A DNA stretch of 64,000 nucleotides, from positions 33,169 through 97,168 of IMG/VR virus record IMGVR_UViG_2974540528_000001, one strand, 5' to 3'. The notes beneath the pieces are model-generated. The model was not told the DNA's origin and made no database searches. It saw only the letters and a list, made by a program, of their open reading frames with translations. The translations under genes were made by a program, and so were the position numbers. This document shows, piece by piece, positions 1 through 64,000 of the stretch; the stretch's first letter is position 1, and each line of letters begins with the position of its first letter. Origin of the DNA: a virus (Duplodnaviria > Heunggongvirae > Uroviricota > Caudoviricetes).

Positions 1-18
1 CCCCGGAGGGCCTTTATA

Positions 19-318
19 TTACGCCATAATGCCAGCAGCCTTCAGCTTGGAAAGAAGGGCATTAAAGTCGGTAACCAGTCCAGCTACGTCAGTCGCAACC
101 GTATTGGCCTGTGTTGCCGCCATTTTAACACCGCCAACCACAGAAGTGGTTGCAGCTACGGGAGCAAAAGTGGTAGGCTTACCAGTAATATCGGCCCATG
201 CCACAGATCCGCCACTGCCAGCGGCAGCAATAACATCAGCGAAGGAAATAACTCCGCCAGTTGCAATGTCAATCAGTTTTGTACCGTAGACCAGTCCAGC
301 TACACCAGATGTTGCCAT
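19..318 (-). CDS. hypothetical Gly/Ala/Thr-rich protein, possibly virion-associated
   Basis: 99-aa ORF at the downstream end of the minus-strand head module; composition low-complexity; no motif recognised. Confidence 0.35.
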   Translation of the reverse strand: MATSGVAGLVYGTKLIDIATGGVISFADVIAAAGSGGSVAWADITGKPTTFAPVAATTSVVGGVKMAATQANTVATDVAGLVTDFNALLSKLKAAGIMA

Positions 319-334
319 TTTAAATCTCCTAAGA

Positions 335-955
335 TTATGACTTCAGTGCGGATTCGAAGTCAGCTAACATATTTTCAAATGTCTTGCTCTTCGACAGGGT
401 AACACCCTTGTTTGCTGCGAATTCAGCAAGTTTGTCTTTACTACCTTTTTTGTCGGCTTCATCAAGCAGTGCAGATGCTTCAGCAAGAAGTGCCTTTACG
501 TCCACAGAGTCTGTCTCAATGATTTCTGTATTATCTTCTACAACCTGTTCAACAACGGTTTCTTCCGCTTTTGGTCTAACCGTAACAGGTTTAACTTCAG
601 ACGGAGGTGTAATGTCCCCGTTAAAGAACACGATGAAGTTGCCCATTCTCAGAGTAGAGGTCTTGGCGTCTACAGGAAGACCGGACAGGTCTGCAAGTTC
701 CTGGAAAAACTCCATGAAAGAACGAAAAGCCTTCATTTGCTTACCAAGGACGAAGCCATTTAGGGGTAAGCGGCTTGAAGCGCTAATGTTCAATTCGGGA
801 ATGTATGCCCCAAAGAACTTGAAAAGCTCTACCTTGTTCGGGAAAATGCGATAATTTTGATTTGCCATAGAATCTCCTTTGGTCCTCATAAACCTCTTGA
901 CATATAAGATCACCATGCTAATCTTAAAATGAAAAAAGGGAGAGGTGATTAACAC
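335..955 (-). CDS. hypothetical protein in head module
   Basis: 206-aa minus-strand ORF directly downstream of the putative capsid gene; acidic N-terminus; no motif recognised. Confidence 0.4.
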   Translation of the reverse strand: MLITSPFFHFKISMVILYVKRFMRTKGDSMANQNYRIFPNKVELFKFFGAYIPELNISASSRLPLNGFVLGKQMKAFRSFMEFFQELADLSGLPVDAKTSTLRMGNFIVFFNGDITPPSEVKPVTVRPKAEETVVEQVVEDNTEIIETDSVDVKALLAEASALLDEADKKGSKDKLAEFAANKGVTLSKSKTFENMLADFESALKS

Positions 956-986
956 CTCCCCCTCTTAGAGGTAGCTTTAAGCTATA

Positions 987-2000
987 TTACGCGAAAGTAC
1001 CAGTCAGTTTAACAACCAGCTCTGGGCGGCAGTTAACTGTCAGGAAGGAGGTTTCAGATTCAACCTTCTCTTCACGCAGGTAAGCAGAAGATTTGTACCA
1101 CAGGTACAGTTCTTGTGCCGGAGTATTCGCTTCACGAACATCGTCTGCTGGCGCGTAGTGGATCTGGAACATGTTGTCGATACCGCGTGGCAGCATGTAA
1201 GCTTCACCGTCCGGGATGTAGCCGGAGATATCTTCGATGTACAGAACGTTCTTATGAACGAAGGAACGGTTGTTAGCGTTCTCTTGTCCGTCACCAAGAC
1301 GACGGCGCAGCGGTTCTTGAGTGGAACTGTAGTATTGGTATGCGTTCATGATCAGCGGGTGACCTACGAAAGCAGAGAACCATTTACGAGAAGCCAGGAC
1401 TACGATGTCGTAGTTGTTTCCGTTGTCACCAGCGTTGTCGATGATGAATGCACGACCATCGTTTTCGAGCAGGTCAGACGGGTCAACTGCAACGTCAGTG
1501 AAATCTACGTTAACAACTTCCTGGGTAACACCCCATTCGGTGAAGTAGTTATACTGAGCGGTCGGGTCCTGCGGTGCCCAAGATTTACCCATGATTGCCT
1601 GAAGCATTGCTTTTTCTTTAAGCTGTTCATGAGAAATACGGATACGACGAACAACACGTTCAACTACATCCTGTACAGATTTAGGAGCGTCCGCAGTGAA
1701 ATATTTACGGAAGTTCTGTACGTCTGCCGGAGTGATCTGACGATCCAGCGGGAAGAACGGGATGTTGAAGTTTTTCAGTTGGGCCTTTTCAGTACCAACG
1801 TAGTTACGTTCACCCTGACGACGACGAGCTGGGAAGTCGGTTACAACTTCGTCAACACGCTCGATCTGGGCGATAGTAGAGACACCGTGATAAGCCTCGA
1901 AAAGGTTCATGTTGGTGATCATACGGTACTGACGAGGTACAATTTCCAGAGTTGCGCCTAGGTCAACGATCTGGAAATCATTAGTGCGTACTACTGCCAT
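987..2000 (-). CDS. putative major capsid protein
   Basis: 337-aa ORF at the end of the terminase-portal-protease-scaffold gene order; start ATG at 2000 preceded by GGAGAA RBS; call is by position and size only. Confidence 0.55.
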   Translation of the reverse strand: MAVVRTNDFQIVDLGATLEIVPRQYRMITNMNLFEAYHGVSTIAQIERVDEVVTDFPARRRQGERNYVGTEKAQLKNFNIPFFPLDRQITPADVQNFRKYFTADAPKSVQDVVERVVRRIRISHEQLKEKAMLQAIMGKSWAPQDPTAQYNYFTEWGVTQEVVNVDFTDVAVDPSDLLENDGRAFIIDNAGDNGNNYDIVVLASRKWFSAFVGHPLIMNAYQYYSSTQEPLRRRLGDGQENANNRSFVHKNVLYIEDISGYIPDGEAYMLPRGIDNMFQIHYAPADDVREANTPAQELYLWYKSSAYLREEKVESETSFLTVNCRPELVVKLTGTFA

Positions 2001-2020
2001 TATTTTCTCCTTGGTGTAGA

Positions 2021-2443
2021 TTAGATAGACGTTACTGGGATCTCAACGGAGCCGTCGTAATATTTATCAGTGATCTTCAGACCTTTGGCCTCAAGAGCAG
2101 CGATAGCAGCAGCGTTGATAGCAGTAGTACCGTCAGCAAAGAACAGTTTGGATTTGTTCAGGGTCAGACCACGAACAGCAACCACGAAATTGTATTTTTG
2201 ACCAACTACGAAAGGACGTGGCATGGTGTAAGAAGAGGTCACCAGGTCGCGGTCGGTGATTACACCAAATGCGCTTGCAGCGTCGGCAGTTGCAGCCAGA
2301 GTACCATCAGACTTAACGATCATACCGGCCTTCAGCCCTGCGGAATAAGTGATTTCCATTTCCAGGAAGCTGTAGCCCTGATCAGAAGAATCAACTTTAC
2401 CCAGGACGATGTCAGAGTAGAACCCTTGAATCGGATTAGCCAT
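2021..2443 (-). CDS. hypothetical head protein (possible decoration or accessory capsid protein)
   Basis: 140-aa ORF between scaffold-like gene and capsid gene; RBS GAGGAG upstream of start at 2443. Confidence 0.35.
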   Translation of the reverse strand: MANPIQGFYSDIVLGKVDSSDQGYSFLEMEITYSAGLKAGMIVKSDGTLAATADAASAFGVITDRDLVTSSYTMPRPFVVGQKYNFVVAVRGLTLNKSKLFFADGTTAINAAAIAALEAKGLKITDKYYDGSVEIPVTSI

Positions 2444-2462
2444 TTATATTATCTCCTCGATA

Positions 2463-3458
2463 TTAGGCAGTTTTGCGAGCGCGAGCAGCTTCTAGAGCTT
2501 TCTGCACGTTAGCTTTAAGAACATCTTCGGCGGACTTAGCTAGGTCTTCAGTAACAACCTCTTGGTTGATACCATTTTCCTGAGTACCGAACTCTTTCTT
2601 CACAGTTTCAACTTCTGTTTCCAGTTCGCTAATACGAGCTTGGGCTTTTTCCAGAAGAGCTACCACTGGGGCGTTAGCTTTTTCAATGATGAAGTCAGCA
2701 AGAGATTCATGGTCTTCTTCAGCGGCAAAAGTAAAACCTTTGGCTTTTGTAAGAGCATTTTTCTTTTCTGCTTCAACAGCAGCCTTGATAATCAGTTCTG
2801 CTTGGGCATTTTTTGCATTAGCTTCTTCAAGCTTTTTAACCAGGTCCAGGTACTCCTGGGATTTGGTTACATCAACAGTATCGGACACAGAGGTCTCCTT
2901 GTTTTCAATTGTATTTTGAACAGGTACGTCTGGTTTAGCAGCGTCCTTGATGACCTCAGTCTCCTGAGTGTCTTTGGCATCAAAAATGACACCGTGCTCT
3001 GCAACACCCTTCTCAAACATCTGTTGGAGTTTGATTAGTTCATATTGCTTCACAAGGTCCAGCTCTTCACCTGCATTTGCAGCTTTGGCGATAGAGATGG
3101 ACTCCATCTTCGATTCTAACCATTCTTGGTTATCATCATTCCAACGTTGCAGCCATTCATCATCAGGATTTTCAGCAGCAGCGTTTTCCAGTTCTGTTTC
3201 GAAGCCCAAAAGTTTGGCAAGGAGTTCAGCATCACTACTCCACATATCGAAGAAGCGACGAAGGAATTCTTCAAAGCTCATATCGACAGTAACTTGGCGA
3301 AGTGCCTTAACCACGTCTTTGGTAATCTGTTCAGGTGCAAGGTCAGACTTCATCAGAAGACTAACCGGACGCATATTTGCAGAATAACCTTGACTCTCGT
3401 GGCAGAGTGCGATACCCTTATCCTTAATAGTTTTGGCCTTGACTACGAGTGCGCTCAT
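2463..3458 (-). CDS. putative scaffolding protein
   Basis: 331 aa, highly acidic, long predicted coiled-coil (EELDLVKQYELIKLQQMFEK, EEANAKNAQAELIIKAAVEAEKK); sits between protease-like gene and capsid gene; start overlaps upstream gene stop. Confidence 0.5.
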   Translation of the reverse strand: MSALVVKAKTIKDKGIALCHESQGYSANMRPVSLLMKSDLAPEQITKDVVKALRQVTVDMSFEEFLRRFFDMWSSDAELLAKLLGFETELENAAAENPDDEWLQRWNDDNQEWLESKMESISIAKAANAGEELDLVKQYELIKLQQMFEKGVAEHGVIFDAKDTQETEVIKDAAKPDVPVQNTIENKETSVSDTVDVTKSQEYLDLVKKLEEANAKNAQAELIIKAAVEAEKKNALTKAKGFTFAAEEDHESLADFIIEKANAPVVALLEKAQARISELETEVETVKKEFGTQENGINQEVVTEDLAKSAEDVLKANVQKALEAARARKTA

Positions 3459-4084
3459 TCGTTTTCCTCGGCAATCTCAATCCCGAAATCGAGTCCGGTG
3501 ATTTCACCAGTCTCCTTGTCTGTGTAGCCAGAGCATTGAATGCTCAGTCCACCGACAGCGTTGGCCTTTTTCAAGAGCCACAGTTCAGGATCATTGTATT
3601 TAACCTTAGCTACCCAGGTGCCAGCTTTAATGATTTGCTCGCTACCGATAACCACGACATCAAACTCTTCTTGAATCCAAGTCTTCTCGATGGTAAAGGC
3701 ATCAGTCTCGACAATGTGGAACAGGTTCTCTTTAACAAGACCAGCCGCTCGCGCAGCATCGAAACTTTCCTTACCTTTGACGATTGTCTCTGGAGACATC
3801 CATTCACCGTGGGCATCCCTAGTGTTTGGTTCATAAATGACTTCGTAAGAAATCATTTGTTCTCCAGCATCTTTGACAACAGATACAGGCTTGGCATTCT
3901 TTTGAATTGCTGTCTTCTTCAGCCCTACATGGAGTACATCTTTAGATGCTTTCTCAATAGCGGCTTCAGGAGATAGGCCTGAATCAATCAGGCCATTTGC
4001 GAGAACCAGCACCTTGCTCTTCTGAATGAGAGACAGATTCGATACTGATGCAGGAAGGTCAGCAATACTTGAGTATTTCATCAT
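3455..4084 (-). CDS. putative prohead (head maturation) protease
   Basis: 209-aa ORF immediately after portal gene; position typical of HK97-type prohead protease; no catalytic motif confirmed. Confidence 0.4.
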   Translation of the reverse strand: MMKYSSIADLPASVSNLSLIQKSKVLVLANGLIDSGLSPEAAIEKASKDVLHVGLKKTAIQKNAKPVSVVKDAGEQMISYEVIYEPNTRDAHGEWMSPETIVKGKESFDAARAAGLVKENLFHIVETDAFTIEKTWIQEEFDVVVIGSEQIIKAGTWVAKVKYNDPELWLLKKANAVGGLSIQCSGYTDKETGEITGLDFGIEIAEENE

Positions 4085-4148
4085 TTTCCCCGTTGATAGT
4101 TATTTTAACACCGTTTATTTTCTTTTGCAAGTTATTTCAGTGAGTTGC

Positions 4149-5696
4149 TTAGTTATCCAAGTTAGAGACAGAATTATCTCTTACTTTAGACGTCCCATTA
4201 CCAGAAGTACCTTGCTTCATTCCATCACCGGAGCGACTGGTATCTTCCCCAAGGATCTTGAGTAGTTCCTCTTGAGATGTGTTTTCAGGAATCTCTTCAT
4301 CAAACCCACCAACCTCAAGGATCTTGTTGATAACTGTAGGTGTCTTCGGCAGATAACCAACAGCACCAATTCTCTGAACAAATTTGGAGAAGCTTTCCAT
4401 ATCAACTTCCTGGATAGCTCCAGGCTTAAGTCTTGGCATGTCTTCATCAGACAAACGGATATTATTAAGAGCGAGTAGTTGAGGAATCAAGTTCTTGTTG
4501 AATGATTCACAAATAATATCGATATCTCGTTGAACAAAATGTCCGTGGATTGTTTGTTTTGATTCCGACAGGTTGTAAGACCCTTGACCATCATTCCCTA
4601 AGTTGATGAATCCCGCACCAAATCTGTCCAAGATCGCCTTCTTACGCTCTTGTATTAGGTCCTTGGTACTGTACTGTTTACCAACCCCATCGATTCCCTT
4701 AAGGGTCATCTTATACTGCTCACCGCCCTTATCATTCATATCTGAAGGTAAGATGAAGTAAGATTGTTCACCTGAATGTGCGTTTGCAGCGTCAGCCATC
4801 AGGCCACGAACCATATCTGCTTCAGGTGATCTCGGGTCCATAGATGCCTTATTCAGAATTGAAGAAGGGATCTTTAATTCAATGATACCGCCGAGGTCCT
4901 TAGATGCCCCTATAACTTCGAGGTTTTCGATCAGGATTTTTTCACGGAATGCACGGTAACAACCAACAAGAGGTGATACACCTGTAGGGTTTGATTCTGT
5001 CCCACCAAGAGACATTATCATCAACTTATTCACAGGAATGAATTTCTCATCCGCACTTCCTGACAGATTTGTGACGAGACTCATGGCCCCAGCAATCTGG
5101 TTCATCCCGTTCTGGAAATTAGCAAAAGCTAGTGCGCTTTGATAAACACCTGTGATTGTCCTTCCATCATCGCTGAAGACAAAAGGTTTTGTACGAGAGA
5201 GGCTTGACTGAGGACGGAAAGCAATTTTGTCGATCGTCATATAGCCTGCGTACTTAGATGGCGCGGATTCTGTTCTGTAGACCTTTTCGAATACAGAGAA
5301 ACCATACTCGTTAAATGTCGCAGCACTTCTCGCCACATCGCGAAGCGTCTGTTGGTTAGCAAGATTCTTCAGAGCATACTCGACGAAATCTGCCGCTTTT
5401 TTAGACTCTTCACTATCTCGGTTGAAAAGAATTTTAAAATCATTGAAAGCCTTGGTGACAAAAACATATTTCGTATCCAGCGCTGTGGCAACAGTATGGT
5501 CTTGCTTCATGGAATCCACTGTTGCGAGGAACATAGGCCAGCGGAGTTCTTCAACCTTCATAATCTCAGATTCAGCACGGATCTGAGACAATGCTCCACT
5601 ACCAAGTTCTCCAGTACGGACACGACTCACAGCAAGGTTTTCATTCCCTGCTTTTGCCACCGCATTCTTTCTTTTTCTGTTTCTGCGATTTGACAC
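4149..5696 (-). CDS. putative portal protein
   Basis: 515-aa ORF immediately downstream of terminase large subunit on the same strand; size and position typical of portal; basic N-terminal tail. Confidence 0.6.
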   Translation of the reverse strand: MSNRRNRKRKNAVAKAGNENLAVSRVRTGELGSGALSQIRAESEIMKVEELRWPMFLATVDSMKQDHTVATALDTKYVFVTKAFNDFKILFNRDSEESKKAADFVEYALKNLANQQTLRDVARSAATFNEYGFSVFEKVYRTESAPSKYAGYMTIDKIAFRPQSSLSRTKPFVFSDDGRTITGVYQSALAFANFQNGMNQIAGAMSLVTNLSGSADEKFIPVNKLMIMSLGGTESNPTGVSPLVGCYRAFREKILIENLEVIGASKDLGGIIELKIPSSILNKASMDPRSPEADMVRGLMADAANAHSGEQSYFILPSDMNDKGGEQYKMTLKGIDGVGKQYSTKDLIQERKKAILDRFGAGFINLGNDGQGSYNLSESKQTIHGHFVQRDIDIICESFNKNLIPQLLALNNIRLSDEDMPRLKPGAIQEVDMESFSKFVQRIGAVGYLPKTPTVINKILEVGGFDEEIPENTSQEELLKILGEDTSRSGDGMKQGTSGNGTSKVRDNSVSNLDN

Positions 5697-5711
5697 GAGT
5701 CATCCCCTCTA

Positions 5712-7211
5712 TTATAATCGTGTATACATAGTCGGAGCAACAATCCTTGGGATTACGACAGGTCTGATGATCTCCGTTTTCTCCAGGAAGTTAATACCTG
5801 AAGAGATGGCGTCAACCCAATCGTCCTTACGGGACACGGTGCTTCGCTCGCCATTAAATTTCTCAAGTTCATTCATGAGGGCTTCATATGTCTTTGCATC
5901 AAAACTACTACGTACAATACGGACAAAGCCTTGCTGTGCAAGCTGGGCAAATGGTGCAAAACGAGTAAGTTTCGACTTGTTGCCTGGCGTAGGGTCTTTC
6001 TCAACCACATAACCATCCGCGAGCAATGCTCTTGAGCTGGTGAGGAATTCGCTTATACCAGCCTGGCCTGGGTCAACTGAGAAAATAATCGTTACATCAT
6101 CGCCATCATGTTCTGCTTGTTTTTTGATAATTGCATCACGTTCGCCAGCCTTCTTACAGAAGCGGCCCTGCGTCCCGGTAGAATAAGGACCATCATCAAC
6201 AAAATCTGGGTGATAGTCACCAGAAAGATAATAGAATCCCTCGGTATCTTTACTTACCTTGACCGATGCAGTAAAGTCAGGGAACTTGTTGCCTGTTGAG
6301 CGTTCAGTTCCCGCCTTGTCATATGGTCTTACAGAAGTACAGCCTAAAGGTAGCGTCGCGACTTCTTTCAAGAAAGACCTTTGGAAATAGTTTGCACCTT
6401 CTGGGCGAACCTTCCAGTTACCATACAACAGCTGTGCTTTTTCAACTTCAGGAAGACCTTCAAGAAATGCAAGATAATCTGGGTTGTTTTCCAGCATTGG
6501 CGGATTATCGAAAATTGTTGCGCTAATAAACGAGAAGGAGAGCGGCTTAGGCTTCTTGTGGATATCTTCACCATCCCAGTATCGTTCAATCAATTCTTCT
6601 GCGCTATCACCCCAAATGAAATCACCATCACGACGGATGAACCAACGGATAACACCATCACGTTCTGGGATAGGATAACCATCCTCGTCGAGATACCAAT
6701 CTATCAGCTCTTTAATCTTATGATCAGGATCAGGGTTACAAGAGATGACCATACGGCTTGGGTATTTAGATTCGGAACGTAAACGAGACATCAGATATTC
6801 GATCTGCGTCCATTCAAACTGTGTTCCTTCGTCAAACCCTACAAAAGTATACTGAAGACCCTGATGAGAAAGCTTGTCTTTCTCATATTCCATGTGCGAC
6901 CATTTAACTTTTGCACCCGAAGGGAAGATAGCCTTCAGGTCTTTTTCTCGGAAGCGCGGCTTCCACTCAGGCGATAATTCACTATAGATACCACGAGCTG
7001 TTTCATACAAACCACCCGCACCGACAATCTGCGGTGTAAGTCTTCGGAACATGATACAGTTTGAGCGAGGATCATCTATTAAGGCTAAGGGCATAAGTTG
7101 CAACAGGTAAGATTTACCTGATCCCGCAGCGCCCCCAATGATCAGGATTTGCGCCTTATTTTCCAGGATCATTTTCTGCTTGGGGCTGGCGGGTCCAAAA
7201 GTGGTACTCAA
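5712..7211 (-). CDS. terL: terminase large subunit
   Basis: 499 aa; Walker A P-loop ILIIGGAAGSGKSYLL near N-terminus; acidic nuclease-type residues in C-terminal half; head of the head-morphogenesis operon. Confidence 0.8.
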   Translation of the reverse strand: MSTTFGPASPKQKMILENKAQILIIGGAAGSGKSYLLQLMPLALIDDPRSNCIMFRRLTPQIVGAGGLYETARGIYSELSPEWKPRFREKDLKAIFPSGAKVKWSHMEYEKDKLSHQGLQYTFVGFDEGTQFEWTQIEYLMSRLRSESKYPSRMVISCNPDPDHKIKELIDWYLDEDGYPIPERDGVIRWFIRRDGDFIWGDSAEELIERYWDGEDIHKKPKPLSFSFISATIFDNPPMLENNPDYLAFLEGLPEVEKAQLLYGNWKVRPEGANYFQRSFLKEVATLPLGCTSVRPYDKAGTERSTGNKFPDFTASVKVSKDTEGFYYLSGDYHPDFVDDGPYSTGTQGRFCKKAGERDAIIKKQAEHDGDDVTIIFSVDPGQAGISEFLTSSRALLADGYVVEKDPTPGNKSKLTRFAPFAQLAQQGFVRIVRSSFDAKTYEALMNELEKFNGERSTVSRKDDWVDAISSGINFLEKTEIIRPVVIPRIVAPTMYTRL

Positions 7212-7300
7212 AGGACCTCCATTATTCTATGCTATAGGAGGATTTTACCACGAAAGATCATAAAAATAAAGCCCTTATCACGAAATAAGGGCCTTGTCAA

Positions 7301-7591
7301 TCACTTTTGAGGTGTAAATATGTTACGAATGTATGCCTGAAGGATAAGCAATTTGCTACGTGTATCTGCTGCTTCAAGATTATTTTTCTTAACAATAGCA
7401 CTGTTTTTAGCGTTATCAGCACCATAGGGAAGTGGTGTTGGGTCAGAAGGGGGGATCATCGCGTGAGCAGGCGGCTTAGAAAGCACCTCAGAGGGATTAA
7501 ACTTCTCAACCACTGGAACTACCTTCTGTGGAGACTCGCATCCAACAAGCATGATTACAGAGAGGAATATGGCAAGCAAACTCTTTCTCAT
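7301..7591 (-). CDS. o-spanin (outer-membrane lipoprotein, Rz1-like)
   Basis: 96 aa; signal peptide with lipobox LVGC; proline-rich mature part; start overlaps stop of upstream i-spanin-like gene by 4 nt. Confidence 0.6.
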   Translation of the reverse strand: MRKSLLAIFLSVIMLVGCESPQKVVPVVEKFNPSEVLSKPPAHAMIPPSDPTPLPYGADNAKNSAIVKKNNLEAADTRSKLLILQAYIRNIFTPQK

Positions 7592-7992
7592 TTAACCCCC
7601 AAGCTTTCATTATAGATATCAACAAAGTCGTTATCCAGCCCAAACTTTTTACCCGCTTCAGATTTGTTATATGCCTGTTGTTTTTCATCGAGTCGGGATC
7701 TAAGTAAATCATTCTTAGCCTTCTCTTCTGCAAGCTGGCGACTCAGTTCATCAGAGAAGTCTTGCTGCACATTTTTGAAATCTTGATTTGCATCTTTGTT
7801 GTTTCTCATTTGCAGAACCCATTTGTTATCCGTATCATTAACCCCACGGCTATAGGCCTGCTGTATTTGGTCATCATACCACCACTTAACTTCAAAAGCG
7901 CCCCACAGGAGCGCCAGAGAAAGGACAGCAACGATAACCAGTTTGGTGTGTCCCTTTATAAAGGTCCAAACCACACTGATAAAATTTATCAT
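7588..7992 (-). CDS. i-spanin (inner-membrane spanin, Rz-like)
   Basis: 134 aa; N-terminal TM helix (LVIVAVLSLALLWGAF) followed by charged coiled-coil; immediately upstream of the lipoprotein gene. Confidence 0.55.
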   Translation of the reverse strand: MINFISVVWTFIKGHTKLVIVAVLSLALLWGAFEVKWWYDDQIQQAYSRGVNDTDNKWVLQMRNNKDANQDFKNVQQDFSDELSRQLAEEKAKNDLLRSRLDEKQQAYNKSEAGKKFGLDNDFVDIYNESLGVK

Positions 7993-9446
7993 GAGATATC
8001 CCCATCACAATCTAATAGTTCAACAATAGTCACCTTATTCCGAGGAGCCTTATCTTCTCGGTTTACAGACACTCGCCCATCTCCTTCGTACTCAAGGATA
8101 AGCGGATCTTCCACGATAACCTTAAACAGACAAGCACCAGGTTCTATCTCCCCTACGTGCCAACTCCCCTGAACCCCATTCTTGCATAAGAGCTTGTACC
8201 TCTCTTGTGCAGCATCAAGATCAAAATAAATCCTGATCTTATCTAGCATCTCTGGATTGTCGATGCTATTGCTATTAAGGCCGAATACGTGTTTTTCGGT
8301 ATGCGCCTGCATCATGTAAAAATGCACAGCACTGGATACCGCCCAGAATTCCTTGAAATACAGGCGATCGGTGTTTTTACGCAGGCGTTGGAAAACATTG
8401 AAGATATCTTTAGCTTCGAGATTAAAACGCCGTTGGCCTTTACGCTTGTCGGTGATAGTGGCAATCGTGCTGATAGCAATATCACCTGCATTATCCAGTT
8501 TATCAAATAATCCCTCAAATGAAAACGGCTCTTTTGTATCGAAGAGTTCTTCAACGTTTGTCCCATACATACCGCTAAGATGCTTTTTGGCATCTTCCCA
8601 GCTTTCCATTTTGAGACTTGCGACGGCAACACCCAACTTCATTGTTTCTCGACGGGAGATTGTATACCCACGGGCCTCGTACTTTGACGCTCGGAGCATA
8701 CTGATGATCGGGTAGTCTGTCGCTGGATTAAGAACCAACACTTTCTGTGCAGCATGTTTAAGGAAACGACTGTCAAACACCCATGTTTCATCACTAAATG
8801 AGAAGGCACCCATGTTGATGGTGTAGTCAAACTTATCAAAGATCTGCCCAGCGTTCTCAAATACCGAGAATGCAATGCATTGAATCACTGGATTAGAACC
8901 ATCTGAAAACATAATGCTTTTGTCTGTCATGCCGATATTACGAACATATGAGACTTTCTTCTTTCTACTTTCGAGCAGTTTTTCAATACCATCCCAAGTC
9001 GATTCAGAGATATCAGACAGATCAAAAGGGCAGTCACTGGCAAACTTATCTTCCATCTCCAAGATCTCTTGCTTAGACACTTTCTGAGAAAGAACCTTGA
9101 ATCTTGGCGCACGGGATTCCCATACCTCTTTCCCATTGTCTAAAATGAAGAAATCACGATAAACACGTTTCTCTTCATTGTATCCCATCGTTTTAGGTGA
9201 CAGGTCATGTTCACCTTTTCGTAGGTCTATATCCATCATGTAAGTAATGAAGATCTCCAAGTCATCCCATGAACGGAAGTACAGGTCGAGATCATTAACT
9301 TCCCGGTTGGTAAAGAGAGCCGTGATAGCGCCTCCTGCGATTATAACATCGAGGCTGCGAAGGATATGGTAAATATCCTCAGAGAAAAAACTTTTTAGTA
9401 AACGGTATTCTCGAAGATGCTCATTCTTCTCGTAAGTGTGGATCAT
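7989..9446 (-). CDS. hypothetical protein with Pol-beta-type nucleotidyltransferase-like N-terminal motif
   Basis: 485 aa; N-terminal IIAGGAITALFTNREVNDLDLYF fits the hG[GS]-x9-13-DhD NTase signature; rest unrecognised. Confidence 0.35.
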   Translation of the reverse strand: MIHTYEKNEHLREYRLLKSFFSEDIYHILRSLDVIIAGGAITALFTNREVNDLDLYFRSWDDLEIFITYMMDIDLRKGEHDLSPKTMGYNEEKRVYRDFFILDNGKEVWESRAPRFKVLSQKVSKQEILEMEDKFASDCPFDLSDISESTWDGIEKLLESRKKKVSYVRNIGMTDKSIMFSDGSNPVIQCIAFSVFENAGQIFDKFDYTINMGAFSFSDETWVFDSRFLKHAAQKVLVLNPATDYPIISMLRASKYEARGYTISRRETMKLGVAVASLKMESWEDAKKHLSGMYGTNVEELFDTKEPFSFEGLFDKLDNAGDIAISTIATITDKRKGQRRFNLEAKDIFNVFQRLRKNTDRLYFKEFWAVSSAVHFYMMQAHTEKHVFGLNSNSIDNPEMLDKIRIYFDLDAAQERYKLLCKNGVQGSWHVGEIEPGACLFKVIVEDPLILEYEGDGRVSVNREDKAPRNKVTIVELLDCDGDIS

Positions 9447-9479
9447 TCTGGTCTCCTTTAGTAAGCTACTTTTAGAGTG

Positions 9480-9512
9480 TACCAGAAAAAGAAAAGCCCC
9501 GCAAGAGCGGGG
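9480..9512 (-). terminator. rho-independent terminator downstream of the tRNA array (minus strand)
   Basis: + strand GAAAAGCCCCGCAAGAGCGGGGC reads on the minus strand as GCCCCGCTCTTGCGGGGC followed by TTTTCTTTTTCT. Confidence 0.5.
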
Positions 9513-9557
9513 CGAGGCAAAGGAGAGGAGATATAATAATTTATTGTTATTAGAATT

Positions 9558-9633
9558 TGGATGCGGGTAGCAGACTCGAACTGCTCTTCGTTCGGCTTAT
9601 GAGACCGATGAACTCCCTGAGTTCTAACCCGCA
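9558..9633 (-). tRNA. tRNA-Met(CAT)
   Basis: Hand-folded cloverleaf: acceptor TGCGGGT/ACCCGCA, T-arm GCAGTTCGAGTCTGC, anticodon stem TCGGT/GCCGA with loop CTCATAA; CCA encoded. Confidence 0.8.
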
Positions 9634-10175
9634 ATTGTTTTGTAATCATTCACAGCCAAGAGAAATTTCTCATCTTCTCTTGTTGAATGCTCAAGAATGT
9701 GACAGTTTGCGCACAGCAGTTCACATTTCTCTATTTCTGGCAGTAAAGACTCCCAAGACTTATTGGAAAACCTTCCAATTTCGAAATCTTTATCACGAAG
9801 ATGATGAAACTGTAGTGCCACAGGATTATCATATCCGCAACGATTACAACAGCCGCCTAAATGGTCTATAGCTTTCAGTTTATTTCTGTGCCTTCTTATT
9901 TTTGTAATGCAGGTAGGGCATGTGTGTCGCCTCTTGCACTCTTTACCGCAGACCTTGCAACTGTTGGGAACTTCTTTTCTGTTGTTTGGTAGGTTTATGG
10001 TTTTTAGTTTAAGGGAGATAAGGCGAGACTTCATAGTGGAAGTAGGTATCCCAAAATGTTTTGCTAGCATACTCACAGAGTAGCCTCTCGCAATAAGTTC
10101 TTCAATGTTTTCCATAAAACCCTTAATTGGTGCAGAGAGAAGGTATCGAACCTTCCTCTCAAGCTCTTCAGGCAA
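9624..10175 (-). CDS. HNH homing-endonuclease-like protein
   Basis: 183 aa; Cys-rich with HNH core (QFHHL...CELLCANCHILEH); located inside the tRNA array. Confidence 0.65.
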   Translation of the reverse strand: MPEELERKVRYLLSAPIKGFMENIEELIARGYSVSMLAKHFGIPTSTMKSRLISLKLKTINLPNNRKEVPNSCKVCGKECKRRHTCPTCITKIRRHRNKLKAIDHLGGCCNRCGYDNPVALQFHHLRDKDFEIGRFSNKSWESLLPEIEKCELLCANCHILEHSTREDEKFLLAVNDYKTIAG

Positions 10176-10208
10176 GCGCTAATCCGTCTCAGCTATCTCT
10201 GCATAAAG

Positions 10209-10294
10209 TGGTGGGCAAGGAGAGACTCGAACTCTCACACCGCAAGGGCGCTGGAACCTAAATCCAGTGCGTCTACCAATTCCGCCACTTGCCC
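10209..10294 (-). tRNA. tRNA-Leu(TAG)
   Basis: Acceptor GGGCAAG/CTTGCCC, long variable arm, anticodon loop TTTAGGT, T-arm GAGAGTTCGAGTCTCTC, CCA encoded. Confidence 0.8.
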
Positions 10295-17529: not shown

Positions 17530-17825
17530 CAGTGTATACCTCTGGGAACAATTGTCTTGCCCTAGCCTTCATTTCAACAATGATGTCATTCAGTCTAAGA
17601 CTGAGGCTATGCATTCTTTCTAAAGTTTCCATATAATGCCTCTCAGAAGTCTGGGTGCTCGTCAGAAGAAATCCCCTCTCCGAAACCAACGAAAACATCT
17701 ACGTCTTCAGACTGACGAATCCCTTCGCCGTAACCAATAAAGCCGTCAAATTCATCTTTCATCGTTTTGCTCCTTTTCGTTTTGAACGAATGATCGCCGC
17801 TTCAGCACGACGTTGTTTTCGATTC

Positions 17826-18071
17826 TTAAATTGTTCGGAAGATTCGGAGAGCGTATTTGATTGTGAGATCTTCATCATTGGGGTAGAAATAGTATAATCC
17901 TCCTTCTTCACCGAAGGAGGCAACGTATTTCCAGGCTTCAATTCCAAAACCAGTTGTAGAAAAAGCGATCTCATCCGCTTCATCAGTGGCTTCATCCAGT
18001 TCCCTATGATTCGATTCGTGTTCAATATACTCTCCGTTATCAGTTTTGTAAACGAGTTTTAGTTTAAACAT
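17826..18071 (-). CDS. hypothetical small protein
   Basis: 81-aa ORF on the coding strand of this block. Confidence 0.3.
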   Translation of the reverse strand: MFKLKLVYKTDNGEYIEHESNHRELDEATDEADEIAFSTTGFGIEAWKYVASFGEEGGLYYFYPNDEDLTIKYALRIFRTI

Positions 18072-18145
18072 AGTGTCCTACCGTGTAAGTTGTTAAGAGT
18101 CAAGTTATTTTGATAACTCAATCTTACCAGCGGACACCTTTTTTG

Positions 18146-18394
18146 TCAATCCATGATACCGGAGTCGTTGACACCACGACGGTATTCTGCTATGGAAAGT
18201 GCTCTGATACGTTCTATGAACTCATCATCAGTTTCCCATTCACAGTCATCATCGTAATATTCATCAAGACCATCTTCAATCTCAGGAACCCAAGACTTCT
18301 TCTGATCTTCATGAACAGATGCCCTATTGAAATCGTGTTTAGCGACTAAATTACGCACTGAAATCAGACTCCTTAATCTGTTTTGCGGTTTCAA
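18146..18394 (-). CDS. hypothetical acidic protein
   Basis: 82 aa, Asp/Glu-rich. Confidence 0.3.
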   Translation of the reverse strand: MKPQNRLRSLISVRNLVAKHDFNRASVHEDQKKSWVPEIEDGLDEYYDDDCEWETDDEFIERIRALSIAEYRRGVNDSGIMD

Positions 18395-18662
18395 CGAGAT
18401 CTACATTTCCCGTTTTCGTATTTACCCAGCGGGTTTCGGTCTTTGTTGCGTGCATTGTATGTCCACAACCAAAGGAAATGATGCAAACACCTGGTCCATG
18501 AGCCTCAAGATCGGCTTCAAACTCCTGTTTACAGACTTTACATTCCATCATTACGGGTCCAAACATTTTAGGCTCCTTAATATAATACGGGTTTGTCGGT
18601 GTATTATTACATGTCAGGCAATCATGTACCGGGACTTCATGCCACTTGCATGGATTTTCCAT
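18351..18662 (-). CDS. hypothetical Cys-rich protein
   Basis: 103 aa with several Cys pairs (CLTCNN, CKVCKQ, CGHTMH). Confidence 0.4.
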   Translation of the reverse strand: MENPCKWHEVPVHDCLTCNNTPTNPYYIKEPKMFGPVMMECKVCKQEFEADLEAHGPGVCIISFGCGHTMHATKTETRWVNTKTGNVDLVETAKQIKESDFSA

Positions 18663-18667
18663 AGTGT

Positions 18668-18695
18668 ACCTATCAGAAAAGCCCCCGAAGGGGCT
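18668..18695 (-). terminator. rho-independent terminator after the NadV-like gene (minus strand)
   Basis: Minus strand reads AGCCCCTTCGGGGGCTTTTCTGA: GC stem with CTTCGG-type loop plus T-tract. Confidence 0.5.
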
Positions 18696-18701
18696 TATTG
18701 A

Positions 18702-20435
18702 TTACAGTTGAGCGGCTGCGCGTTCACGAATCGTTGTCAGATCTTCATCGACAATCAGTTTTCCGTTGTAGAACACACGACGCAGGTCATTATCTTTAGA
18801 CTGTACCTCTTCCAGTTGGCAATTGTCAATCAGTTCTAACTGACCGAACATGTTGCGAACAACTTTGAGGAAACCTTTCGCAGATTTCTTACTGAGGTCG
18901 GTCTTAGGCTCTTTGACAACCATGATCTGCTGACCATCAATCACAGCGCCAGTTGCTTTCACAGCCATACCAAGTGAATCACGGGTTGTATACTGGGTGG
19001 TAAAGGAACCAACACCGTACACGATATTGCTGGATGCAAAGCCTTTATCTTTCAGACGTTCAAAGATGTCTTTTGCACGCGCGACAGTGATAGAATCACC
19101 GTAGATCAGACCAATATGACTATCAAGAACCTTATAGCCCTTGGAATTAACTTCACCACCGAAAATATCCCATAAACATTGGACTGCACCTACAGCTTCA
19201 TGGTAAGGAACTTCATCTGTTTCATCAATAACATCAAAACCTGAAGACTGCTTGACACGATAGAACTTACCAAGAACCTGAACAAGTTCATATCCGGCTT
19301 CCGCATTGGCATCATAAGCTTCTTCAAAGCTTGCATAATCACCGCCATCTGTGTAGTAACCAGCAATGATATGCTCAGGGACACCGGAGTCCGGGCGGAA
19401 TACAACACGTCCATCGCGAGCCATGATTTCCTGTTTCAGGATCGCTGCTGCTTTGGTGATAATCGCCCAGAAGTCATAACTGTCTGCCACGTAGGAAACA
19501 AAACCTTTAGGGAAAATTTCCGTAATGTAGCGTTTCATGAATTCAACTTCAGCCAAGAAACGTGCTTCGTCCAGAGTCAGTTCCGGGTGTTCACCTTGTA
19601 GGCGACCGACGATAAATCCGATGTTCGTGGTTGCAACAGAGTGTTCAGATGCAGGAATAGAACCAGCAACGAACTTGCCTTTCATGTTGTAATAACGACG
19701 AGCATACAGAATCGCTGGGATAGTGTCTGTACCCATAGAGTTGATCAGTTGACCAAATTCGCTCTGTGCTGCGTCGTGAGTACCAGCTTCACCGCGATAG
19801 GCGAAGCAGTGGTTCTGGAATGCAACATGGTCGTTGTTATCACAGGTCTCAGCAGCCCATTTTTCAGACAGCTTGCGATACTGCCAGAACGTCGTTGCAG
19901 TTGTGATAGTTTTCCAGGTTTCTGCGGAGATCACACTTTCCAGGAAGTTAGGCAACCAGTAAAAATCCGGGTGCGTATTCTGGATTGTAAACATTGGGAC
20001 CTGAACCGGAGAAAGCGTTCCTTCTGGAAGAGCACGGATTTCCAGAGGAAGATAACCGAGATCATGAAGAGCCTCAAAGCCCCAGGTTTCTACCATGCCA
20101 ATGCCAATGCTGGAGTCGCAAACCTCACGATAATCAGCAACCGCTTCTTCTTTCGGGAGGTTGAAGAAGTTATTGTTGAACATGTCGATAAGGAACCACT
20201 TAATAAATCCCTGAAGGCCAGCAAACATGACACGCTGGTCGTTATCAGCGAAGTGGATGAAGTGCTTCGCATTACGAGGGGTCATGTTATCCTGAACAAT
20301 TTCAGAACGTTTATCATACATGGAGATGTGTGAAGGTTTGTAAAAGTCAGCGAACAGGATAGGACTTTCTTGATTAAGCATGTTTTGTTTCTCCTTTGTT
20401 TGTTTAATAGGGCGATTGTACGCCCACTTATTCAT
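18702..20435 (-). CDS. nadV: nicotinamide phosphoribosyltransferase family protein (NadV/Nampt-like; possibly Namat of an NAD-reconstitution pathway)
   Basis: 577 aa; Nampt-family length and conserved C-terminal region (VKEPKTDLSKKSAKGFLKV resembles the Nampt DPNKRSKKGR segment); adjacent to a PRPP-synthetase-like gene. Confidence 0.85.
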   Translation of the reverse strand: MNKWAYNRPIKQTKEKQNMLNQESPILFADFYKPSHISMYDKRSEIVQDNMTPRNAKHFIHFADNDQRVMFAGLQGFIKWFLIDMFNNNFFNLPKEEAVADYREVCDSSIGIGMVETWGFEALHDLGYLPLEIRALPEGTLSPVQVPMFTIQNTHPDFYWLPNFLESVISAETWKTITTATTFWQYRKLSEKWAAETCDNNDHVAFQNHCFAYRGEAGTHDAAQSEFGQLINSMGTDTIPAILYARRYYNMKGKFVAGSIPASEHSVATTNIGFIVGRLQGEHPELTLDEARFLAEVEFMKRYITEIFPKGFVSYVADSYDFWAIITKAAAILKQEIMARDGRVVFRPDSGVPEHIIAGYYTDGGDYASFEEAYDANAEAGYELVQVLGKFYRVKQSSGFDVIDETDEVPYHEAVGAVQCLWDIFGGEVNSKGYKVLDSHIGLIYGDSITVARAKDIFERLKDKGFASSNIVYGVGSFTTQYTTRDSLGMAVKATGAVIDGQQIMVVKEPKTDLSKKSAKGFLKVVRNMFGQLELIDNCQLEEVQSKDNDLRRVFYNGKLIVDEDLTTIRERAAAQL

Positions 20436-20442
20436 TTGTCAA

Positions 20443-21276
20443 TTAAAAGTTTTCGGTCCAGTCGTGGTACGCGTAGATTTCATCAACGCCGCCTTCGTAG
20501 ATAACTTCTTTACCGAAGGAAAAGATACCGTGAGTTACGTAAAGAATAACACGTTTTGCTCCTTTTGCCTTCAATGCTTGTGCCAGGGCGATGAATGTGC
20601 GACCACCATCGCAGATATCATCGACAATAACACACTCACGTCCTTCAACATCACCGAAAACAGCAGTCCCGGTAATTTCATTTGTCTTCAGGTCGCGCAC
20701 TTTTCCAGCTTCCACCAGAGGAAGGCGAAGTCGATCGGAAACTTTCTGAGCTTTTTTACGTGCTCCGGCGTCAGGGGCAACGATAACAACATCTTTTCCG
20801 GCAAGACCTTCATGGAATTCCGCAATAAGAGCGTCCTGACCACGGATTTTAACGTTGTTAAGCAACGCGGCGGAGACATCGCTGTGCGGATCATCGACAA
20901 TGACCTTGTCAAACCCAAGAGAGTTGACGATATTTGCGAAAACTTTGATGGATAACGCTTCACCAGGTTGCATTACGCGGTCCTGACGTGCATATGGGAT
21001 GTACGGTAGGTGCAAAGTAAATTGTGCAGTATGATGGAGACCTTCAAGGCGAGAACATGCATCCACCAACATGGCAAGTGCCATAACATCAGTAGAATTT
21101 TTAATTTTCGCAGTGATGTCTACGAAACCAATACCACCTTTCGGAGTATGCGCCATATCGATTCTAACCTGTTCTTCACCACCTTTGAACGTAAAGTGAT
21201 CGACAGGAACTACCAGTTTGTTCAGACGAAGTTCTAAACTCATTTCATTTCTCCTCTTTCCAAGAATGTACTTCAT
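20443..21276 (-). CDS. prs: ribose-phosphate pyrophosphokinase family protein (Prs-like; possibly ADPR pyrophosphokinase Adps)
   Basis: 277 aa; PRPP-synthetase motifs PYARQDR and PRPP-binding loop VIVDDICDGGRT; shorter than cellular Prs. Confidence 0.85.
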   Translation of the reverse strand: MKYILGKRRNEMSLELRLNKLVVPVDHFTFKGGEEQVRIDMAHTPKGGIGFVDITAKIKNSTDVMALAMLVDACSRLEGLHHTAQFTLHLPYIPYARQDRVMQPGEALSIKVFANIVNSLGFDKVIVDDPHSDVSAALLNNVKIRGQDALIAEFHEGLAGKDVVIVAPDAGARKKAQKVSDRLRLPLVEAGKVRDLKTNEITGTAVFGDVEGRECVIVDDICDGGRTFIALAQALKAKGAKRVILYVTHGIFSFGKEVIYEGGVDEIYAYHDWTENF

Positions 21277-21562
21277 AAATTGTTTTGTTGTGACCCATCT
21301 TGGTACGCGTCGTATGTTTTGTCAACCATTTTAATTTCTCAAGGTTGCTTACACACCTTGTTGTGGTCGCCCGTGATAGGCCAACTGCATCAGCTATGCT
21401 ATCCAGCGATTCGTGGTACTCCTTCCGCATCGATTTGAAGTAATGGAACTGATGCCGCATATATAGGTACACTATCTTATCATTGGAAGAGGCACAGGTC
21501 ACCGACAGCAGCTTCAGTTCGAAGTTGCCGTAGATGTGCTTACCTGTTGCAATGTACCCCAT
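21245..21562 (-). CDS. putative HTH transcriptional regulator
   Basis: 105 aa; helix-turn-helix-like segment SIADAVGLSRATTTRCVSNLEKLKWL; first minus-strand gene next to the divergent control region. Confidence 0.5.
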   Translation of the reverse strand: MGYIATGKHIYGNFELKLLSVTCASSNDKIVYLYMRHQFHYFKSMRKEYHESLDSIADAVGLSRATTTRCVSNLEKLKWLTKHTTRTKMGHNKTIYEVHSWKEEK

Positions 21563-21602
21563 GTCACTCCTCCATAGCCTGTGCTCATTTTGATACTAAG
21601 CC

Positions 21603-21619
21603 TATGCTCAATTTGAGCA
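21603..21619. promoter_or_regulatory. palindromic operator-like site TGCTCAA-T-TTGAGCA (plus upstream half-site copy)
   Basis: Perfect 7-bp inverted arms around a central T, 40-60 bp upstream of the HTH regulator gene; related half-site GTGCTCATTTTGA at about 21583. Confidence 0.4.
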
Positions 21620-21785
21620 CGTAAATAAATACTATATAAAATAAATAAAACAATACTCTTTTAAAAAACAATAAAACATAAGATCTAAAACAAGATCTTT
21701 TACTACAGAGTATAAATATTCTATATCATAGAGTCGGTGACTCGATGAGTTGGATTATCGTATGAAGAAAAGATGATGTCAAGTG

Positions 21786-21813
21786 TTGACATGAACTTTT
21801 TAACGTGTAGAAT
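21786..21813 (+). promoter_or_regulatory. sigma70-type promoter (TTGACA-N16-TAGAAT) for the plus-strand early block
   Basis: Consensus -35 TTGACA at 21786-21791 and -10 TAGAAT at 21808-21813; first plus-strand ORF begins at 21821 with RBS AAAGGAG. Confidence 0.6.
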
Positions 21814-21820
21814 CTAGGGA

Positions 21821-22162
21821 ATGTTAAAGGAGATTGTTATGTTTTCAAGTAAAGAAACAAAAATTATCGGTGAAATGGTCTGTGGTAAGCCACGACGTAA
21901 ACCGGAGCAGACCGATGAAGAGAAGACCAAGTTGATGATGATACGTGAAGTGTATCATGAATGTGGTGAAGATCAAAATGTGTGCGTGGTATTACCGGAT
22001 GGTATACCTGTTGACAAGGTCTTCGATAACTTCTATGCTTCAATAAAGTCGAGACTAGCTCGACGTAATGTGTGTGTAACATATTCAAAGGACTTGACTG
22101 TGGAACACATCGAGAACAACAATGTTGTGGTGGATCTAAGTGAAATCCATGTAACGCTCTAG
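21821..22162 (+). CDS. hypothetical early protein
   Basis: 113-aa first ORF after the promoter; RBS AAAGGAGATTG upstream. Confidence 0.45.
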   Translation: MLKEIVMFSSKETKIIGEMVCGKPRRKPEQTDEEKTKLMMIREVYHECGEDQNVCVVLPDGIPVDKVFDNFYASIKSRLARRNVCVTYSKDLTVEHIENNNVVVDLSEIHVTL

Positions 22163-22258
22163 AACGTGTTATAAGGCGTTTTAATGGTGTGGTAGTACAC
22201 TTGGGTTACCAACCCATATTAAATTAAATACAGGGCCTCCCAGAGGCTCTGAGAGGTA

Positions 22259-22549
22259 TTGTGGAGGATTATTTTGGATATGAAGAGCATTACCCGTGAT
22301 GACTCCATCTATAAAGGTGCTTATCTAGCTCTGAGAGACATCATGAAGTCTATGGAGAAAAAGTATGGTGTGAAACTGTACTTAGATAGCCGGGTAGACT
22401 GGGGAAAGACATGGATGGATGCTTCAGTTTACATTCATGGTGATAGGCATATCGTTAACTTGGTGTGCATGAAACTTATTGTGTGGCAACATTACCAGAA
22501 AATCAGGGATGGGATTCTGTTCGCCTACCCGGCTGAGGATATGAAATGA
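22259..22549 (+). CDS. hypothetical protein
   Basis: 96-aa ORF; stop overlaps next start (ATGA). Confidence 0.4.
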   Translation: MWRIILDMKSITRDDSIYKGAYLALRDIMKSMEKKYGVKLYLDSRVDWGKTWMDASVYIHGDRHIVNLVCMKLIVWQHYQKIRDGILFAYPAEDMK

Positions 22550-22830
22550 AGAAAGATATCAGGAAACCTGTCAAGGAAAAGTTTGATACCTCTGCATTTG
22601 TGTTCACAACCGATGTGGGTGTGATTAAAGATGCTCTACAGCTACTGAATGAACAGGAGGCAGATCCTGAAGCGGAACCACTGACAAAGGATCAGATCTA
22701 TTGGATGGGTTGGTGGGAGCTTAACATGCCGGAGGTTGATCGTCGCGGATTAACACGGGTATTGACATGTGCTCAGGAAAATGCTGCACTGGGTCTGTAT
22801 AAGAAAACTACGAAGAGGAAGAAAAAATGA
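22546..22830 (+). CDS. hypothetical protein
   Basis: 94-aa ORF, translationally coupled to its neighbours. Confidence 0.4.
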   Translation: MKKDIRKPVKEKFDTSAFVFTTDVGVIKDALQLLNEQEADPEAEPLTKDQIYWMGWWELNMPEVDRRGLTRVLTCAQENAALGLYKKTTKRKKK

Positions 22831-23066
22831 GCAGACTTGCAAAACTAAACAGAAGAAAGAAAATGTTGAAAGAAAAGCAGAAAAACATCACGGCTACTTT
22901 CCAAGTATGCCGAGAGGCTATGAAGGCAAATCGGATAACACCTTCGCAGAGACAGTTGATCCGTGATATTCTTCGTCCTGTGCTCCATGACCTTGAAGGT
23001 GAAGTTCGTGATGTTACACTTCATATTCAAGAGGAACTTGTAAAAAGATATCAGGAGAATACATGA
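22827..23066 (+). CDS. hypothetical protein
   Basis: 79 aa, basic N-terminus; overlaps neighbours by 4 nt. Confidence 0.4.
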   Translation: MSRLAKLNRRKKMLKEKQKNITATFQVCREAMKANRITPSQRQLIRDILRPVLHDLEGEVRDVTLHIQEELVKRYQENT

Positions 23067-23656
23067 TTGACCATGTTACGTCAGACACTCACTGGTGGCA
23101 TACCAACATCCTTGGTTTCCCATCGTGTGATAAATTCCGTAAGAATCTGTACGGTCAAAAAGAAGACCGTGAAAGTCTGTATGCCATGAATGCAGGTATG
23201 ATTGAAATCTGGAATAAGCACGTCAAACCAGATGATGTCGTAGCACACCTTGGTGACTTCGTGATCGCTTACGGTCGCTACGTTGAGCCACGCACTCGTG
23301 ATATTCTGGAAAAGATCAACGGAAAGATCATTCTTGTTGGTGGTAACCATGACAACCGAGATACGAAACGTATCTTCCGTGAATTCGGTCATGAAGTTGT
23401 TGATTATAAAGAGATTAACTTCAGCACTGGAAAAGAGAAGGTGCATGTGTGTATGTCTCACTATCCGTTCGCATCGTGGAACAAAGCACACCACGGGTCA
23501 GTTATGTTGCACGGGCATAGCCACGGCTCCTATACAGCCCCCGGTGGACGTATTCTCGATGTAGGTTGGGATGTTCATGGTCGTCCTCTGACGATGCGTG
23601 AGGCCGTCCTGATGTGCCTCAAAAAACCAATCTACACTGCTGACCACGGAGAATAA
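23063..23656 (+). CDS. calcineurin-like metallophosphoesterase
   Basis: 197 aa; metallophosphatase motifs DTHWWH, GDFV, GGNHDN, and HGHSHG near the C-terminus. Confidence 0.7.
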   Translation: MIDHVTSDTHWWHTNILGFPSCDKFRKNLYGQKEDRESLYAMNAGMIEIWNKHVKPDDVVAHLGDFVIAYGRYVEPRTRDILEKINGKIILVGGNHDNRDTKRIFREFGHEVVDYKEINFSTGKEKVHVCMSHYPFASWNKAHHGSVMLHGHSHGSYTAPGGRILDVGWDVHGRPLTMREAVLMCLKKPIYTADHGE

Positions 23657-23657
23657 G

Positions 23658-24014
23658 ATGCATAACAAAGAACGAAATTTCATAGCACGTAACACGGCGA
23701 AGTCTTTCTTCGCTACTATTCACATTGCCGGGGATTATGCTCAGGCCGAGAATTTGTGTCGCCAGTGGGTTATGCAAGGTGCTTGTGTGCAGATTGCTCC
23801 ATGCACCTATGTTTACACAGGTGGTGTCGAAGATGGTATGACTGTGCGGTTGATGCAGTATCCACGTTTCCAGCGTCAGGAGCATGAGATATTATCAATG
23901 GCTGTCGAACTTGGAAAATATCTTGCTCAGGAGATGTGCCAGATAAGCTTCAGTATCGAAACTCCTTATAATACAACATATTATCAGGCGGAAGGTTATG
24001 AAAAAAGATCTTGA
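23658..24014 (+). CDS. hypothetical protein
   Basis: 118-aa ORF starting 2 nt after the phosphoesterase stop. Confidence 0.4.
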   Translation: MHNKERNFIARNTAKSFFATIHIAGDYAQAENLCRQWVMQGACVQIAPCTYVYTGGVEDGMTVRLMQYPRFQRQEHEILSMAVELGKYLAQEMCQISFSIETPYNTTYYQAEGYEKRS

Positions 24015-24195
24015 TCTTATCCATAACGTGGCCTTTTTGATTAGCGAGCTTGAAGAATATGTTGACGAACTAGACCTGAGCATCTATGATGACTACAGTG
24101 AAATGAAATCAGCACAAAAGGAAGTGCTCAAACTATTGAAAAATCTCAGACGAAGGAGAGAACATGAAATTCAACGTAGACGATTTGGTCGCTAA
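23998..24195 (+). CDS. hypothetical small protein
   Basis: 65 aa, charged helical. Confidence 0.3.
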   Translation: MKKDLDLIHNVAFLISELEEYVDELDLSIYDDYSEMKSAQKEVLKLLKNLRRRREHEIQRRRFGR

Positions 24196-25126
24196 AAAAC
24201 TGGTAACCAAAAAGACTTACACCGAAGGCCCGTTCGCGGGTCTGTCTGTGCTGAAGTATAAGAACAATGTGTTCTGGGATAACCTGTGGCATACTGACCC
24301 ACGCCTGCTTGAGTGCCGTGGCATGGTTGTTGATTCAGAAGACAACGTGATTATCTGGCCTTTCACTAAGATTTTCAACCGCTTCGAGAATGGAACTGAC
24401 CTTCCTCTTGACAAACCGGTTATTTGTTCCCGCAAGGTCAATGGTTTTATGGCTACAGCGGCAATACACAAAGACAAGCTCCTCGTTTCAACAACAGGGA
24501 CATTGGATTCTGAGTTTTCAGAATTGGCTCGTAAGTACCTCGAAAAAATGAATTTTGATCTGATTTCTTTCCGTGAAGATTACACTTTCATTTTCGAAAT
24601 ATGCGATAGCAGCGACCCACACATTGTGGAAGAGAAAGAAGGTGCTTATCTGATTGGTGTCCGTGACCTCGCTTTAAACGGTGTTATGGTTGAAGAGCAC
24701 AAACTTGATCGCATCGCTGAAGTGATCGGTGCAAAACGTCCTCAATGGGATGTCCGTGCATTTGGCGATGTCGTTGCAGCCAGTCATGCTGTTAGCCACG
24801 AAGGTTTTGTTGTCCGAAATATCGGGACAGATGACGAAAATAGCGAACTACTTTTGAAAATCAAGTCCCCACATTACCTGGCGAAGAAATTCCTGATGCG
24901 TGGAGGTGATAACAAGTGGGATATGATCTGGGATAACCCGAAAGAGGCCAAGAAGCGTATTGACGAAGAGTATTACGAGTTGCTAGACCATATTCGTGAG
25001 TATTACTCTAAAGATGTTTGGTCCGCGATGGATTCTCAAAAACGACGTCAGGTTGTTGAAGATTACTTCGCTATCGAAGACATGTTTGATCGTGGTAGTC
25101 GTTTTTATGTTGGGGTTCCAAAATGA
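24164..25126 (+). CDS. RNA-ligase-like nucleotidyltransferase (covalent nucleotidyltransferase superfamily)
   Basis: 320 aa; motif-I-like lysine in ICSRKVNGFMATA (KxNG as in Trl1-type RNA ligases); RBS GAAGGAGAGAACATG. Confidence 0.5.
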   Translation: MKFNVDDLVAKKLVTKKTYTEGPFAGLSVLKYKNNVFWDNLWHTDPRLLECRGMVVDSEDNVIIWPFTKIFNRFENGTDLPLDKPVICSRKVNGFMATAAIHKDKLLVSTTGTLDSEFSELARKYLEKMNFDLISFREDYTFIFEICDSSDPHIVEEKEGAYLIGVRDLALNGVMVEEHKLDRIAEVIGAKRPQWDVRAFGDVVAASHAVSHEGFVVRNIGTDDENSELLLKIKSPHYLAKKFLMRGGDNKWDMIWDNPKEAKKRIDEEYYELLDHIREYYSKDVWSAMDSQKRRQVVEDYFAIEDMFDRGSRFYVGVPK

Positions 25127-25467
25127 TTATCTGGCTTGATGACCTGAGAGATCCAAAAGACTACGGGTATCCTGATGCCTTGTGGTTCAAGACCTCTCAG
25201 AAATTTATGGACTTTCTGGACAACAGGTCAAAGTTCTATCGTTATGTCACAGAGTGGCATTTCGATAATGACCTTGGTGAAGAGTCAGAAATGGAGGGCT
25301 ATGACTGCCTGTTGGCCTTGGAAGAGAAGCTTGTGTATGGAAAACTTCCTGTGCATGATGCTAAACTCTATGTCCATACGTCTAACCCTTCTGCGGCACA
25401 AAAGTTCATGCTTGCAAAAGAGAGCTTCTTGAAGTATCGTATCACGATCTTAAGAAACAATTACTGA
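25123..25467 (+). CDS. hypothetical protein
   Basis: 114-aa ORF overlapping the ligase-like gene stop. Confidence 0.4.
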   Translation: MIIWLDDLRDPKDYGYPDALWFKTSQKFMDFLDNRSKFYRYVTEWHFDNDLGEESEMEGYDCLLALEEKLVYGKLPVHDAKLYVHTSNPSAAQKFMLAKESFLKYRITILRNNY

Positions 25468-25476
25468 GGAGAAGAG

Positions 25477-25881
25477 ATGGAAAAGACTCTGATTATCCTG
25501 CGTGGTGTGTCTGGTGCTGGTAAGTCTACAGTTGCTGAAACAATCGCGGGTAAAGCATGGCCTGTATTTGAGGCCGATAAATACCATTATCGGGACGGGG
25601 TTTACGACTGGAAGCCTGAAAACATGGCTGTTGCTCATAAGTGGTGTCAAGAACAGGTACGTGAGGCTATGGTGTGCCGTATTGCAAAAATTATCGTATC
25701 CAACACTTCGACAACAGAGAAGGAACTAAAACCCTACATTGCCCTTGCTGATGAGCACGGATACCAAGTTATTAGCTTGGTGGTCGAGAATAGGCATGGT
25801 AATGATTCTATTCACAATGTTCCGCAGGAAACTCGTGATGCTCAAGAGCTTCGTCTGCGTAACTCATTGAAATTACAGTAA
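25477..25881 (+). CDS. P-loop polynucleotide-kinase-like protein (T4 Pnk kinase-domain-like)
   Basis: 134 aa; Walker A LRGVSGAGKSTVA at N-terminus; small AAA_33/Pnk-like kinase architecture. Confidence 0.55.
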   Translation: MEKTLIILRGVSGAGKSTVAETIAGKAWPVFEADKYHYRDGVYDWKPENMAVAHKWCQEQVREAMVCRIAKIIVSNTSTTEKELKPYIALADEHGYQVISLVVENRHGNDSIHNVPQETRDAQELRLRNSLKLQ

Positions 25882-25889
25882 GGAAAGAT

Positions 25890-26114
25890 ATGTATAAAGG
25901 AAATAACCTACGGGAATCGTTCGAAAATTGGTGGGACTCTCTTAGCGATCCTTGGTCAACACCAGAAGCAAAATCTGCTGCATGGGAAGCCTGGAAGTTT
26001 TCAAATTTACGAGTTCTTAATAAAATTCGTTATATGAAAGGTATTACCGAGCGGTGCAATGGTTATAATGAGGCTATGAATGAGATAAATAATGTTATAG
26101 GGGAAAATCCATGA
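25890..26114 (+). CDS. hypothetical small protein
   Basis: 74-aa ORF with RBS AAGGAAAG upstream. Confidence 0.35.
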   Translation: MYKGNNLRESFENWWDSLSDPWSTPEAKSAAWEAWKFSNLRVLNKIRYMKGITERCNGYNEAMNEINNVIGENP

Positions 26115-26887
26115 GACGTCTTATCGTTATAAGTGGTGCTGGCTTCTCTGCGGAGAGTGGTGTACGTACATTCCGCACAGATACTGAATCTGGTAAAGCC
26201 CTGTGGGATGAATACGACCTTGAGGAGGTTTGTAACATACACGCCTTCCGTGGTAACTTCTACCATAAAACGCACATGTTTTATAACAAGCGTCGTGCAG
26301 AGTTACCAACGGTACATCCGAATGCGGCGCATCTTCGCGTGGCTGAGTGGTACAGACGTTATCCTGGGCAGGTTGTTAACATGACAACTAACGTTGATGA
26401 CCTTCTGGAACGTGCGGGTGTCCCTAAAGAAGATACTCTTTACATACATGGTTATCTGAAAGAGATCCTTGTTAAAGATGCTTTCACCAAGAAGATAAAG
26501 GTTGTCGATATTGGCTACGACCAAATTGATCCTGATGATTATGATTGGTGTAAACCAAACGTAATTTTCTTTGGTGAAAATGCTCCGGCGTATGGACCTA
26601 TGTCTGATACCCTGGAGTCTTTAGGAAGCCAAGATCTTGTAATTGTTGTTGGGTGCTCAAACACGGTAATCAACTTCAACTGGGAGTTGTTCCCTGCGGT
26701 TATGCGGGGGACCAAAGTTGTTGTTGTTAATCCTGCTATTAGGTATGATGAACAAATGATGTATGAGAATGCGGGTGTTCTTGTATATCGTACCGGAGCT
26801 GTTGATGCCTTTAATAATCCCGGCCTTATCAAGATAGTTGAGAATCACCTTGAAGGTAAGACACCATTGCAAAGCAAGGAGAAATAA
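26111..26887 (+). CDS. Sir2-family protein (sirtuin-like, zinc-less)
   Basis: 258 aa; sirtuin motifs ISGAGFSAESGVRTFR, TTNVDDLLERAG, catalytic HG in LYIHGY, PNVIFFGE and VVGCSN; no CxxC zinc-ribbon. Confidence 0.8.
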   Translation: MRRLIVISGAGFSAESGVRTFRTDTESGKALWDEYDLEEVCNIHAFRGNFYHKTHMFYNKRRAELPTVHPNAAHLRVAEWYRRYPGQVVNMTTNVDDLLERAGVPKEDTLYIHGYLKEILVKDAFTKKIKVVDIGYDQIDPDDYDWCKPNVIFFGENAPAYGPMSDTLESLGSQDLVIVVGCSNTVINFNWELFPAVMRGTKVVVVNPAIRYDEQMMYENAGVLVYRTGAVDAFNNPGLIKIVENHLEGKTPLQSKEK

Positions 26888-28188
26888 TGCAACAAGTAAA
26901 CAGTACACTGTACGCCCTTAATAAAGATGGTTCTTTCCAGTGTTGGAAGGTGTTTATTGCTGGTAATCAGGTAGTTGTAGAGTTTGGCAAGGTTGGTGGT
27001 AAGAAGCAACAAAAGGTTACCACCTGTGAACCGAAGAACGTTGGACGTTCTAACGAAACCACCGCAGAACAGCAGGCATTGGCTGAGGCCGTTTCCAAAT
27101 GGGAGAAACAGGTTCGCCTTGGATATCGTGACGATACAAGCAAGCTTGAACAGGAAGAGAACTTCTCCCCAATGCTGGCACATGATGCAATTAAACGTTA
27201 TAAATCAATAATTTATCCAGCATACGTACAGCCAAAGCTCGATGGTGTACGTGCTCTGGTTACTCTTGATGCAGATGGCTTCCCACAATTCAATAGTCGT
27301 GGTAACAAACTGTATCCTGTACCGCTTGATTCTGAGTTGTCTAAACAGGTTAAATCCCTTTCTGAGCATTCAGGGTTTGACAAATTCGATGGGGAGCTGT
27401 ACATTCATGGTCTGAGTCTGCAAAAGATTGTTGCCCTCGCTAAGAAGTGGCGTACACCAGAGCAGATTGAAGAAGAGATTGAAAAGGACTATCAGGGGGA
27501 TATCAAGCGTCGTAACAAAGCACTTTCTGACGGCGAGCCTGTCTGGAAAGACTTCAATGGCGATGTTTGGGCTACGGCTATTTTCCCAGTAAAGGATGTT
27601 GATCGCTATAGCGGTTACTCCAGCCTTGACCTTGAGTACCATATCTTCGACATTCCTGTGAATGCAGGAAGTCCTTGGTATTCAACGGATCATGATAAGA
27701 CACGTCACCAAGACCTCTTATCCGTTGCTGAAGCTGTAGAGTGTGAACTTGAAGTACCTCTTATTAACATTGTTCATGGTATTGTTGTCTCTTGTGAGAG
27801 AGAGGTTAAATGGTCCATCGGTAAATATATGGAGAGGGGGTTTGAAGGTTCTATTGTCAGAAACTTCAAAGGCTTGTATGAATTTGGACAGCGTTCATCA
27901 GACCTTCTAAAATGGAAATTGTTCCAAGATGGCGAGGCTAAAGTCCTTGATTCTGTGGAAGATAAGAACGGTGAGGGTGTCCTGCTTTGTGAAGAGAAAG
28001 ATGGTACACGTTTCAACTGTAAAATGAAGGGAACCCATGCAGAGAGATCTCAGGAACGAATGCTCCTGCTGGTGGGTAAGTTTATTAACTTCACGTTCCA
28101 GGCTAGAACTGATGATGGTGTTCCTCAGTTCCCTGTGGGCCAAAGCGTTCGTGAACTAGATACATTAACATGGGAACCTAATTATTAG
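26887..28188 (+). CDS. ATP-dependent DNA ligase with N-terminal WGR domain
   Basis: 433 aa; N-terminal WGR-like signature (CWKVFIAGNQVVVEFGKVGGKKQ...KVQKGY-like RLGYRD); ligase motif I KLDGVRALV; start ATG overlaps the Sir2 stop. Confidence 0.75.
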   Translation: MQQVNSTLYALNKDGSFQCWKVFIAGNQVVVEFGKVGGKKQQKVTTCEPKNVGRSNETTAEQQALAEAVSKWEKQVRLGYRDDTSKLEQEENFSPMLAHDAIKRYKSIIYPAYVQPKLDGVRALVTLDADGFPQFNSRGNKLYPVPLDSELSKQVKSLSEHSGFDKFDGELYIHGLSLQKIVALAKKWRTPEQIEEEIEKDYQGDIKRRNKALSDGEPVWKDFNGDVWATAIFPVKDVDRYSGYSSLDLEYHIFDIPVNAGSPWYSTDHDKTRHQDLLSVAEAVECELEVPLINIVHGIVVSCEREVKWSIGKYMERGFEGSIVRNFKGLYEFGQRSSDLLKWKLFQDGEAKVLDSVEDKNGEGVLLCEEKDGTRFNCKMKGTHAERSQERMLLLVGKFINFTFQARTDDGVPQFPVGQSVRELDTLTWEPNY

Positions 28189-28243
28189 CGTATATAATGT
28201 CGGCATAAATGATTCTTCTACACCAGTCTACTCAAATGGAAAC

Positions 28244-28780
28244 ATGGATGTCTATTACTCAAGATGGAAAGACATCCTTAAAAGATGCTATTCTGAAAGC
28301 TTTCATGCAAACAACCCTTCCTACATTGGATGCTCTGTTTGTGAAGAATGGAAAACATTTTCTATCTTTAAGGCTTGGTTAGTAGGTTCTGGATTTGATG
28401 GAACACAGGCTATTGATAAAGACCTTTTGTTCAGGGGTAACAAATTGTACAGTCCAGAAACTTGTGTTTTGATTGATTCAGAACTTAACTCTTTTTTAGC
28501 GATTGGCGGTAGAGGTTCTCACTTGCCCCACGGGGTTGGTTTACAAGGCGGTAAATGTGTAAAACCTTATACAGCAAAGATTAAGGACTCTGTTAAGACA
28601 GAGTATATTGGAAGCTATGAGACAGCAATGGATGCTCATAAGGCTTGGCAAAATAGAAAATATCAGGCAGCATGTAATCTTTCTTTAAGGTATGATGACC
28701 CAATTAGAGCATACATTGTAAACGCAGCAAATAGGATTTTAGAAGATATAGAAAACAATAGACAGACAAAGGAGATATAA
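28244..28780 (+). CDS. AP2-domain protein (homing-endonuclease-associated DNA-binding fold), paralog A
   Basis: 178 aa; C-terminal AP2-like segment GVGLQGGKCVKPYTAKI...YIGSYETAMDAHKAW; shares an N-terminal domain with the ORF at 52463-53137. Confidence 0.5.
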   Translation: MDVYYSRWKDILKRCYSESFHANNPSYIGCSVCEEWKTFSIFKAWLVGSGFDGTQAIDKDLLFRGNKLYSPETCVLIDSELNSFLAIGGRGSHLPHGVGLQGGKCVKPYTAKIKDSVKTEYIGSYETAMDAHKAWQNRKYQAACNLSLRYDDPIRAYIVNAANRILEDIENNRQTKEI

Positions 28781-29241
28781 TGGGATTTTATCGTAAAAAA
28801 CCTGTAGAGGTTGAAGCACATAAGTTTGACGGGTCGTCAACCAGCGCAGGGCAGATCCATAATTGGATGGAAACTGGTGTGTGGAAGGACTCCGAAATCC
28901 ACACTCGTGATTGTGGTCGTACTGTAGATATAAAAACCCCAGAGGGGGTGGTTGTAGCCTCTGCTGGGGATTATGTGATTAAAGGGGTGGCTGGAGAATT
29001 CTATCCTTGCAAATCAGAAATTTTCCATGCAACATATGACCCGCTGGAAGACACTGATCGGGAACCTGGGAACTACCCAGCTAAAGCAATCCGTAAGGGT
29101 GATGAGATCATGTTTTGCGGAAAGGTTTATACCGTAACGAATACTGGTGCGATGGGGGAGGATGTTATCCTGACTCTCGGCGATGGTTCCCAAATCCCTG
29201 TGCGCCCTGATACTCAAATTATCGTAACAAAGGCACAGTAA
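28780..29241 (+). CDS. hypothetical protein
   Basis: 153 aa; start overlaps upstream stop. Confidence 0.4.
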   Translation: MGFYRKKPVEVEAHKFDGSSTSAGQIHNWMETGVWKDSEIHTRDCGRTVDIKTPEGVVVASAGDYVIKGVAGEFYPCKSEIFHATYDPLEDTDREPGNYPAKAIRKGDEIMFCGKVYTVTNTGAMGEDVILTLGDGSQIPVRPDTQIIVTKAQ

Positions 29242-29242
29242 A

Positions 29243-29593
29243 ATGATCTGGTATTGGCTGGCGCTACTAGGCGCATCATTTGTAACAGGAGGCGGCATTT
29301 ATGCCGCTTACAGATTCCGAAAAGATAAGCTGGATGATTTCTTTGACTGGGTTGCTGGAAAGGTTAAACGTCTGCTGATCATCTGGGTATTTGTTATGGG
29401 CCTTGTTACGCTGGCCCTTACTGTCCCATTATGGCATACTATGACTTGTCAGTTCGACGGCTGGGCCGCGAATACAGAGACCAGTTATTCATGGTACAAA
29501 TCAACCTGCCTGTATAAAAGCAAGACAGGGGCATGGCTACCTTTAGGTATCAGTCGTGATCAACCGCAAGGAGATGGTGATGCATCAAATTAA
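29243..29593 (+). CDS. hypothetical membrane protein
   Basis: 116 aa with two predicted TM helices. Confidence 0.4.
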   Translation: MIWYWLALLGASFVTGGGIYAAYRFRKDKLDDFFDWVAGKVKRLLIIWVFVMGLVTLALTVPLWHTMTCQFDGWAANTETSYSWYKSTCLYKSKTGAWLPLGISRDQPQGDGDASN

Positions 29594-29834
29594 AGAAAAT
29601 ACTGTAGATTTTGAAGCGCATATCTACGATTCTGCGATGAACGACAACTACAGATGGTCAATTCGTCCAGATCCTGATCTGCCAGGTTCAGTTAACCTTT
29701 CTTACAATGAGTTAGCTCATTATGACAACCGTTCTCGCCAAGGTTATGAACAGCGGGGTATGGTAGGTTTCGATAAAGAAACTTGGGAAAAAATTAAATA
29801 CGCCATCGATGGTGTTTTTGAAAAAACAATTTAG
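29556..29834 (+). CDS. hypothetical protein
   Basis: 92-aa ORF. Confidence 0.3.
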   Translation: MINRKEMVMHQIKENTVDFEAHIYDSAMNDNYRWSIRPDPDLPGSVNLSYNELAHYDNRSRQGYEQRGMVGFDKETWEKIKYAIDGVFEKTI

Positions 29835-29842
29835 GAGATTTA

Positions 29843-30520
29843 ATGAAAGAAGCTTATGATACTCTGAATGCTATGCTGCGCCCAACCTCTCTTGTTAAGT
29901 ATGCGAAACATGTTGTAGATTGGAATTCTGTCGCAGCATCTGCAAAGGGTGAATTTACCCCATTGGGAAAGCAGTGGGAGTTTGTAGGAGAGGAGTTACA
30001 AGAAACCGTTACAGCATTAATCGAAAATGACCGTAAGGAAGTTGTTGATGGAGCGTGTGACTTGTTTGTTGTGGCGTCGTATGCTTATTGGTTGAGTAAT
30101 AACTATTCGCTATCCTCAGATAAATATTTAACTTATAATCCTGACCTTAAGTTTTCTCCTGGTAAAGCTTTGGATGCTTTTGCGAATGATGACTATGAGG
30201 GGATGCTTAAATTGAGCACAGCTTTGTTGTTTGGTCTTGATATGCAATTGCATAAGAACATGCATAGCGTTCTGGAATCTAATGATTCTAAATATCCAAC
30301 ACTTAGTGAAATTCAGTCTTTGCATAAAGACCTTGACTTGGCAAAAGCCCTTGAGGCAGAATGCACCTGTATCGAACAGCGTAATGGTGGACGCTATGAA
30401 GGTGTTCATTTCTCCATTGTTGATGAGAATATGAAAGAAGAGCCACGTGTCGTATTCTTCGACAAAGGCGGTAAAATCATGAAGCCAGGGACTTTCAAAA
30501 AACCAAACATTATTGTTTGA
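29843..30520 (+). CDS. putative MazG-like nucleotide pyrophosphohydrolase
   Basis: 225 aa; acidic EExxE-type helix EFVGEELQETVTALIEND followed by EVVDGACDLF, reminiscent of all-alpha NTP-PPase (MazG/HisE) motifs. Confidence 0.35.
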   Translation: MKEAYDTLNAMLRPTSLVKYAKHVVDWNSVAASAKGEFTPLGKQWEFVGEELQETVTALIENDRKEVVDGACDLFVVASYAYWLSNNYSLSSDKYLTYNPDLKFSPGKALDAFANDDYEGMLKLSTALLFGLDMQLHKNMHSVLESNDSKYPTLSEIQSLHKDLDLAKALEAECTCIEQRNGGRYEGVHFSIVDENMKEEPRVVFFDKGGKIMKPGTFKKPNIIV

Positions 30521-30533
30521 CAATCGTATCTGG
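30506..30533 (+). promoter_or_regulatory. sigma70-type promoter TTGACA-N16-TATAAT
   Basis: Consensus hexamers at 30506-30511 and 30528-30533. Confidence 0.5.
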
Positions 30534-30571
30534 GTCTGTATAATGACCCATCAAGACAAAAGGAGAACGAA

Positions 30572-30796
30572 GTGGAAGAAAATATTGATTATTCTGAAAT
30601 TGTTGCCTTGGCTAAACGCCTTAAAATGACCATCATTAATCGCGGGGCATCTTCCCGTCATGTTATCCGCTTCACGATGAAGCGTCGTTGGGGTGGCGTA
30701 AAGAAATACGCTTATGAATGCACACTCGGCACACTGGTATCTCATGTCAACCAGATCGAGAGAATGGGCGGAAAAATTGTCGGCATTGACAATTGA
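30572..30796 (+). CDS. hypothetical small protein
   Basis: 74-aa ORF with RBS AAAGGAGAACG upstream. Confidence 0.4.
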   Translation: MEENIDYSEIVALAKRLKMTIINRGASSRHVIRFTMKRRWGGVKKYAYECTLGTLVSHVNQIERMGGKIVGIDN

Positions 30797-30799
30797 AGC

Positions 30800-30827
30800 T
30801 TGACAAATAAAACTGAACGGTTATACT
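30800..30827 (+). promoter_or_regulatory. sigma70-type promoter TTGACA-N16-TATACT
   Basis: Hexamers at 30800-30805 and 30822-30827, 30 nt upstream of the ORF at 30859. Confidence 0.5.
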
Positions 30828-30858
30828 GACCACACTAAACCAAACAAAGGAGCAATAT

Positions 30859-31218
30859 ATGCCACGTATGCCAAAAATCAAAATCGAACTGATCACCTCT
30901 CTGCCGTCTGACCCGGTTCAGCGTAAACGCCTGAAAGATAGCGTAACTGAAGTGGTTGATCTCCAGCGTCAAATCGCTGATCTGAAAGACCAGATCAAAG
31001 ATATTCGCTCTGTGGAGAAAGAAACGCATAATATCTCTCCAAAATTCTTCAATAGCCTGGTGAAGCGCGAGTATGATGTTCGCTTCGAAGCCGAAAAGAA
31101 AACTGCTGCATTAGAGGCAGAAAAAGAAGTCTTCACCGAGGCAGATATTCTGTTTGGTCGTGGAACCCCAAATGTTGCACAGACTGAAGCCGATGATGGT
31201 GCTGAGGACACTGAATAA
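30859..31218 (+). CDS. hypothetical protein
   Basis: 119-aa charged helical ORF with RBS AAAGGAGCAATAT upstream. Confidence 0.45.
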   Translation: MPRMPKIKIELITSLPSDPVQRKRLKDSVTEVVDLQRQIADLKDQIKDIRSVEKETHNISPKFFNSLVKREYDVRFEAEKKTAALEAEKEVFTEADILFGRGTPNVAQTEADDGAEDTE

Positions 31219-31418
31219 TGAAATACTACCTTAATGGTGTTGGCCTATTTGTCTTCATCTGCGTCGTATTCGGGTTTGGTGTTCCAACTCTGGTTTCTGC
31301 CAAAGATACAATCAGTGTTATTGGCGGGTTTGCCTTAGTCTTCACTGCCCCGGTTGTCGTATGGTACTGGTTGCGTAAGGTCTTCATTCCGAAGACAAGC
31401 GCTGAAGGAGATCGATAA
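31218..31418 (+). CDS. hypothetical small membrane protein
   Basis: 66 aa with two TM helices. Confidence 0.4.
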   Translation: MKYYLNGVGLFVFICVVFGFGVPTLVSAKDTISVIGGFALVFTAPVVVWYWLRKVFIPKTSAEGDR

Positions 31419-31582
31419 TGTTGCTAAATCTGAAGGCGGCAACTTGGGAAAAGTTGCAGCACTTGGCAAAGTCCAAAGGTAAGTCTGCGGCATCTTATGT
31501 TGCAAAAATCGTAGATGACCACGTTGATGAAAACGTAAAGACTGAGTATAAAATCAAAGAGGAGAAACAAACTAATGCTTAA
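31418..31582 (+). CDS. putative ribbon-helix-helix (CopG/ParD-like) DNA-binding protein
   Basis: 54-aa ORF not in the supplied track (below size cut-off): MLLNLKAATWEKLQHLAKSKGKSAASYVAKIVDDHV... resembles RHH N-terminal beta-strand plus helix; overlaps next gene by 8 nt. Confidence 0.35.
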   Translation: MLLNLKAATWEKLQHLAKSKGKSAASYVAKIVDDHVDENVKTEYKIKEEKQTNA

Positions 31583-32465
31583 GAATATCAAACGCGTAGT
31601 ATTTTCTGGCCTGATCGCCCTGAGTGCAATTGGTCTGACTGGTTGTGAACGTGCAACTGTTCCGGCGGGTTATGTGGGTGTTAAGGTTGACCTGTATGGT
31701 GATGAGAAAGGCGTTCAGCAGCAAGAAGTGGGCGTTGGTAAGTATTGGTTAACCTGGAACGAAGAGATCTATCAGTTCCCGACGTTCAACCAGTTGAACA
31801 ACTACGAACAACCATTTAACTTCCAGACCAAAGATTCTATGACGGTTACTGCGAAGATCGGTGTTGAGTATTACGTTGACCGCTCTAAGGTTACCAAGAT
31901 CTTCCAGACCTACCGTAAAGGCGTCCAGGAGATTACCGATGTCAACATCCGTCAGAATATCTCTGATGCATTGATCAAGGAAGCTGGTACGATGGATATT
32001 GGTACGCTGGCTGGTGATGGTAAATCTCAGCTTCTGGACCGAGTGACCAAGACTCTTAAGCAGAAACTTGACCCGGTAGGTATCGTTATTGTGAAACTGT
32101 CTTACACTGATGACCTTGGTTATCCTCCTCAGGTAACTGCGTCCATCAACGCTAAGATCGAAGCGACTCAGAAAGCGCTGCTGCGTGAAAACGAAATCCA
32201 GCAGACTAAAGCTGAAGCTCAGAAACAAATTGAAGCAGCTCGCGGTGAAGCAGAATCCCAGCGACTGCAAGCTCAGGGCCAGGCAGATGCTAAAGTAGCT
32301 CTGGCAAAAGGTGAAGCAGAATCCATCCAACTGCGTGGTGATGCTCTCCGTAAGAACCCTGAAATCATGCAACTGGAAGCGATCAACAAGTGGGACGGTA
32401 AAACCCCGACCATTATGGGTGGCAACGGTGCAGTACCTTTCGTAAATCTGCCAGCAGGTAAGTAA
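31575..32465 (+). CDS. SPFH/band-7 (prohibitin-like) lipoprotein
   Basis: 296 aa; signal peptide with lipobox LTGC; SPFH-like core; C-terminal Ala/Gln/Glu-rich coiled-coil. Confidence 0.6.
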   Translation: MLKNIKRVVFSGLIALSAIGLTGCERATVPAGYVGVKVDLYGDEKGVQQQEVGVGKYWLTWNEEIYQFPTFNQLNNYEQPFNFQTKDSMTVTAKIGVEYYVDRSKVTKIFQTYRKGVQEITDVNIRQNISDALIKEAGTMDIGTLAGDGKSQLLDRVTKTLKQKLDPVGIVIVKLSYTDDLGYPPQVTASINAKIEATQKALLRENEIQQTKAEAQKQIEAARGEAESQRLQAQGQADAKVALAKGEAESIQLRGDALRKNPEIMQLEAINKWDGKTPTIMGGNGAVPFVNLPAGK

Positions 32466-32467
32466 AG

Positions 32468-32496
32468 GTTGACAAAAGGCCCGGTGATTAGTATCA
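32468..32496 (+). promoter_or_regulatory. sigma70-type promoter TTGACA-N17-TATCAT
   Basis: Hexamers at 32468-32473 and 32491-32496. Confidence 0.45.
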
Positions 32497-32524
32497 TCGG
32501 GTCTCAACTTAATAAAGGAGTCTC

Positions 32525-32749
32525 ATGATGAGTATTCGCAGCTATCTTTTTGGAGTTCTCACAGGTGTGGTTGTGATGTGTCTCTTATTAATCTCTTCCC
32601 CAGCATTTGCCACAGTCAACACACTTTCTTTGGTGGATGAATACACTGATGGAAGCTCCAAAGTCTGCATCTACAGCGACGGTAATCGTACAGAGAGTGT
32701 TGTGAAAGAAGGTGCTGGCTCATGCCCGTCTAAAAAGACTTTCCACTAA
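32525..32749 (+). CDS. hypothetical small membrane/secreted protein
   Basis: 74 aa with N-terminal TM/signal helix; RBS AAAGGAGTCTC upstream. Confidence 0.4.
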   Translation: MMSIRSYLFGVLTGVVVMCLLLISSPAFATVNTLSLVDEYTDGSSKVCIYSDGNRTESVVKEGAGSCPSKKTFH

Positions 32750-32757
32750 GGAGCATA

Positions 32758-32960
32758 TGATGTCTGAAAAGATGATTCAAGTACCTGCCTCCATTATCGC
32801 AGAACTCGTGCCGTATATTAACAGCGGACTACGATCAACTGCTGATGAGATGGGAAAGGCTGGACATACCCCATCCGAAGTAATGTCTGAGGATTATGAC
32901 CGTTTTAACTCCCTTCGTAGGATTCTGAGAGAAAACGGAGTCAGCTATGCGAGTAACTGA
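32758..32960 (+). CDS. hypothetical small protein
   Basis: Start chosen at ATG 32758 after RBS AAGGAGCATATG rather than the track start 32712. Confidence 0.35.
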
Positions 32961-33453
32961 TAAATACGTCTTCTTCTTCACTTACCGGGATATGTTCAGT
33001 AATCACTACCGCCAAGTTATTCCTATTCGTTGTGGTGGTTATGAGTTTTTCACTGTAGAACATTACATGATGTTCCAGAAGGCAATGCTCTTCGATGACA
33101 AAGAAATTGCTTCCCGCATCGCTACGGTTGATAACCCGAATGAGGCCAAAGCTCTTGGTCGTCAGGTAAAAGGTTTCGACAATAACGTCTGGGAAGAGAA
33201 TAGGATGGATATTGTGACTTCAGGCCTTGTATTGAAAATGAAGGCCAACAGATCTGTCCTCGAAGCGGCGCTTGGGCATCGAGATGCAGGGCGTAAGTTT
33301 GTGGAAGCCTCTCCTTATGATGCCATCTGGGGTGTTAAATTAAACGAATATGATACACGTATCGATGATCCTGCCAATTGGCGTGGTTTGAATCTTCTCG
33401 GTGAGTGCTGGGAACGGGCTATTGATATTGTTGTTGCTGCAACGTGGAGGTGA
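32947..33453 (+). CDS. NADAR-domain (YbiA-like) protein
   Basis: 168 aa; NADAR-type motifs FFFTYRDMFSNHYRQ and EFFTVEHYMMFQKAMLFDD. Confidence 0.65.
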   Translation: MRVTDKYVFFFTYRDMFSNHYRQVIPIRCGGYEFFTVEHYMMFQKAMLFDDKEIASRIATVDNPNEAKALGRQVKGFDNNVWEENRMDIVTSGLVLKMKANRSVLEAALGHRDAGRKFVEASPYDAIWGVKLNEYDTRIDDPANWRGLNLLGECWERAIDIVVAATWR

Positions 33454-33454
33454 C

Positions 33455-33892
33455 TTGAAATTAGAGATCGAACTGGTTCCAAAGACAGCGTGGTTTACTA
33501 ATCTTCGATCTCATCTCACCAAAGCCCAGTGGGATGTTGTCAGAAAGAAATGTTATGCAAAAGCCAATTATTGTTGTGAAATTTGTGGTGGTAAAGGGAC
33601 TAAACACCCTGTTGAGTGTCACGAGATTTGGTCATATGCCGACAGTACCATTACCTTAACGGGTCTGATTGCGCTATGCCCCTCTTGTCATGAAGTCAAG
33701 CATATTGGTTTGGCAGGGATCCGTGGTCGTGGTGAAATTGCCATTCGTCACTTTATGAGAGTGAATGAAGTAAGCCGCGCTGTGGCAGAGAAATATGTTA
33801 AGGAAGCGTTTGATTTGTATCATGAACGAAGCAAGCGTGAAAAGTGGGAATTGGATGTCCGGTATTTGGACGAGTATTTGAGTAAAGATTGA
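33455..33892 (+). CDS. HNH endonuclease
   Basis: Track ORF 33401-33892; probable start TTG 33455 after GGAGGTGA RBS; Cys-rich HNH core CCEICGGKG...ECHEIW...CPSCHEVKH. Confidence 0.6.
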   Translation: MKLEIELVPKTAWFTNLRSHLTKAQWDVVRKKCYAKANYCCEICGGKGTKHPVECHEIWSYADSTITLTGLIALCPSCHEVKHIGLAGIRGRGEIAIRHFMRVNEVSRAVAEKYVKEAFDLYHERSKREKWELDVRYLDEYLSKD

Positions 33893-35022
33893 GAGGGCTA
33901 GTGGCATATCCGTATGATAAAGATTGGAAAAACAAAGTAACGAAAGACTGCGTATTAGCTTTGGATCTTGACCAGACATGCTTTGTGTCAGCCGCCGGTG
34001 CTGAAAAGCGTACAATTGAGGTCACTCATATTGAGTCTGGAAGAACAAAGATTTTCCGTAACAGGACTGAATTTTGGGGATCGACAAAGAAAGTTGTCGG
34101 TGGATGGATCAAAGACCAAAACATGAACATGGAGGCGAAGGCAAGGGCCGAAGGCCGAGTGTTTGTACCGTGGGGTCGGGATGACTTCACGATTAAAGAC
34201 ATTCAGGAACCGGAACCTGTAGAAAACTGCCTTCATATACTGAAGACAAAGATCAATGCTATCTTTGAGCACCTTGAGATGGAAAGCAATACCGGGATGG
34301 GTGTACTCGGCGGTGAGGGTAACTTCCGCCTTATGCTTCCAGCTCCAGAGCGTTACAAGGGCAATCGTGAGGATACATTACGCCCACTCCTTCTTCAGGA
34401 AACAAGGGATTATGTTACCCGGAAGTATAACGCTAAGGTGATCAATGGTGTTGAAGCAGATGACTATCTTTCTGTTCTTGCTTATATGGGGTGGGAGAAT
34501 TACCAGAAGACCGGGAAGTTCAACTACATCGTGGCATCGTTTGATAAAGACCAGAAAGGAAACCCTGGGCTTATCTTCGATACTATGCGCGATTCAGAAG
34601 AGAAGACATGGAAGCACCCGATCCCTATGTTGATCGACGATTCGATGGGTGAGATCTGGATGGAAGGTAACAAGGTCAAGGGATGGGGACGTAAGTTCTT
34701 CGGTTACCAGATGCTTTGCGGTGACAGCTCAGATAACATCAAGCCATACCAGTGTTTTGATATCGCTGGACGTTTCGGTGATACGGCGGCATTCAACCTG
34801 ATCGGACACCTTCAGGATGAGAAATCCATGTGGCAAGCGATCATTAACCAATATAAAACCTGGTTCCCGAACGGTGTTGAGTTTACTTCGTGGGACGGCA
34901 CACAACGGAAAATGAGTGCAGGTCAGTGGGCATCTATCATCTTCCAGATGGTCTACATGAAGCGTTCTGCGAATGATAAGACAACCCTTTCAAGTGAGTT
35001 ACGCCGTGTGGGGATCGTATGA
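33889..35022 (+). CDS. 5'-3' exonuclease / flap endonuclease (T5 D15-like)
   Basis: 377 aa; motifs YKGNREDT and GVEADDYLSVLAY match the FEN/RNase H family signatures YKGNR and GVEADD. Confidence 0.7.
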   Translation: MRGLVAYPYDKDWKNKVTKDCVLALDLDQTCFVSAAGAEKRTIEVTHIESGRTKIFRNRTEFWGSTKKVVGGWIKDQNMNMEAKARAEGRVFVPWGRDDFTIKDIQEPEPVENCLHILKTKINAIFEHLEMESNTGMGVLGGEGNFRLMLPAPERYKGNREDTLRPLLLQETRDYVTRKYNAKVINGVEADDYLSVLAYMGWENYQKTGKFNYIVASFDKDQKGNPGLIFDTMRDSEEKTWKHPIPMLIDDSMGEIWMEGNKVKGWGRKFFGYQMLCGDSSDNIKPYQCFDIAGRFGDTAAFNLIGHLQDEKSMWQAIINQYKTWFPNGVEFTSWDGTQRKMSAGQWASIIFQMVYMKRSANDKTTLSSELRRVGIV

Positions 35023-35339
35023 TTGATAACTTAATAATGCAGGCAGTCATGAGGGATGCTGAGGCGCTGGCTGTTCCCAGCGTCAAGGGTAAATTCTTAG
35101 TCGCCACAGGGTTGTGGCGCATGGTCGAATCTGGTGATGATTGCTATGTGATTTTCACTGATGACTATACTGATCCTAATGTTGCATTCACCGTATTGCT
35201 TCTGGATGATTGTGAGCTGGTAGAAGGTGAGAAGCTGTTGATGTTAACAAGCGTCTTGTTGGATACTCAAGAATTCTCACTTGTTGTCTTCAAGGACCAA
35301 AATGACTCGGAGGTAACTGATGAAGCTGATGTCGGTTGA
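35019..35339 (+). CDS. hypothetical acidic protein
   Basis: 106-aa ORF overlapping its neighbours. Confidence 0.35.
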   Translation: MIDNLIMQAVMRDAEALAVPSVKGKFLVATGLWRMVESGDDCYVIFTDDYTDPNVAFTVLLLDDCELVEGEKLLMLTSVLLDTQEFSLVVFKDQNDSEVTDEADVG

Positions 35340-35934
35340 CCAGAGTCTTAGTCATTGTGCGGTGGTTATTTGGGATGATAAGGCCGAAAAGCCCGAAGCA
35401 AGATACATGATCCGTACAGGGTCTACTTCGAGTAAGGGCAAACGGAAAAAGGATGTCGTGTATTTCGATCATGTGATTCAGCAGATCGATTACATTGTCA
35501 GTAAGATTTGTGAGTACGTAAGGCTTCACAAAATCGACACTTACGTCATGGAGTCGTTGGCTCTTAGGTCTGTGGGTAACGCCACCCGTGACCTCGCTGG
35601 ACTGTTCTACTGCATTCAGATGGCACTCTTGGAGCACTATATGAGCGTAGAGCAACTGCATGATGTCCCCCCTACCTCTGTGAAGGCTTGTGCCAGAAAC
35701 CTTTTACCCGAGGCAGAGCGTAAATTTGTTAAAGAAAGAGTTGACAAAAAGACCGGGGAAAAGGTATACTCCAACTGTAAGATTAAGATGGAAAAGGCAC
35801 ACATGGTTAGGGCTGTAGATTGTGATATGCCCGGCTGGTTGGATGGTCTTACACTCGCGGCTGGCAAAGCAGATTATGCTGATGCCTACCTGATAGGGAA
35901 GGCGTTTCTGGAGGGATTATCGCAAAGCGAGTAA
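35320..35934 (+). CDS. putative RuvC-fold Holliday-junction resolvase-like protein
   Basis: 204 aa; N-terminal LMSVDQSLSHCAVVIWD (Asp in first beta-strand) and VMESLAL acidic residue as in the RuvC/YqgF fold; weak. Confidence 0.4.
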   Translation: MKLMSVDQSLSHCAVVIWDDKAEKPEARYMIRTGSTSSKGKRKKDVVYFDHVIQQIDYIVSKICEYVRLHKIDTYVMESLALRSVGNATRDLAGLFYCIQMALLEHYMSVEQLHDVPPTSVKACARNLLPEAERKFVKERVDKKTGEKVYSNCKIKMEKAHMVRAVDCDMPGWLDGLTLAAGKADYADAYLIGKAFLEGLSQSE

Positions 35935-35978
35935 AATCTAAATCATCGAAGCCCAGAGTAAGGAAGAAGCCAGTAGTT

Positions 35979-36473
35979 GTGCCATTAACACCGGAACTTT
36001 GGGTGAAAGATGCAAAGCAGATTGCTGCTTTCAGAAATAAATTGATTCTGGAGCAGCAAGGGTTAGATCCTATACTCGGCGAGCCACTTCGCAAGCCGTG
36101 CTTGGATCATGACCATTTCGAAGGTAAATGCAGAGGTGTCCTTAGTCAGTGCGTGAATACTTTTGAGGGATATGTCCTGAAGGCTTGGATGAAGTACGTT
36201 TCAGAGAATACTCAGACGTCGTTATCCACCGCTCTTAGAAATTTGGCAGATTACTTAGAGCAAGACTTCAGTGGCTATCCGCTTCACGGCGGGTTTAAGA
36301 ACGATATGTTGAAGTTTTTGAGAAGATGCACCAACGAGAAGATAATTGAAAGAGCTAAGGCGGACCTTGGCATAATTATCCCCGAAGGTACTCAGAAACA
36401 AGACAGCCTCTTGCTATACCTTACAGAGTTCGTCAAGCAGACGGAGGAAAAACATGCCAAAGAAACCACTTAA
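35979..36473 (+). CDS. recombination endonuclease VII (T4 gp49-like)
   Basis: 164 aa; motif KPCLDHDHFEGKCRGVLSQCVN matches the Endo VII His-Me finger signature. Confidence 0.7.
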   Translation: MPLTPELWVKDAKQIAAFRNKLILEQQGLDPILGEPLRKPCLDHDHFEGKCRGVLSQCVNTFEGYVLKAWMKYVSENTQTSLSTALRNLADYLEQDFSGYPLHGGFKNDMLKFLRRCTNEKIIERAKADLGIIIPEGTQKQDSLLLYLTEFVKQTEEKHAKETT

Positions 36474-36657
36474 ATTCTTTTACAGAAATTGGCGAGGTAA
36501 GTGCGGATATCGTACTGTAGAAGAACCCGTCATGTGGTATGGGTCTACCCAGTATCACAAGAACTCTCAATGGTTTATTAGAGGTTATGATCTAGATAAA
36601 CAAGACTTTAGAGATTTCGCTGTGAATGATATCATTGAATTCGTCCGAGAGGTGTAA
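36454..36657 (+). CDS. hypothetical small protein
   Basis: 67-aa ORF. Confidence 0.35.
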   Translation: MPKKPLKFFYRNWRGKCGYRTVEEPVMWYGSTQYHKNSQWFIRGYDLDKQDFRDFAVNDIIEFVREV

Positions 36658-37598
36658 TGCTACCTGTAGATAAAAAGATTATAGAACTTCATGAAAGCGG
36701 AATGAGTAACCGTGAAATTGCTCGCACATTCCTTGGAAAAGAGTCGAGAGAGTCATACATCCGTTTGGTTCTTAAGCGTCATAGCGCAGAGTCTACGCCT
36801 TTAACAAAGGCCTTAGTATCGGACTATAAGAAAGCTAAGATCCTGTTCTTAGATATCGAGACTGCACCGCTGAAGGGGCATCTCTGGAGTCTATGGCAGA
36901 ATGGAATTGGGCTTAACCAGATGGTTTCTGACTGGTACATGCTATCTTTCGTAGCCAAATGGGCTGACCAGGATGAGGTCATTTATCGCGATATCCGTGA
37001 TAACTACGATAAGGAAAGTGATGCATCTCTCCTTCAAGACCTGTGGGACTTGCTTGATGAAGCGGATTTTGTTGTTGGGCATAATGTCCGTAAGTTCGAC
37101 ATTAAGAAGGTCAATGCTCGTTTCCTATTGAATGGAATGGATAAGCCATCAACCTTCCGTATTATCGATACCATGCTTATCGCCAAAGCCCTGTTTGGAT
37201 TCACCTCCAACAAGCTGGAATATCTGACCGATCGCCTGTGTACGAAATACAAGAAGTCTAAGCACACTAAGTTCCCAGGACACCTGCTGTGGGATGAGTG
37301 TTTGAAAGGCAACCCTGAAGCTTGGGATGAGATGGAAGAGTATAACAAGTTCGACGTTTTATCGAACCAAGAGTTGTATGAAATCTTCATGCCGTGGGAC
37401 CCTCGTCTTCCTAACTTCGACCTTTACGTTGATGATGTTCTGGATATGAGCGAGTGGGTAGAGGATGGTTTCCATTACACCAATCTTGGCAAATACCAAC
37501 GCTACCGCCATAAGGTCACCGGGCAACAGCGTCGTGGGCGTGTTAATATCCTCTCCAAGGATAAACGGCAACAGCTTCTGGCAAATATCTTGTCTTAA
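36657..37598 (+). CDS. DnaQ-like (DEDD) 3'-5' exonuclease
   Basis: 313 aa; Exo I motif ILFLDIETAP, Exo II-like FVVGHNVRKFDIKKV, further acidic motif in C-terminal part. Confidence 0.55.
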   Translation: MLPVDKKIIELHESGMSNREIARTFLGKESRESYIRLVLKRHSAESTPLTKALVSDYKKAKILFLDIETAPLKGHLWSLWQNGIGLNQMVSDWYMLSFVAKWADQDEVIYRDIRDNYDKESDASLLQDLWDLLDEADFVVGHNVRKFDIKKVNARFLLNGMDKPSTFRIIDTMLIAKALFGFTSNKLEYLTDRLCTKYKKSKHTKFPGHLLWDECLKGNPEAWDEMEEYNKFDVLSNQELYEIFMPWDPRLPNFDLYVDDVLDMSEWVEDGFHYTNLGKYQRYRHKVTGQQRRGRVNILSKDKRQQLLANILS

Positions 37599-37614
37599 GC
37601 AATAAAAACGTGTT

Positions 37615-37642
37615 GACAAGACTTTATTAAACGGTAGAATGT
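37615..37642 (+). promoter_or_regulatory. sigma70-type promoter TTGACA-N16-TAGAAT
   Basis: Hexamers at 37615-37620 and 37637-37642. Confidence 0.5.
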
Positions 37643-37700
37643 CTCGTGTACCAGAAAGCAAACTACACGAGACAATACAAACTACGAAAGGAGAGACTGT

Positions 37701-38162
37701 ATGACAGTAAAATACGCAGGCTTTTGCATTTCAGCAACTGAGAACATCCCGGCAACTGATGCAAGTCTTCTGCTTATGCTTAAAGACCTCTCATCGGTCT
37801 ATGACCGTAGTCATGATGTGAAATCCTCTACTGTGGGTTATCATACTCTTGGTTCTATCATGGGCAATGGCCGCTTCCGAGACATGGGGTATTCTGCCGA
37901 ATCTGTGGTGGATATAATCCGATCTCTGGACCCGAAAACATTTCCGCTGCTTTTCAAGCGGCACAATGATAAGGGTGATCTTTTCCTGCATCGTGAACCG
38001 ATCTTCCACACCAAGGCACTGTACAAAACCCTTGTGGAAATCAAGAAAGATGGTAAACTGAAGAAAGACAGCAACGGAAAACTTAAAATACATTTCCGTG
38101 GTAAAATTTACGAGGGCCACGGAGTTAAAGAGTCCGTATTCAAAGCTAAAACAGAAATCTAA
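37701..38162 (+). CDS. hypothetical protein
   Basis: 153-aa ORF with RBS AAAGGAGAGACTGTATG. Confidence 0.45.
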   Translation: MTVKYAGFCISATENIPATDASLLLMLKDLSSVYDRSHDVKSSTVGYHTLGSIMGNGRFRDMGYSAESVVDIIRSLDPKTFPLLFKRHNDKGDLFLHREPIFHTKALYKTLVEIKKDGKLKKDSNGKLKIHFRGKIYEGHGVKESVFKAKTEI

Positions 38163-38199
38163 TCCTCAAAACATCGGTTAGCAATATAAAGGAGAAATT

Positions 38200-39225
38200 A
38201 TGAAATTTCAAGATACCCTGACACCAATAACCGGCACAGCCACGTCAGATGGGTTCATGGCTTTATGTAGCGTTGATAACTTCTTAACCCTGACCAAAAC
38301 GCCGGTTGTGCAGCGAAACCACGATGATCGTGTTAACAAGGGGCAGGTTGATCATTTCGAGAATGTTCTTCCTCAGCACCGTGTTGTTTCGGTGGGTATT
38401 TATACTGGCGAATCTTTTGAGTACGAAGGCGGTGAGGTAATCAAACCTGGCGATGCTCTGGTTGTTGATGGAAACACCCGTAAATGCTACTGGCAACGTG
38501 CCGTCGAGTCGGAACACCCTATGGTGAACGACCTAAGAAAGAATCCATTGATTGTATGTGTAAAAGATATGAAGACACCACTGGATATCGAAATGTGGTA
38601 CGAAACTTTCGACAGCAACGGGCAAATTAAGAAATCCAGTCATGCGATGCAGTCTGCGGCCCACTTGAGCGGTGTGGATGAAGGTCGTATTATGCGCCTT
38701 TCAACCCTACTTAACCGCATGGTGAAGTCTGTCGATAAGAAATCGTGTAAAACAGAGGTTGAACTCCGTTCTAAGAAGGTAATGGCGTTCGGTGTTGAGC
38801 ACATCAATGCTTTTTACGATGCTTTTGAACCACGCACAACGAAAACTTTTATGTCTAAGAGCGCACCATTCCTTGCAGCGTACCGCGCCCTTCGTGCCAA
38901 GGGTGGTAAGAGTAGTTACACCCGAATTGACTGGTTTTTTGATGAGATTCTTACAGGTCAGTTCTCAAAACCTCTTAACTCCGCAGGGGAGATGTGTGTG
39001 ACAACGTACCTGAACAACTTGCTAATGCAACAAGGATCTTATTCATTCCTTAACCCAAAAGCATCAGCAGACCGTATCTTCATTGTGGCTGGGCTTCTTT
39101 ATCATTACGGTATGCGGGTAATTGGTGGCAATCTCTTTGTCCCGATTAATCGCAAACCTGTCTCCAATAGCCAAGCGGGGGCAGATAAGATGAGAGACCT
39201 GTTCAACAGTGAAATGACATTCTAA
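38200..39225 (+). CDS. hypothetical protein
   Basis: 341-aa ORF with RBS AAAGGAGAAATTATG; followed by a terminator. Confidence 0.45.
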   Translation: MKFQDTLTPITGTATSDGFMALCSVDNFLTLTKTPVVQRNHDDRVNKGQVDHFENVLPQHRVVSVGIYTGESFEYEGGEVIKPGDALVVDGNTRKCYWQRAVESEHPMVNDLRKNPLIVCVKDMKTPLDIEMWYETFDSNGQIKKSSHAMQSAAHLSGVDEGRIMRLSTLLNRMVKSVDKKSCKTEVELRSKKVMAFGVEHINAFYDAFEPRTTKTFMSKSAPFLAAYRALRAKGGKSSYTRIDWFFDEILTGQFSKPLNSAGEMCVTTYLNNLLMQQGSYSFLNPKASADRIFIVAGLLYHYGMRVIGGNLFVPINRKPVSNSQAGADKMRDLFNSEMTF

Positions 39226-39230
39226 AAAAT

Positions 39231-39258
39231 AGGGGCGTAAGCCCCTCTTCTCTTTCTT
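39231..39258 (+). terminator. rho-independent terminator
   Basis: AGGGGCGTAAGCCCCT stem-loop followed by CTTCTCTTTCTT. Confidence 0.5.
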
Positions 39259-39265
39259 AGGGGGC

Positions 39266-40120
39266 TTGTTGATTACAAGTATTTATCCGCTTTTTAAATG
39301 GACCGGAAGCAAGCGAAAGATGTTTCCAAAGTATGAGCCTTTCTTCAAGGGATTGCAGTTCGACACCTTTGTGGATTTATGCGGTGGAACAGGAGCAACT
39401 TCTGTGTGGATTCACCAGAACTACCCCGATGCAAGCATTATCCTGAATGAAATCAACGTAGACATTTTTGGAATCTACACAGGCATCAAGCATGACTATG
39501 CCTCTTTCATCGACCTTGTAGATTATTATGAGCGAACCTACATGGCTCTCGAAGGTAAAGAGAGCCGGAAAGCGATGTACCTCAAGGTTCGTGAAGAATT
39601 CCACGAGGAGTATTACGAAATAGATGTTCTCGATCGCTCTGCGATGCTATACTTCCTGTTGTGTACAAACTTCAACGGCATCTGGCAAGCTAAGTCCAGC
39701 TCCGGGCTGTATTACACGCCATTCGGCAATGGTGGCGAGAAGACCGGAATTTATAACCGTAAAGGCATGGAAGATTTCAAGGCAATGGTAGATAAGGCAG
39801 AGATTCTCTGCGGGAGCTACGAGCAGGTTGTTATTCCTGACAACTCACTGGTCTTTGCTGACCCTCCGTACATCTCCAGCCATACACAGTACGACAAACG
39901 TGAGAACTTCAGCGACCTTATGCAATTTGAAATGGCCGAGTTCCTGATCGCACACAGCAAGAAGAATAAGATTGCTTTCTGCAACAAGGATGATAAGATG
40001 TTTAGAGAAATCTTTGCAGGGTTTAGCTTCGAGGAGTTCAACGTGAAGTACACAGCATCCTCGAAAGACACCTTCGGGGCAAAAGCTACAGAGATCCTTG
40101 TTCACAACTTTAATATTTAA
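39266..40120 (+). CDS. dam: DNA N6-adenine methyltransferase (Dam-like)
   Basis: 284 aa; N-terminal PLFKWTGSKRKMFPKYEPFF (AdoMet-binding motif) and catalytic FADPPYIS. Confidence 0.75.
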   Translation: MLITSIYPLFKWTGSKRKMFPKYEPFFKGLQFDTFVDLCGGTGATSVWIHQNYPDASIILNEINVDIFGIYTGIKHDYASFIDLVDYYERTYMALEGKESRKAMYLKVREEFHEEYYEIDVLDRSAMLYFLLCTNFNGIWQAKSSSGLYYTPFGNGGEKTGIYNRKGMEDFKAMVDKAEILCGSYEQVVIPDNSLVFADPPYISSHTQYDKRENFSDLMQFEMAEFLIAHSKKNKIAFCNKDDKMFREIFAGFSFEEFNVKYTASSKDTFGAKATEILVHNFNI

Positions 40121-40137
40121 GGGCTTCGGCCCTTTGC
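40121..40137 (+). terminator. small hairpin terminator
   Basis: GGGCTTCGGCCC followed by TTTGC immediately after the dam stop. Confidence 0.35.
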
Positions 40138-40149
40138 TAAGGAGGTTCT

Positions 40150-40335
40150 ATGGGAAGAGAAATTGTTGTTAAAGTTCCTGATGCCGCAGATGATGATTGG
40201 CTGCGAGAGCAGATCGAATCCTTACGTGTAAGGATCGAGGCTGTTGTAGAGGTTGAGGATAACGAAGAAAGCTTTAATAAGTTAGGGGCTTGCCTTGACA
40301 TCATTGATGCACTTCAACAGTATACGGGGTACTAA
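40150..40335 (+). CDS. hypothetical small acidic protein
   Basis: 61-aa ORF with RBS AAGGAGGTTCTATG. Confidence 0.35.
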   Translation: MGREIVVKVPDAADDDWLREQIESLRVRIEAVVEVEDNEESFNKLGACLDIIDALQQYTGY

Positions 40336-40940
40336 TGGATATTATTGTTCTGAATGCTCCCCCACAGAGCGGTAAAGATGAGATTTCTGCGTACCTTTGT
40401 AAAGGTAACCCAAACATCAACCACGAAGAGGTAAAGGAACTCCTTTTTGAGGTTGCTATTCGTTCAGCGGGAATTTCCCGTGAGTTGTGGGATGCAATGT
40501 ATACCCGTCGGTATAAAGAGATCCCAAGCCCATACCTGATGATTGATGGTGTGAATGTGTCACCACGTCAGTGGATGATCCATTGCTCCGAAAAGGTAAT
40601 CAAGCCATTGTTCGGCAAGTCAGCATTCGGTAAAGCTGCTGTGGAAAAGTTGAAGCAGACCTATGCAAATGACGAGGTGATTGTATTCTCAGATGGTGGC
40701 TTTGCTGAGGAAATCAAAGAGTTGTCCGATTATGCATACTCGACTGGTGGTGAATTCTTCCTTGCGCGTATCCACCGAAAAGGTTATGATTGGGGGAATG
40801 ATAGTCGTAACTGGTTATACCTCGACGGCATCCGAGGTCATGAACGTGACTTTGATAACAAAGAGGGTGCTATGATCGGATGTGCAGAAGAGATCCTTGA
40901 GTGGGCTAGATCAATTAGCTATGGAGAAGATGATGCGTAA
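40335..40940 (+). CDS. deoxynucleoside monophosphate kinase
   Basis: 201 aa; N-terminal P-loop VLNAPPQSGKDEIS resembles T4 gp1 dNMP kinase. Confidence 0.55.
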   Translation: MDIIVLNAPPQSGKDEISAYLCKGNPNINHEEVKELLFEVAIRSAGISRELWDAMYTRRYKEIPSPYLMIDGVNVSPRQWMIHCSEKVIKPLFGKSAFGKAAVEKLKQTYANDEVIVFSDGGFAEEIKELSDYAYSTGGEFFLARIHRKGYDWGNDSRNWLYLDGIRGHERDFDNKEGAMIGCAEEILEWARSISYGEDDA

Positions 40941-41535
40941 ACCGATGAATATAGGTATTGATGTCGATCTAACTTTTGTAGATTCTGGTACTCCTTGGCT
41001 TCATTGGTTGGAACTGATGTATGGCGTTAAGGCGGACTGTAGTTTGCCACCCCCGAACCCACAGGGGAAGACTTACTATAATCTTTCTAAATATTTTCCA
41101 CCCGCGAAGGTGAATCAATTACCTCCGTATGAGTTCTGGGAAGACCCTTATTTGTACGATAGGCTGAAACCACGCCCTGGCGCTGTTGAAGCAGTGGCCT
41201 CATTTGCTGAAGCTGGTCACTTCAACCAATTTGTATCATACTGCAAAAAGGGACACTTCTCGTCTAAGGTACGCTTCTTGAAACGTGAGACAGAAGAGTT
41301 CTTCAGCCTTGAGCCGGGTTCTGGTCATGGTTTTTATGCGACGAAGAACAAAGCCGGTCTTAAGCTTGACGTCATTATTGATGATCGCAATGAATTCCTG
41401 AATCAGTTCGGAGATGACGTACTTAAGATTAAGTTCTGGACGCCGTATGACCAATCTGAGGAGTTGAAAGTCTCGATTGACCTTGAGACATCCGACTGGA
41501 GTCATATTCAGGACTTTATTCTGGACCTCTCCTGA
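40882..41535 (+). CDS. HAD-family phosphatase, likely 5'(3')-deoxyribonucleotidase
   Basis: 217 aa; HAD motif I NIGIDVDLTF (DxDxT); overlaps upstream gene. Confidence 0.5.
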   Translation: MQKRSLSGLDQLAMEKMMRKPMNIGIDVDLTFVDSGTPWLHWLELMYGVKADCSLPPPNPQGKTYYNLSKYFPPAKVNQLPPYEFWEDPYLYDRLKPRPGAVEAVASFAEAGHFNQFVSYCKKGHFSSKVRFLKRETEEFFSLEPGSGHGFYATKNKAGLKLDVIIDDRNEFLNQFGDDVLKIKFWTPYDQSEELKVSIDLETSDWSHIQDFILDLS

Positions 41536-41735
41536 TGAAAAGGAATAGATGCGAGGGCGGTGATTTCATCGTCCGTCAGGGTAAGTGGTACGAAGTGTTC
41601 GATGAGAAGGATAATTTCGTGTACTCATTCAAAGCGACAAGCGACATGTGTAAGAATGTGCTTAACCGCTACTTGGTGTTCAAGGCAGACCTTGATCCAA
41701 ATGTTAACTACAAAATTAAGAGGGTTGGAAAATGA
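41535..41735 (+). CDS. hypothetical small protein
   Basis: 66-aa ORF. Confidence 0.35.
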   Translation: MKRNRCEGGDFIVRQGKWYEVFDEKDNFVYSFKATSDMCKNVLNRYLVFKADLDPNVNYKIKRVGK

Positions 41736-42049
41736 CAAAGGATGAAATGGCGGAACACATCCGTACACAAGCAACGGCTCGTGTGAATCGTGTTATTGAA
41801 GGTATGTTTCCAGGTACAGGACTGACTGCGGATATCATGGGGATTGATGCGGATTTTAATAAAGGTCTTTTTGATGACGTCTATCTGAACTTATTCTCTC
41901 TCCGCGAGCTGGAAGAGATTATTACCCCCCAGATCAAATACAAAGACCGTCTTGCTGAACTTGACCTGTTAGTTGAAACTGCCGTCGCCGCCCGTATGGC
42001 TGAAAACCAAGACAAGATTATTGAGAAATTAGGAGCAATGAGTGAGTAA
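41732..42049 (+). CDS. hypothetical protein
   Basis: 105-aa ORF with coupled start and stop. Confidence 0.4.
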   Translation: MTKDEMAEHIRTQATARVNRVIEGMFPGTGLTADIMGIDADFNKGLFDDVYLNLFSLRELEEIITPQIKYKDRLAELDLLVETAVAARMAENQDKIIEKLGAMSE

Positions 42050-43028
42050 TTTGATTTCCGTAAAAATTGTAGCTGACAGCATTTCTCCTTCAGGCATTCG
42101 AATCATAACCTTCGAACTTGAATACCCACGAATAATCCATAGTGAGCTGATGACTCACCGACTGTTAAGTCGAAATGCGATGAGCAGTCGTGCTATTCCG
42201 ATTAAGAAAATGATCGAGCAGGTTCAGCAAAATCCTGCAATGCCTGTGAAGTTTGGTAAGAACCAACCTGGAATGCAGGATGCCGGGGAGCACTCAGCAC
42301 AGCTTGGTGATGGGTACTCGGCAGAAGAGTGGTGGAAACTCGCAGGACTTAGTGCAGCCCGGTTTGCAGCAGAATTTGCAGATGCGGGTTATCACAAGCA
42401 GATTGCAAACCGCCTTCTGGAACCATACCAAAGAATGAAGACAGTTGTCACCGCTACAGACTGGAATAACTTCTTCTGGCTGCGTGTTGACCCGGATGCT
42501 GATCCTACGATCTATGAACTAGCTAAGGCAATGAAAGAGGCTAGCGATAACTCTATCCCAGACCCTCTTGAACCTGGACAGTGGCATACACCATACGTTG
42601 ACCACGTTTATGGCTTTGAAGATATCGACGATAAAGAGTGTGCAGTATTTGAAGGCTATTGCGTTCTTGACGAAGAGAACAAGCCTGTAATGCTGACCCT
42701 GGAAGAGGCTTTGGCTATTTCCGCATCTTGTTGTGCTCAGGTGTCTTATCGTGTTCTGAATACGAGTAAAGAAAAGGCTCTGGATATCTATGAGAAGTTG
42801 GTCAGTGGTAATAAAGTTCATGCTTCTCCATTTGAACATCAGGCTACACCTATGAAGGGTGAGTTCAGTCAATATGGCTATGACCCAAGTGTGAATATCC
42901 CTGGATATGCGGTATCTTGGGAAGAGGGTATCACACACGCAGATCGTCAAGGACAACTTTGGTCCGGCAACCTTCGTGGTTGGCTACAACATCGCCAGTT
43001 AGTGCCTGACAATGCAATTTCAGGTTGA
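42042..43028 (+). CDS. thyX: flavin-dependent thymidylate synthase ThyX
   Basis: 328 aa; ThyX signature RHR-x7-S present as MTHRLLSRNAMSSRA. Confidence 0.7.
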   Translation: MSNLISVKIVADSISPSGIRIITFELEYPRIIHSELMTHRLLSRNAMSSRAIPIKKMIEQVQQNPAMPVKFGKNQPGMQDAGEHSAQLGDGYSAEEWWKLAGLSAARFAAEFADAGYHKQIANRLLEPYQRMKTVVTATDWNNFFWLRVDPDADPTIYELAKAMKEASDNSIPDPLEPGQWHTPYVDHVYGFEDIDDKECAVFEGYCVLDEENKPVMLTLEEALAISASCCAQVSYRVLNTSKEKALDIYEKLVSGNKVHASPFEHQATPMKGEFSQYGYDPSVNIPGYAVSWEEGITHADRQGQLWSGNLRGWLQHRQLVPDNAISG

Positions 43029-43052
43029 CAAAGATATCGTTAATTCGTATCT
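43024..43052 (+). promoter_or_regulatory. sigma70-type promoter TTGACA-N17-TATCTT
   Basis: Hexamers at 43024-43029 and 43047-43052. Confidence 0.4.
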
Positions 43053-43069
43053 TAGAAGCATATTAATTA

Positions 43070-43090
43070 GGGGCGATTTTGCCCCTTGTC
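43070..43090 (+). terminator. hairpin terminator-like element
   Basis: GGGGCGATTTTGCCCC followed by TTGTC after the thyX stop. Confidence 0.35.
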
Positions 43091-43588
43091 AGGCAGAATG
43101 GAGATTACATGAGTAAAGAAAAACGCAAGCCACCCCAACACATTTCGGTCACCATTGACTTCCTGAGAACGGTCCCAGGGTTTGATGTCCAGAAAGATAA
43201 TGACCTCCGCGCTGCCTTATACGCACTCGGTTTTCAGGTTACCGATAAAGATGGGAATCCTAAACACGTAACTGTGTTCCAAAACAAAAATGTAAGATGT
43301 GCCAACATGCCATCGACGTATCGTAAGACAATGATTTTTGTAGGAGAAATGCGACCTGATTATAAATACGCGAAGATATACAACGGTGTTGAAATCCTTG
43401 ATGTAGGGGTTTATTCAGGCAGTGATATGGAATTTGTTTTAGATCTTCCTTACGACATCCCTGTAATTGAAAAAGTTAACACCCGGAAGTATACCAAGCG
43501 AGGTGATCGACCAGAGACATTTGAAATCACTTTCGATATTGAAGACGAAGCTCGTCTGGGCGATGTATTTGGCCTGGAGGACGAATGA
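43079..43588 (+). CDS. hypothetical protein
   Basis: 169-aa ORF. Confidence 0.4.
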   Translation: MPLVRQNGDYMSKEKRKPPQHISVTIDFLRTVPGFDVQKDNDLRAALYALGFQVTDKDGNPKHVTVFQNKNVRCANMPSTYRKTMIFVGEMRPDYKYAKIYNGVEILDVGVYSGSDMEFVLDLPYDIPVIEKVNTRKYTKRGDRPETFEITFDIEDEARLGDVFGLEDE

Positions 43589-43815
43589 GTAAAGAAAAAA
43601 CGAAATGGAAAGACCGCGGCTTCGATGATAAGCACCATTATGCCGGGTGGCTCTACTTCAACGATTTAACCGATGACAGTAAAATGTACGACGATGTTTA
43701 CTATGATGAGTTTTCTGGTAAAATAGTTAACATCGTTGCGCCAGATCAAAACGAGAAAGACGATCAGGATGTTGACGAGGCAGATGAGTTTTTGTCTCAA
43801 TTTGAAGAAGAATAA
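43585..43815 (+). CDS. hypothetical acidic protein
   Basis: 76 aa, Asp/Glu-rich. Confidence 0.4.
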   Translation: MSKEKTKWKDRGFDDKHHYAGWLYFNDLTDDSKMYDDVYYDEFSGKIVNIVAPDQNEKDDQDVDEADEFLSQFEEE

Positions 43816-43824
43816 GGGGAAAGT

Positions 43825-46137
43825 TTGATCAATACAGTTGTGAAGAGTGATGGTAGTGTGGTTCCATTTGAACCAGAACGTCTAAACAAGGCCGCTATCT
43901 TTGGTGATGACGGTAATGGTAACTGGTCGTATATCTCAATGGATGCATATAAGCGACTGTATGACGGCTGCACCACTCGTGAAGTTAACCAGGCATTGAT
44001 CGACGCCTGTGTGAGTCGTAAAGACGAAGCCCATTCACGGATGGCTGGGCGCGTCCTGATTGGACAAATCTACAAGGAAGCTTTTGGCGGATTTAAGAAA
44101 ATCCCAAGCCTTACCGAGTTTTACCAGGACATGGTGATGCGTGGGTACTGGGAAGAAATGGGCTATACTGGACCTGAGCTGTTAAACTTTGATCAAGTCA
44201 TTGACCACAGTAAGGACCTGAGTTATGGGTATGCGGTTCTGAAACAGTTCCGGGATAAGTATGGTATCAAAGATAACATCAATGATATCCTGTTCGAATC
44301 CCCACAGATGATGTTCATGGGTATTGCTATGGCTGTTATGAAGAATATGCCATTATCCCGTAGGAAGAATGACGTCATCAGACTGTATACGTATCTCTCT
44401 GACCTTAAGATCAATGCGCCAACGCCGTACCTGAATGGTCTGCGTACTGGTAAAACGGGATATGCATCCTGTTGCATTATCAAAGCAGACGATACAGCAA
44501 AAAGTATTGGTGTTGCTCGTGAAGTGGCGTACACTATGACGGTAGCACAGGCAGGGATCGGTTATTACCTGTCCTCCCGCTCTATCGGCGATGGTGTTCG
44601 TGACAATACGATCAAACACATGGGTAAACTCCCGTATTACCGTGGAATTGATGTTGGTGTTAAGGAAAATCGTCAACAATCCCGTGGTGGTTCTGCAACG
44701 GTGTCTTTCCTTGCGTTAGACCCGCAAGTTGAAGAACTGATGCGCCTGCGTAATCCGATGACGGTTACCTCAAAGCGTATCAACACGATGGACTATTCGA
44801 TCGGTGTCAACCACTCGTTCATGAATCGAGTGGCTAAGAATCTGGACTGGATGTTGGTGTCATATAAGGATGCCCCTCAGTTGCATGAGGGTATGTTCCG
44901 AATGACAATGCAGGAGTTTGATGCTGAGGTTGCCCGTGTAGCAGCAGATACGAAGATTCCAAAAACTTGGGTGAAGGCGCGTGATCTGGCAATGGAGCTG
45001 ATCACTCAACGTGCAGAAACTGGTCGTCTTTATGTTTACTGGCCTGACGAAATGAACCGTCATACGCCATTTCTTGAGACAATCTATTCATCTAACTTGT
45101 GTCAAGAAATCTGTCTGCCAACAAAAGGGTATACAGATATGCGGAACATTTTCAACCCGACTGTTGATGATGGTGAAGTTGCATTGTGCTTTATCGCCTC
45201 TCTTGTTGCTGGTCGTATTTCTGAAGAAGAGTACGAGGATGTTGCTTACTACACCGTCCTGATGATCGACAACGTTATGGATATCATGGACTATCCGTAT
45301 GAGAATATGAAGTACACAGCCGAATCTCGTCGTTCGATTGGTGTTGGCCTAACCAACCTTGCACACTACATCGCGAAACACAAAGTCGCGTATGGTTCTC
45401 CTGAGAGCAAACAGTTAGTTCACGATCTGGCAGAACTGCATAGCTTCAGTCTGCATAGGGCAAGTCTGCGACTGGCTAAAGAGCGTGGTGTTGCTCCGTG
45501 GATGAATAAGACTAAGTACCCGCAGGGTTGGTTGCCTATCGATACCTATAATAAGGCAGTTGATAGTGTCGTGAAGAATCCGAGCCTGAAGCAGGACTGG
45601 GAAACTTTGCGCCAGGAAATCATCGAAAATGGTGGTATCCGTAACAGTGTTCTGGAAGCTTATATGCCGAACGAAAGTTCATCATTGGCTACCAACACAA
45701 CAAATGGCCTGTATCCAGTACGTGACCATGTGATCTTCAAGAAATCCCCTCAAGGCTCTGTGCTGTTTATCGTGCCTGAGTATGAAGAGCTGAAGGAATA
45801 TTACACATCGGCTTGGGATATCGATACGAATGACTTGATTGATATCTATGCAATCATTCAGAAGTTTGCAGGGCAAGCAATTAGTGCGGATCTTTACATC
45901 GACTATACCCAGTTGCCGGATGGTAAGATTTCCATGAAACAACAACTTGGGTATCTGATTCGCGCCACGAAGATGGGAATGAAGACATGGTATTACCTGA
46001 ACTCCAAGGTTGGGGCGGGAGACTCCCTCACTGAGGAACTTCATGCTAAAGCAAAAGCTGAGGAAGAGACAAGGGCTGTTGCACCACTTATCGCCGGGGA
46101 TACTGAAGATCCTTATTGCGAAAGTTGTTCTTTATAA
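43825..46137 (+). CDS. nrdA: ribonucleoside-diphosphate reductase class I alpha subunit
   Basis: 770 aa; active-site region SNLCQEICLP (conserved Cys-Glu), C-terminal Cys pair CESCSL, N-terminal ATP-cone-like region. Confidence 0.85.
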   Translation: MINTVVKSDGSVVPFEPERLNKAAIFGDDGNGNWSYISMDAYKRLYDGCTTREVNQALIDACVSRKDEAHSRMAGRVLIGQIYKEAFGGFKKIPSLTEFYQDMVMRGYWEEMGYTGPELLNFDQVIDHSKDLSYGYAVLKQFRDKYGIKDNINDILFESPQMMFMGIAMAVMKNMPLSRRKNDVIRLYTYLSDLKINAPTPYLNGLRTGKTGYASCCIIKADDTAKSIGVAREVAYTMTVAQAGIGYYLSSRSIGDGVRDNTIKHMGKLPYYRGIDVGVKENRQQSRGGSATVSFLALDPQVEELMRLRNPMTVTSKRINTMDYSIGVNHSFMNRVAKNLDWMLVSYKDAPQLHEGMFRMTMQEFDAEVARVAADTKIPKTWVKARDLAMELITQRAETGRLYVYWPDEMNRHTPFLETIYSSNLCQEICLPTKGYTDMRNIFNPTVDDGEVALCFIASLVAGRISEEEYEDVAYYTVLMIDNVMDIMDYPYENMKYTAESRRSIGVGLTNLAHYIAKHKVAYGSPESKQLVHDLAELHSFSLHRASLRLAKERGVAPWMNKTKYPQGWLPIDTYNKAVDSVVKNPSLKQDWETLRQEIIENGGIRNSVLEAYMPNESSSLATNTTNGLYPVRDHVIFKKSPQGSVLFIVPEYEELKEYYTSAWDIDTNDLIDIYAIIQKFAGQAISADLYIDYTQLPDGKISMKQQLGYLIRATKMGMKTWYYLNSKVGAGDSLTEELHAKAKAEEETRAVAPLIAGDTEDPYCESCSL

Positions 46138-46142
46138 GTTGT

Positions 46143-46164
46143 AGGGGCTTCGGCCCCGTTTTTG
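46143..46164 (+). terminator. rho-independent terminator/attenuator between nrdA and nrdB
   Basis: AGGGGCTTCGGCCCC followed by GTTTTTG. Confidence 0.5.
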
Positions 46165-46174
46165 AGGAGAGAAA

Positions 46175-47263
46175 ATGGCAGTTTTTAACGTAGAAAACAC
46201 CGCGCATAAGACCGGGGACTACCCACTGTTCCTTGGTCAACAGATGGGGATGTATGACTCCATCAATAAAAAGTATCCGCAACTGTTTGACCTGTATAAA
46301 AAGCAGAAAGAACAGGACTGGTCAGAAGATGAAGTTGAACTAAGCCAGTCTATCACTGACTTTGCTACTTGCAGCAAATCGACTTACGACGTCATGGTGC
46401 AGACCCTGATGTGGCAATGGGAAGCTGATAGTGTTGCAGCACAGTCTATCATCTGTCTGTTTGCACCGTTCATCACGAATAGTGAACTGTTCGCCATGAT
46501 GATGAAGCAATCAGAGATTGAAGTCCTACATGCTCTGACGTATTCTGATATCGTTCGTCAATGTCTGCCTAATTCTCGCCAGATCATTGAAGATATTCAG
46601 AACAACCAAGCAGTCCTTGAACGCTCTGGAGTCATTGTCAAATTCATGCGTGAATTAGAGATCCTCGGTGCTCGATACCGTATTGACCCGGACTCTGTCG
46701 ACAAAGAGGAAATCCGTCGAGGAATCCTGAGAGCTATGTTCTCCCTGTTGGGGCTGGAAGGTATTGAATTCATCTCTAGCTTTGCCTGTACGTTCGCTCT
46801 TGCAGAACAGGGTGTGTTTGTCCAGGTGGGGCAGCTAGTGCAGAAAATTATGTTGGATGAGATGCTGCATACCAAGATGGATTTCGGAGTTATCGATATC
46901 CTTCTGAAAGACCCGGTATGGAAGGCCAGTTTTATCGCAATCAAGCACGAGCTGAAAGCAATTCTGGATGAAGTTCGTACCAATGAATATGGTTGGGGCG
47001 ATTATCTCTTCAGTGAAGGCCGTGCGATCATCGGGTTGAACGCTCCATTGCTGAAAGATTGGACTGACTGGAACTGTGCTCCGATCTACGATTACTACGG
47101 CATTGAAAAAGATTTCGTAGCACCAAAACGTGATCCTCTCCCGTTCATGGATGTTTGGATGAATCCTTCCAAGCAACAGAATGCGAATCAGGAACAAACA
47201 AACACCGATTATCGTCTTAATGCGACAGTCAATGACGCTGAAGACGAAGTCTGGGATTTTTAA
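46175..47263 (+). CDS. nrdB: ribonucleoside-diphosphate reductase class I beta subunit
   Basis: 362 aa; ferritin-like di-iron ligands (EVLHALTYSDI, EGIEFISSFA, LDEMLHTKMD) and C-terminal acidic tail WDF. Confidence 0.8.
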   Translation: MAVFNVENTAHKTGDYPLFLGQQMGMYDSINKKYPQLFDLYKKQKEQDWSEDEVELSQSITDFATCSKSTYDVMVQTLMWQWEADSVAAQSIICLFAPFITNSELFAMMMKQSEIEVLHALTYSDIVRQCLPNSRQIIEDIQNNQAVLERSGVIVKFMRELEILGARYRIDPDSVDKEEIRRGILRAMFSLLGLEGIEFISSFACTFALAEQGVFVQVGQLVQKIMLDEMLHTKMDFGVIDILLKDPVWKASFIAIKHELKAILDEVRTNEYGWGDYLFSEGRAIIGLNAPLLKDWTDWNCAPIYDYYGIEKDFVAPKRDPLPFMDVWMNPSKQQNANQEQTNTDYRLNATVNDAEDEVWDF

Positions 47264-47272
47264 GGAGTAACA

Positions 47273-47545
47273 ATGAATCTGAAGAATTCCACCTTTACCA
47301 TTTATGGTAAGGAGAACTGCCAGCACTGCACCCGCGCGAAGGAGTTCGCCATTGCAAACGGGATCGAGTATATCTATCTGACACTCGGGAAGAATTACAC
47401 CAAGGAAGAGCTGGTGGAGCAGTGCGCCCCGGTTATCCCTCGCACCGTCCCGCAGATTTTCCGTGAGACGGACTCCTCAACGGAGTACATTGGTGGCGCT
47501 GATGACTTCATTGCTTTTGTGCAAAAACATATGAAATCCTGTTGA
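47273..47545 (+). CDS. glutaredoxin-like protein (NrdH/Grx)
   Basis: 90 aa; thioredoxin-fold motif YGKENCQHCTRAKE at N-terminus; directly downstream of nrdAB. Confidence 0.65.
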   Translation: MNLKNSTFTIYGKENCQHCTRAKEFAIANGIEYIYLTLGKNYTKEELVEQCAPVIPRTVPQIFRETDSSTEYIGGADDFIAFVQKHMKSC

Positions 47546-47570
47546 CATAGCAACCTTCTGTCTGTATGAT
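47542..47570 (+). promoter_or_regulatory. sigma70-type promoter TTGACA-N17-TATGAT
   Basis: Hexamers at 47542-47547 and 47565-47570. Confidence 0.5.
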
Positions 47571-47625
47571 TTATGTAATCCTGCCGAGAAATCTGTCCGG
47601 CAGGAAATTTAGAGGAGAATTCGAA

Positions 47626-47766
47626 TGAGTAAGAAAGCACTGCGTAAGGCATATACCAAGGAACTGGCTCTGGAACTGCGTGGCAAAAAGCCGAAGAATA
47701 AACGCTCTTCTGATGAAGAACTTCAGCAACTTGCAGCAGACGCTGCCGCTCGCGGGGGTTACTAAT
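47626..47766 (+). CDS. hypothetical small basic protein
   Basis: 46-aa ORF not in the supplied track; RBS AGAGGAGAATTCGAATG. Confidence 0.3.
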
Positions 47767-48145
47767 GTCAAAAAAGGCCGCAGTTGTAACCACTGACTTA
47801 CGACCTTCTCTGGCAAAGGAGTTTGTTTCTCTGGTGTGGGACCGACTGATCGGAGATTTTGCTACTGGATTGCAGGTGCAGGTTGAAAGTCTCCAGAACA
47901 TGGTGAAGGGAGAGAAAGACGTATATTTTGCCAAGGAAATAAAGGAGAAAAAAGAACGCCTTCGTAAAACTCTCTCTACAGGGGTTCAACAGAAAGTGTT
48001 TGATAAATTGGTCTGCCAGTTGGCAGAGGCTTTGACAGAAGAAGAGCTGAGATACGCGATCTTCCAAGAGAAGATTACGATCAAGATTCATGGGGTAGCC
48101 TCCCAGCTCGAAGCGGCTTTTGAAGAGGCGGTGGGAGAGGCCTAA
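47765..48145 (+). CDS. hypothetical protein
   Basis: 126-aa charged helical ORF. Confidence 0.4.
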   Translation: MSKKAAVVTTDLRPSLAKEFVSLVWDRLIGDFATGLQVQVESLQNMVKGEKDVYFAKEIKEKKERLRKTLSTGVQQKVFDKLVCQLAEALTEEELRYAIFQEKITIKIHGVASQLEAAFEEAVGEA

Positions 48146-48164
48146 CCTGAAAAAAGGAGGTCTT

Positions 48165-48719
48165 TTGAAACTTACGCTGGAACAACTCAACAAAATATTT
48201 CCGAATGGCGCGAAGGCTGGCAGAAATGCCAAGTTTATTGGTCCTTTGAATGATTTGTTTGAGAAGGGTGGTATTAATACTGTCAACCGCATTGCCGGAT
48301 TCCTTTCCCAAATCGGTGTGGAGTCCGCAGAGTTCCTGTATACCAGAGAGCTTGGAAACAATGCCTACTTTAATAAGTATGATACCGGACCAATTGCAAA
48401 GCGACTTGGCAATACACCAGAAAAGGATGGTGACGGAGCTAAGTACAAGGGACGTGGTCTGATCCAAGTCACCGGGCTTGCAAACTACAAAGCTTGTGGT
48501 AAAGCCTTAGGGTTGGATCTCGTCAATCACCCTGAATTACTTGAACAGCCGAAATATGCAGTTGACAGCGCTGGTTGGTACTGGAACATGAGAAACATCA
48601 ACGCCGCTTGCGATGCTGATGATATCACCAAAATCACCAAGCTGGTAAATGGCGGGACTAACCACCTCGCAGAAAGAACCGCATACTACAAAAAGGCAAA
48701 ATCTGTTCTAACCTCTTAA
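48165..48719 (+). CDS. endolysin, glycoside hydrolase family 19 (chitinase-like lysozyme)
   Basis: Track ORF 48120-48719; probable TTG start 48165 after AAAAAGGAGG; GH19 signature YKGRGLIQVTGLANY and catalytic-region E in GVESAEF. Confidence 0.65.
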   Translation: MKLTLEQLNKIFPNGAKAGRNAKFIGPLNDLFEKGGINTVNRIAGFLSQIGVESAEFLYTRELGNNAYFNKYDTGPIAKRLGNTPEKDGDGAKYKGRGLIQVTGLANYKACGKALGLDLVNHPELLEQPKYAVDSAGWYWNMRNINAACDADDITKITKLVNGGTNHLAERTAYYKKAKSVLTS

Positions 48720-48729
48720 GGAGAACCAC

Positions 48730-49518
48730 ATGGGAAGAAGCAAAGAGGCTCGTGCAACCAAACTCAGCGTTCGCCAGCAACAACGTGCTGAGAGACAAGC
48801 CAAGCACCACCCTAAATTCGATGAGGAAAGGAATAGCGCTCCACCGCTGACTCCTCTGAATGACAAGCAGCAAGATTACCTTCACAAGTTGCAAACTTGC
48901 AATATTGTTATCGCAAAAGGTATCTTCGGTACAGGTAAAACTTACCTGGCATCGGCCTACGCTGCTGATCTGCTCCGTAAGAATGAACTCGACAAGATCA
49001 TTGTCGCTCGCCCTTATGTGCAGACGGGTAAAACCTCCGGCTTCAAACCGGGAACATCGTTGGAAAAACTCTTCCCGTATGTTCGTAACATGTTAGACAC
49101 CATCCGTAAACGTATGGGCGACGGTGCCTATTACAATGCGCTTAAAGATGGTCTGAATGGGCGTATTGAAGTTCAGGAATTGGAAAGCATCCGTGGTCGT
49201 TCATTCGATGAAAGAAGCTATCTCCTGATCGACGAAGCCCAGCAGAGTACCCCAGAGGAAATGTTGAGTATCATCACACGTATCTCTGACAACTGTACAC
49301 TCGTGGTCATGGGGGATGCCTCTCAGAAAGATATCCACGGAATCTCCGGTCTGGAATGGGTGGAAGATTTCCTGAGCCGGAACGGGATCGCGGGTGTGGG
49401 TATTGTAAACTTCGACAACCCAGATGATGACATCGTCCGTGGTGGTATGGTTCGTGACATTGCCAAGGCGTTAATCGCCGACCGTGCAGAAGGACGCTAT
49501 ACTCCACTGGCTTCGTAA
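48730..49518 (+). CDS. phoH: PhoH-like ATPase
   Basis: 262 aa; Walker A IAKGIFGTGKTYLA, Walker B LLIDEAQ, PhoH-type C-terminal region. Confidence 0.75.
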   Translation: MGRSKEARATKLSVRQQQRAERQAKHHPKFDEERNSAPPLTPLNDKQQDYLHKLQTCNIVIAKGIFGTGKTYLASAYAADLLRKNELDKIIVARPYVQTGKTSGFKPGTSLEKLFPYVRNMLDTIRKRMGDGAYYNALKDGLNGRIEVQELESIRGRSFDERSYLLIDEAQQSTPEEMLSIITRISDNCTLVVMGDASQKDIHGISGLEWVEDFLSRNGIAGVGIVNFDNPDDDIVRGGMVRDIAKALIADRAEGRYTPLAS

Positions 49519-49527
49519 CGGAGGATT

Positions 49528-50133
49528 ATGGCTTATTATACAGGCGTGGGCGAAAGCCCACCCTACTCTGGGCAAACATTAAGAAAGATGAATAGATATG
49601 TATTTCATCCACAAGGCAAACGTTGTTGCAGTTCATGTCAGGAAATAAAAGACTTGAATAAAGAAAACTTCGGTGTACATAGATACTACAGGGATGAAAA
49701 CGGCAAGATTGTTTCTGTAGGTTACGATGGAGCATGTAAGTTGTGCATGGTAAGAAAAAGAGCTTTGCACAACGCCAGAATAAAGGAAGATTATAAATGG
49801 TACTGCAAAAAACTGTTATCCCAGCTCAAGGCAAGAGCAAAGAGTGAAAACCTGCCGTTCAATCTCACTGCCGAAGATCTTATTCATGAGTTTGATGCTC
49901 AGGGCGGGTTATGTCGATATACAGGAAAGAAACTGGATTTTACCCTTCGGTGTTCAGAGAAGGGACAACCTCATAGGGATTTTCCATCTATAGATAGGAA
50001 AATCCCAAGCAGGGGCTATACATTAGGGAATGTTGAATGGGTAACCTATGCGGTAAACAGGATGAAAAACGACCTTACGGAAGAGGAATTTTTAGACTTC
50101 TGCCGTAATATAACAAAAATGGAGGGAATGTGA
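49528..50133 (+). CDS. HNH homing endonuclease
   Basis: 201 aa; Cys cluster CCSSCQ...CKLC and C-terminal SIDRKIPSRGYTLGNVEWVTYAVN typical of phage HNH homing endonucleases. Confidence 0.6.
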   Translation: MAYYTGVGESPPYSGQTLRKMNRYVFHPQGKRCCSSCQEIKDLNKENFGVHRYYRDENGKIVSVGYDGACKLCMVRKRALHNARIKEDYKWYCKKLLSQLKARAKSENLPFNLTAEDLIHEFDAQGGLCRYTGKKLDFTLRCSEKGQPHRDFPSIDRKIPSRGYTLGNVEWVTYAVNRMKNDLTEEEFLDFCRNITKMEGM

Positions 50134-50771
50134 GAGCGTACTACAGCGGCATAGGAAGCAGGGAGACCCCTCCTGAGGTTATCAGCATCATGGAAGATGC
50201 TGGTTTCCGCCTTGCAAGGTGCGGATTCACCTTGAGAAGTGGAAAAGCAGGTGGCGCAGATGAAGCATTCCAGGTCGGAATGCAAAAATATTACGAATCT
50301 CTTGACAATGGGAAGCAAGAAGAGTATCGTACACATTTGGCGGAGGTCTATATCCCCTGGGATGGATTTGCATCTGACAATGACAATCTCTGGGATTTTT
50401 GGGATTATCCTTTAGATTATCTTGATTATCTGATTCCCGACCAAAAGGTTGTACGTGAGGCACTGGTTGAGGAGATTCATCCTAATTTTGAAGCTCTTAA
50501 AAGAAAAAGAGGAGCTTTTGCGCTCCATTCTCGTAATGTGCATCAAGTCTTGGGGGCCAATATCCTCGATCCGCGTCCCTCTGCATTTTGTTTGTACTAT
50601 GCCAAAGAAGATAGGAACGGAAATCCTAAGGGAGGTACTGCAACCGCAGTTAATTTAGCCAGAAAGTACGGAGTTCGGGTTCTTAACCTGAACACACCTG
50701 ATAAACTAGCCTTGTTGGAGAGGTTCTTAAGATCCTTGGAGGAAAAACGTGGCATCCAGATTTCGCGATAA
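50130..50771 (+). CDS. DprA/SLOG-like Rossmann-fold protein (putative)
   Basis: 213 aa; N-terminal YYSGIGSRETPPEV...RSGKAGGADEAFQ resembles DprA/Smf and LOG/SLOG nucleotide-binding motifs; weak. Confidence 0.3.
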   Translation: MRAYYSGIGSRETPPEVISIMEDAGFRLARCGFTLRSGKAGGADEAFQVGMQKYYESLDNGKQEEYRTHLAEVYIPWDGFASDNDNLWDFWDYPLDYLDYLIPDQKVVREALVEEIHPNFEALKRKRGAFALHSRNVHQVLGANILDPRPSAFCLYYAKEDRNGNPKGGTATAVNLARKYGVRVLNLNTPDKLALLERFLRSLEEKRGIQISR

Positions 50772-51060
50772 GCTTAATAATTCTTATTGTCTCGTTAAAG
50801 TTGATGGGCAGGGCTGGTCAGTTGGTAAAATCGGTAACAAAGTGATTTTCATTACTTACAAGGATGGCGGGATGAAAAACATCTGTAACACAGACGATAC
50901 TGATTTATTCAGATACTTCCTGGAATCCATTGAGTACCAAAGTAAGAGAGAGTTATTCGTTGGTGACAAGGTCAACGTTGACAAGTTCGGACCGTACTAT
51001 GTGGTAGATATCGGTCACCGTGAGAAAGACGGGAGTATTAAGTACCTTATAGCTCGATAG
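50749..51060 (+). CDS. hypothetical protein
   Basis: 103-aa ORF. Confidence 0.35.
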   Translation: MASRFRDKLNNSYCLVKVDGQGWSVGKIGNKVIFITYKDGGMKNICNTDDTDLFRYFLESIEYQSKRELFVGDKVNVDKFGPYYVVDIGHREKDGSIKYLIAR

Positions 51061-51067
51061 GAGGAGT

Positions 51068-51562
51068 ATGACAGTTAGTATTCATGGGATTCTTTCCCAT
51101 CGGAGACTGATGGAACTGAAGAATTGTGGAGTCGTCGAGCCTGAATTTTTCGAGTCCGAGGTGACAAAGTATTACAATCTCTATCTAAAGGTTGTGGCTG
51201 AATCACTTTATAGAATGAATGACGGGTTCTTTACCCGGATGATTTATAGCCGTTCCGCTGCCGAGCGGGATGCCTCTTGGATGTTCCCGGATCGTCGTGA
51301 CCTGTTGGAACATTTGATTTACCTAGATGGAAAATCTCAGTACGTGAGTTTGACCAAAGAAGAGCTTAACCACTTTACGCTGTTGCATCAAGCGGCAGTA
51401 GCCTCAGAACGCGCCAAGAGGGTACTCCTGTGCTTTAAGTACAGCGACCAAGTCCTTGTGGATGATGATTCAGGGTTCAATATAGACTGGTTGTTACGGA
51501 ATGCATATACATTACGACAACTGATTGTAGACGCGAATGGGGAGACACAAGATGCAGAATAA
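51068..51562 (+). CDS. hypothetical protein
   Basis: 164-aa ORF with RBS AGGAGTATG. Confidence 0.4.
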   Translation: MTVSIHGILSHRRLMELKNCGVVEPEFFESEVTKYYNLYLKVVAESLYRMNDGFFTRMIYSRSAAERDASWMFPDRRDLLEHLIYLDGKSQYVSLTKEELNHFTLLHQAAVASERAKRVLLCFKYSDQVLVDDDSGFNIDWLLRNAYTLRQLIVDANGETQDAE

Positions 51563-52463
51563 CGACAAAAAGAATTACTTTGGCTTTGGCGGTGGTTTTG
51601 GTGGGGAAGGTTCTTTCTGCTATCCAATGCCCTCTCATGAGCATGTGATCTATATTCATGATTTGGATTATATGGAAGATCATTTCAATAAATTGCAACA
51701 AATACGTCAAGCCAACCCAGACGATATGGTGCGTGTTATCATCAACACTTACGGTGGACGTGTAGATATCGCAATGGCTTATGTTAGTGCGATGCGCGAG
51801 AGTCAAGCAACTGTAGTTACCCATGCAGAGGGGCAGGTGTGTTCTGCTGGAACAATCTTATGGCTGGCTTCTAAAGAGCGAACTGTCGCCCCAATGACGG
51901 AATTTATGTTCCATAACTACCAGGGTGGGGCATTTGGTGATGGGGCTAATATTTATACCCAGGTGCTGTTCTATAAACAACACTTCGATCGCTTAATCGA
52001 TTATTTCTACAAAGGTGTATTGACCGACGGGGAGATCAACACAATCAAAGGTGGCGGACAGGTGTGGCTAGATGAAGTTGAGATCACGAAACGAACCCGC
52101 GCAGTGATTTTGGATGATAAAAATATCGAAAGGATGAAATCCGGTAAAAATCCGATCGTAACCCCTGTTGGTGTGAAAGATACCCAGAAAGAGGACACCG
52201 TTACTGGAGACCCTGACCGAAGTGTTGTCCTGAAGGTACATGTCGATGGTGAGACTTTCTCGTTAGATGTGAGAAACCTGAAGGCTTCTGATTTCGATAT
52301 CTTCAACATCGATGAGCTGCAAAGCATTCTGTCACAGGTTGGGGCTATTGCACAAGGAGAAGAAAAGGCACTGGAGATTACCTCTCGTGATCGCCAAGCA
52401 CTAATCGAAGCTCTCCTGACCGCAGGTGAAGTTATCATCGACACCTTTGGGAATGCCGAGTAA
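51537..52463 (+). CDS. ClpP-like serine protease
   Basis: 308 aa; ClpP-type motifs INTYGGRVDIAMAYV, catalytic Ser context EGQVCSAGTILWLAS and His context MFHNYQGG; about 130-aa C-terminal extension. Confidence 0.6.
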   Translation: MGRHKMQNNDKKNYFGFGGGFGGEGSFCYPMPSHEHVIYIHDLDYMEDHFNKLQQIRQANPDDMVRVIINTYGGRVDIAMAYVSAMRESQATVVTHAEGQVCSAGTILWLASKERTVAPMTEFMFHNYQGGAFGDGANIYTQVLFYKQHFDRLIDYFYKGVLTDGEINTIKGGGQVWLDEVEITKRTRAVILDDKNIERMKSGKNPIVTPVGVKDTQKEDTVTGDPDRSVVLKVHVDGETFSLDVRNLKASDFDIFNIDELQSILSQVGAIAQGEEKALEITSRDRQALIEALLTAGEVIIDTFGNAE

Positions 52464-53137
52464 TGAGTGCTCCCCTGAAGAAAAAGGGGGAACGTAGGGT
52501 GTTTGGAGTGGGCCACAAGGCCCCTTCAACAAAGGTGTATGCTTTCGAAAACAAAGTTATGCTCTGGAAATGCCCTTATTACGTTCTCTGGACATCTATC
52601 TTAAGACGTTGTTACTCCGAAGTATATCTCTTGAAAAATCCCAGCTACAGAGGTTGTGTTGTGGCGGAGGTATGGCACACTTTCGAAAATTTTAAATCCT
52701 GGGTGCAGGAAAACCGAAATAAGATGGGATTTCTTGACAAGACCCTAGAGTTGGACAAGGACTTTTTGGGAGATGGGAAAACCTACGGCCCTGAGGAATG
52801 CGTATTTATACCATCATGGTTAAATAGTTTGTTGAACGATAGGCAGGGGGATTCACATCTTCCACTTGGTGTATACTTTAATAAGGCGATTGGTAAATAC
52901 AAGGCCCAGATTTCAAACCGTGGCGAAAGAGAATTCTTGGGATATTTCGATAATGCCTACGAGGCGCATCGTTCTTGGCAAAAAAGAAAAGTTGAAATAC
53001 TGATGCTGGCAAGGAAGAAGTATCTGTTGTCACCTTATCAAGATGAAAGGGTGGGAGCAGCTATAAAGACTATCTGCAAAAACATTTTGCAAGATCTGGC
53101 AGAGGGTAATTTGACACATAAGACGTTGAGGAAATGA
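52463..53137 (+). CDS. AP2-domain protein, paralog B of the ORF at 28244-28780
   Basis: 224 aa; shares N-terminal block (W..IL.RCYSE...NPSY.GC.V.E.W..F..F..W) and C-terminal AP2-like block (LPLGVYFNKAIGKYKAQI...LGYFDNAYEAHRSW) with the earlier paralog. Confidence 0.5.
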   Translation: MSAPLKKKGERRVFGVGHKAPSTKVYAFENKVMLWKCPYYVLWTSILRRCYSEVYLLKNPSYRGCVVAEVWHTFENFKSWVQENRNKMGFLDKTLELDKDFLGDGKTYGPEECVFIPSWLNSLLNDRQGDSHLPLGVYFNKAIGKYKAQISNRGEREFLGYFDNAYEAHRSWQKRKVEILMLARKKYLLSPYQDERVGAAIKTICKNILQDLAEGNLTHKTLRK

Positions 53138-53817
53138 TGGTCCCTTTGAAAAAGAAATCTGAACGCAAGCCTATGGACGTATATGAGACTCCTGAATGGG
53201 CCGTACAGGCCCTTTTGGATGTTATCCCTATTAACCCCTCATGGACATACCTAGAACCTTGTAGAGCGTCTGGGAGGTTCTATAATCACATGCCTCTCGG
53301 TTCAGCTTGGGGGGAAATTCGTGAAGGTGTGGATTATCTCAACACCTATTATCCAAATCATGTGGATTGCATCATCACCAACCCGCCATATTCATTGGCC
53401 CAAGAGTTTGTGACAAAAGCACTTGACGATGCCGATGTCGTGATTATGCTTTTGCGGTTAGGGTTCCTTGAGAGTATGAAGCGATGGGAATGGTGGCAAG
53501 AGAATCCTATCACCAGTCTGATGGTGTTGTCTCAAAGACCATCATTTACTGAAGATGGTAAAACAGACGGAAGTGGGTATGCTTACTTTGTCTGGGATCG
53601 AAAGAACAGGCTGAATCTTAAGCCATTTTATTTTTTGGAGGGACAAGACGATGAGTGCCGCAAGCAAGATGCGAGGGATCGCAGAAATCGCAAACGCAGC
53701 AATCCCGCCCGAGATGAACCAGTTGTACGACAACATGGTGGAGGGGATTCACCAATGTGCCAAGAAGGGACTTTTGGGGATGGGGATGGTGATAGACCTG
53801 CCGGATCACCTGCTTGA
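53134..53817 (+). CDS. DNA N6-adenine methyltransferase, second; 3' end uncertain
   Basis: 227-aa ORF; catalytic motif CIITNPPYSLAQEF; last about 55 codons low-complexity and overlap the next well-supported ORF by 166 nt in another frame. Confidence 0.55.
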   Translation: MMVPLKKKSERKPMDVYETPEWAVQALLDVIPINPSWTYLEPCRASGRFYNHMPLGSAWGEIREGVDYLNTYYPNHVDCIITNPPYSLAQEFVTKALDDADVVIMLLRLGFLESMKRWEWWQENPITSLMVLSQRPSFTEDGKTDGSGYAYFVWDRKNRLNLKPFYFLEGQDDECRKQDARDRRNRKRSNPARDEPVVRQHGGGDSPMCQEGTFGDGDGDRPAGSPA

Positions 53818-53929
53818 TTATTTGCCTCATATTATTGCTGATCTTCGTGGTGGAGGTTTCGAGGTTGATGTCGTAGAAGTTGAACCCTCTATGCAAGGCA
53901 TTAGAGCACGATTGTATATTACATGGTAA
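53651..53929 (+). CDS. hypothetical protein
   Basis: 92-aa ORF with strong RBS GGAGGGACAAGACGATG; followed by a strong terminator. Confidence 0.5.
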   Translation: MSAASKMRGIAEIANAAIPPEMNQLYDNMVEGIHQCAKKGLLGMGMVIDLPDHLLDYLPHIIADLRGGGFEVDVVEVEPSMQGIRARLYITW

Positions 53930-53951
53930 ACCCGCTTCGGCGGGTTTTTTT
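53928..53951 (+). terminator. strong rho-independent terminator
   Basis: AAACCCGCTTCGGCGGGTTTTTTT. Confidence 0.7.
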
Positions 53952-53962
53952 AGTTTTTGTGC

Positions 53963-53991
53963 TTGACTCCCTGCACAGCTTCAATTATGCT
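53963..53991 (+). promoter_or_regulatory. sigma70-like promoter TTGACT-N17-TATGCT
   Basis: Hexamers at 53963-53968 and 53986-53991. Confidence 0.35.
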
Positions 53992-54013
53992 TCTCGTATC
54001 AGAGGAGATTGCT

Positions 54014-54292
54014 ATGAAATTCTACATTTATCACCGTCCTATGCACACCATCAAATTCAAAGAGTACATGGGCGATCTGATCCATGTTTCTTGTGAAGAG
54101 AAAGATTTTAGCCCGGATGGGGAGCAATGGAAAATTAAACGTTGCAATCGTCCTGAGGCCGTGTATAATCGATTGAACAAAATGCTAGCTTCTGGTGGCG
54201 TCCCTTCAGATGGTATTTATCCACTATCCGACAAACGCTCACTTAAGGATCTGGTTTCTTATATGAATACTTGGGGGAGACACAATGATTAA
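54014..54292 (+). CDS. hypothetical protein
   Basis: Start chosen at ATG 54014 after RBS AGAGGAGATTGCTATG rather than the track start 53957. Confidence 0.4.
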   Translation: MKFYIYHRPMHTIKFKEYMGDLIHVSCEEKDFSPDGEQWKIKRCNRPEAVYNRLNKMLASGGVPSDGIYPLSDKRSLKDLVSYMNTWGRHND

Positions 54293-54593
54293 TAAAATCT
54301 ATACCGTTGTTAGAGATCTGTGCAGTGAAGTTGTGGGAACATCTTCTACTGTTGGACAAATTGTAACAGCAGTCGTAGCAATACCTGCTGGGACAGAGAT
54401 GGCTATTTATTCCGAGGATAAGTTGTGCGGGACTGCACGCACTAGTCGGGATGTCTACTTAACCACGGGCGGAGGATCAAGAACTTTACACTTTGGTAAG
54501 GTTGTTGATCGTACATTCGTCGTGCGTATTGGTGGTACAGTGTACGAAGGTAACGATGTGTATACCGCAGAAGAGCTGGAGATTACTGAATGA
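54285..54593 (+). CDS. hypothetical protein
   Basis: 102-aa ORF. Confidence 0.4.
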   Translation: MINKIYTVVRDLCSEVVGTSSTVGQIVTAVVAIPAGTEMAIYSEDKLCGTARTSRDVYLTTGGGSRTLHFGKVVDRTFVVRIGGTVYEGNDVYTAEELEITE

Positions 54594-54874
54594 ATCTTTA
54601 CGCAAAGCTTACTAACCCGAATGCGGGTTGGCCTTATGATGAGAAACGAGCAAAAGAGTTTTTGAAAACTCATGATGAGGAAGAAATTCTCTCTGTGCTT
54701 GAAGTTGCTATTGGTCGTAGCAGCACAGTCATAACTCTCAATGAGCATGGAAACAGCTGGAACAGTGTTCAGTTTACATTTTTCGTTGAAGGTGAAAATG
54801 GTCTTGAAGAGTACGATATCTTCATGAATAAAAACAATCTTCCCCAAATTTATAAAACTTACGTGATATGGTGA
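54590..54874 (+). CDS. hypothetical protein
   Basis: 94-aa ORF. Confidence 0.4.
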   Translation: MNLYAKLTNPNAGWPYDEKRAKEFLKTHDEEEILSVLEVAIGRSSTVITLNEHGNSWNSVQFTFFVEGENGLEEYDIFMNKNNLPQIYKTYVIW

Positions 54875-54878
54875 TACT

Positions 54879-55145
54879 ATGAAAGTAACTGCATTTGTGA
54901 AATATGATCTGTATCCGTATTACACTGTTGTTTTGGGTGATCTGCAAGAGAATTTTGATGTGAAAACGGCAGCTGGCACATACAGTCGCGAAAAGGTCCT
55001 CCATGTGAGGCCGTCACATGAGATAGATGGTCATAGGAATACCCTTATTTCCATTAAAAAAGACCACGATCTTCTTTTACGGAAATTAAAGGTTGACTTG
55101 TTGAAGAAGAACGGTATACACTTCATCAACACAGACAATTTCTAA
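54879..55145 (+). CDS. hypothetical protein
   Basis: 88-aa ORF. Confidence 0.4.
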   Translation: MKVTAFVKYDLYPYYTVVLGDLQENFDVKTAAGTYSREKVLHVRPSHEIDGHRNTLISIKKDHDLLLRKLKVDLLKKNGIHFINTDNF

Positions 55146-55154
55146 GGAGAAAAG

Positions 55155-56402
55155 ATGAAAGTATATCTGGTAGGTGGCGCTGTTCGTGATGGTCTGCTGG
55201 GTCGCCCAGTTCATGACCGTGACTACGTGGTTGTGGGTGCAACGCACGAAGAAATGATTGAAAAAGGTTTCACCCAGGTTGGCGCTGCTTTCCCGGTGTA
55301 CTTGCATCCTGAAACCAAAGAAGAATACGCACTGGCCCGTACTGAGCGCAAAACTGGTGAAGGTCATACTGGCTTTGAGACTTTCTTCAGCCCAGATGTG
55401 ACGCTGGAAGAGGATTTGTCTCGTCGTGATCTGACGATCAATGCGATGGCTAAAGACATGGAGACAGGGTTTATCATTGACCCGTTCAACGGTATGCATG
55501 ACCTGTCAAACATGACTCTCCGTCATACGACGTCGGCATTCATGGATGACCCACTGCGTATTCTGCGTCTTTTCCGTCTTAAGGCACAGTTAGGGGAGAG
55601 TTGGTCTGTTGACCATAAAACATACACACTTATGTTTAATAATCGTCACCGCCTTGCGGAGATTAGTCCTGAGCGTAAATGGAAAGAGATGGAAAAGGCT
55701 TTAAATTCCAAAAACTTCCATAACTATGCTTACCACATGTCGATTATGGGCGAACTTCCAGAACTGGATGCCCTTCGTGGAGTAGAGCAGCCGAGAGAAC
55801 ATCACCCGGAAGGAGACGCTTTCATTCATACATTGATGTGTCTGCAACAGGCCGATAAAACCTTTTGCTCTCCTCAGGTGAAATTTGCGGTGCTGTGTCA
55901 TGACTTTGGAAAGGCGATCACTTTCCGTAAGTACGGTAATCTCCTCGGTCATGAAGAGGCTGGGCTTGATCCTGTGCGGACGCTGTGCAGTAGAATTCGA
56001 GTTCCTAACGAATTCAGGGATATTGCACTGTACGTGACAGAGCACCATACTCGTGTGCATTGCATTTTGGGCCGTGGGAATAATAAAGGAATCAAGCCAC
56101 GTTCCATGATGAAGCTTTTCGAAGCCGCAGGTAACGTGGCTAGTCAGAAGACACAGGATAAGGTGTTTGCCTTAGCAGACGCTTGTTTCTGCGATGCCCG
56201 TGGTCGTGGTGCCACGCACGCAGATAAGGAATACCCGCAAGGAAAAATTCTCCTTGATGCTTTCGAGGCGGTTGTAAATACGGACAGCAAGGCGGTATCT
56301 TCCGCAATGCTGGAGAAAGGCAAAAGCGGTAAGGAGATCGGTGAGGCGATCCGTGTTGCACGTATCGATGCAATCCGTAATGTTCTTAAGGAGAGACCAT
56401 GA
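55155..56402 (+). CDS. cca: tRNA nucleotidyltransferase (CCA-adding enzyme, class II)
   Basis: 415 aa; head-domain motif MKVYLVGGAVRDGLLGRPVHDRDYVVVG (GGxVRD...DxD), RRDLTINAMA motif, and HD-domain-like C-terminal part (HD in VLCHDFGKA). Confidence 0.8.
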   Translation: MKVYLVGGAVRDGLLGRPVHDRDYVVVGATHEEMIEKGFTQVGAAFPVYLHPETKEEYALARTERKTGEGHTGFETFFSPDVTLEEDLSRRDLTINAMAKDMETGFIIDPFNGMHDLSNMTLRHTTSAFMDDPLRILRLFRLKAQLGESWSVDHKTYTLMFNNRHRLAEISPERKWKEMEKALNSKNFHNYAYHMSIMGELPELDALRGVEQPREHHPEGDAFIHTLMCLQQADKTFCSPQVKFAVLCHDFGKAITFRKYGNLLGHEEAGLDPVRTLCSRIRVPNEFRDIALYVTEHHTRVHCILGRGNNKGIKPRSMMKLFEAAGNVASQKTQDKVFALADACFCDARGRGATHADKEYPQGKILLDAFEAVVNTDSKAVSSAMLEKGKSGKEIGEAIRVARIDAIRNVLKERP

Positions 56403-56848
56403 AACTTGTAAGTCACGAAGATTTTAACTTGTGGCGGATTCTAAAGAATACTGTAGGTGCGAAGGAAGAGTATGCTCGACTTGTGGCGAGATGTGACTAC
56501 CCCGCTTGGGAATTCCTTAAGTTCTTGGAAAAAGAGGCGAGCAACTTTAGGACCACAAATGAAGGGAAAAGGAAATTTCTTGTGTGGAAAAATGGAGAGC
56601 TTCCTTTCCGCATAGAGAAGGTGGAAATCTTCGATATAACTGAGTATGGGACTCATCACTCAATCAGTTTCAAAGGAATTTCTTGGGCGACTGAGTTTGA
56701 GAAAACGCTGCTCAACCATGCGTTAGCAAGACTTTTCAACCTGGCAGACAGGCTCACGGAAAAAGATGAAAAACTGCTTGAACTTGAGTCTTTCAAACAG
56801 ACCAGAAATGAACTCGGGAACTGGCTGGAGGCGCAGAACAATGCCTAA
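56399..56848 (+). CDS. hypothetical protein
   Basis: 149-aa ORF. Confidence 0.4.
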   Translation: MKLVSHEDFNLWRILKNTVGAKEEYARLVARCDYPAWEFLKFLEKEASNFRTTNEGKRKFLVWKNGELPFRIEKVEIFDITEYGTHHSISFKGISWATEFEKTLLNHALARLFNLADRLTEKDEKLLELESFKQTRNELGNWLEAQNNA

Positions 56849-57050
56849 GGACAAAGAAGAGTACACCTACGAGAAACATCATTTCTTTCTGGACAAACAT
56901 GCAGGGAAGCAAGTTTGTGCATGGTGCGGTTTAGTAGCCCTGCGTAACAAGGCCACAGATTGGTGTATCGAAAAAGGTTGTAATTATCGCTTGCATCCAA
57001 GCTACAAGGGTGCTATGTTTAAATACACAGAGTTCTTCAAAAAAGGATAG
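56844..57050 (+). CDS. hypothetical small Cys-containing protein
   Basis: Start chosen at ATG 56844 (MPKDKEEY...) after AGGCGCAGAACA rather than the track start 56766; contains CAWCGL...C pairs. Confidence 0.35.
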   Translation, partial: PKDKEEYTYEKHHFFLDKHAGKQVCAWCGLVALRNKATDWCIEKGCNYRLHPSYKGAMFKYTEFFKKG

Positions 57051-57054
57051 AAAA

Positions 57055-57366
57055 ATGAATTATCTTGATGACGTTGTACTCCCTGTATGGAGATTTATCT
57101 TTAATAACGCAGCCTTGCTGGTTGTCGTTCTAAGTGTCTTGGCTGGATTGTGTGTTGGTCTCGTTTATCGTGCAGAGGACGACACAGTGTGGGATAAATA
57201 TGGAATTCCAGCGTTAATAGCTGTTATGTGCGGTTTATTCCTTCCGGTAATCATAGGGCTTGGGGTTATGCTTCTTCCCGCATTTATATTCCTTGCCATA
57301 ACTGCGGCCATAGGATTGGGGATGTTTCTTCTGGTTAAGTTTGTGAAGGAAAGGAAAGGGAAATGA
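57055..57366 (+). CDS. hypothetical membrane protein
   Basis: Start chosen at ATG 57055 (MNYLDDV...) after AAAAGGATAGAAAAATG rather than the track start 57010; three predicted TM helices. Confidence 0.4.
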   Translation: MNYLDDVVLPVWRFIFNNAALLVVVLSVLAGLCVGLVYRAEDDTVWDKYGIPALIAVMCGLFLPVIIGLGVMLLPAFIFLAITAAIGLGMFLLVKFVKERKGK

Positions 57367-57548
57367 TTTTTGCCATTATTTATATTGTTCTCGGTATCAT
57401 CATGGCAGGGGCTGTAATTTACCACACCCTTCGTGAACAAGATTTACTGAGGGTCGAAGATATTTTAATTTCCCTGGTCTGTGGTGTTTTTTTGGTGGTT
57501 AGCTATTTTATGTGCCATTTGTGGTTGGGTAGGGAAGCATCTGAATAG
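57363..57548 (+). CDS. hypothetical small membrane protein
   Basis: 61 aa with two TM helices. Confidence 0.35.
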   Translation: MIFAIIYIVLGIIMAGAVIYHTLREQDLLRVEDILISLVCGVFLVVSYFMCHLWLGREASE

Positions 57549-57578
57549 TAGGACAGTTGTGTACAGGAGAAAGAAATA

Positions 57579-58070
57579 ATGAAGACACGTATGTATTGCG
57601 TAGTAAATCAATATATTGCAGGTATCCATGCCGGAATTCAGTCCGCTCATGCGATCGCTGAGGTATTCCGTGACTACACCCCTGCCAAGACAAAGGCAGG
57701 TAAGTTAGTATTGGAATGGGCTGATGAAGATAAGACTATCATTGTTCTTAATGGCGGTTATCAGTCAAGCCTTCAATCCCTGTGTGAAAAGCTGATCCCT
57801 GTTTCAGCTACGTACCCGTGGGCCTCGTTCTGCGAGGAAAAGGATGCTCTTAACGGGGCAATGACGGCAGTTGCTGTTGTGCTACCAGAGTATATGTACA
57901 ATCCACAATACATGGAAGTTGCGGATCTCGTATACCGACCAGGTCAACTGTCAGGACCACAAATTGCGAATCAGTATCGTGATGAGATGGGAAATGTTAT
58001 CCACAACTATACCCAAGTGGAGAAAGACCTGATTACCATGATCAAATCTTTCCGACTGAAAGGAGAATAG
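57579..58070 (+). CDS. putative peptidyl-tRNA hydrolase, PTH2 family
   Basis: 163 aa; N-terminal MYCVVNQYIAGIHAGIQSAHAIAEVF resembles the PTH2 signature MG-GKIAAQCSHAA. Confidence 0.45.
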   Translation: MKTRMYCVVNQYIAGIHAGIQSAHAIAEVFRDYTPAKTKAGKLVLEWADEDKTIIVLNGGYQSSLQSLCEKLIPVSATYPWASFCEEKDALNGAMTAVAVVLPEYMYNPQYMEVADLVYRPGQLSGPQIANQYRDEMGNVIHNYTQVEKDLITMIKSFRLKGE

Positions 58071-58071
58071 C

Positions 58072-58446
58072 ATGAATGATGTTCGTGGCGATACTCTTAA
58101 GGTTGGCGACTCTGTTTATATTTATTTCGGGTACAATGAACTAAAACCCGGCATTGTAAAGCAGATCCGGGGTAAGCTAGCCAAGGTGTTGGTTGATGCA
58201 TACCCTAACCGGAAAGAAGACGAGAGTCGTTACTCTTTGTCTAAGTGGAAACCTGGTATCTGTATGATCAAGGCGGAAGAGCCTACTGGTTATTATCCAG
58301 ATGAGGTAATCCTTCTGCTTGAAGAGATCCGCCGTCTGCGTGACGAAGCCCCGATGAATAAAGATGGTCTGCCCACAAAGCAACTGTGTCAGGGCCTCCT
58401 GAACTTTTGGGATATGAAACGCCCGATGAAACTGGTAACCTCCTAA
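58072..58446 (+). CDS. hypothetical protein
   Basis: 124-aa ORF. Confidence 0.4.
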   Translation: MNDVRGDTLKVGDSVYIYFGYNELKPGIVKQIRGKLAKVLVDAYPNRKEDESRYSLSKWKPGICMIKAEEPTGYYPDEVILLLEEIRRLRDEAPMNKDGLPTKQLCQGLLNFWDMKRPMKLVTS

Positions 58447-58452
58447 GGAGAG

Positions 58453-59526
58453 ATGATGGAAAATTTCGAAGTGATGCGATGCCACTCAGGAAGTTTGGCT
58501 TATGGCACAAATCTGCCAACTAGTGATGTGGATATCCGGGGTCTGTTCTGCGCCCCTCCTAAATTCATTCGCACCCCGTTCTTTAACATCAAAGAACAGA
58601 CACTGGAAGATGAAGAAGATGGGAAGATTTATGAGCTGACAAACTTCATGAAATTGTTTGCAGAGATGAACCCCAACATTATCGAACTGATGTTTGTCGA
58701 TGATAAGGATATTCTGCAAACCTCTGAAGTTTATGAATATCTTCGCACAATGGCCCCAGCGCTACTGACCAGTAAGGTAGCGTTCTCCTTTTCTGGGTAT
58801 GCGATGGCTCAGTTGAAGCGTATTCGTGGTCACGATAAATGGATCAGCAACCCGCAGCCTGAGGCAAAGCCTACGCAAAAGGAATTCTTCCGATTAGTTC
58901 ACAACTATAGTGAGAACGAGTTCCTTGCTGGGGCAATTAAACATGATCGCTTCATGGAAGCAATGAACAATCTCAACGATATGTGTATCCTTGTACCTTA
59001 TGGGAACGATATCTATGGGGTGATGGAAAACTTCAGTAGCTCAGGGATGTTCAATGCTGACGGTTCAATTCGCCATGTTGACTATCAGCAACTTTCTGAC
59101 TCTGACAAGCGGAGAAAACCTGTCTTTATTGTCAAATATTTGGCAGAGGAACACAAACAGGCCAAAGAGAAGCATCGTAACTATTGGACATGGAAACAGA
59201 ACCGAAATGAAGTTCGTCACCAGCTCGAAGTTGATTTTGGTTATGACACGAAACATGCGATGCACCTTGTACGCCTGATGCGTATGGCAGAAGAGATTCT
59301 TTCTGATGGGAAGGTCCTCGTGAAGCGTCCTGATGCTCAGGAACTCCTCGATATCCGGGCTGGTAAGTGGACTCTTGACGAACTGCTCTCATGGGCTGAC
59401 GAGAAGGACCATTATATCCGGGAAGATTTGTACAAAAAGACACAGCTTCCTAAAATGGCGGATCTTGACCTGTTTGCCAGGGTTCTCATGACGGCTCAAG
59501 ATATGTGTTGGAGTAAACTGGTATGA
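58453..59526 (+). CDS. Pol-beta-superfamily nucleotidyltransferase
   Basis: 357 aa; N-terminal RCHSGSLAYGTNLPTSDVDIRG matches the GS-x9-13-DxD nucleotidyltransferase signature. Confidence 0.6.
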   Translation: MMENFEVMRCHSGSLAYGTNLPTSDVDIRGLFCAPPKFIRTPFFNIKEQTLEDEEDGKIYELTNFMKLFAEMNPNIIELMFVDDKDILQTSEVYEYLRTMAPALLTSKVAFSFSGYAMAQLKRIRGHDKWISNPQPEAKPTQKEFFRLVHNYSENEFLAGAIKHDRFMEAMNNLNDMCILVPYGNDIYGVMENFSSSGMFNADGSIRHVDYQQLSDSDKRRKPVFIVKYLAEEHKQAKEKHRNYWTWKQNRNEVRHQLEVDFGYDTKHAMHLVRLMRMAEEILSDGKVLVKRPDAQELLDIRAGKWTLDELLSWADEKDHYIREDLYKKTQLPKMADLDLFARVLMTAQDMCWSKLV

Positions 59527-59735
59527 TTGAAGCGCTGGTAGGGATATTTGGTGTTGCATATTCAATCATGGCCGTGGTATACTCAATCAGGATGGAAAAG
59601 GACACAGTCCTGAAGCAAATCTATAAGGCCAAGACGGATCGGGATTGGTCTGAAATTTGTTTTGCCATCGGTTTTGCATGGCCCTTCGGGGCCTTAATCC
59701 ACTATGTTATGAGGAGAAGAAATGCGACAGCTTGA
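59523..59735 (+). CDS. hypothetical small membrane protein
   Basis: 70 aa with two TM helices. Confidence 0.35.
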   Translation: MIEALVGIFGVAYSIMAVVYSIRMEKDTVLKQIYKAKTDRDWSEICFAIGFAWPFGALIHYVMRRRNATA

Positions 59736-59894
59736 GTTTATGGGTAGAATGGTAGAACTGATTTCCGAATGGCAATCAGAATATAAAATGCACAGGAATC
59801 TCTCCGAAGAGCCTGAGAACTGGCCCGACACCAGAGATCAGGAAGATTGGATGGAGGATTTCTTTGTTTGGCTACAATGTAAGGGGTATACAGT

Positions 59895-60125
59895 ATGAGT
59901 TATGGTCTTCTCACTCCAGAACAGGCAAAGATTATGAGAGAAAGATACTATGCCCAGCAAGGCATCGAGAAAGTTGTATGGCCTTCTTCCGGTGATACCG
60001 GAACTGTGAAGTGCTTGCATGACTCTTGTCCGAATTGTGGTGGCACTGGTGTTAGAAAAGATGGCACGGGTTTATGCTTCCACGGTATCTCTTGTCCTTG
60101 TCCCAAGTGCAGTTTTAAGTGCTGA
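59895..60125 (+). CDS. hypothetical small Cys-rich protein
   Basis: 76 aa with CxxC...CxC...CxxC pattern (CPNCGGTG, CFHGISCPCPKC). Confidence 0.4.
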   Translation: MSYGLLTPEQAKIMRERYYAQQGIEKVVWPSSGDTGTVKCLHDSCPNCGGTGVRKDGTGLCFHGISCPCPKCSFKC

Positions 60126-60197
60126 ATCGTCCCTATCTTATATGATAACCCTGTTTTTCATGATAAAATGGATCTATCATTAAGATAGGAGGTTAGT

Positions 60198-60677
60198 ATG
60201 TTTCAAAAGATTGTACGTGAACACCCTATCCTTCGAGAGCACTGGCATACTCTGCTGGAAAAGGGTTTTATAGAAAACTCAAAAGGTTGCATCGCTCTCG
60301 TAAGGGAGCCTGTGACAGAAGAACGAGTTCTCGTCATAAGGGATGCCAAAAACGGCATCCTTTTTTCTATCAAAGTTGGTCGTCTGGACGTCACTAGAGG
60401 TTCAAATACCATAAGACCAACAACTTACACTTTTCGTGTTGGAGACATGGGGAAGCTCGATCCAGAACATCTGGAAGAGGCCTTTGATAGTTATGAAGGG
60501 TTCGAAGCCTCTATTCGTGATCTCTATAGATCGTTGGATAGGATTATCAGTGAACACAAGAAAACGCTAGGTGTAAAATACCGAGTAAAAGACTGGTTCA
60601 GAAATTCCAATAACCGCTGGTTTCTCCTGGCGGCAGTTCTCTACGGCCTGTTGACGGTATTTCTGACCTTGCACTAA
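60198..60677 (+). CDS. hypothetical protein with C-terminal TM helix
   Basis: 159-aa ORF with RBS AGGAGGTTAGTATG. Confidence 0.4.
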   Translation: MFQKIVREHPILREHWHTLLEKGFIENSKGCIALVREPVTEERVLVIRDAKNGILFSIKVGRLDVTRGSNTIRPTTYTFRVGDMGKLDPEHLEEAFDSYEGFEASIRDLYRSLDRIISEHKKTLGVKYRVKDWFRNSNNRWFLLAAVLYGLLTVFLTLH

Positions 60678-60689
60678 GAGGAGATTCTT

Positions 60690-61064
60690 ATGAGAGATCG
60701 TCAGGAGTATTATCGTCAGTATGCCGCCCGTCGTCGTGAGATTGATCGTCAGCGGCGTTCCACACCGGAAGGTAAAGCAGAACAACTTCGTATTCGTCTT
60801 GCTCGTATTGAAGCAGAGAAACGTGCTACCCTCCATAGTGAGTGGGATGAGTTTGTCAGAGATGAGGCTGACCACTTGTGTTCTGTTCGCTGTGAAGATA
60901 CTGGAATAAAGTGGGAACCAGGCCACATGCTTCCGCTCAGGGCAACTAAAGTGTCCGGCCTTAACTGTGGTGATAATATCCAAGTGATACCTGCTACCCT
61001 CAACAGAAAGAAGAAAAACCGTATGATTTATACCGAAAGGAATGAATGGTTGAAAGATGTATAG
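60690..61064 (+). CDS. putative HNH-like nuclease
   Basis: 124 aa; Arg-rich N-terminus, C-terminal GHMLPL...LNCGDNIQVIPATLNRKK resembles HNH_3/His-Me finger spacing; weak. Confidence 0.35.
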   Translation: MRDRQEYYRQYAARRREIDRQRRSTPEGKAEQLRIRLARIEAEKRATLHSEWDEFVRDEADHLCSVRCEDTGIKWEPGHMLPLRATKVSGLNCGDNIQVIPATLNRKKKNRMIYTERNEWLKDV

Positions 61065-61067
61065 AAG

Positions 61068-61095
61068 AAACCCGGCGATTGCCGGGTTTTTTATT
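61068..61095. terminator. bidirectional rho-independent terminator between convergent genes
   Basis: AAACCCGGCGATTGCCGGGTTTTTTATT: perfect stem flanked by A-run and T-run. Confidence 0.65.
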
Positions 61096-61387
61096 GACCT
61101 TTGGATAGCTTTTCTATCACGAGATGATCTGAATCATCCAAGTGCATCAAGTGATCAGCTCGGATATCATGCAGATATGGGAGTCCATCAACGTGACAAA
61201 GAAACCAGGATTCGTTACGAGGGTAATATCCATTTACACCGAGGATAGTCTTCTCCAGCACAAGACAGCGTTTTCCATTAAGGATATTATCCTCCGAGAA
61301 TCCATACAGCAGGCAGATGGAATCAACACAAACCTTATGATCTGGCTCGTTACGATCAGGCATACCACTATCTTCTAATTCTAGCAT
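61091..61387 (-). CDS. hypothetical protein (minus-strand island)
   Basis: 98-aa ORF converging on the bidirectional terminator. Confidence 0.4.
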   Translation of the reverse strand: MLELEDSGMPDRNEPDHKVCVDSICLLYGFSEDNILNGKRCLVLEKTILGVNGYYPRNESWFLCHVDGLPYLHDIRADHLMHLDDSDHLVIEKLSKGQ

Positions 61388-61620
61388 TTTTTATCTCCAA
61401 AGTTAAGTTCGCCATTTAGCTTTTGTACACGGTGTGGGAGAATCTCCTCATACCACCAATCTTTCTCGTGAAGACGATAAGATACATAAACCTCAACGGT
61501 ATCCTCGTCCTTACGGACAGTCCGGGTAAAGATATCCCGAATGGTTGCCTCGTATTGACCATCAATGAGTACGATTTCATTGAACTTATACTTGAATTGC
61601 TCTTCAATTTTGTGGGGCAT
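61381..61620 (-). CDS. hypothetical protein (minus-strand island)
   Basis: 79-aa ORF; start at 61620 abuts an intergenic promoter region. Confidence 0.4.
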   Translation of the reverse strand: MPHKIEEQFKYKFNEIVLIDGQYEATIRDIFTRTVRKDEDTVEVYVSYRLHEKDWWYEEILPHRVQKLNGELNFGDKKC

Positions 61621-61683
61621 GGTTTATTTTCTCTGTTAACTGTTTAGAATGAGTATACGCTGTGTCTCAATGAAAATCAAGCG

Positions 61684-61710
61684 TTGACAATGAATTCTTT
61701 CTATTATAGT
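61684..61710 (+). promoter_or_regulatory. sigma70-like promoter (TTGACA, short spacer, TATAGT)
   Basis: TTGACA at 61684-61689; -10-like TATTATAGT around 61702-61710. Confidence 0.3.
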
Positions 61711-62082
61711 CTTGTGGCTGATAATTTGAAAAGGGGAAACTATGAGTAGATATGAGAAAGACCTGATTGAGATGGGTAGGCTACAAGAAAGAGGAGAAAT
61801 TCTTGAGTATATTGTCAAAGCTGTCACCAACAACCAGAAAAAAGAGAGACCAGTTTGAGAGAGGCTCATTAAATCGGGCAGCGATGACAGTGGCTATCGA
61901 TGAGCTTTTGTATGTTGGCGATTTTATAATGAAGAGGGGCGCATGAAAAAATTCTGCATCTATGGGCGGGTGAGCGTTGACAACGGCTGGTATTTGTGCA
62001 AATCTGGTATCAGTGAAGAAGAACTTGCCAAGTGGCTGGCCTATTACCGTAAAACTTGGCGGTATGTTAAGGGTATATCTTA

Positions 62083-62360
62083 TGATTGAGTTTTTTAGAA
62101 GTCTTTATTTCAAGCTGTTTAGAAACAGGCGGTTGTCTTTGTATGCGACATCAAAATGGTCAGTAACTTGGACAGACATCGGGGTTAAGGAAAAAGGACA
62201 GTGGATGTATTTTGTATCTCCGACAGGAAAAAGGTACGTAGAGCCAACCAACGTGCCGTGCCTTTTATCGAGGTCTGATCTACCTGGGTATGCTGCCTGC
62301 ACGATCTGGAGAAACGGTGGCCCATTGCCGGACAGTGCTCGGAGGGTAAAAGATGAATAA
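62083..62360 (+). CDS. hypothetical protein
   Basis: Track ORF 61977-62360; start chosen at ATG 62083 (MIEFF...) after AAGGGTATATCTTATG. Confidence 0.35.
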
Positions 62361-62601
62361 ATTTAGGCTAAAATGTCAAAGTGGACGTTGGTGGGTGCAG
62401 GAAAAATTCTTTGGATTCCTGTGGCTAACCATTTGGAATTCCTCTTTGACGAAAGAAAGTGCAATGGCAAAGATTGCAGAGCACGTCCAGGAAAAAGAGG
62501 ATGAGTGCATTTACTATCCAACACGGGAAGAGATTATCTCCGCAGTCTCTGCTAAAATGGTGCGACCAGGTCCACCACCAGCCCCTCCTTCCAAGCCTTG
62601 A
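62353..62601 (+). CDS. hypothetical protein
   Basis: 82-aa ORF, Pro-rich C-terminus. Confidence 0.4.
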   Translation: MNKFRLKCQSGRWWVQEKFFGFLWLTIWNSSLTKESAMAKIAEHVQEKEDECIYYPTREEIISAVSAKMVRPGPPPAPPSKP

Positions 62602-62614
62602 TGAGGATAAAAAT

Positions 62615-62863
62615 ATGATTTACGATGATTTGGTTTTGATAAAGTCTGCTCTGAAGAAATCTCGGAGCAATGGAATTTACTTCAGAGACCCGAAGTGGTT
62701 ACAGGGCATTTACATCTACATGTCCAAGGAAGGTAGTTTATATCTTGTTTACAATTTAGACAAAATGTGCCTACTGGAAGGATTTCGTTGTTGTCCAATT
62801 CATGAGCATGACCGCCCCAGGCTTGGTGGTGAATCTTTTGAGATCTGGGATGGTGCTTTATGA
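62615..62863 (+). CDS. hypothetical protein
   Basis: Track ORF 62459-62863; start chosen at ATG 62615 (MIYDDLV...) after GAGGATAAAAATATG. Confidence 0.4.
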   Translation: MIYDDLVLIKSALKKSRSNGIYFRDPKWLQGIYIYMSKEGSLYLVYNLDKMCLLEGFRCCPIHEHDRPRLGGESFEIWDGAL

Positions 62864-63194
62864 TTGAAATCTGGAAAACCCTAGGATGTGTTTTCATGTC
62901 CTTTGTGATGGGAACCGGGCTGGCGCAAACTGCCGAGTCCCATGATTTTGTCGGGATGTTGCTGTTTGGAATGGCCTTTGCCTTCTGGACTAACCTCTCC
63001 CTTCTACGTATTTTTGGCGATCATTAGGAGTTAATATGGGAAGCACTTTTACTGTACAATACTGGACAAACGCCTACGAAGGTGAGTATAAATATTACGT
63101 ATTCTGGCAGGGAGAAAGCTTTGACGAGGCCCTTCGGCAGATGGTAAAATGCAAGGGTGAAGGCTACGGTTGCGTAAAGATGGAGTGGCGGTGA

Positions 63195-63743
63195 ATGAAG
63201 ATAGAAAGCAAAAATATGGCTATGGGAACGCAGTCTTTACAGCAAATGTCAAGAGATTACCAATGGTGGGACCCGAGGGGGACTCCCAATGGGAGAACCC
63301 TCTCAAACGAGGAGGTTATATTTCTGAAAGCCATCAAGAAGTACACCAAATGGCCTTTGACGAAAGTAGCCGAAATGATGGGAATCTCATACCACAAGGT
63401 TATAAAGGCCGTCCGATTAAGAGACCCCGTGCTAGTACCTTCAAGAATCCCGGAATATTTTTATGAGGCTACAGGGATGGTAAAGGGTAAAAATGGTCCC
63501 GAAGGTACTGCCAAGAACATCAAAGCTGGAAATCAAGCGCTCAGTGACGAGGATGTCGCGGTCATAAGAGAACTGCACAAGAAAGGGCATACTGTGGAAG
63601 ACATCGCCGCAGCCTTTAATAAAAGCATCGGATACACCGGAACACTTATCAGGGGCGATAGTCGCCACTTCTTGTCCGCAGACCCTGAACGGGTGAAAGA
63701 AAGAATGGCTAGCTTTGAAAAACTGTTTGGTGATCGTGTATAG
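63195..63743 (+). CDS. putative DNA-binding protein with two HTH-like repeats
   Basis: 182 aa; two similar segments (LSNEEVIFLKAIKKYTKWPLTKVAEMMGISYHKV and LSDEDVAVIRELHKKGHTVEDIAAAFNKSIGYT) resembling sigma-region-4/LuxR-type HTH. Confidence 0.45.
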   Translation: MKIESKNMAMGTQSLQQMSRDYQWWDPRGTPNGRTLSNEEVIFLKAIKKYTKWPLTKVAEMMGISYHKVIKAVRLRDPVLVPSRIPEYFYEATGMVKGKNGPEGTAKNIKAGNQALSDEDVAVIRELHKKGHTVEDIAAAFNKSIGYTGTLIRGDSRHFLSADPERVKERMASFEKLFGDRV

Positions 63744-64000
63744 GCGCGAAGCGCCGCGCCGTCCAAATCCAGTACCCCCGCTATGCCGGGGCCTGGATTT
63801 TGCCGTCGATCTTTTTGTGAAGGAGTTCTTGTGAAAAATTATTATGTCCTCGATGAGACATGCACGGGCCACCGCCAGCGTATCTTCCAGTTAGTGATGA
63901 GAAGTTTCAGCATCGATGCAAATACCAGAGACACCTGGTGTAGCCTGTTCAAAACTAAAGGTTATAAACGTGCAGTGGAGACCCGTAGAAAAATAAACAA

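What the first reader, a model, noticed from the sequence alone, without database searches (positions are those of the whole stretch)
55155..59526. tRNA-maintenance enzymes on the plus strand: CCA-adding enzyme, PTH2-like hydrolase, Pol-beta nucleotidyltransferase
Within a few kilobases the phage encodes three tRNA-related enzymes:
- a class II CCA-adding enzyme with an HD domain;
- a protein whose N-terminus matches the PTH2 peptidyl-tRNA hydrolase signature;
- a 357-aa GS...DxD nucleotidyltransferase of unknown specificity.

CCA enzymes in phages can regenerate 3' ends removed by host toxins. PTH2 would recycle peptidyl-tRNA. The third enzyme could be a tRNA-modifying or signalling nucleotidyltransferase. 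Together with the repair module this is a broad investment in the tRNA pool.
Basis: partly seen in the sequence, partly recalled or inferred. Interest (0 to 1): 0.55.

Follow-up and report, generated by a model that had tools for sequence, protein, structure and literature searches.

The report
Phage tRNA end-repair enzyme trio
A known Klebsiella phage carries three real genes: a CCA-adding enzyme, a divergent PTH2-type hydrolase and an RlaP-type RNA nucleotidyltransferase, a tRNA-repair kit already described for large phages, so the finding is correct but largely ordinary.

Summary
The window is Klebsiella phage vB_KpnM_BIS47 (Vequintavirinae), and the three genes are real and sit at the stated coordinates.

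- **CCA-adding enzyme, 415 aa.** It is 46% identical over its full length to E. coli Cca, with all head-domain motifs and the HD domain. Since 22 of the 24 phage tRNA genes already encode CCA, its role is repair, not maturation.
- **PTH2-like protein, 163 aa.** It falls below the Pfam PTH2 threshold. A confident AlphaFold model nevertheless matches only PTH2 structures in the PDB. The family keeps Q..HA, W, G and T, but has His and Glu where PTH2 has Lys18 and Asp86. It is also acidic and has an insert before the last strand.
- **Nucleotidyltransferase, 357 aa.** It is an RlaP-family (PF10127) enzyme and a relative of RB16 NrdC.11. It is not a CD-NTase, and there is only weak, generic fold similarity to aminoglycoside or antitoxin nucleotidyltransferases. 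A 2025 preprint shows that RlaP adds 1-2 nucleotides to the 3'-OH of damaged tRNA.

The order CCA, PTH2-like, RlaP recurs in two Vibrio phages, contiguously in one of them. The CCA/PTH2-like pair overlaps in Rheinheimera phages.

All three enzyme kinds were already listed as phage RNA-repair tools in 2021. Verdict: interpretation supported, novelty low, no activities tested.

The parts
55155..56402 (+). BIS47_140: class II CCA-adding / tRNA 3'-end repair enzyme with C-terminal HD phosphohydrolase domain (415 aa)
   Evidence: Pfam PolyA_pol (75.8 bits), PolyA_pol_RNAbd and HD. NCBIfam NF008137 'multifunctional CCA addition/repair protein' scores 426.7 bits, just under its equivalog cut-off of 451. 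It is 46% identical to E. coli K-12 Cca over the full length, E 3e-117. Motifs GGAVRD, D21xD23, RRD, DDPLR and H249-D250 are present. phrog_2244.
57579..58070 (+). BIS47_145: divergent PTH2-fold hydrolase (163 aa), predicted acyl-/peptidyl-tRNA ester hydrolase
   Evidence: The AF2 model has pLDDT 92.7. The top 13 Foldseek PDB hits are all PTH2 (2zv3, 3erj, 1q7s, 1xty, 1wn2, 1rlk), with probability 1.0 and target TM 0.60-0.71. Pfam PTH2 scores 16.8 bits against a cut-off of 23. 20 of 48 family members hit PTH2, which is the only recurrent family. hhalign against PDB PTH2 sequences gives E 1e-4 and pairs Q21/H24/W47 with Q22/H25/W49.
58453..59526 (+). BIS47_147: long-form RlaP-family (PF10127) Pol-beta nucleotidyltransferase (357 aa; RefSeq start 58456)
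   Evidence: Pfam RlaP 56 bits, E 6e-15, covering residues 9-125 and profile positions 23-141 of 249. BLASTP to RB16 NrdC.11 gives E 4e-13. An HMM of 25 bacterial short RlaPs hits only this ORF in the window (E 1e-11 six-frame; NTase-domain alignment to aa 8-125). G13, S14, D25, D27 and E78 are invariant. The AF2 model has pLDDT 90.4: an NTase domain, an inserted beta-rich region and a helical C-terminal domain.
56399..57548 (+). Four small ORFs between the CCA and PTH2-like genes (BIS47_141-144: 149 aa of unknown function, 69 aa, and two small membrane proteins); no evidence they belong to the module
   Evidence: Annotated in RefSeq. phrog_19588 and phrog_22743 are of unknown function, and there are no Pfam hits. 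The 149-aa protein has no similarity to the gene at the same position in Vibrio phage D148. These ORFs are absent between the two genes in Vibrio phage 495E54-1 and Rheinheimera phage Barba8S.
58072..58446 (+). BIS47_146: DUF7205 protein (124 aa) between the PTH2-like and RlaP genes; not conserved at this position elsewhere
   Evidence: Pfam DUF7205 159.6 bits. D148 has an unrelated 55-aa ORF at this position and 495E54-1 has nothing.
23063..25881 (+). Distant partner module: Metallophos phosphoesterase (23063-23656), Rnl1-type RNA ligase (24164-25126), AAA_33 kinase (25477-25881), i.e. end-healing plus sealing
   Evidence: RefSeq annotation. Pfam Metallophos, RNA_lig_T4_1 (50.6 bits) and AAA_33. 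It lies about 30 kb upstream of the trio on the same strand.
9558..17318 (-). Array of 24 phage tRNA genes, the likely clients of the enzymes together with host tRNAs
   Evidence: ARAGORN. 22 of the 24 genes end in an encoded CCA.

Best explanation
The three genes form a phage kit for repairing and recycling tRNA ends. It complements the phage's 24 tRNA genes and its ligase, kinase and phosphoesterase module.

1. **CCA enzyme.** It rebuilds missing C74-C75-A76 on tRNAs without a template, using the D21/D23 carboxylates of its Pol-beta head. Its HD domain probably clears 2',3'-cyclic or 3'-phosphate ends first, as E. coli Cca does (from memory, Yakunin 2004). Almost all the phage's tRNA genes already encode CCA, so the job is repair of shortened ends, not maturation.
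[quoted passage not shown] The Rnl1-type ligase can then reseal it to full length. This activity was shown for Pseudomonas RlaPs in a preprint and is inferred here.
3. **PTH2-fold protein.** It hydrolyses the ester that links a peptide or blocked amino acid to A76. This frees stalled or damaged tRNAs for reuse or repair. This step is inferred from the fold and conserved motifs only.

Shown here: gene reality, family and fold assignments, intact catalytic signatures, and conserved gene order in other phages. Inferred: all enzymatic activities, the substrates, and the counter-defence purpose.
For: **CCA enzyme**
- Domains and motifs are as expected for a class II enzyme with an HD domain.
- It is 46% identical to E. 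coli Cca over the full length, with D21/D23 aligned. Those two carboxylates are the catalytic pair in E. coli (PMC6468291).
- 22 of 24 phage tRNA genes encode CCA. This parallels E. coli, where Cca acts in repair.

**RlaP-type enzyme**
- Pfam RlaP scores 56 bits against a gathering cut-off of 23.
- RB16 NrdC.11 matches the same part of the profile (43.5 bits), and BLASTP to it gives E 4e-13.
- The canonical RlaP signature 'sGs..yG..sD.D.rG ... N.N..E' aligns with the protein.
- RlaP biochemistry, and the placement of T4 NrdC.11 in the family, come from PMC12776372.

**PTH2-like protein**
- The model is confident and hits only PTH2 structures in the PDB.
- Q21, H24, W47, E86, G93 and T96 align with PTH2 invariants Q22, H25, W49, D86, G95 and T98.
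- 20 of 48 family members hit Pfam PTH2, best E 1.4e-6.

**Gene linkage in other phages**
- Vibrio phage D148 has CCA, PTH2-like, RlaP, Thg1, Rnl1 and Pnkp in one 10-kb same-strand block.
- Vibrio phage 495E54-1 has CCA, PTH2-like and RlaP contiguous or overlapping.
- Rheinheimera phage Barba8S has CCA and PTH2-like overlapping by 16 nt.
- A 536-kb contig has RNA ligase, kinase and PTH2-like as adjacent genes.

**Within the window**
- The genes are tightly packed on one strand, with gaps of -8 to +30 nt.

**Literature**
- The 2021 jumbo-phage survey already interprets phage RlaP, CCA, PTH2 and Thg1 as RNA-repair tools (PMC7824862).
Against: - No activity was measured for any of the three proteins.
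- The PTH2-like protein fails the Pfam threshold (16.8 against 23 bits).
- It has His17 where PTH2 has Lys18, Gly15 for Lys16 and Glu86 for Asp86. It has no counterpart of Thr90.
- Its pI is 5.6, against 8.8-9.5 for four of five solved PTH2s. This is unexpected for a tRNA-binding enzyme.
- The residue pairings outside positions 20-85 come from a low-confidence extension of the hhalign alignment.
- Only the N-terminal half of the 357-aa protein matches the RlaP profile.
- In this phage the RNA ligase lies 30 kb away from the trio.
- In bacterial relatives the usual neighbour is a second RlaP, not a ligase: RtcB occurs in only 2 of 48 loci.
- In jumbo and T4-like phages the genes are 19-53 kb apart, so linkage is not universal.
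Confidence: 0.7

Rival explanations
1. The PTH2-fold protein is not a general peptidyl-tRNA hydrolase. Instead it is a specialised de-blocking esterase or counter-toxin. For example, it might strip N-acetyl-aminoacyl groups installed on tRNA by host GNAT toxins, deacylate damaged aminoacyl-tRNAs before CCA rebuilding, or act on a non-tRNA ester.
For: - The family has a remodelled active-site region: His17 in 43 of 48 members, invariant Glu86, and loss of Lys16, Lys18 and Thr90.
- It is acidic in charge.
- It is a separate, sizeable family of 2,531 50%-identity clusters. All six of its distant-homologue contexts inspected (one search hits) look phage-like.
- It is translationally coupled to the CCA enzyme in Barba8S and 495E54-1, which points to work at the acceptor end.
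- That Pth counteracts GNAT toxins such as TacT is recalled from memory (Cheverton 2016) and was not checked here.
Against: - The fold and the Q..HA / W / G / T motifs are those of PTH2.
- No evidence here identifies any alternative substrate.
- Host Pth1 already handles N-blocked aminoacyl-tRNA.
Confidence: 0.25
2. The enzymes are housekeeping boosters of translation capacity, not counter-defence tools. On this reading the phage simply raises CCA turnover repair and peptidyl-tRNA recycling during the heavy late-gene translation that its 24 tRNAs support.
For: - The CCA enzyme is an ordinary Cca orthologue-like protein.
- E. coli Cca serves routine repair of RNase T damage.
- The large tRNA array suggests optimisation of translation.
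- No defence-related family matched any of the proteins.
Against: - The host already supplies Cca and Pth1.
- RlaP has no known housekeeping role. It is tied to damage repair by genomic association and by its in vitro preference for cleaved-tRNA mimics.
- In D148 the genes sit with Thg1, Rnl1 and Pnkp.
- BIS47 also encodes the classic healing-and-sealing set.
Confidence: 0.25
3. The 357-aa enzyme is a signalling nucleotidyltransferase (cyclic or linear oligonucleotide synthase) or a small-molecule or protein nucleotidyltransferase (ANT- or MNT-like), unrelated to RNA repair.
For: - Its C-terminal half is not covered by the RlaP profile.
Against: - These matches are weak (14-16% identity) and are expected for any Pol-beta fold when no RlaP structure is in the PDB copy.
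- Sequence profiles place the protein in RlaP only.
- There are no PADLOC hits to CD-NTase, MenT, AbiEii or Hailong models.
- The CD-NTase EfCdnE Foldseek match has E 2.4.
Confidence: 0.05
4. The CCA enzyme exists mainly to mature the phage's own tRNAs by adding CCA de novo.
For: Two of the 24 ARAGORN calls do not end in CCA: 13887-13964 and 17246-17318.
Against: 22 of 24 genes encode the CCA. The two exceptions may be miscalled ends or pseudo-tRNAs.
Confidence: 0.05

Closest known systems
E. coli Cca (multifunctional CCA-adding / repair enzyme, class II, with HD domain)
   Same: 46% identity over the full length. It has the same PolyA_pol head, RNA-binding region and HD architecture. The catalytic D21/D23, RRD, [E/D]DxxR and HD motifs are conserved. 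Both act in a setting where the tRNA genes already encode CCA.
   Different: It is phage-encoded. It scores slightly below the NCBIfam equivalog cut-off (426.7 against 451). Motif D reads DDPLR instead of EDPLR.
RlaP family (PF10127): Pseudomonas PfRlaP/PaRlaP and T4-like NrdC.11
   Same: It has the same NTase-domain signature (GS..YG..SD.D.RG ... N.N..E) and a Pfam score well above threshold. It matches the same part of the profile as RB16 NrdC.11. It sits in a phage that also carries an RNA ligase and end-healing enzymes.
   Different: - It is a long form, 357 aa against about 255-265 aa, with an inserted beta-rich region at roughly residues 140-230.
- Its C-terminal helical domain is not matched by the RlaP profile.
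- It is not adjacent to a ligase in this genome.
- Bacterial homologues of the long form are usually paired with a short canonical RlaP (25 of 48 loci), whereas the window has only the long form.
Archaeal/eukaryotic Pth2 (PF01981; e.g. S. solfataricus 1XTY, human PTRH2/Bit1 1Q7S) and the PTH2 noted in jumbo phages
   Same: It has the same alpha/beta fold. It shares the Q..HA, W, G and T motifs and the C-terminal 'h-K/R-L' strand. Jumbo-phage PTH2-type genes (RaK2, GAP32, and Muenster's 'putative peptidyl-tRNA hydrolase') are homologous to its first ~105 residues.
   Different: - It falls below the Pfam threshold.
- Lys16 and Lys18 are replaced by Gly and His, Asp86 by Glu, and the Thr90 loop is shortened.
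- It is acidic.
- It has an insert of about 50 residues before the last strand.
Phage T4 tRNA repair (Pnkp + Rnl1) and the jumbo-phage RNA-repair repertoire of Iyer et al. 2021
   Same: The logic is the same: phage tRNAs, plus end healing and sealing, plus nucleotide-restoring NTases (RlaP, CCA, Thg1), plus PTH2 (PMC7824862).
   Different: Here the repertoire is in a 147-kb Vequintavirinae phage. The CCA, PTH2-like, RlaP order is conserved as a small block in several mid-sized phages. I did not find that point stated in the papers read.

Membership tests
Class II CCA-adding enzyme (bacterial multifunctional Cca) | Pol-beta 'head' domain with GGxVRD and the two catalytic carboxylates DxD | tested here: met
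   Pfam PolyA_pol 75.8 bits. GGAVRD at residue 7 and D21-R-D23, aligned with E. coli D21/D23.
Class II CCA-adding enzyme (bacterial multifunctional Cca) | Motif B (RRD) and motif D ([E/D]DxxR nucleotide-selection pocket) | tested here: met
   RRD at residue 90 and DDPLR at 131, aligned with E. coli RRD and EDPLR.
Class II CCA-adding enzyme (bacterial multifunctional Cca) | C-terminal HD phosphohydrolase domain | tested here: met
   Pfam HD 23.3 bits against a cut-off of 22. HPE..D..H and LCHDFGK align with E. coli.
Class II CCA-adding enzyme (bacterial multifunctional Cca) | NCBIfam equivalog score cut-off (NF008137) | tested here: not met
   426.7 bits against a cut-off of 451. This is a near miss, expected for a diverged phage copy. 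The match is full length, positions 1-406 of 409.
Class II CCA-adding enzyme (bacterial multifunctional Cca) | Template-independent CCA addition to tRNA | not testable with these tools
   Needs an enzyme assay or cca complementation.
PTH2 peptidyl-tRNA hydrolase (PF01981) | Pfam gathering threshold | tested here: not met
   16.8 bits against 23, E 0.008, residues 5-72 only. 20 of 48 relatives hit PTH2 at E <= 0.1, best 1.4e-6.
PTH2 peptidyl-tRNA hydrolase (PF01981) | PTH2 alpha/beta fold | tested here: met
   AF2 pLDDT 92.7. The 13 best PDB Foldseek hits are all PTH2, with probability 1.0, target TM 0.60-0.71 and rmsd 2.5-4.4 A.
PTH2 peptidyl-tRNA hydrolase (PF01981) | Conserved AQxxHA motif, Trp49, Gly95 and Thr98 (S. 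solfataricus numbering) | tested here: met
   Q21, H24, W47 and T96 are invariant and G93 is in 45 of 48 members. They align with Q22, H25, W49, T98 and G95.
PTH2 peptidyl-tRNA hydrolase (PF01981) | Lys18 and Asp86, reported as catalytically important in S. solfataricus Pth2 (from memory, Fromant 2005; both invariant in the five PDB sequences) | tested here: inconclusive
   The aligned positions are His17 (43 of 48 members) and invariant Glu86. Lys16 aligns with Gly, and Thr90 has no counterpart. The pairing lies outside the confident part of the hhalign alignment, and no 3-D superposition could be inspected.
PTH2 peptidyl-tRNA hydrolase (PF01981) | Hydrolysis of the peptidyl-tRNA ester bond | not testable with these tools
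   Needs biochemistry or pth(ts) complementation.
RlaP (PF10127) RNA-repair nucleotidyltransferase | Pfam gathering threshold | tested here: met
   56 bits against 23, E 6e-15.
RlaP (PF10127) RNA-repair nucleotidyltransferase | Pol-beta signature: G-S, DxD and a third carboxylate | tested here: met
   G13, S14, D25, D27 and E78 are invariant in all 34 homologues. They align with 'sGs ... sDlDlrg ... NgnvlE' of canonical RlaPs.
RlaP (PF10127) RNA-repair nucleotidyltransferase | Full-length match including the C-terminal helical domain | tested here: not met
   Only profile positions 23-141 of 249 (Pfam) and 26-146 of 260 (own HMM) align. The model does have a helical C-terminal domain, but no RlaP structure was in the PDB copy to compare it with. 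RB16 NrdC.11 shows the same partial coverage; the RlaP preprint places its T4 homologue NrdC.11 in the family.
RlaP (PF10127) RNA-repair nucleotidyltransferase | Genomic association with an RNA ligase | tested here: inconclusive
   In this phage the Rnl1-type ligase is about 30 kb away. It is 2.6 kb away in Vibrio phage D148. RtcB is among the three nearest ORFs in only 2 of 48 bacterial loci.
RlaP (PF10127) RNA-repair nucleotidyltransferase | Addition of 1-2 NMP to RNA 3'-OH | not testable with these tools
   Shown only for Pseudomonas RlaPs in a preprint.
CD-NTase / cGAS-like signalling synthases | Sequence or fold match to CD-NTases | tested here: not met
   No PADLOC hit. The best CD-NTase Foldseek match, 7x4c, has E 2.4 and probability 0.02.
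Aminoglycoside (ANT) / MNT antitoxin nucleotidyltransferases | Family-level sequence match, or strong structural match | tested here: not met
   [not shown]

The most novel reading that the evidence does not exclude
CCA enzyme, PTH2-like hydrolase and long-form RlaP form a conserved, co-translated module dedicated to the tRNA acceptor end. The remodelled His/Glu PTH2-like enzyme would strip whatever ester or adduct blocks A76. Candidates are peptidyl or N-acetyl-aminoacyl groups from GNAT toxins, or charged fragments of cut tRNA. The two nucleotidyltransferases would then rebuild the 3' end. That would make it a phage counter-measure against host toxins that attack the acceptor end, not the anticodon loop.
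Probability: 0.2. Interest if true: 0.6.

Novelty: new member of a known kind. Interest (0 to 1): 0.3.

Why it matters
Host defences that cut or block tRNAs are a growing theme, for example anticodon nucleases, PARIS, retrons and tRNA-modifying toxins. Phage counter-measures are mostly known as spare tRNAs plus the T4 Pnkp/Rnl1 pair.

This locus shows a common therapeutic-phage lineage (Vequintavirinae, on Klebsiella, Salmonella and Cronobacter) carrying the wider kit. It upgrades two vague annotations, 'hydrolase' and 'nucleotidyltransferase', to testable functions.

The modest new point is that CCA, PTH2-like and RlaP travel together in several mid-sized phages. That gives a concrete handle for testing what phage PTH2-like and long-form RlaP proteins do. 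Neither has been characterised biochemically.

Tried and rejected
**Searches that gave nothing or were unavailable**
- Sequence searches of the PDB with the 163-aa and 357-aa proteins, and with the A1 profile, gave only chance hits. Fold search was needed instead.
- The afdb50 fold library was unavailable.
- Literature searches for Pth2 catalytic residues found nothing usable, and PMC2253226 is not held. The Lys18/Asp86 statement therefore rests on memory plus invariance in five PDB sequences.
- No paper in the library other than the 2021 jumbo-phage survey discusses phage Pth2.

**Region scans that were uninformative**
- The promoter/terminator scan of 54.5-60.3 kb was at background level.
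- Rfam found nothing in 52-62 kb.
- Base composition is uniform.
- PADLOC gave no relevant hit.

**Ideas considered and dropped**
- The 149-aa ORF after the CCA gene is not a conserved partner: it has no similarity to the D148 gene at the same position.
- CCA for de novo maturation was rejected, because 22 of 24 tRNA genes encode CCA.
- A second RlaP paralogue in the window was searched for and not found.

Full report
The 4.4-kb stretch is 100% identical to Klebsiella phage vB_KpnM_BIS47 (Vequintavirinae, Mydovirus). The window equals NC_048656.1 positions 33169-97168. RefSeq annotates them as BIS47_140 'tRNA nucleotidyltransferase', BIS47_145 'hydrolase' and BIS47_147 'nucleotidyltransferase'. 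They lie in a long same-strand array whose genes overlap or are at most 30 nt apart. Five small ORFs are interspersed: one of unknown function, a 69-aa ORF, two membrane proteins and a DUF7205 protein. The wider window holds 24 tRNA genes. It also holds a phosphoesterase, an Rnl1-type RNA ligase and an AAA_33 kinase at 23-26 kb.

**CCA enzyme.** The 415-aa protein has the PolyA_pol head, the RNA-binding region and an HD domain. It scores 426.7 bits on the NCBIfam 'multifunctional CCA addition/repair protein' model, just under the equivalog cut-off of 451. It is 46% identical to E. coli K-12 Cca from end to end. GGAVRD, D21-x-D23, RRD, DDPLR and the HD residues are all in place. D21 and D23 are the catalytic carboxylates in E. 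coli (PMC6468291). I checked whether the enzyme might be needed to mature the phage's own tRNAs. It is not, because 22 of the 24 tRNA genes already encode the 3' CCA. In E. coli, where all tRNA genes encode CCA, Cca acts in repair of ends nibbled by RNase T. The same logic applies here. Homologues occur in 490 of 50,697 phage records, so this gene is ordinary for large phages.

**The 163-aa protein.**
- *Sequence evidence is weak.* Pfam PTH2 gives 16.8 bits against a cut-off of 23. There are no NCBIfam or PDB sequence hits.
- *The fold is PTH2.* From an alignment of 48 homologues, AlphaFold gave a confident model with pLDDT 92.7. Its 13 best PDB matches are all PTH2 enzymes: M. jannaschii, A. 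fulgidus, human Bit1/PTRH2, S. solfataricus, P. horikoshii and T. acidophilum. Probability is 1.0 and target TM 0.60-0.71, and the next hit drops to E 0.7.
- *Conserved residues align.* Profile-profile comparison with five PDB PTH2 sequences gives E 1e-4 (those sequences were verified). It pairs Q21, H24 and W47 with the PTH2 invariants Q22, H25 and W49. A relaxed alignment adds H17/K18, E86/D86, G93/G95, T96/T98 and the C-terminal 'RLK'/'LKL' strand.
- *Support across the family.* 20 of the 48 relatives individually hit Pfam PTH2, and it is the only recurrent family.
- *The family is its own clade.* It comprises 2,531 clusters at 50% identity. Lys16 and Lys18 are replaced by Gly and His, Asp86 by an invariant Glu, and Thr90 has no counterpart. 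The pI is acidic, 5.6 against 8.8-9.5 for four of five solved PTH2s. A variable insert of about 50 residues precedes the last strand.
- *Conclusion.* I file it as a PTH2-fold homologue and probable ester hydrolase acting at the tRNA 3' end. Its exact substrate is open.

**The 357-aa nucleotidyltransferase.**
- *Family assignment.* Pfam places it in RlaP (PF10127) at 56 bits, E 6e-15, through its N-terminal NTase domain.
- *Relation to NrdC.11.* RB16 NrdC.11 matches the same part of the profile and aligns with our protein at E 4e-13. The RlaP preprint places T4 NrdC.11 in the family.
- *Catalytic signature.* G13, S14, D25, D27 and E78 are invariant.
- *What RlaP does.* The preprint shows that two Pseudomonas RlaPs add one or two NMPs to RNA 3'-OH ends. 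They prefer the 5' half of a cleaved-tRNA mimic, and they help restore aminoacylation of a tRNA that had lost a nucleotide.
- *Signalling enzymes are excluded.* CD-NTases are essentially unmatched (E 2.4), and PADLOC has no hit.
- *Differences from canonical RlaP.* This is a long form with an inserted beta-rich region. The RlaP profile does not cover its C-terminal domain.
- *Bacterial relatives.* In bacterial genomes, full-length relatives (27-50% identity, 51 loci) most often sit next to a second, short canonical RlaP. This holds in 25 of 48 loci, whereas RtcB is nearby in only 2. An HMM of those short RlaPs finds only our ORF in the window.

**Are the three genes connected?**
- Vibrio phage D148 has RlaP 45% identical, CCA 42% and PTH2-like 31%. 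There the same order CCA, PTH2-like, RlaP continues into Thg1, an Rnl1-type ligase and Pnkp, all within one 10-kb same-strand block.
- In Vibrio phage 495E54-1 the three genes are contiguous, and CCA and PTH2-like overlap by 19 nt.
- In Rheinheimera phage Barba8S the CCA and PTH2-like genes overlap by 16 nt.
- In a 536-kb metagenomic contig the PTH2-like gene directly follows an RNA ligase and a kinase. Two other contigs have a ligase within 8 kb.
- The linkage is not universal. In jumbo and T4-like phages (XbC2, RaK2, fHe-Yen9-03, phiAS5) the genes lie 19-53 kb apart. Two further contexts show no repair genes nearby.
- I did not correct for shared ancestry, so the linkage is suggestive and not proven.

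**Most likely mechanism.** This is a tRNA end-maintenance kit.
- The CCA enzyme rebuilds shortened acceptor ends. Its HD domain probably removes blocking phosphates first, as reported for E. coli Cca (from memory).
- RlaP restores one or two nucleotides lost from a cut tRNA, so that the phage Rnl1-type ligase can reseal it after the kinase and phosphoesterase have healed the ends.
- The PTH2-like hydrolase frees tRNAs that still carry a peptide or blocked amino acid.
- Family assignments, intact motifs and synteny are shown. Activities, substrates and the counter-defence purpose are inferred.

The main rivals are that the PTH2-like protein has a specialised or non-canonical substrate (0.25), and that the enzymes are housekeeping boosters and not counter-defence tools (0.25). 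Signalling or antibiotic-type roles for the NTase, and a maturation role for the CCA enzyme, are each about 0.05.

**Comparison with what is known, and novelty.** The 2021 comparative survey of jumbo phages already lists RlaP, CCA-adding enzyme, Thg1 and PTH2, together with ligases and kinases, as the phage RNA-repair repertoire. It offers the same rationale for each (PMC7824862). The phage is a deposited genome, and homologues are widespread: 245 to 490 phage records for each gene. The finding is therefore a correct reading of known kinds of genes. What is added here:
- fold-level confirmation that the Vequintavirinae 'hydrolase' is PTH2-like but with a remodelled active-site region;
- assignment of the 'nucleotidyltransferase' to a long-form RlaP subfamily;
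- the recurring CCA, PTH2-like, RlaP gene order.

Interest is modest at 0.3. The most novel reading still allowed, a dedicated acceptor-end de-blocking and rebuilding module, gets probability about 0.2.

Noticed in passing
L016-L065 (bacterial genome contigs), e.g. L038:8001-8789 with L038:8878-9657: Bacterial full-length relatives of the 357-aa enzyme (27-50% identity) are usually followed directly by a second, short canonical RlaP of about 255-265 aa. This is seen in 25 of 48 loci (Polyangia, Riflebacteria, Ozemobacteraceae and others). An RNA ligase (RtcB) is nearby in only 2 loci. It suggests a long-form plus short-form RlaP pair in bacteria.
   Followed up: partly
window 14241-14315, 13887-13964, 17246-17318 (minus strand): Three odd tRNA calls. 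One is a 'tRNA-???' with a two-base anticodon call. One is a tRNA-Leu(taa) call ending in CATC and one a tRNA-Met call ending in ACGA, instead of CCA. The other 21 end in an encoded CCA.
   Followed up: no
window 11160-11381 (+): RefSeq annotates a 73-aa CDS, 'DNA ligase' (BIS47_59), lying antisense over tRNA-Lys (11110-11185) and tRNA-Ser (11194-11282). It is probably an annotation artefact.
   Followed up: no
window 18702-21243 (-), 26111-26887 (+), 32947-33453 (+): A set of NAD-related genes: nicotinamide phosphoribosyltransferase, ribose-phosphate pyrophosphokinase, a Sir2-family protein and a NADAR protein (annotation only). This may be an NAD-replenishing or counter-defence set.
   Followed up: no
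L004:8100-10591: In a 536-kb compost-metagenome contig, an RNA ligase (PF09414), a 400-aa AAA_33/Zeta-toxin-like kinase and the PTH2-like gene are consecutive on one strand.
   Followed up: partly
L007:8001-8375 and L007:14184-14618: A T4-like 184-kb contig carries a short (124-aa) PTH2-like gene and, 6 kb downstream, a phage-encoded SmpB (the tmRNA partner). This is another ribosome-rescue gene in a phage.
   Followed up: no
L015:6480-7214: In Vibrio phage 495E54-1 the RlaP homologue is annotated as only 244 aa. It is 46% identical to residues 7-246 of ours, and then the similarity ends. It may be a frameshift, a truncation or a split gene.
   Followed up: no
[not shown]
   Followed up: yes
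window 51537-53817 (+): Upstream neighbours are a ClpP-like protease (308 aa), an HNH endonuclease and a DNA methyltransferase-like protein with no Pfam hit.
   Followed up: no
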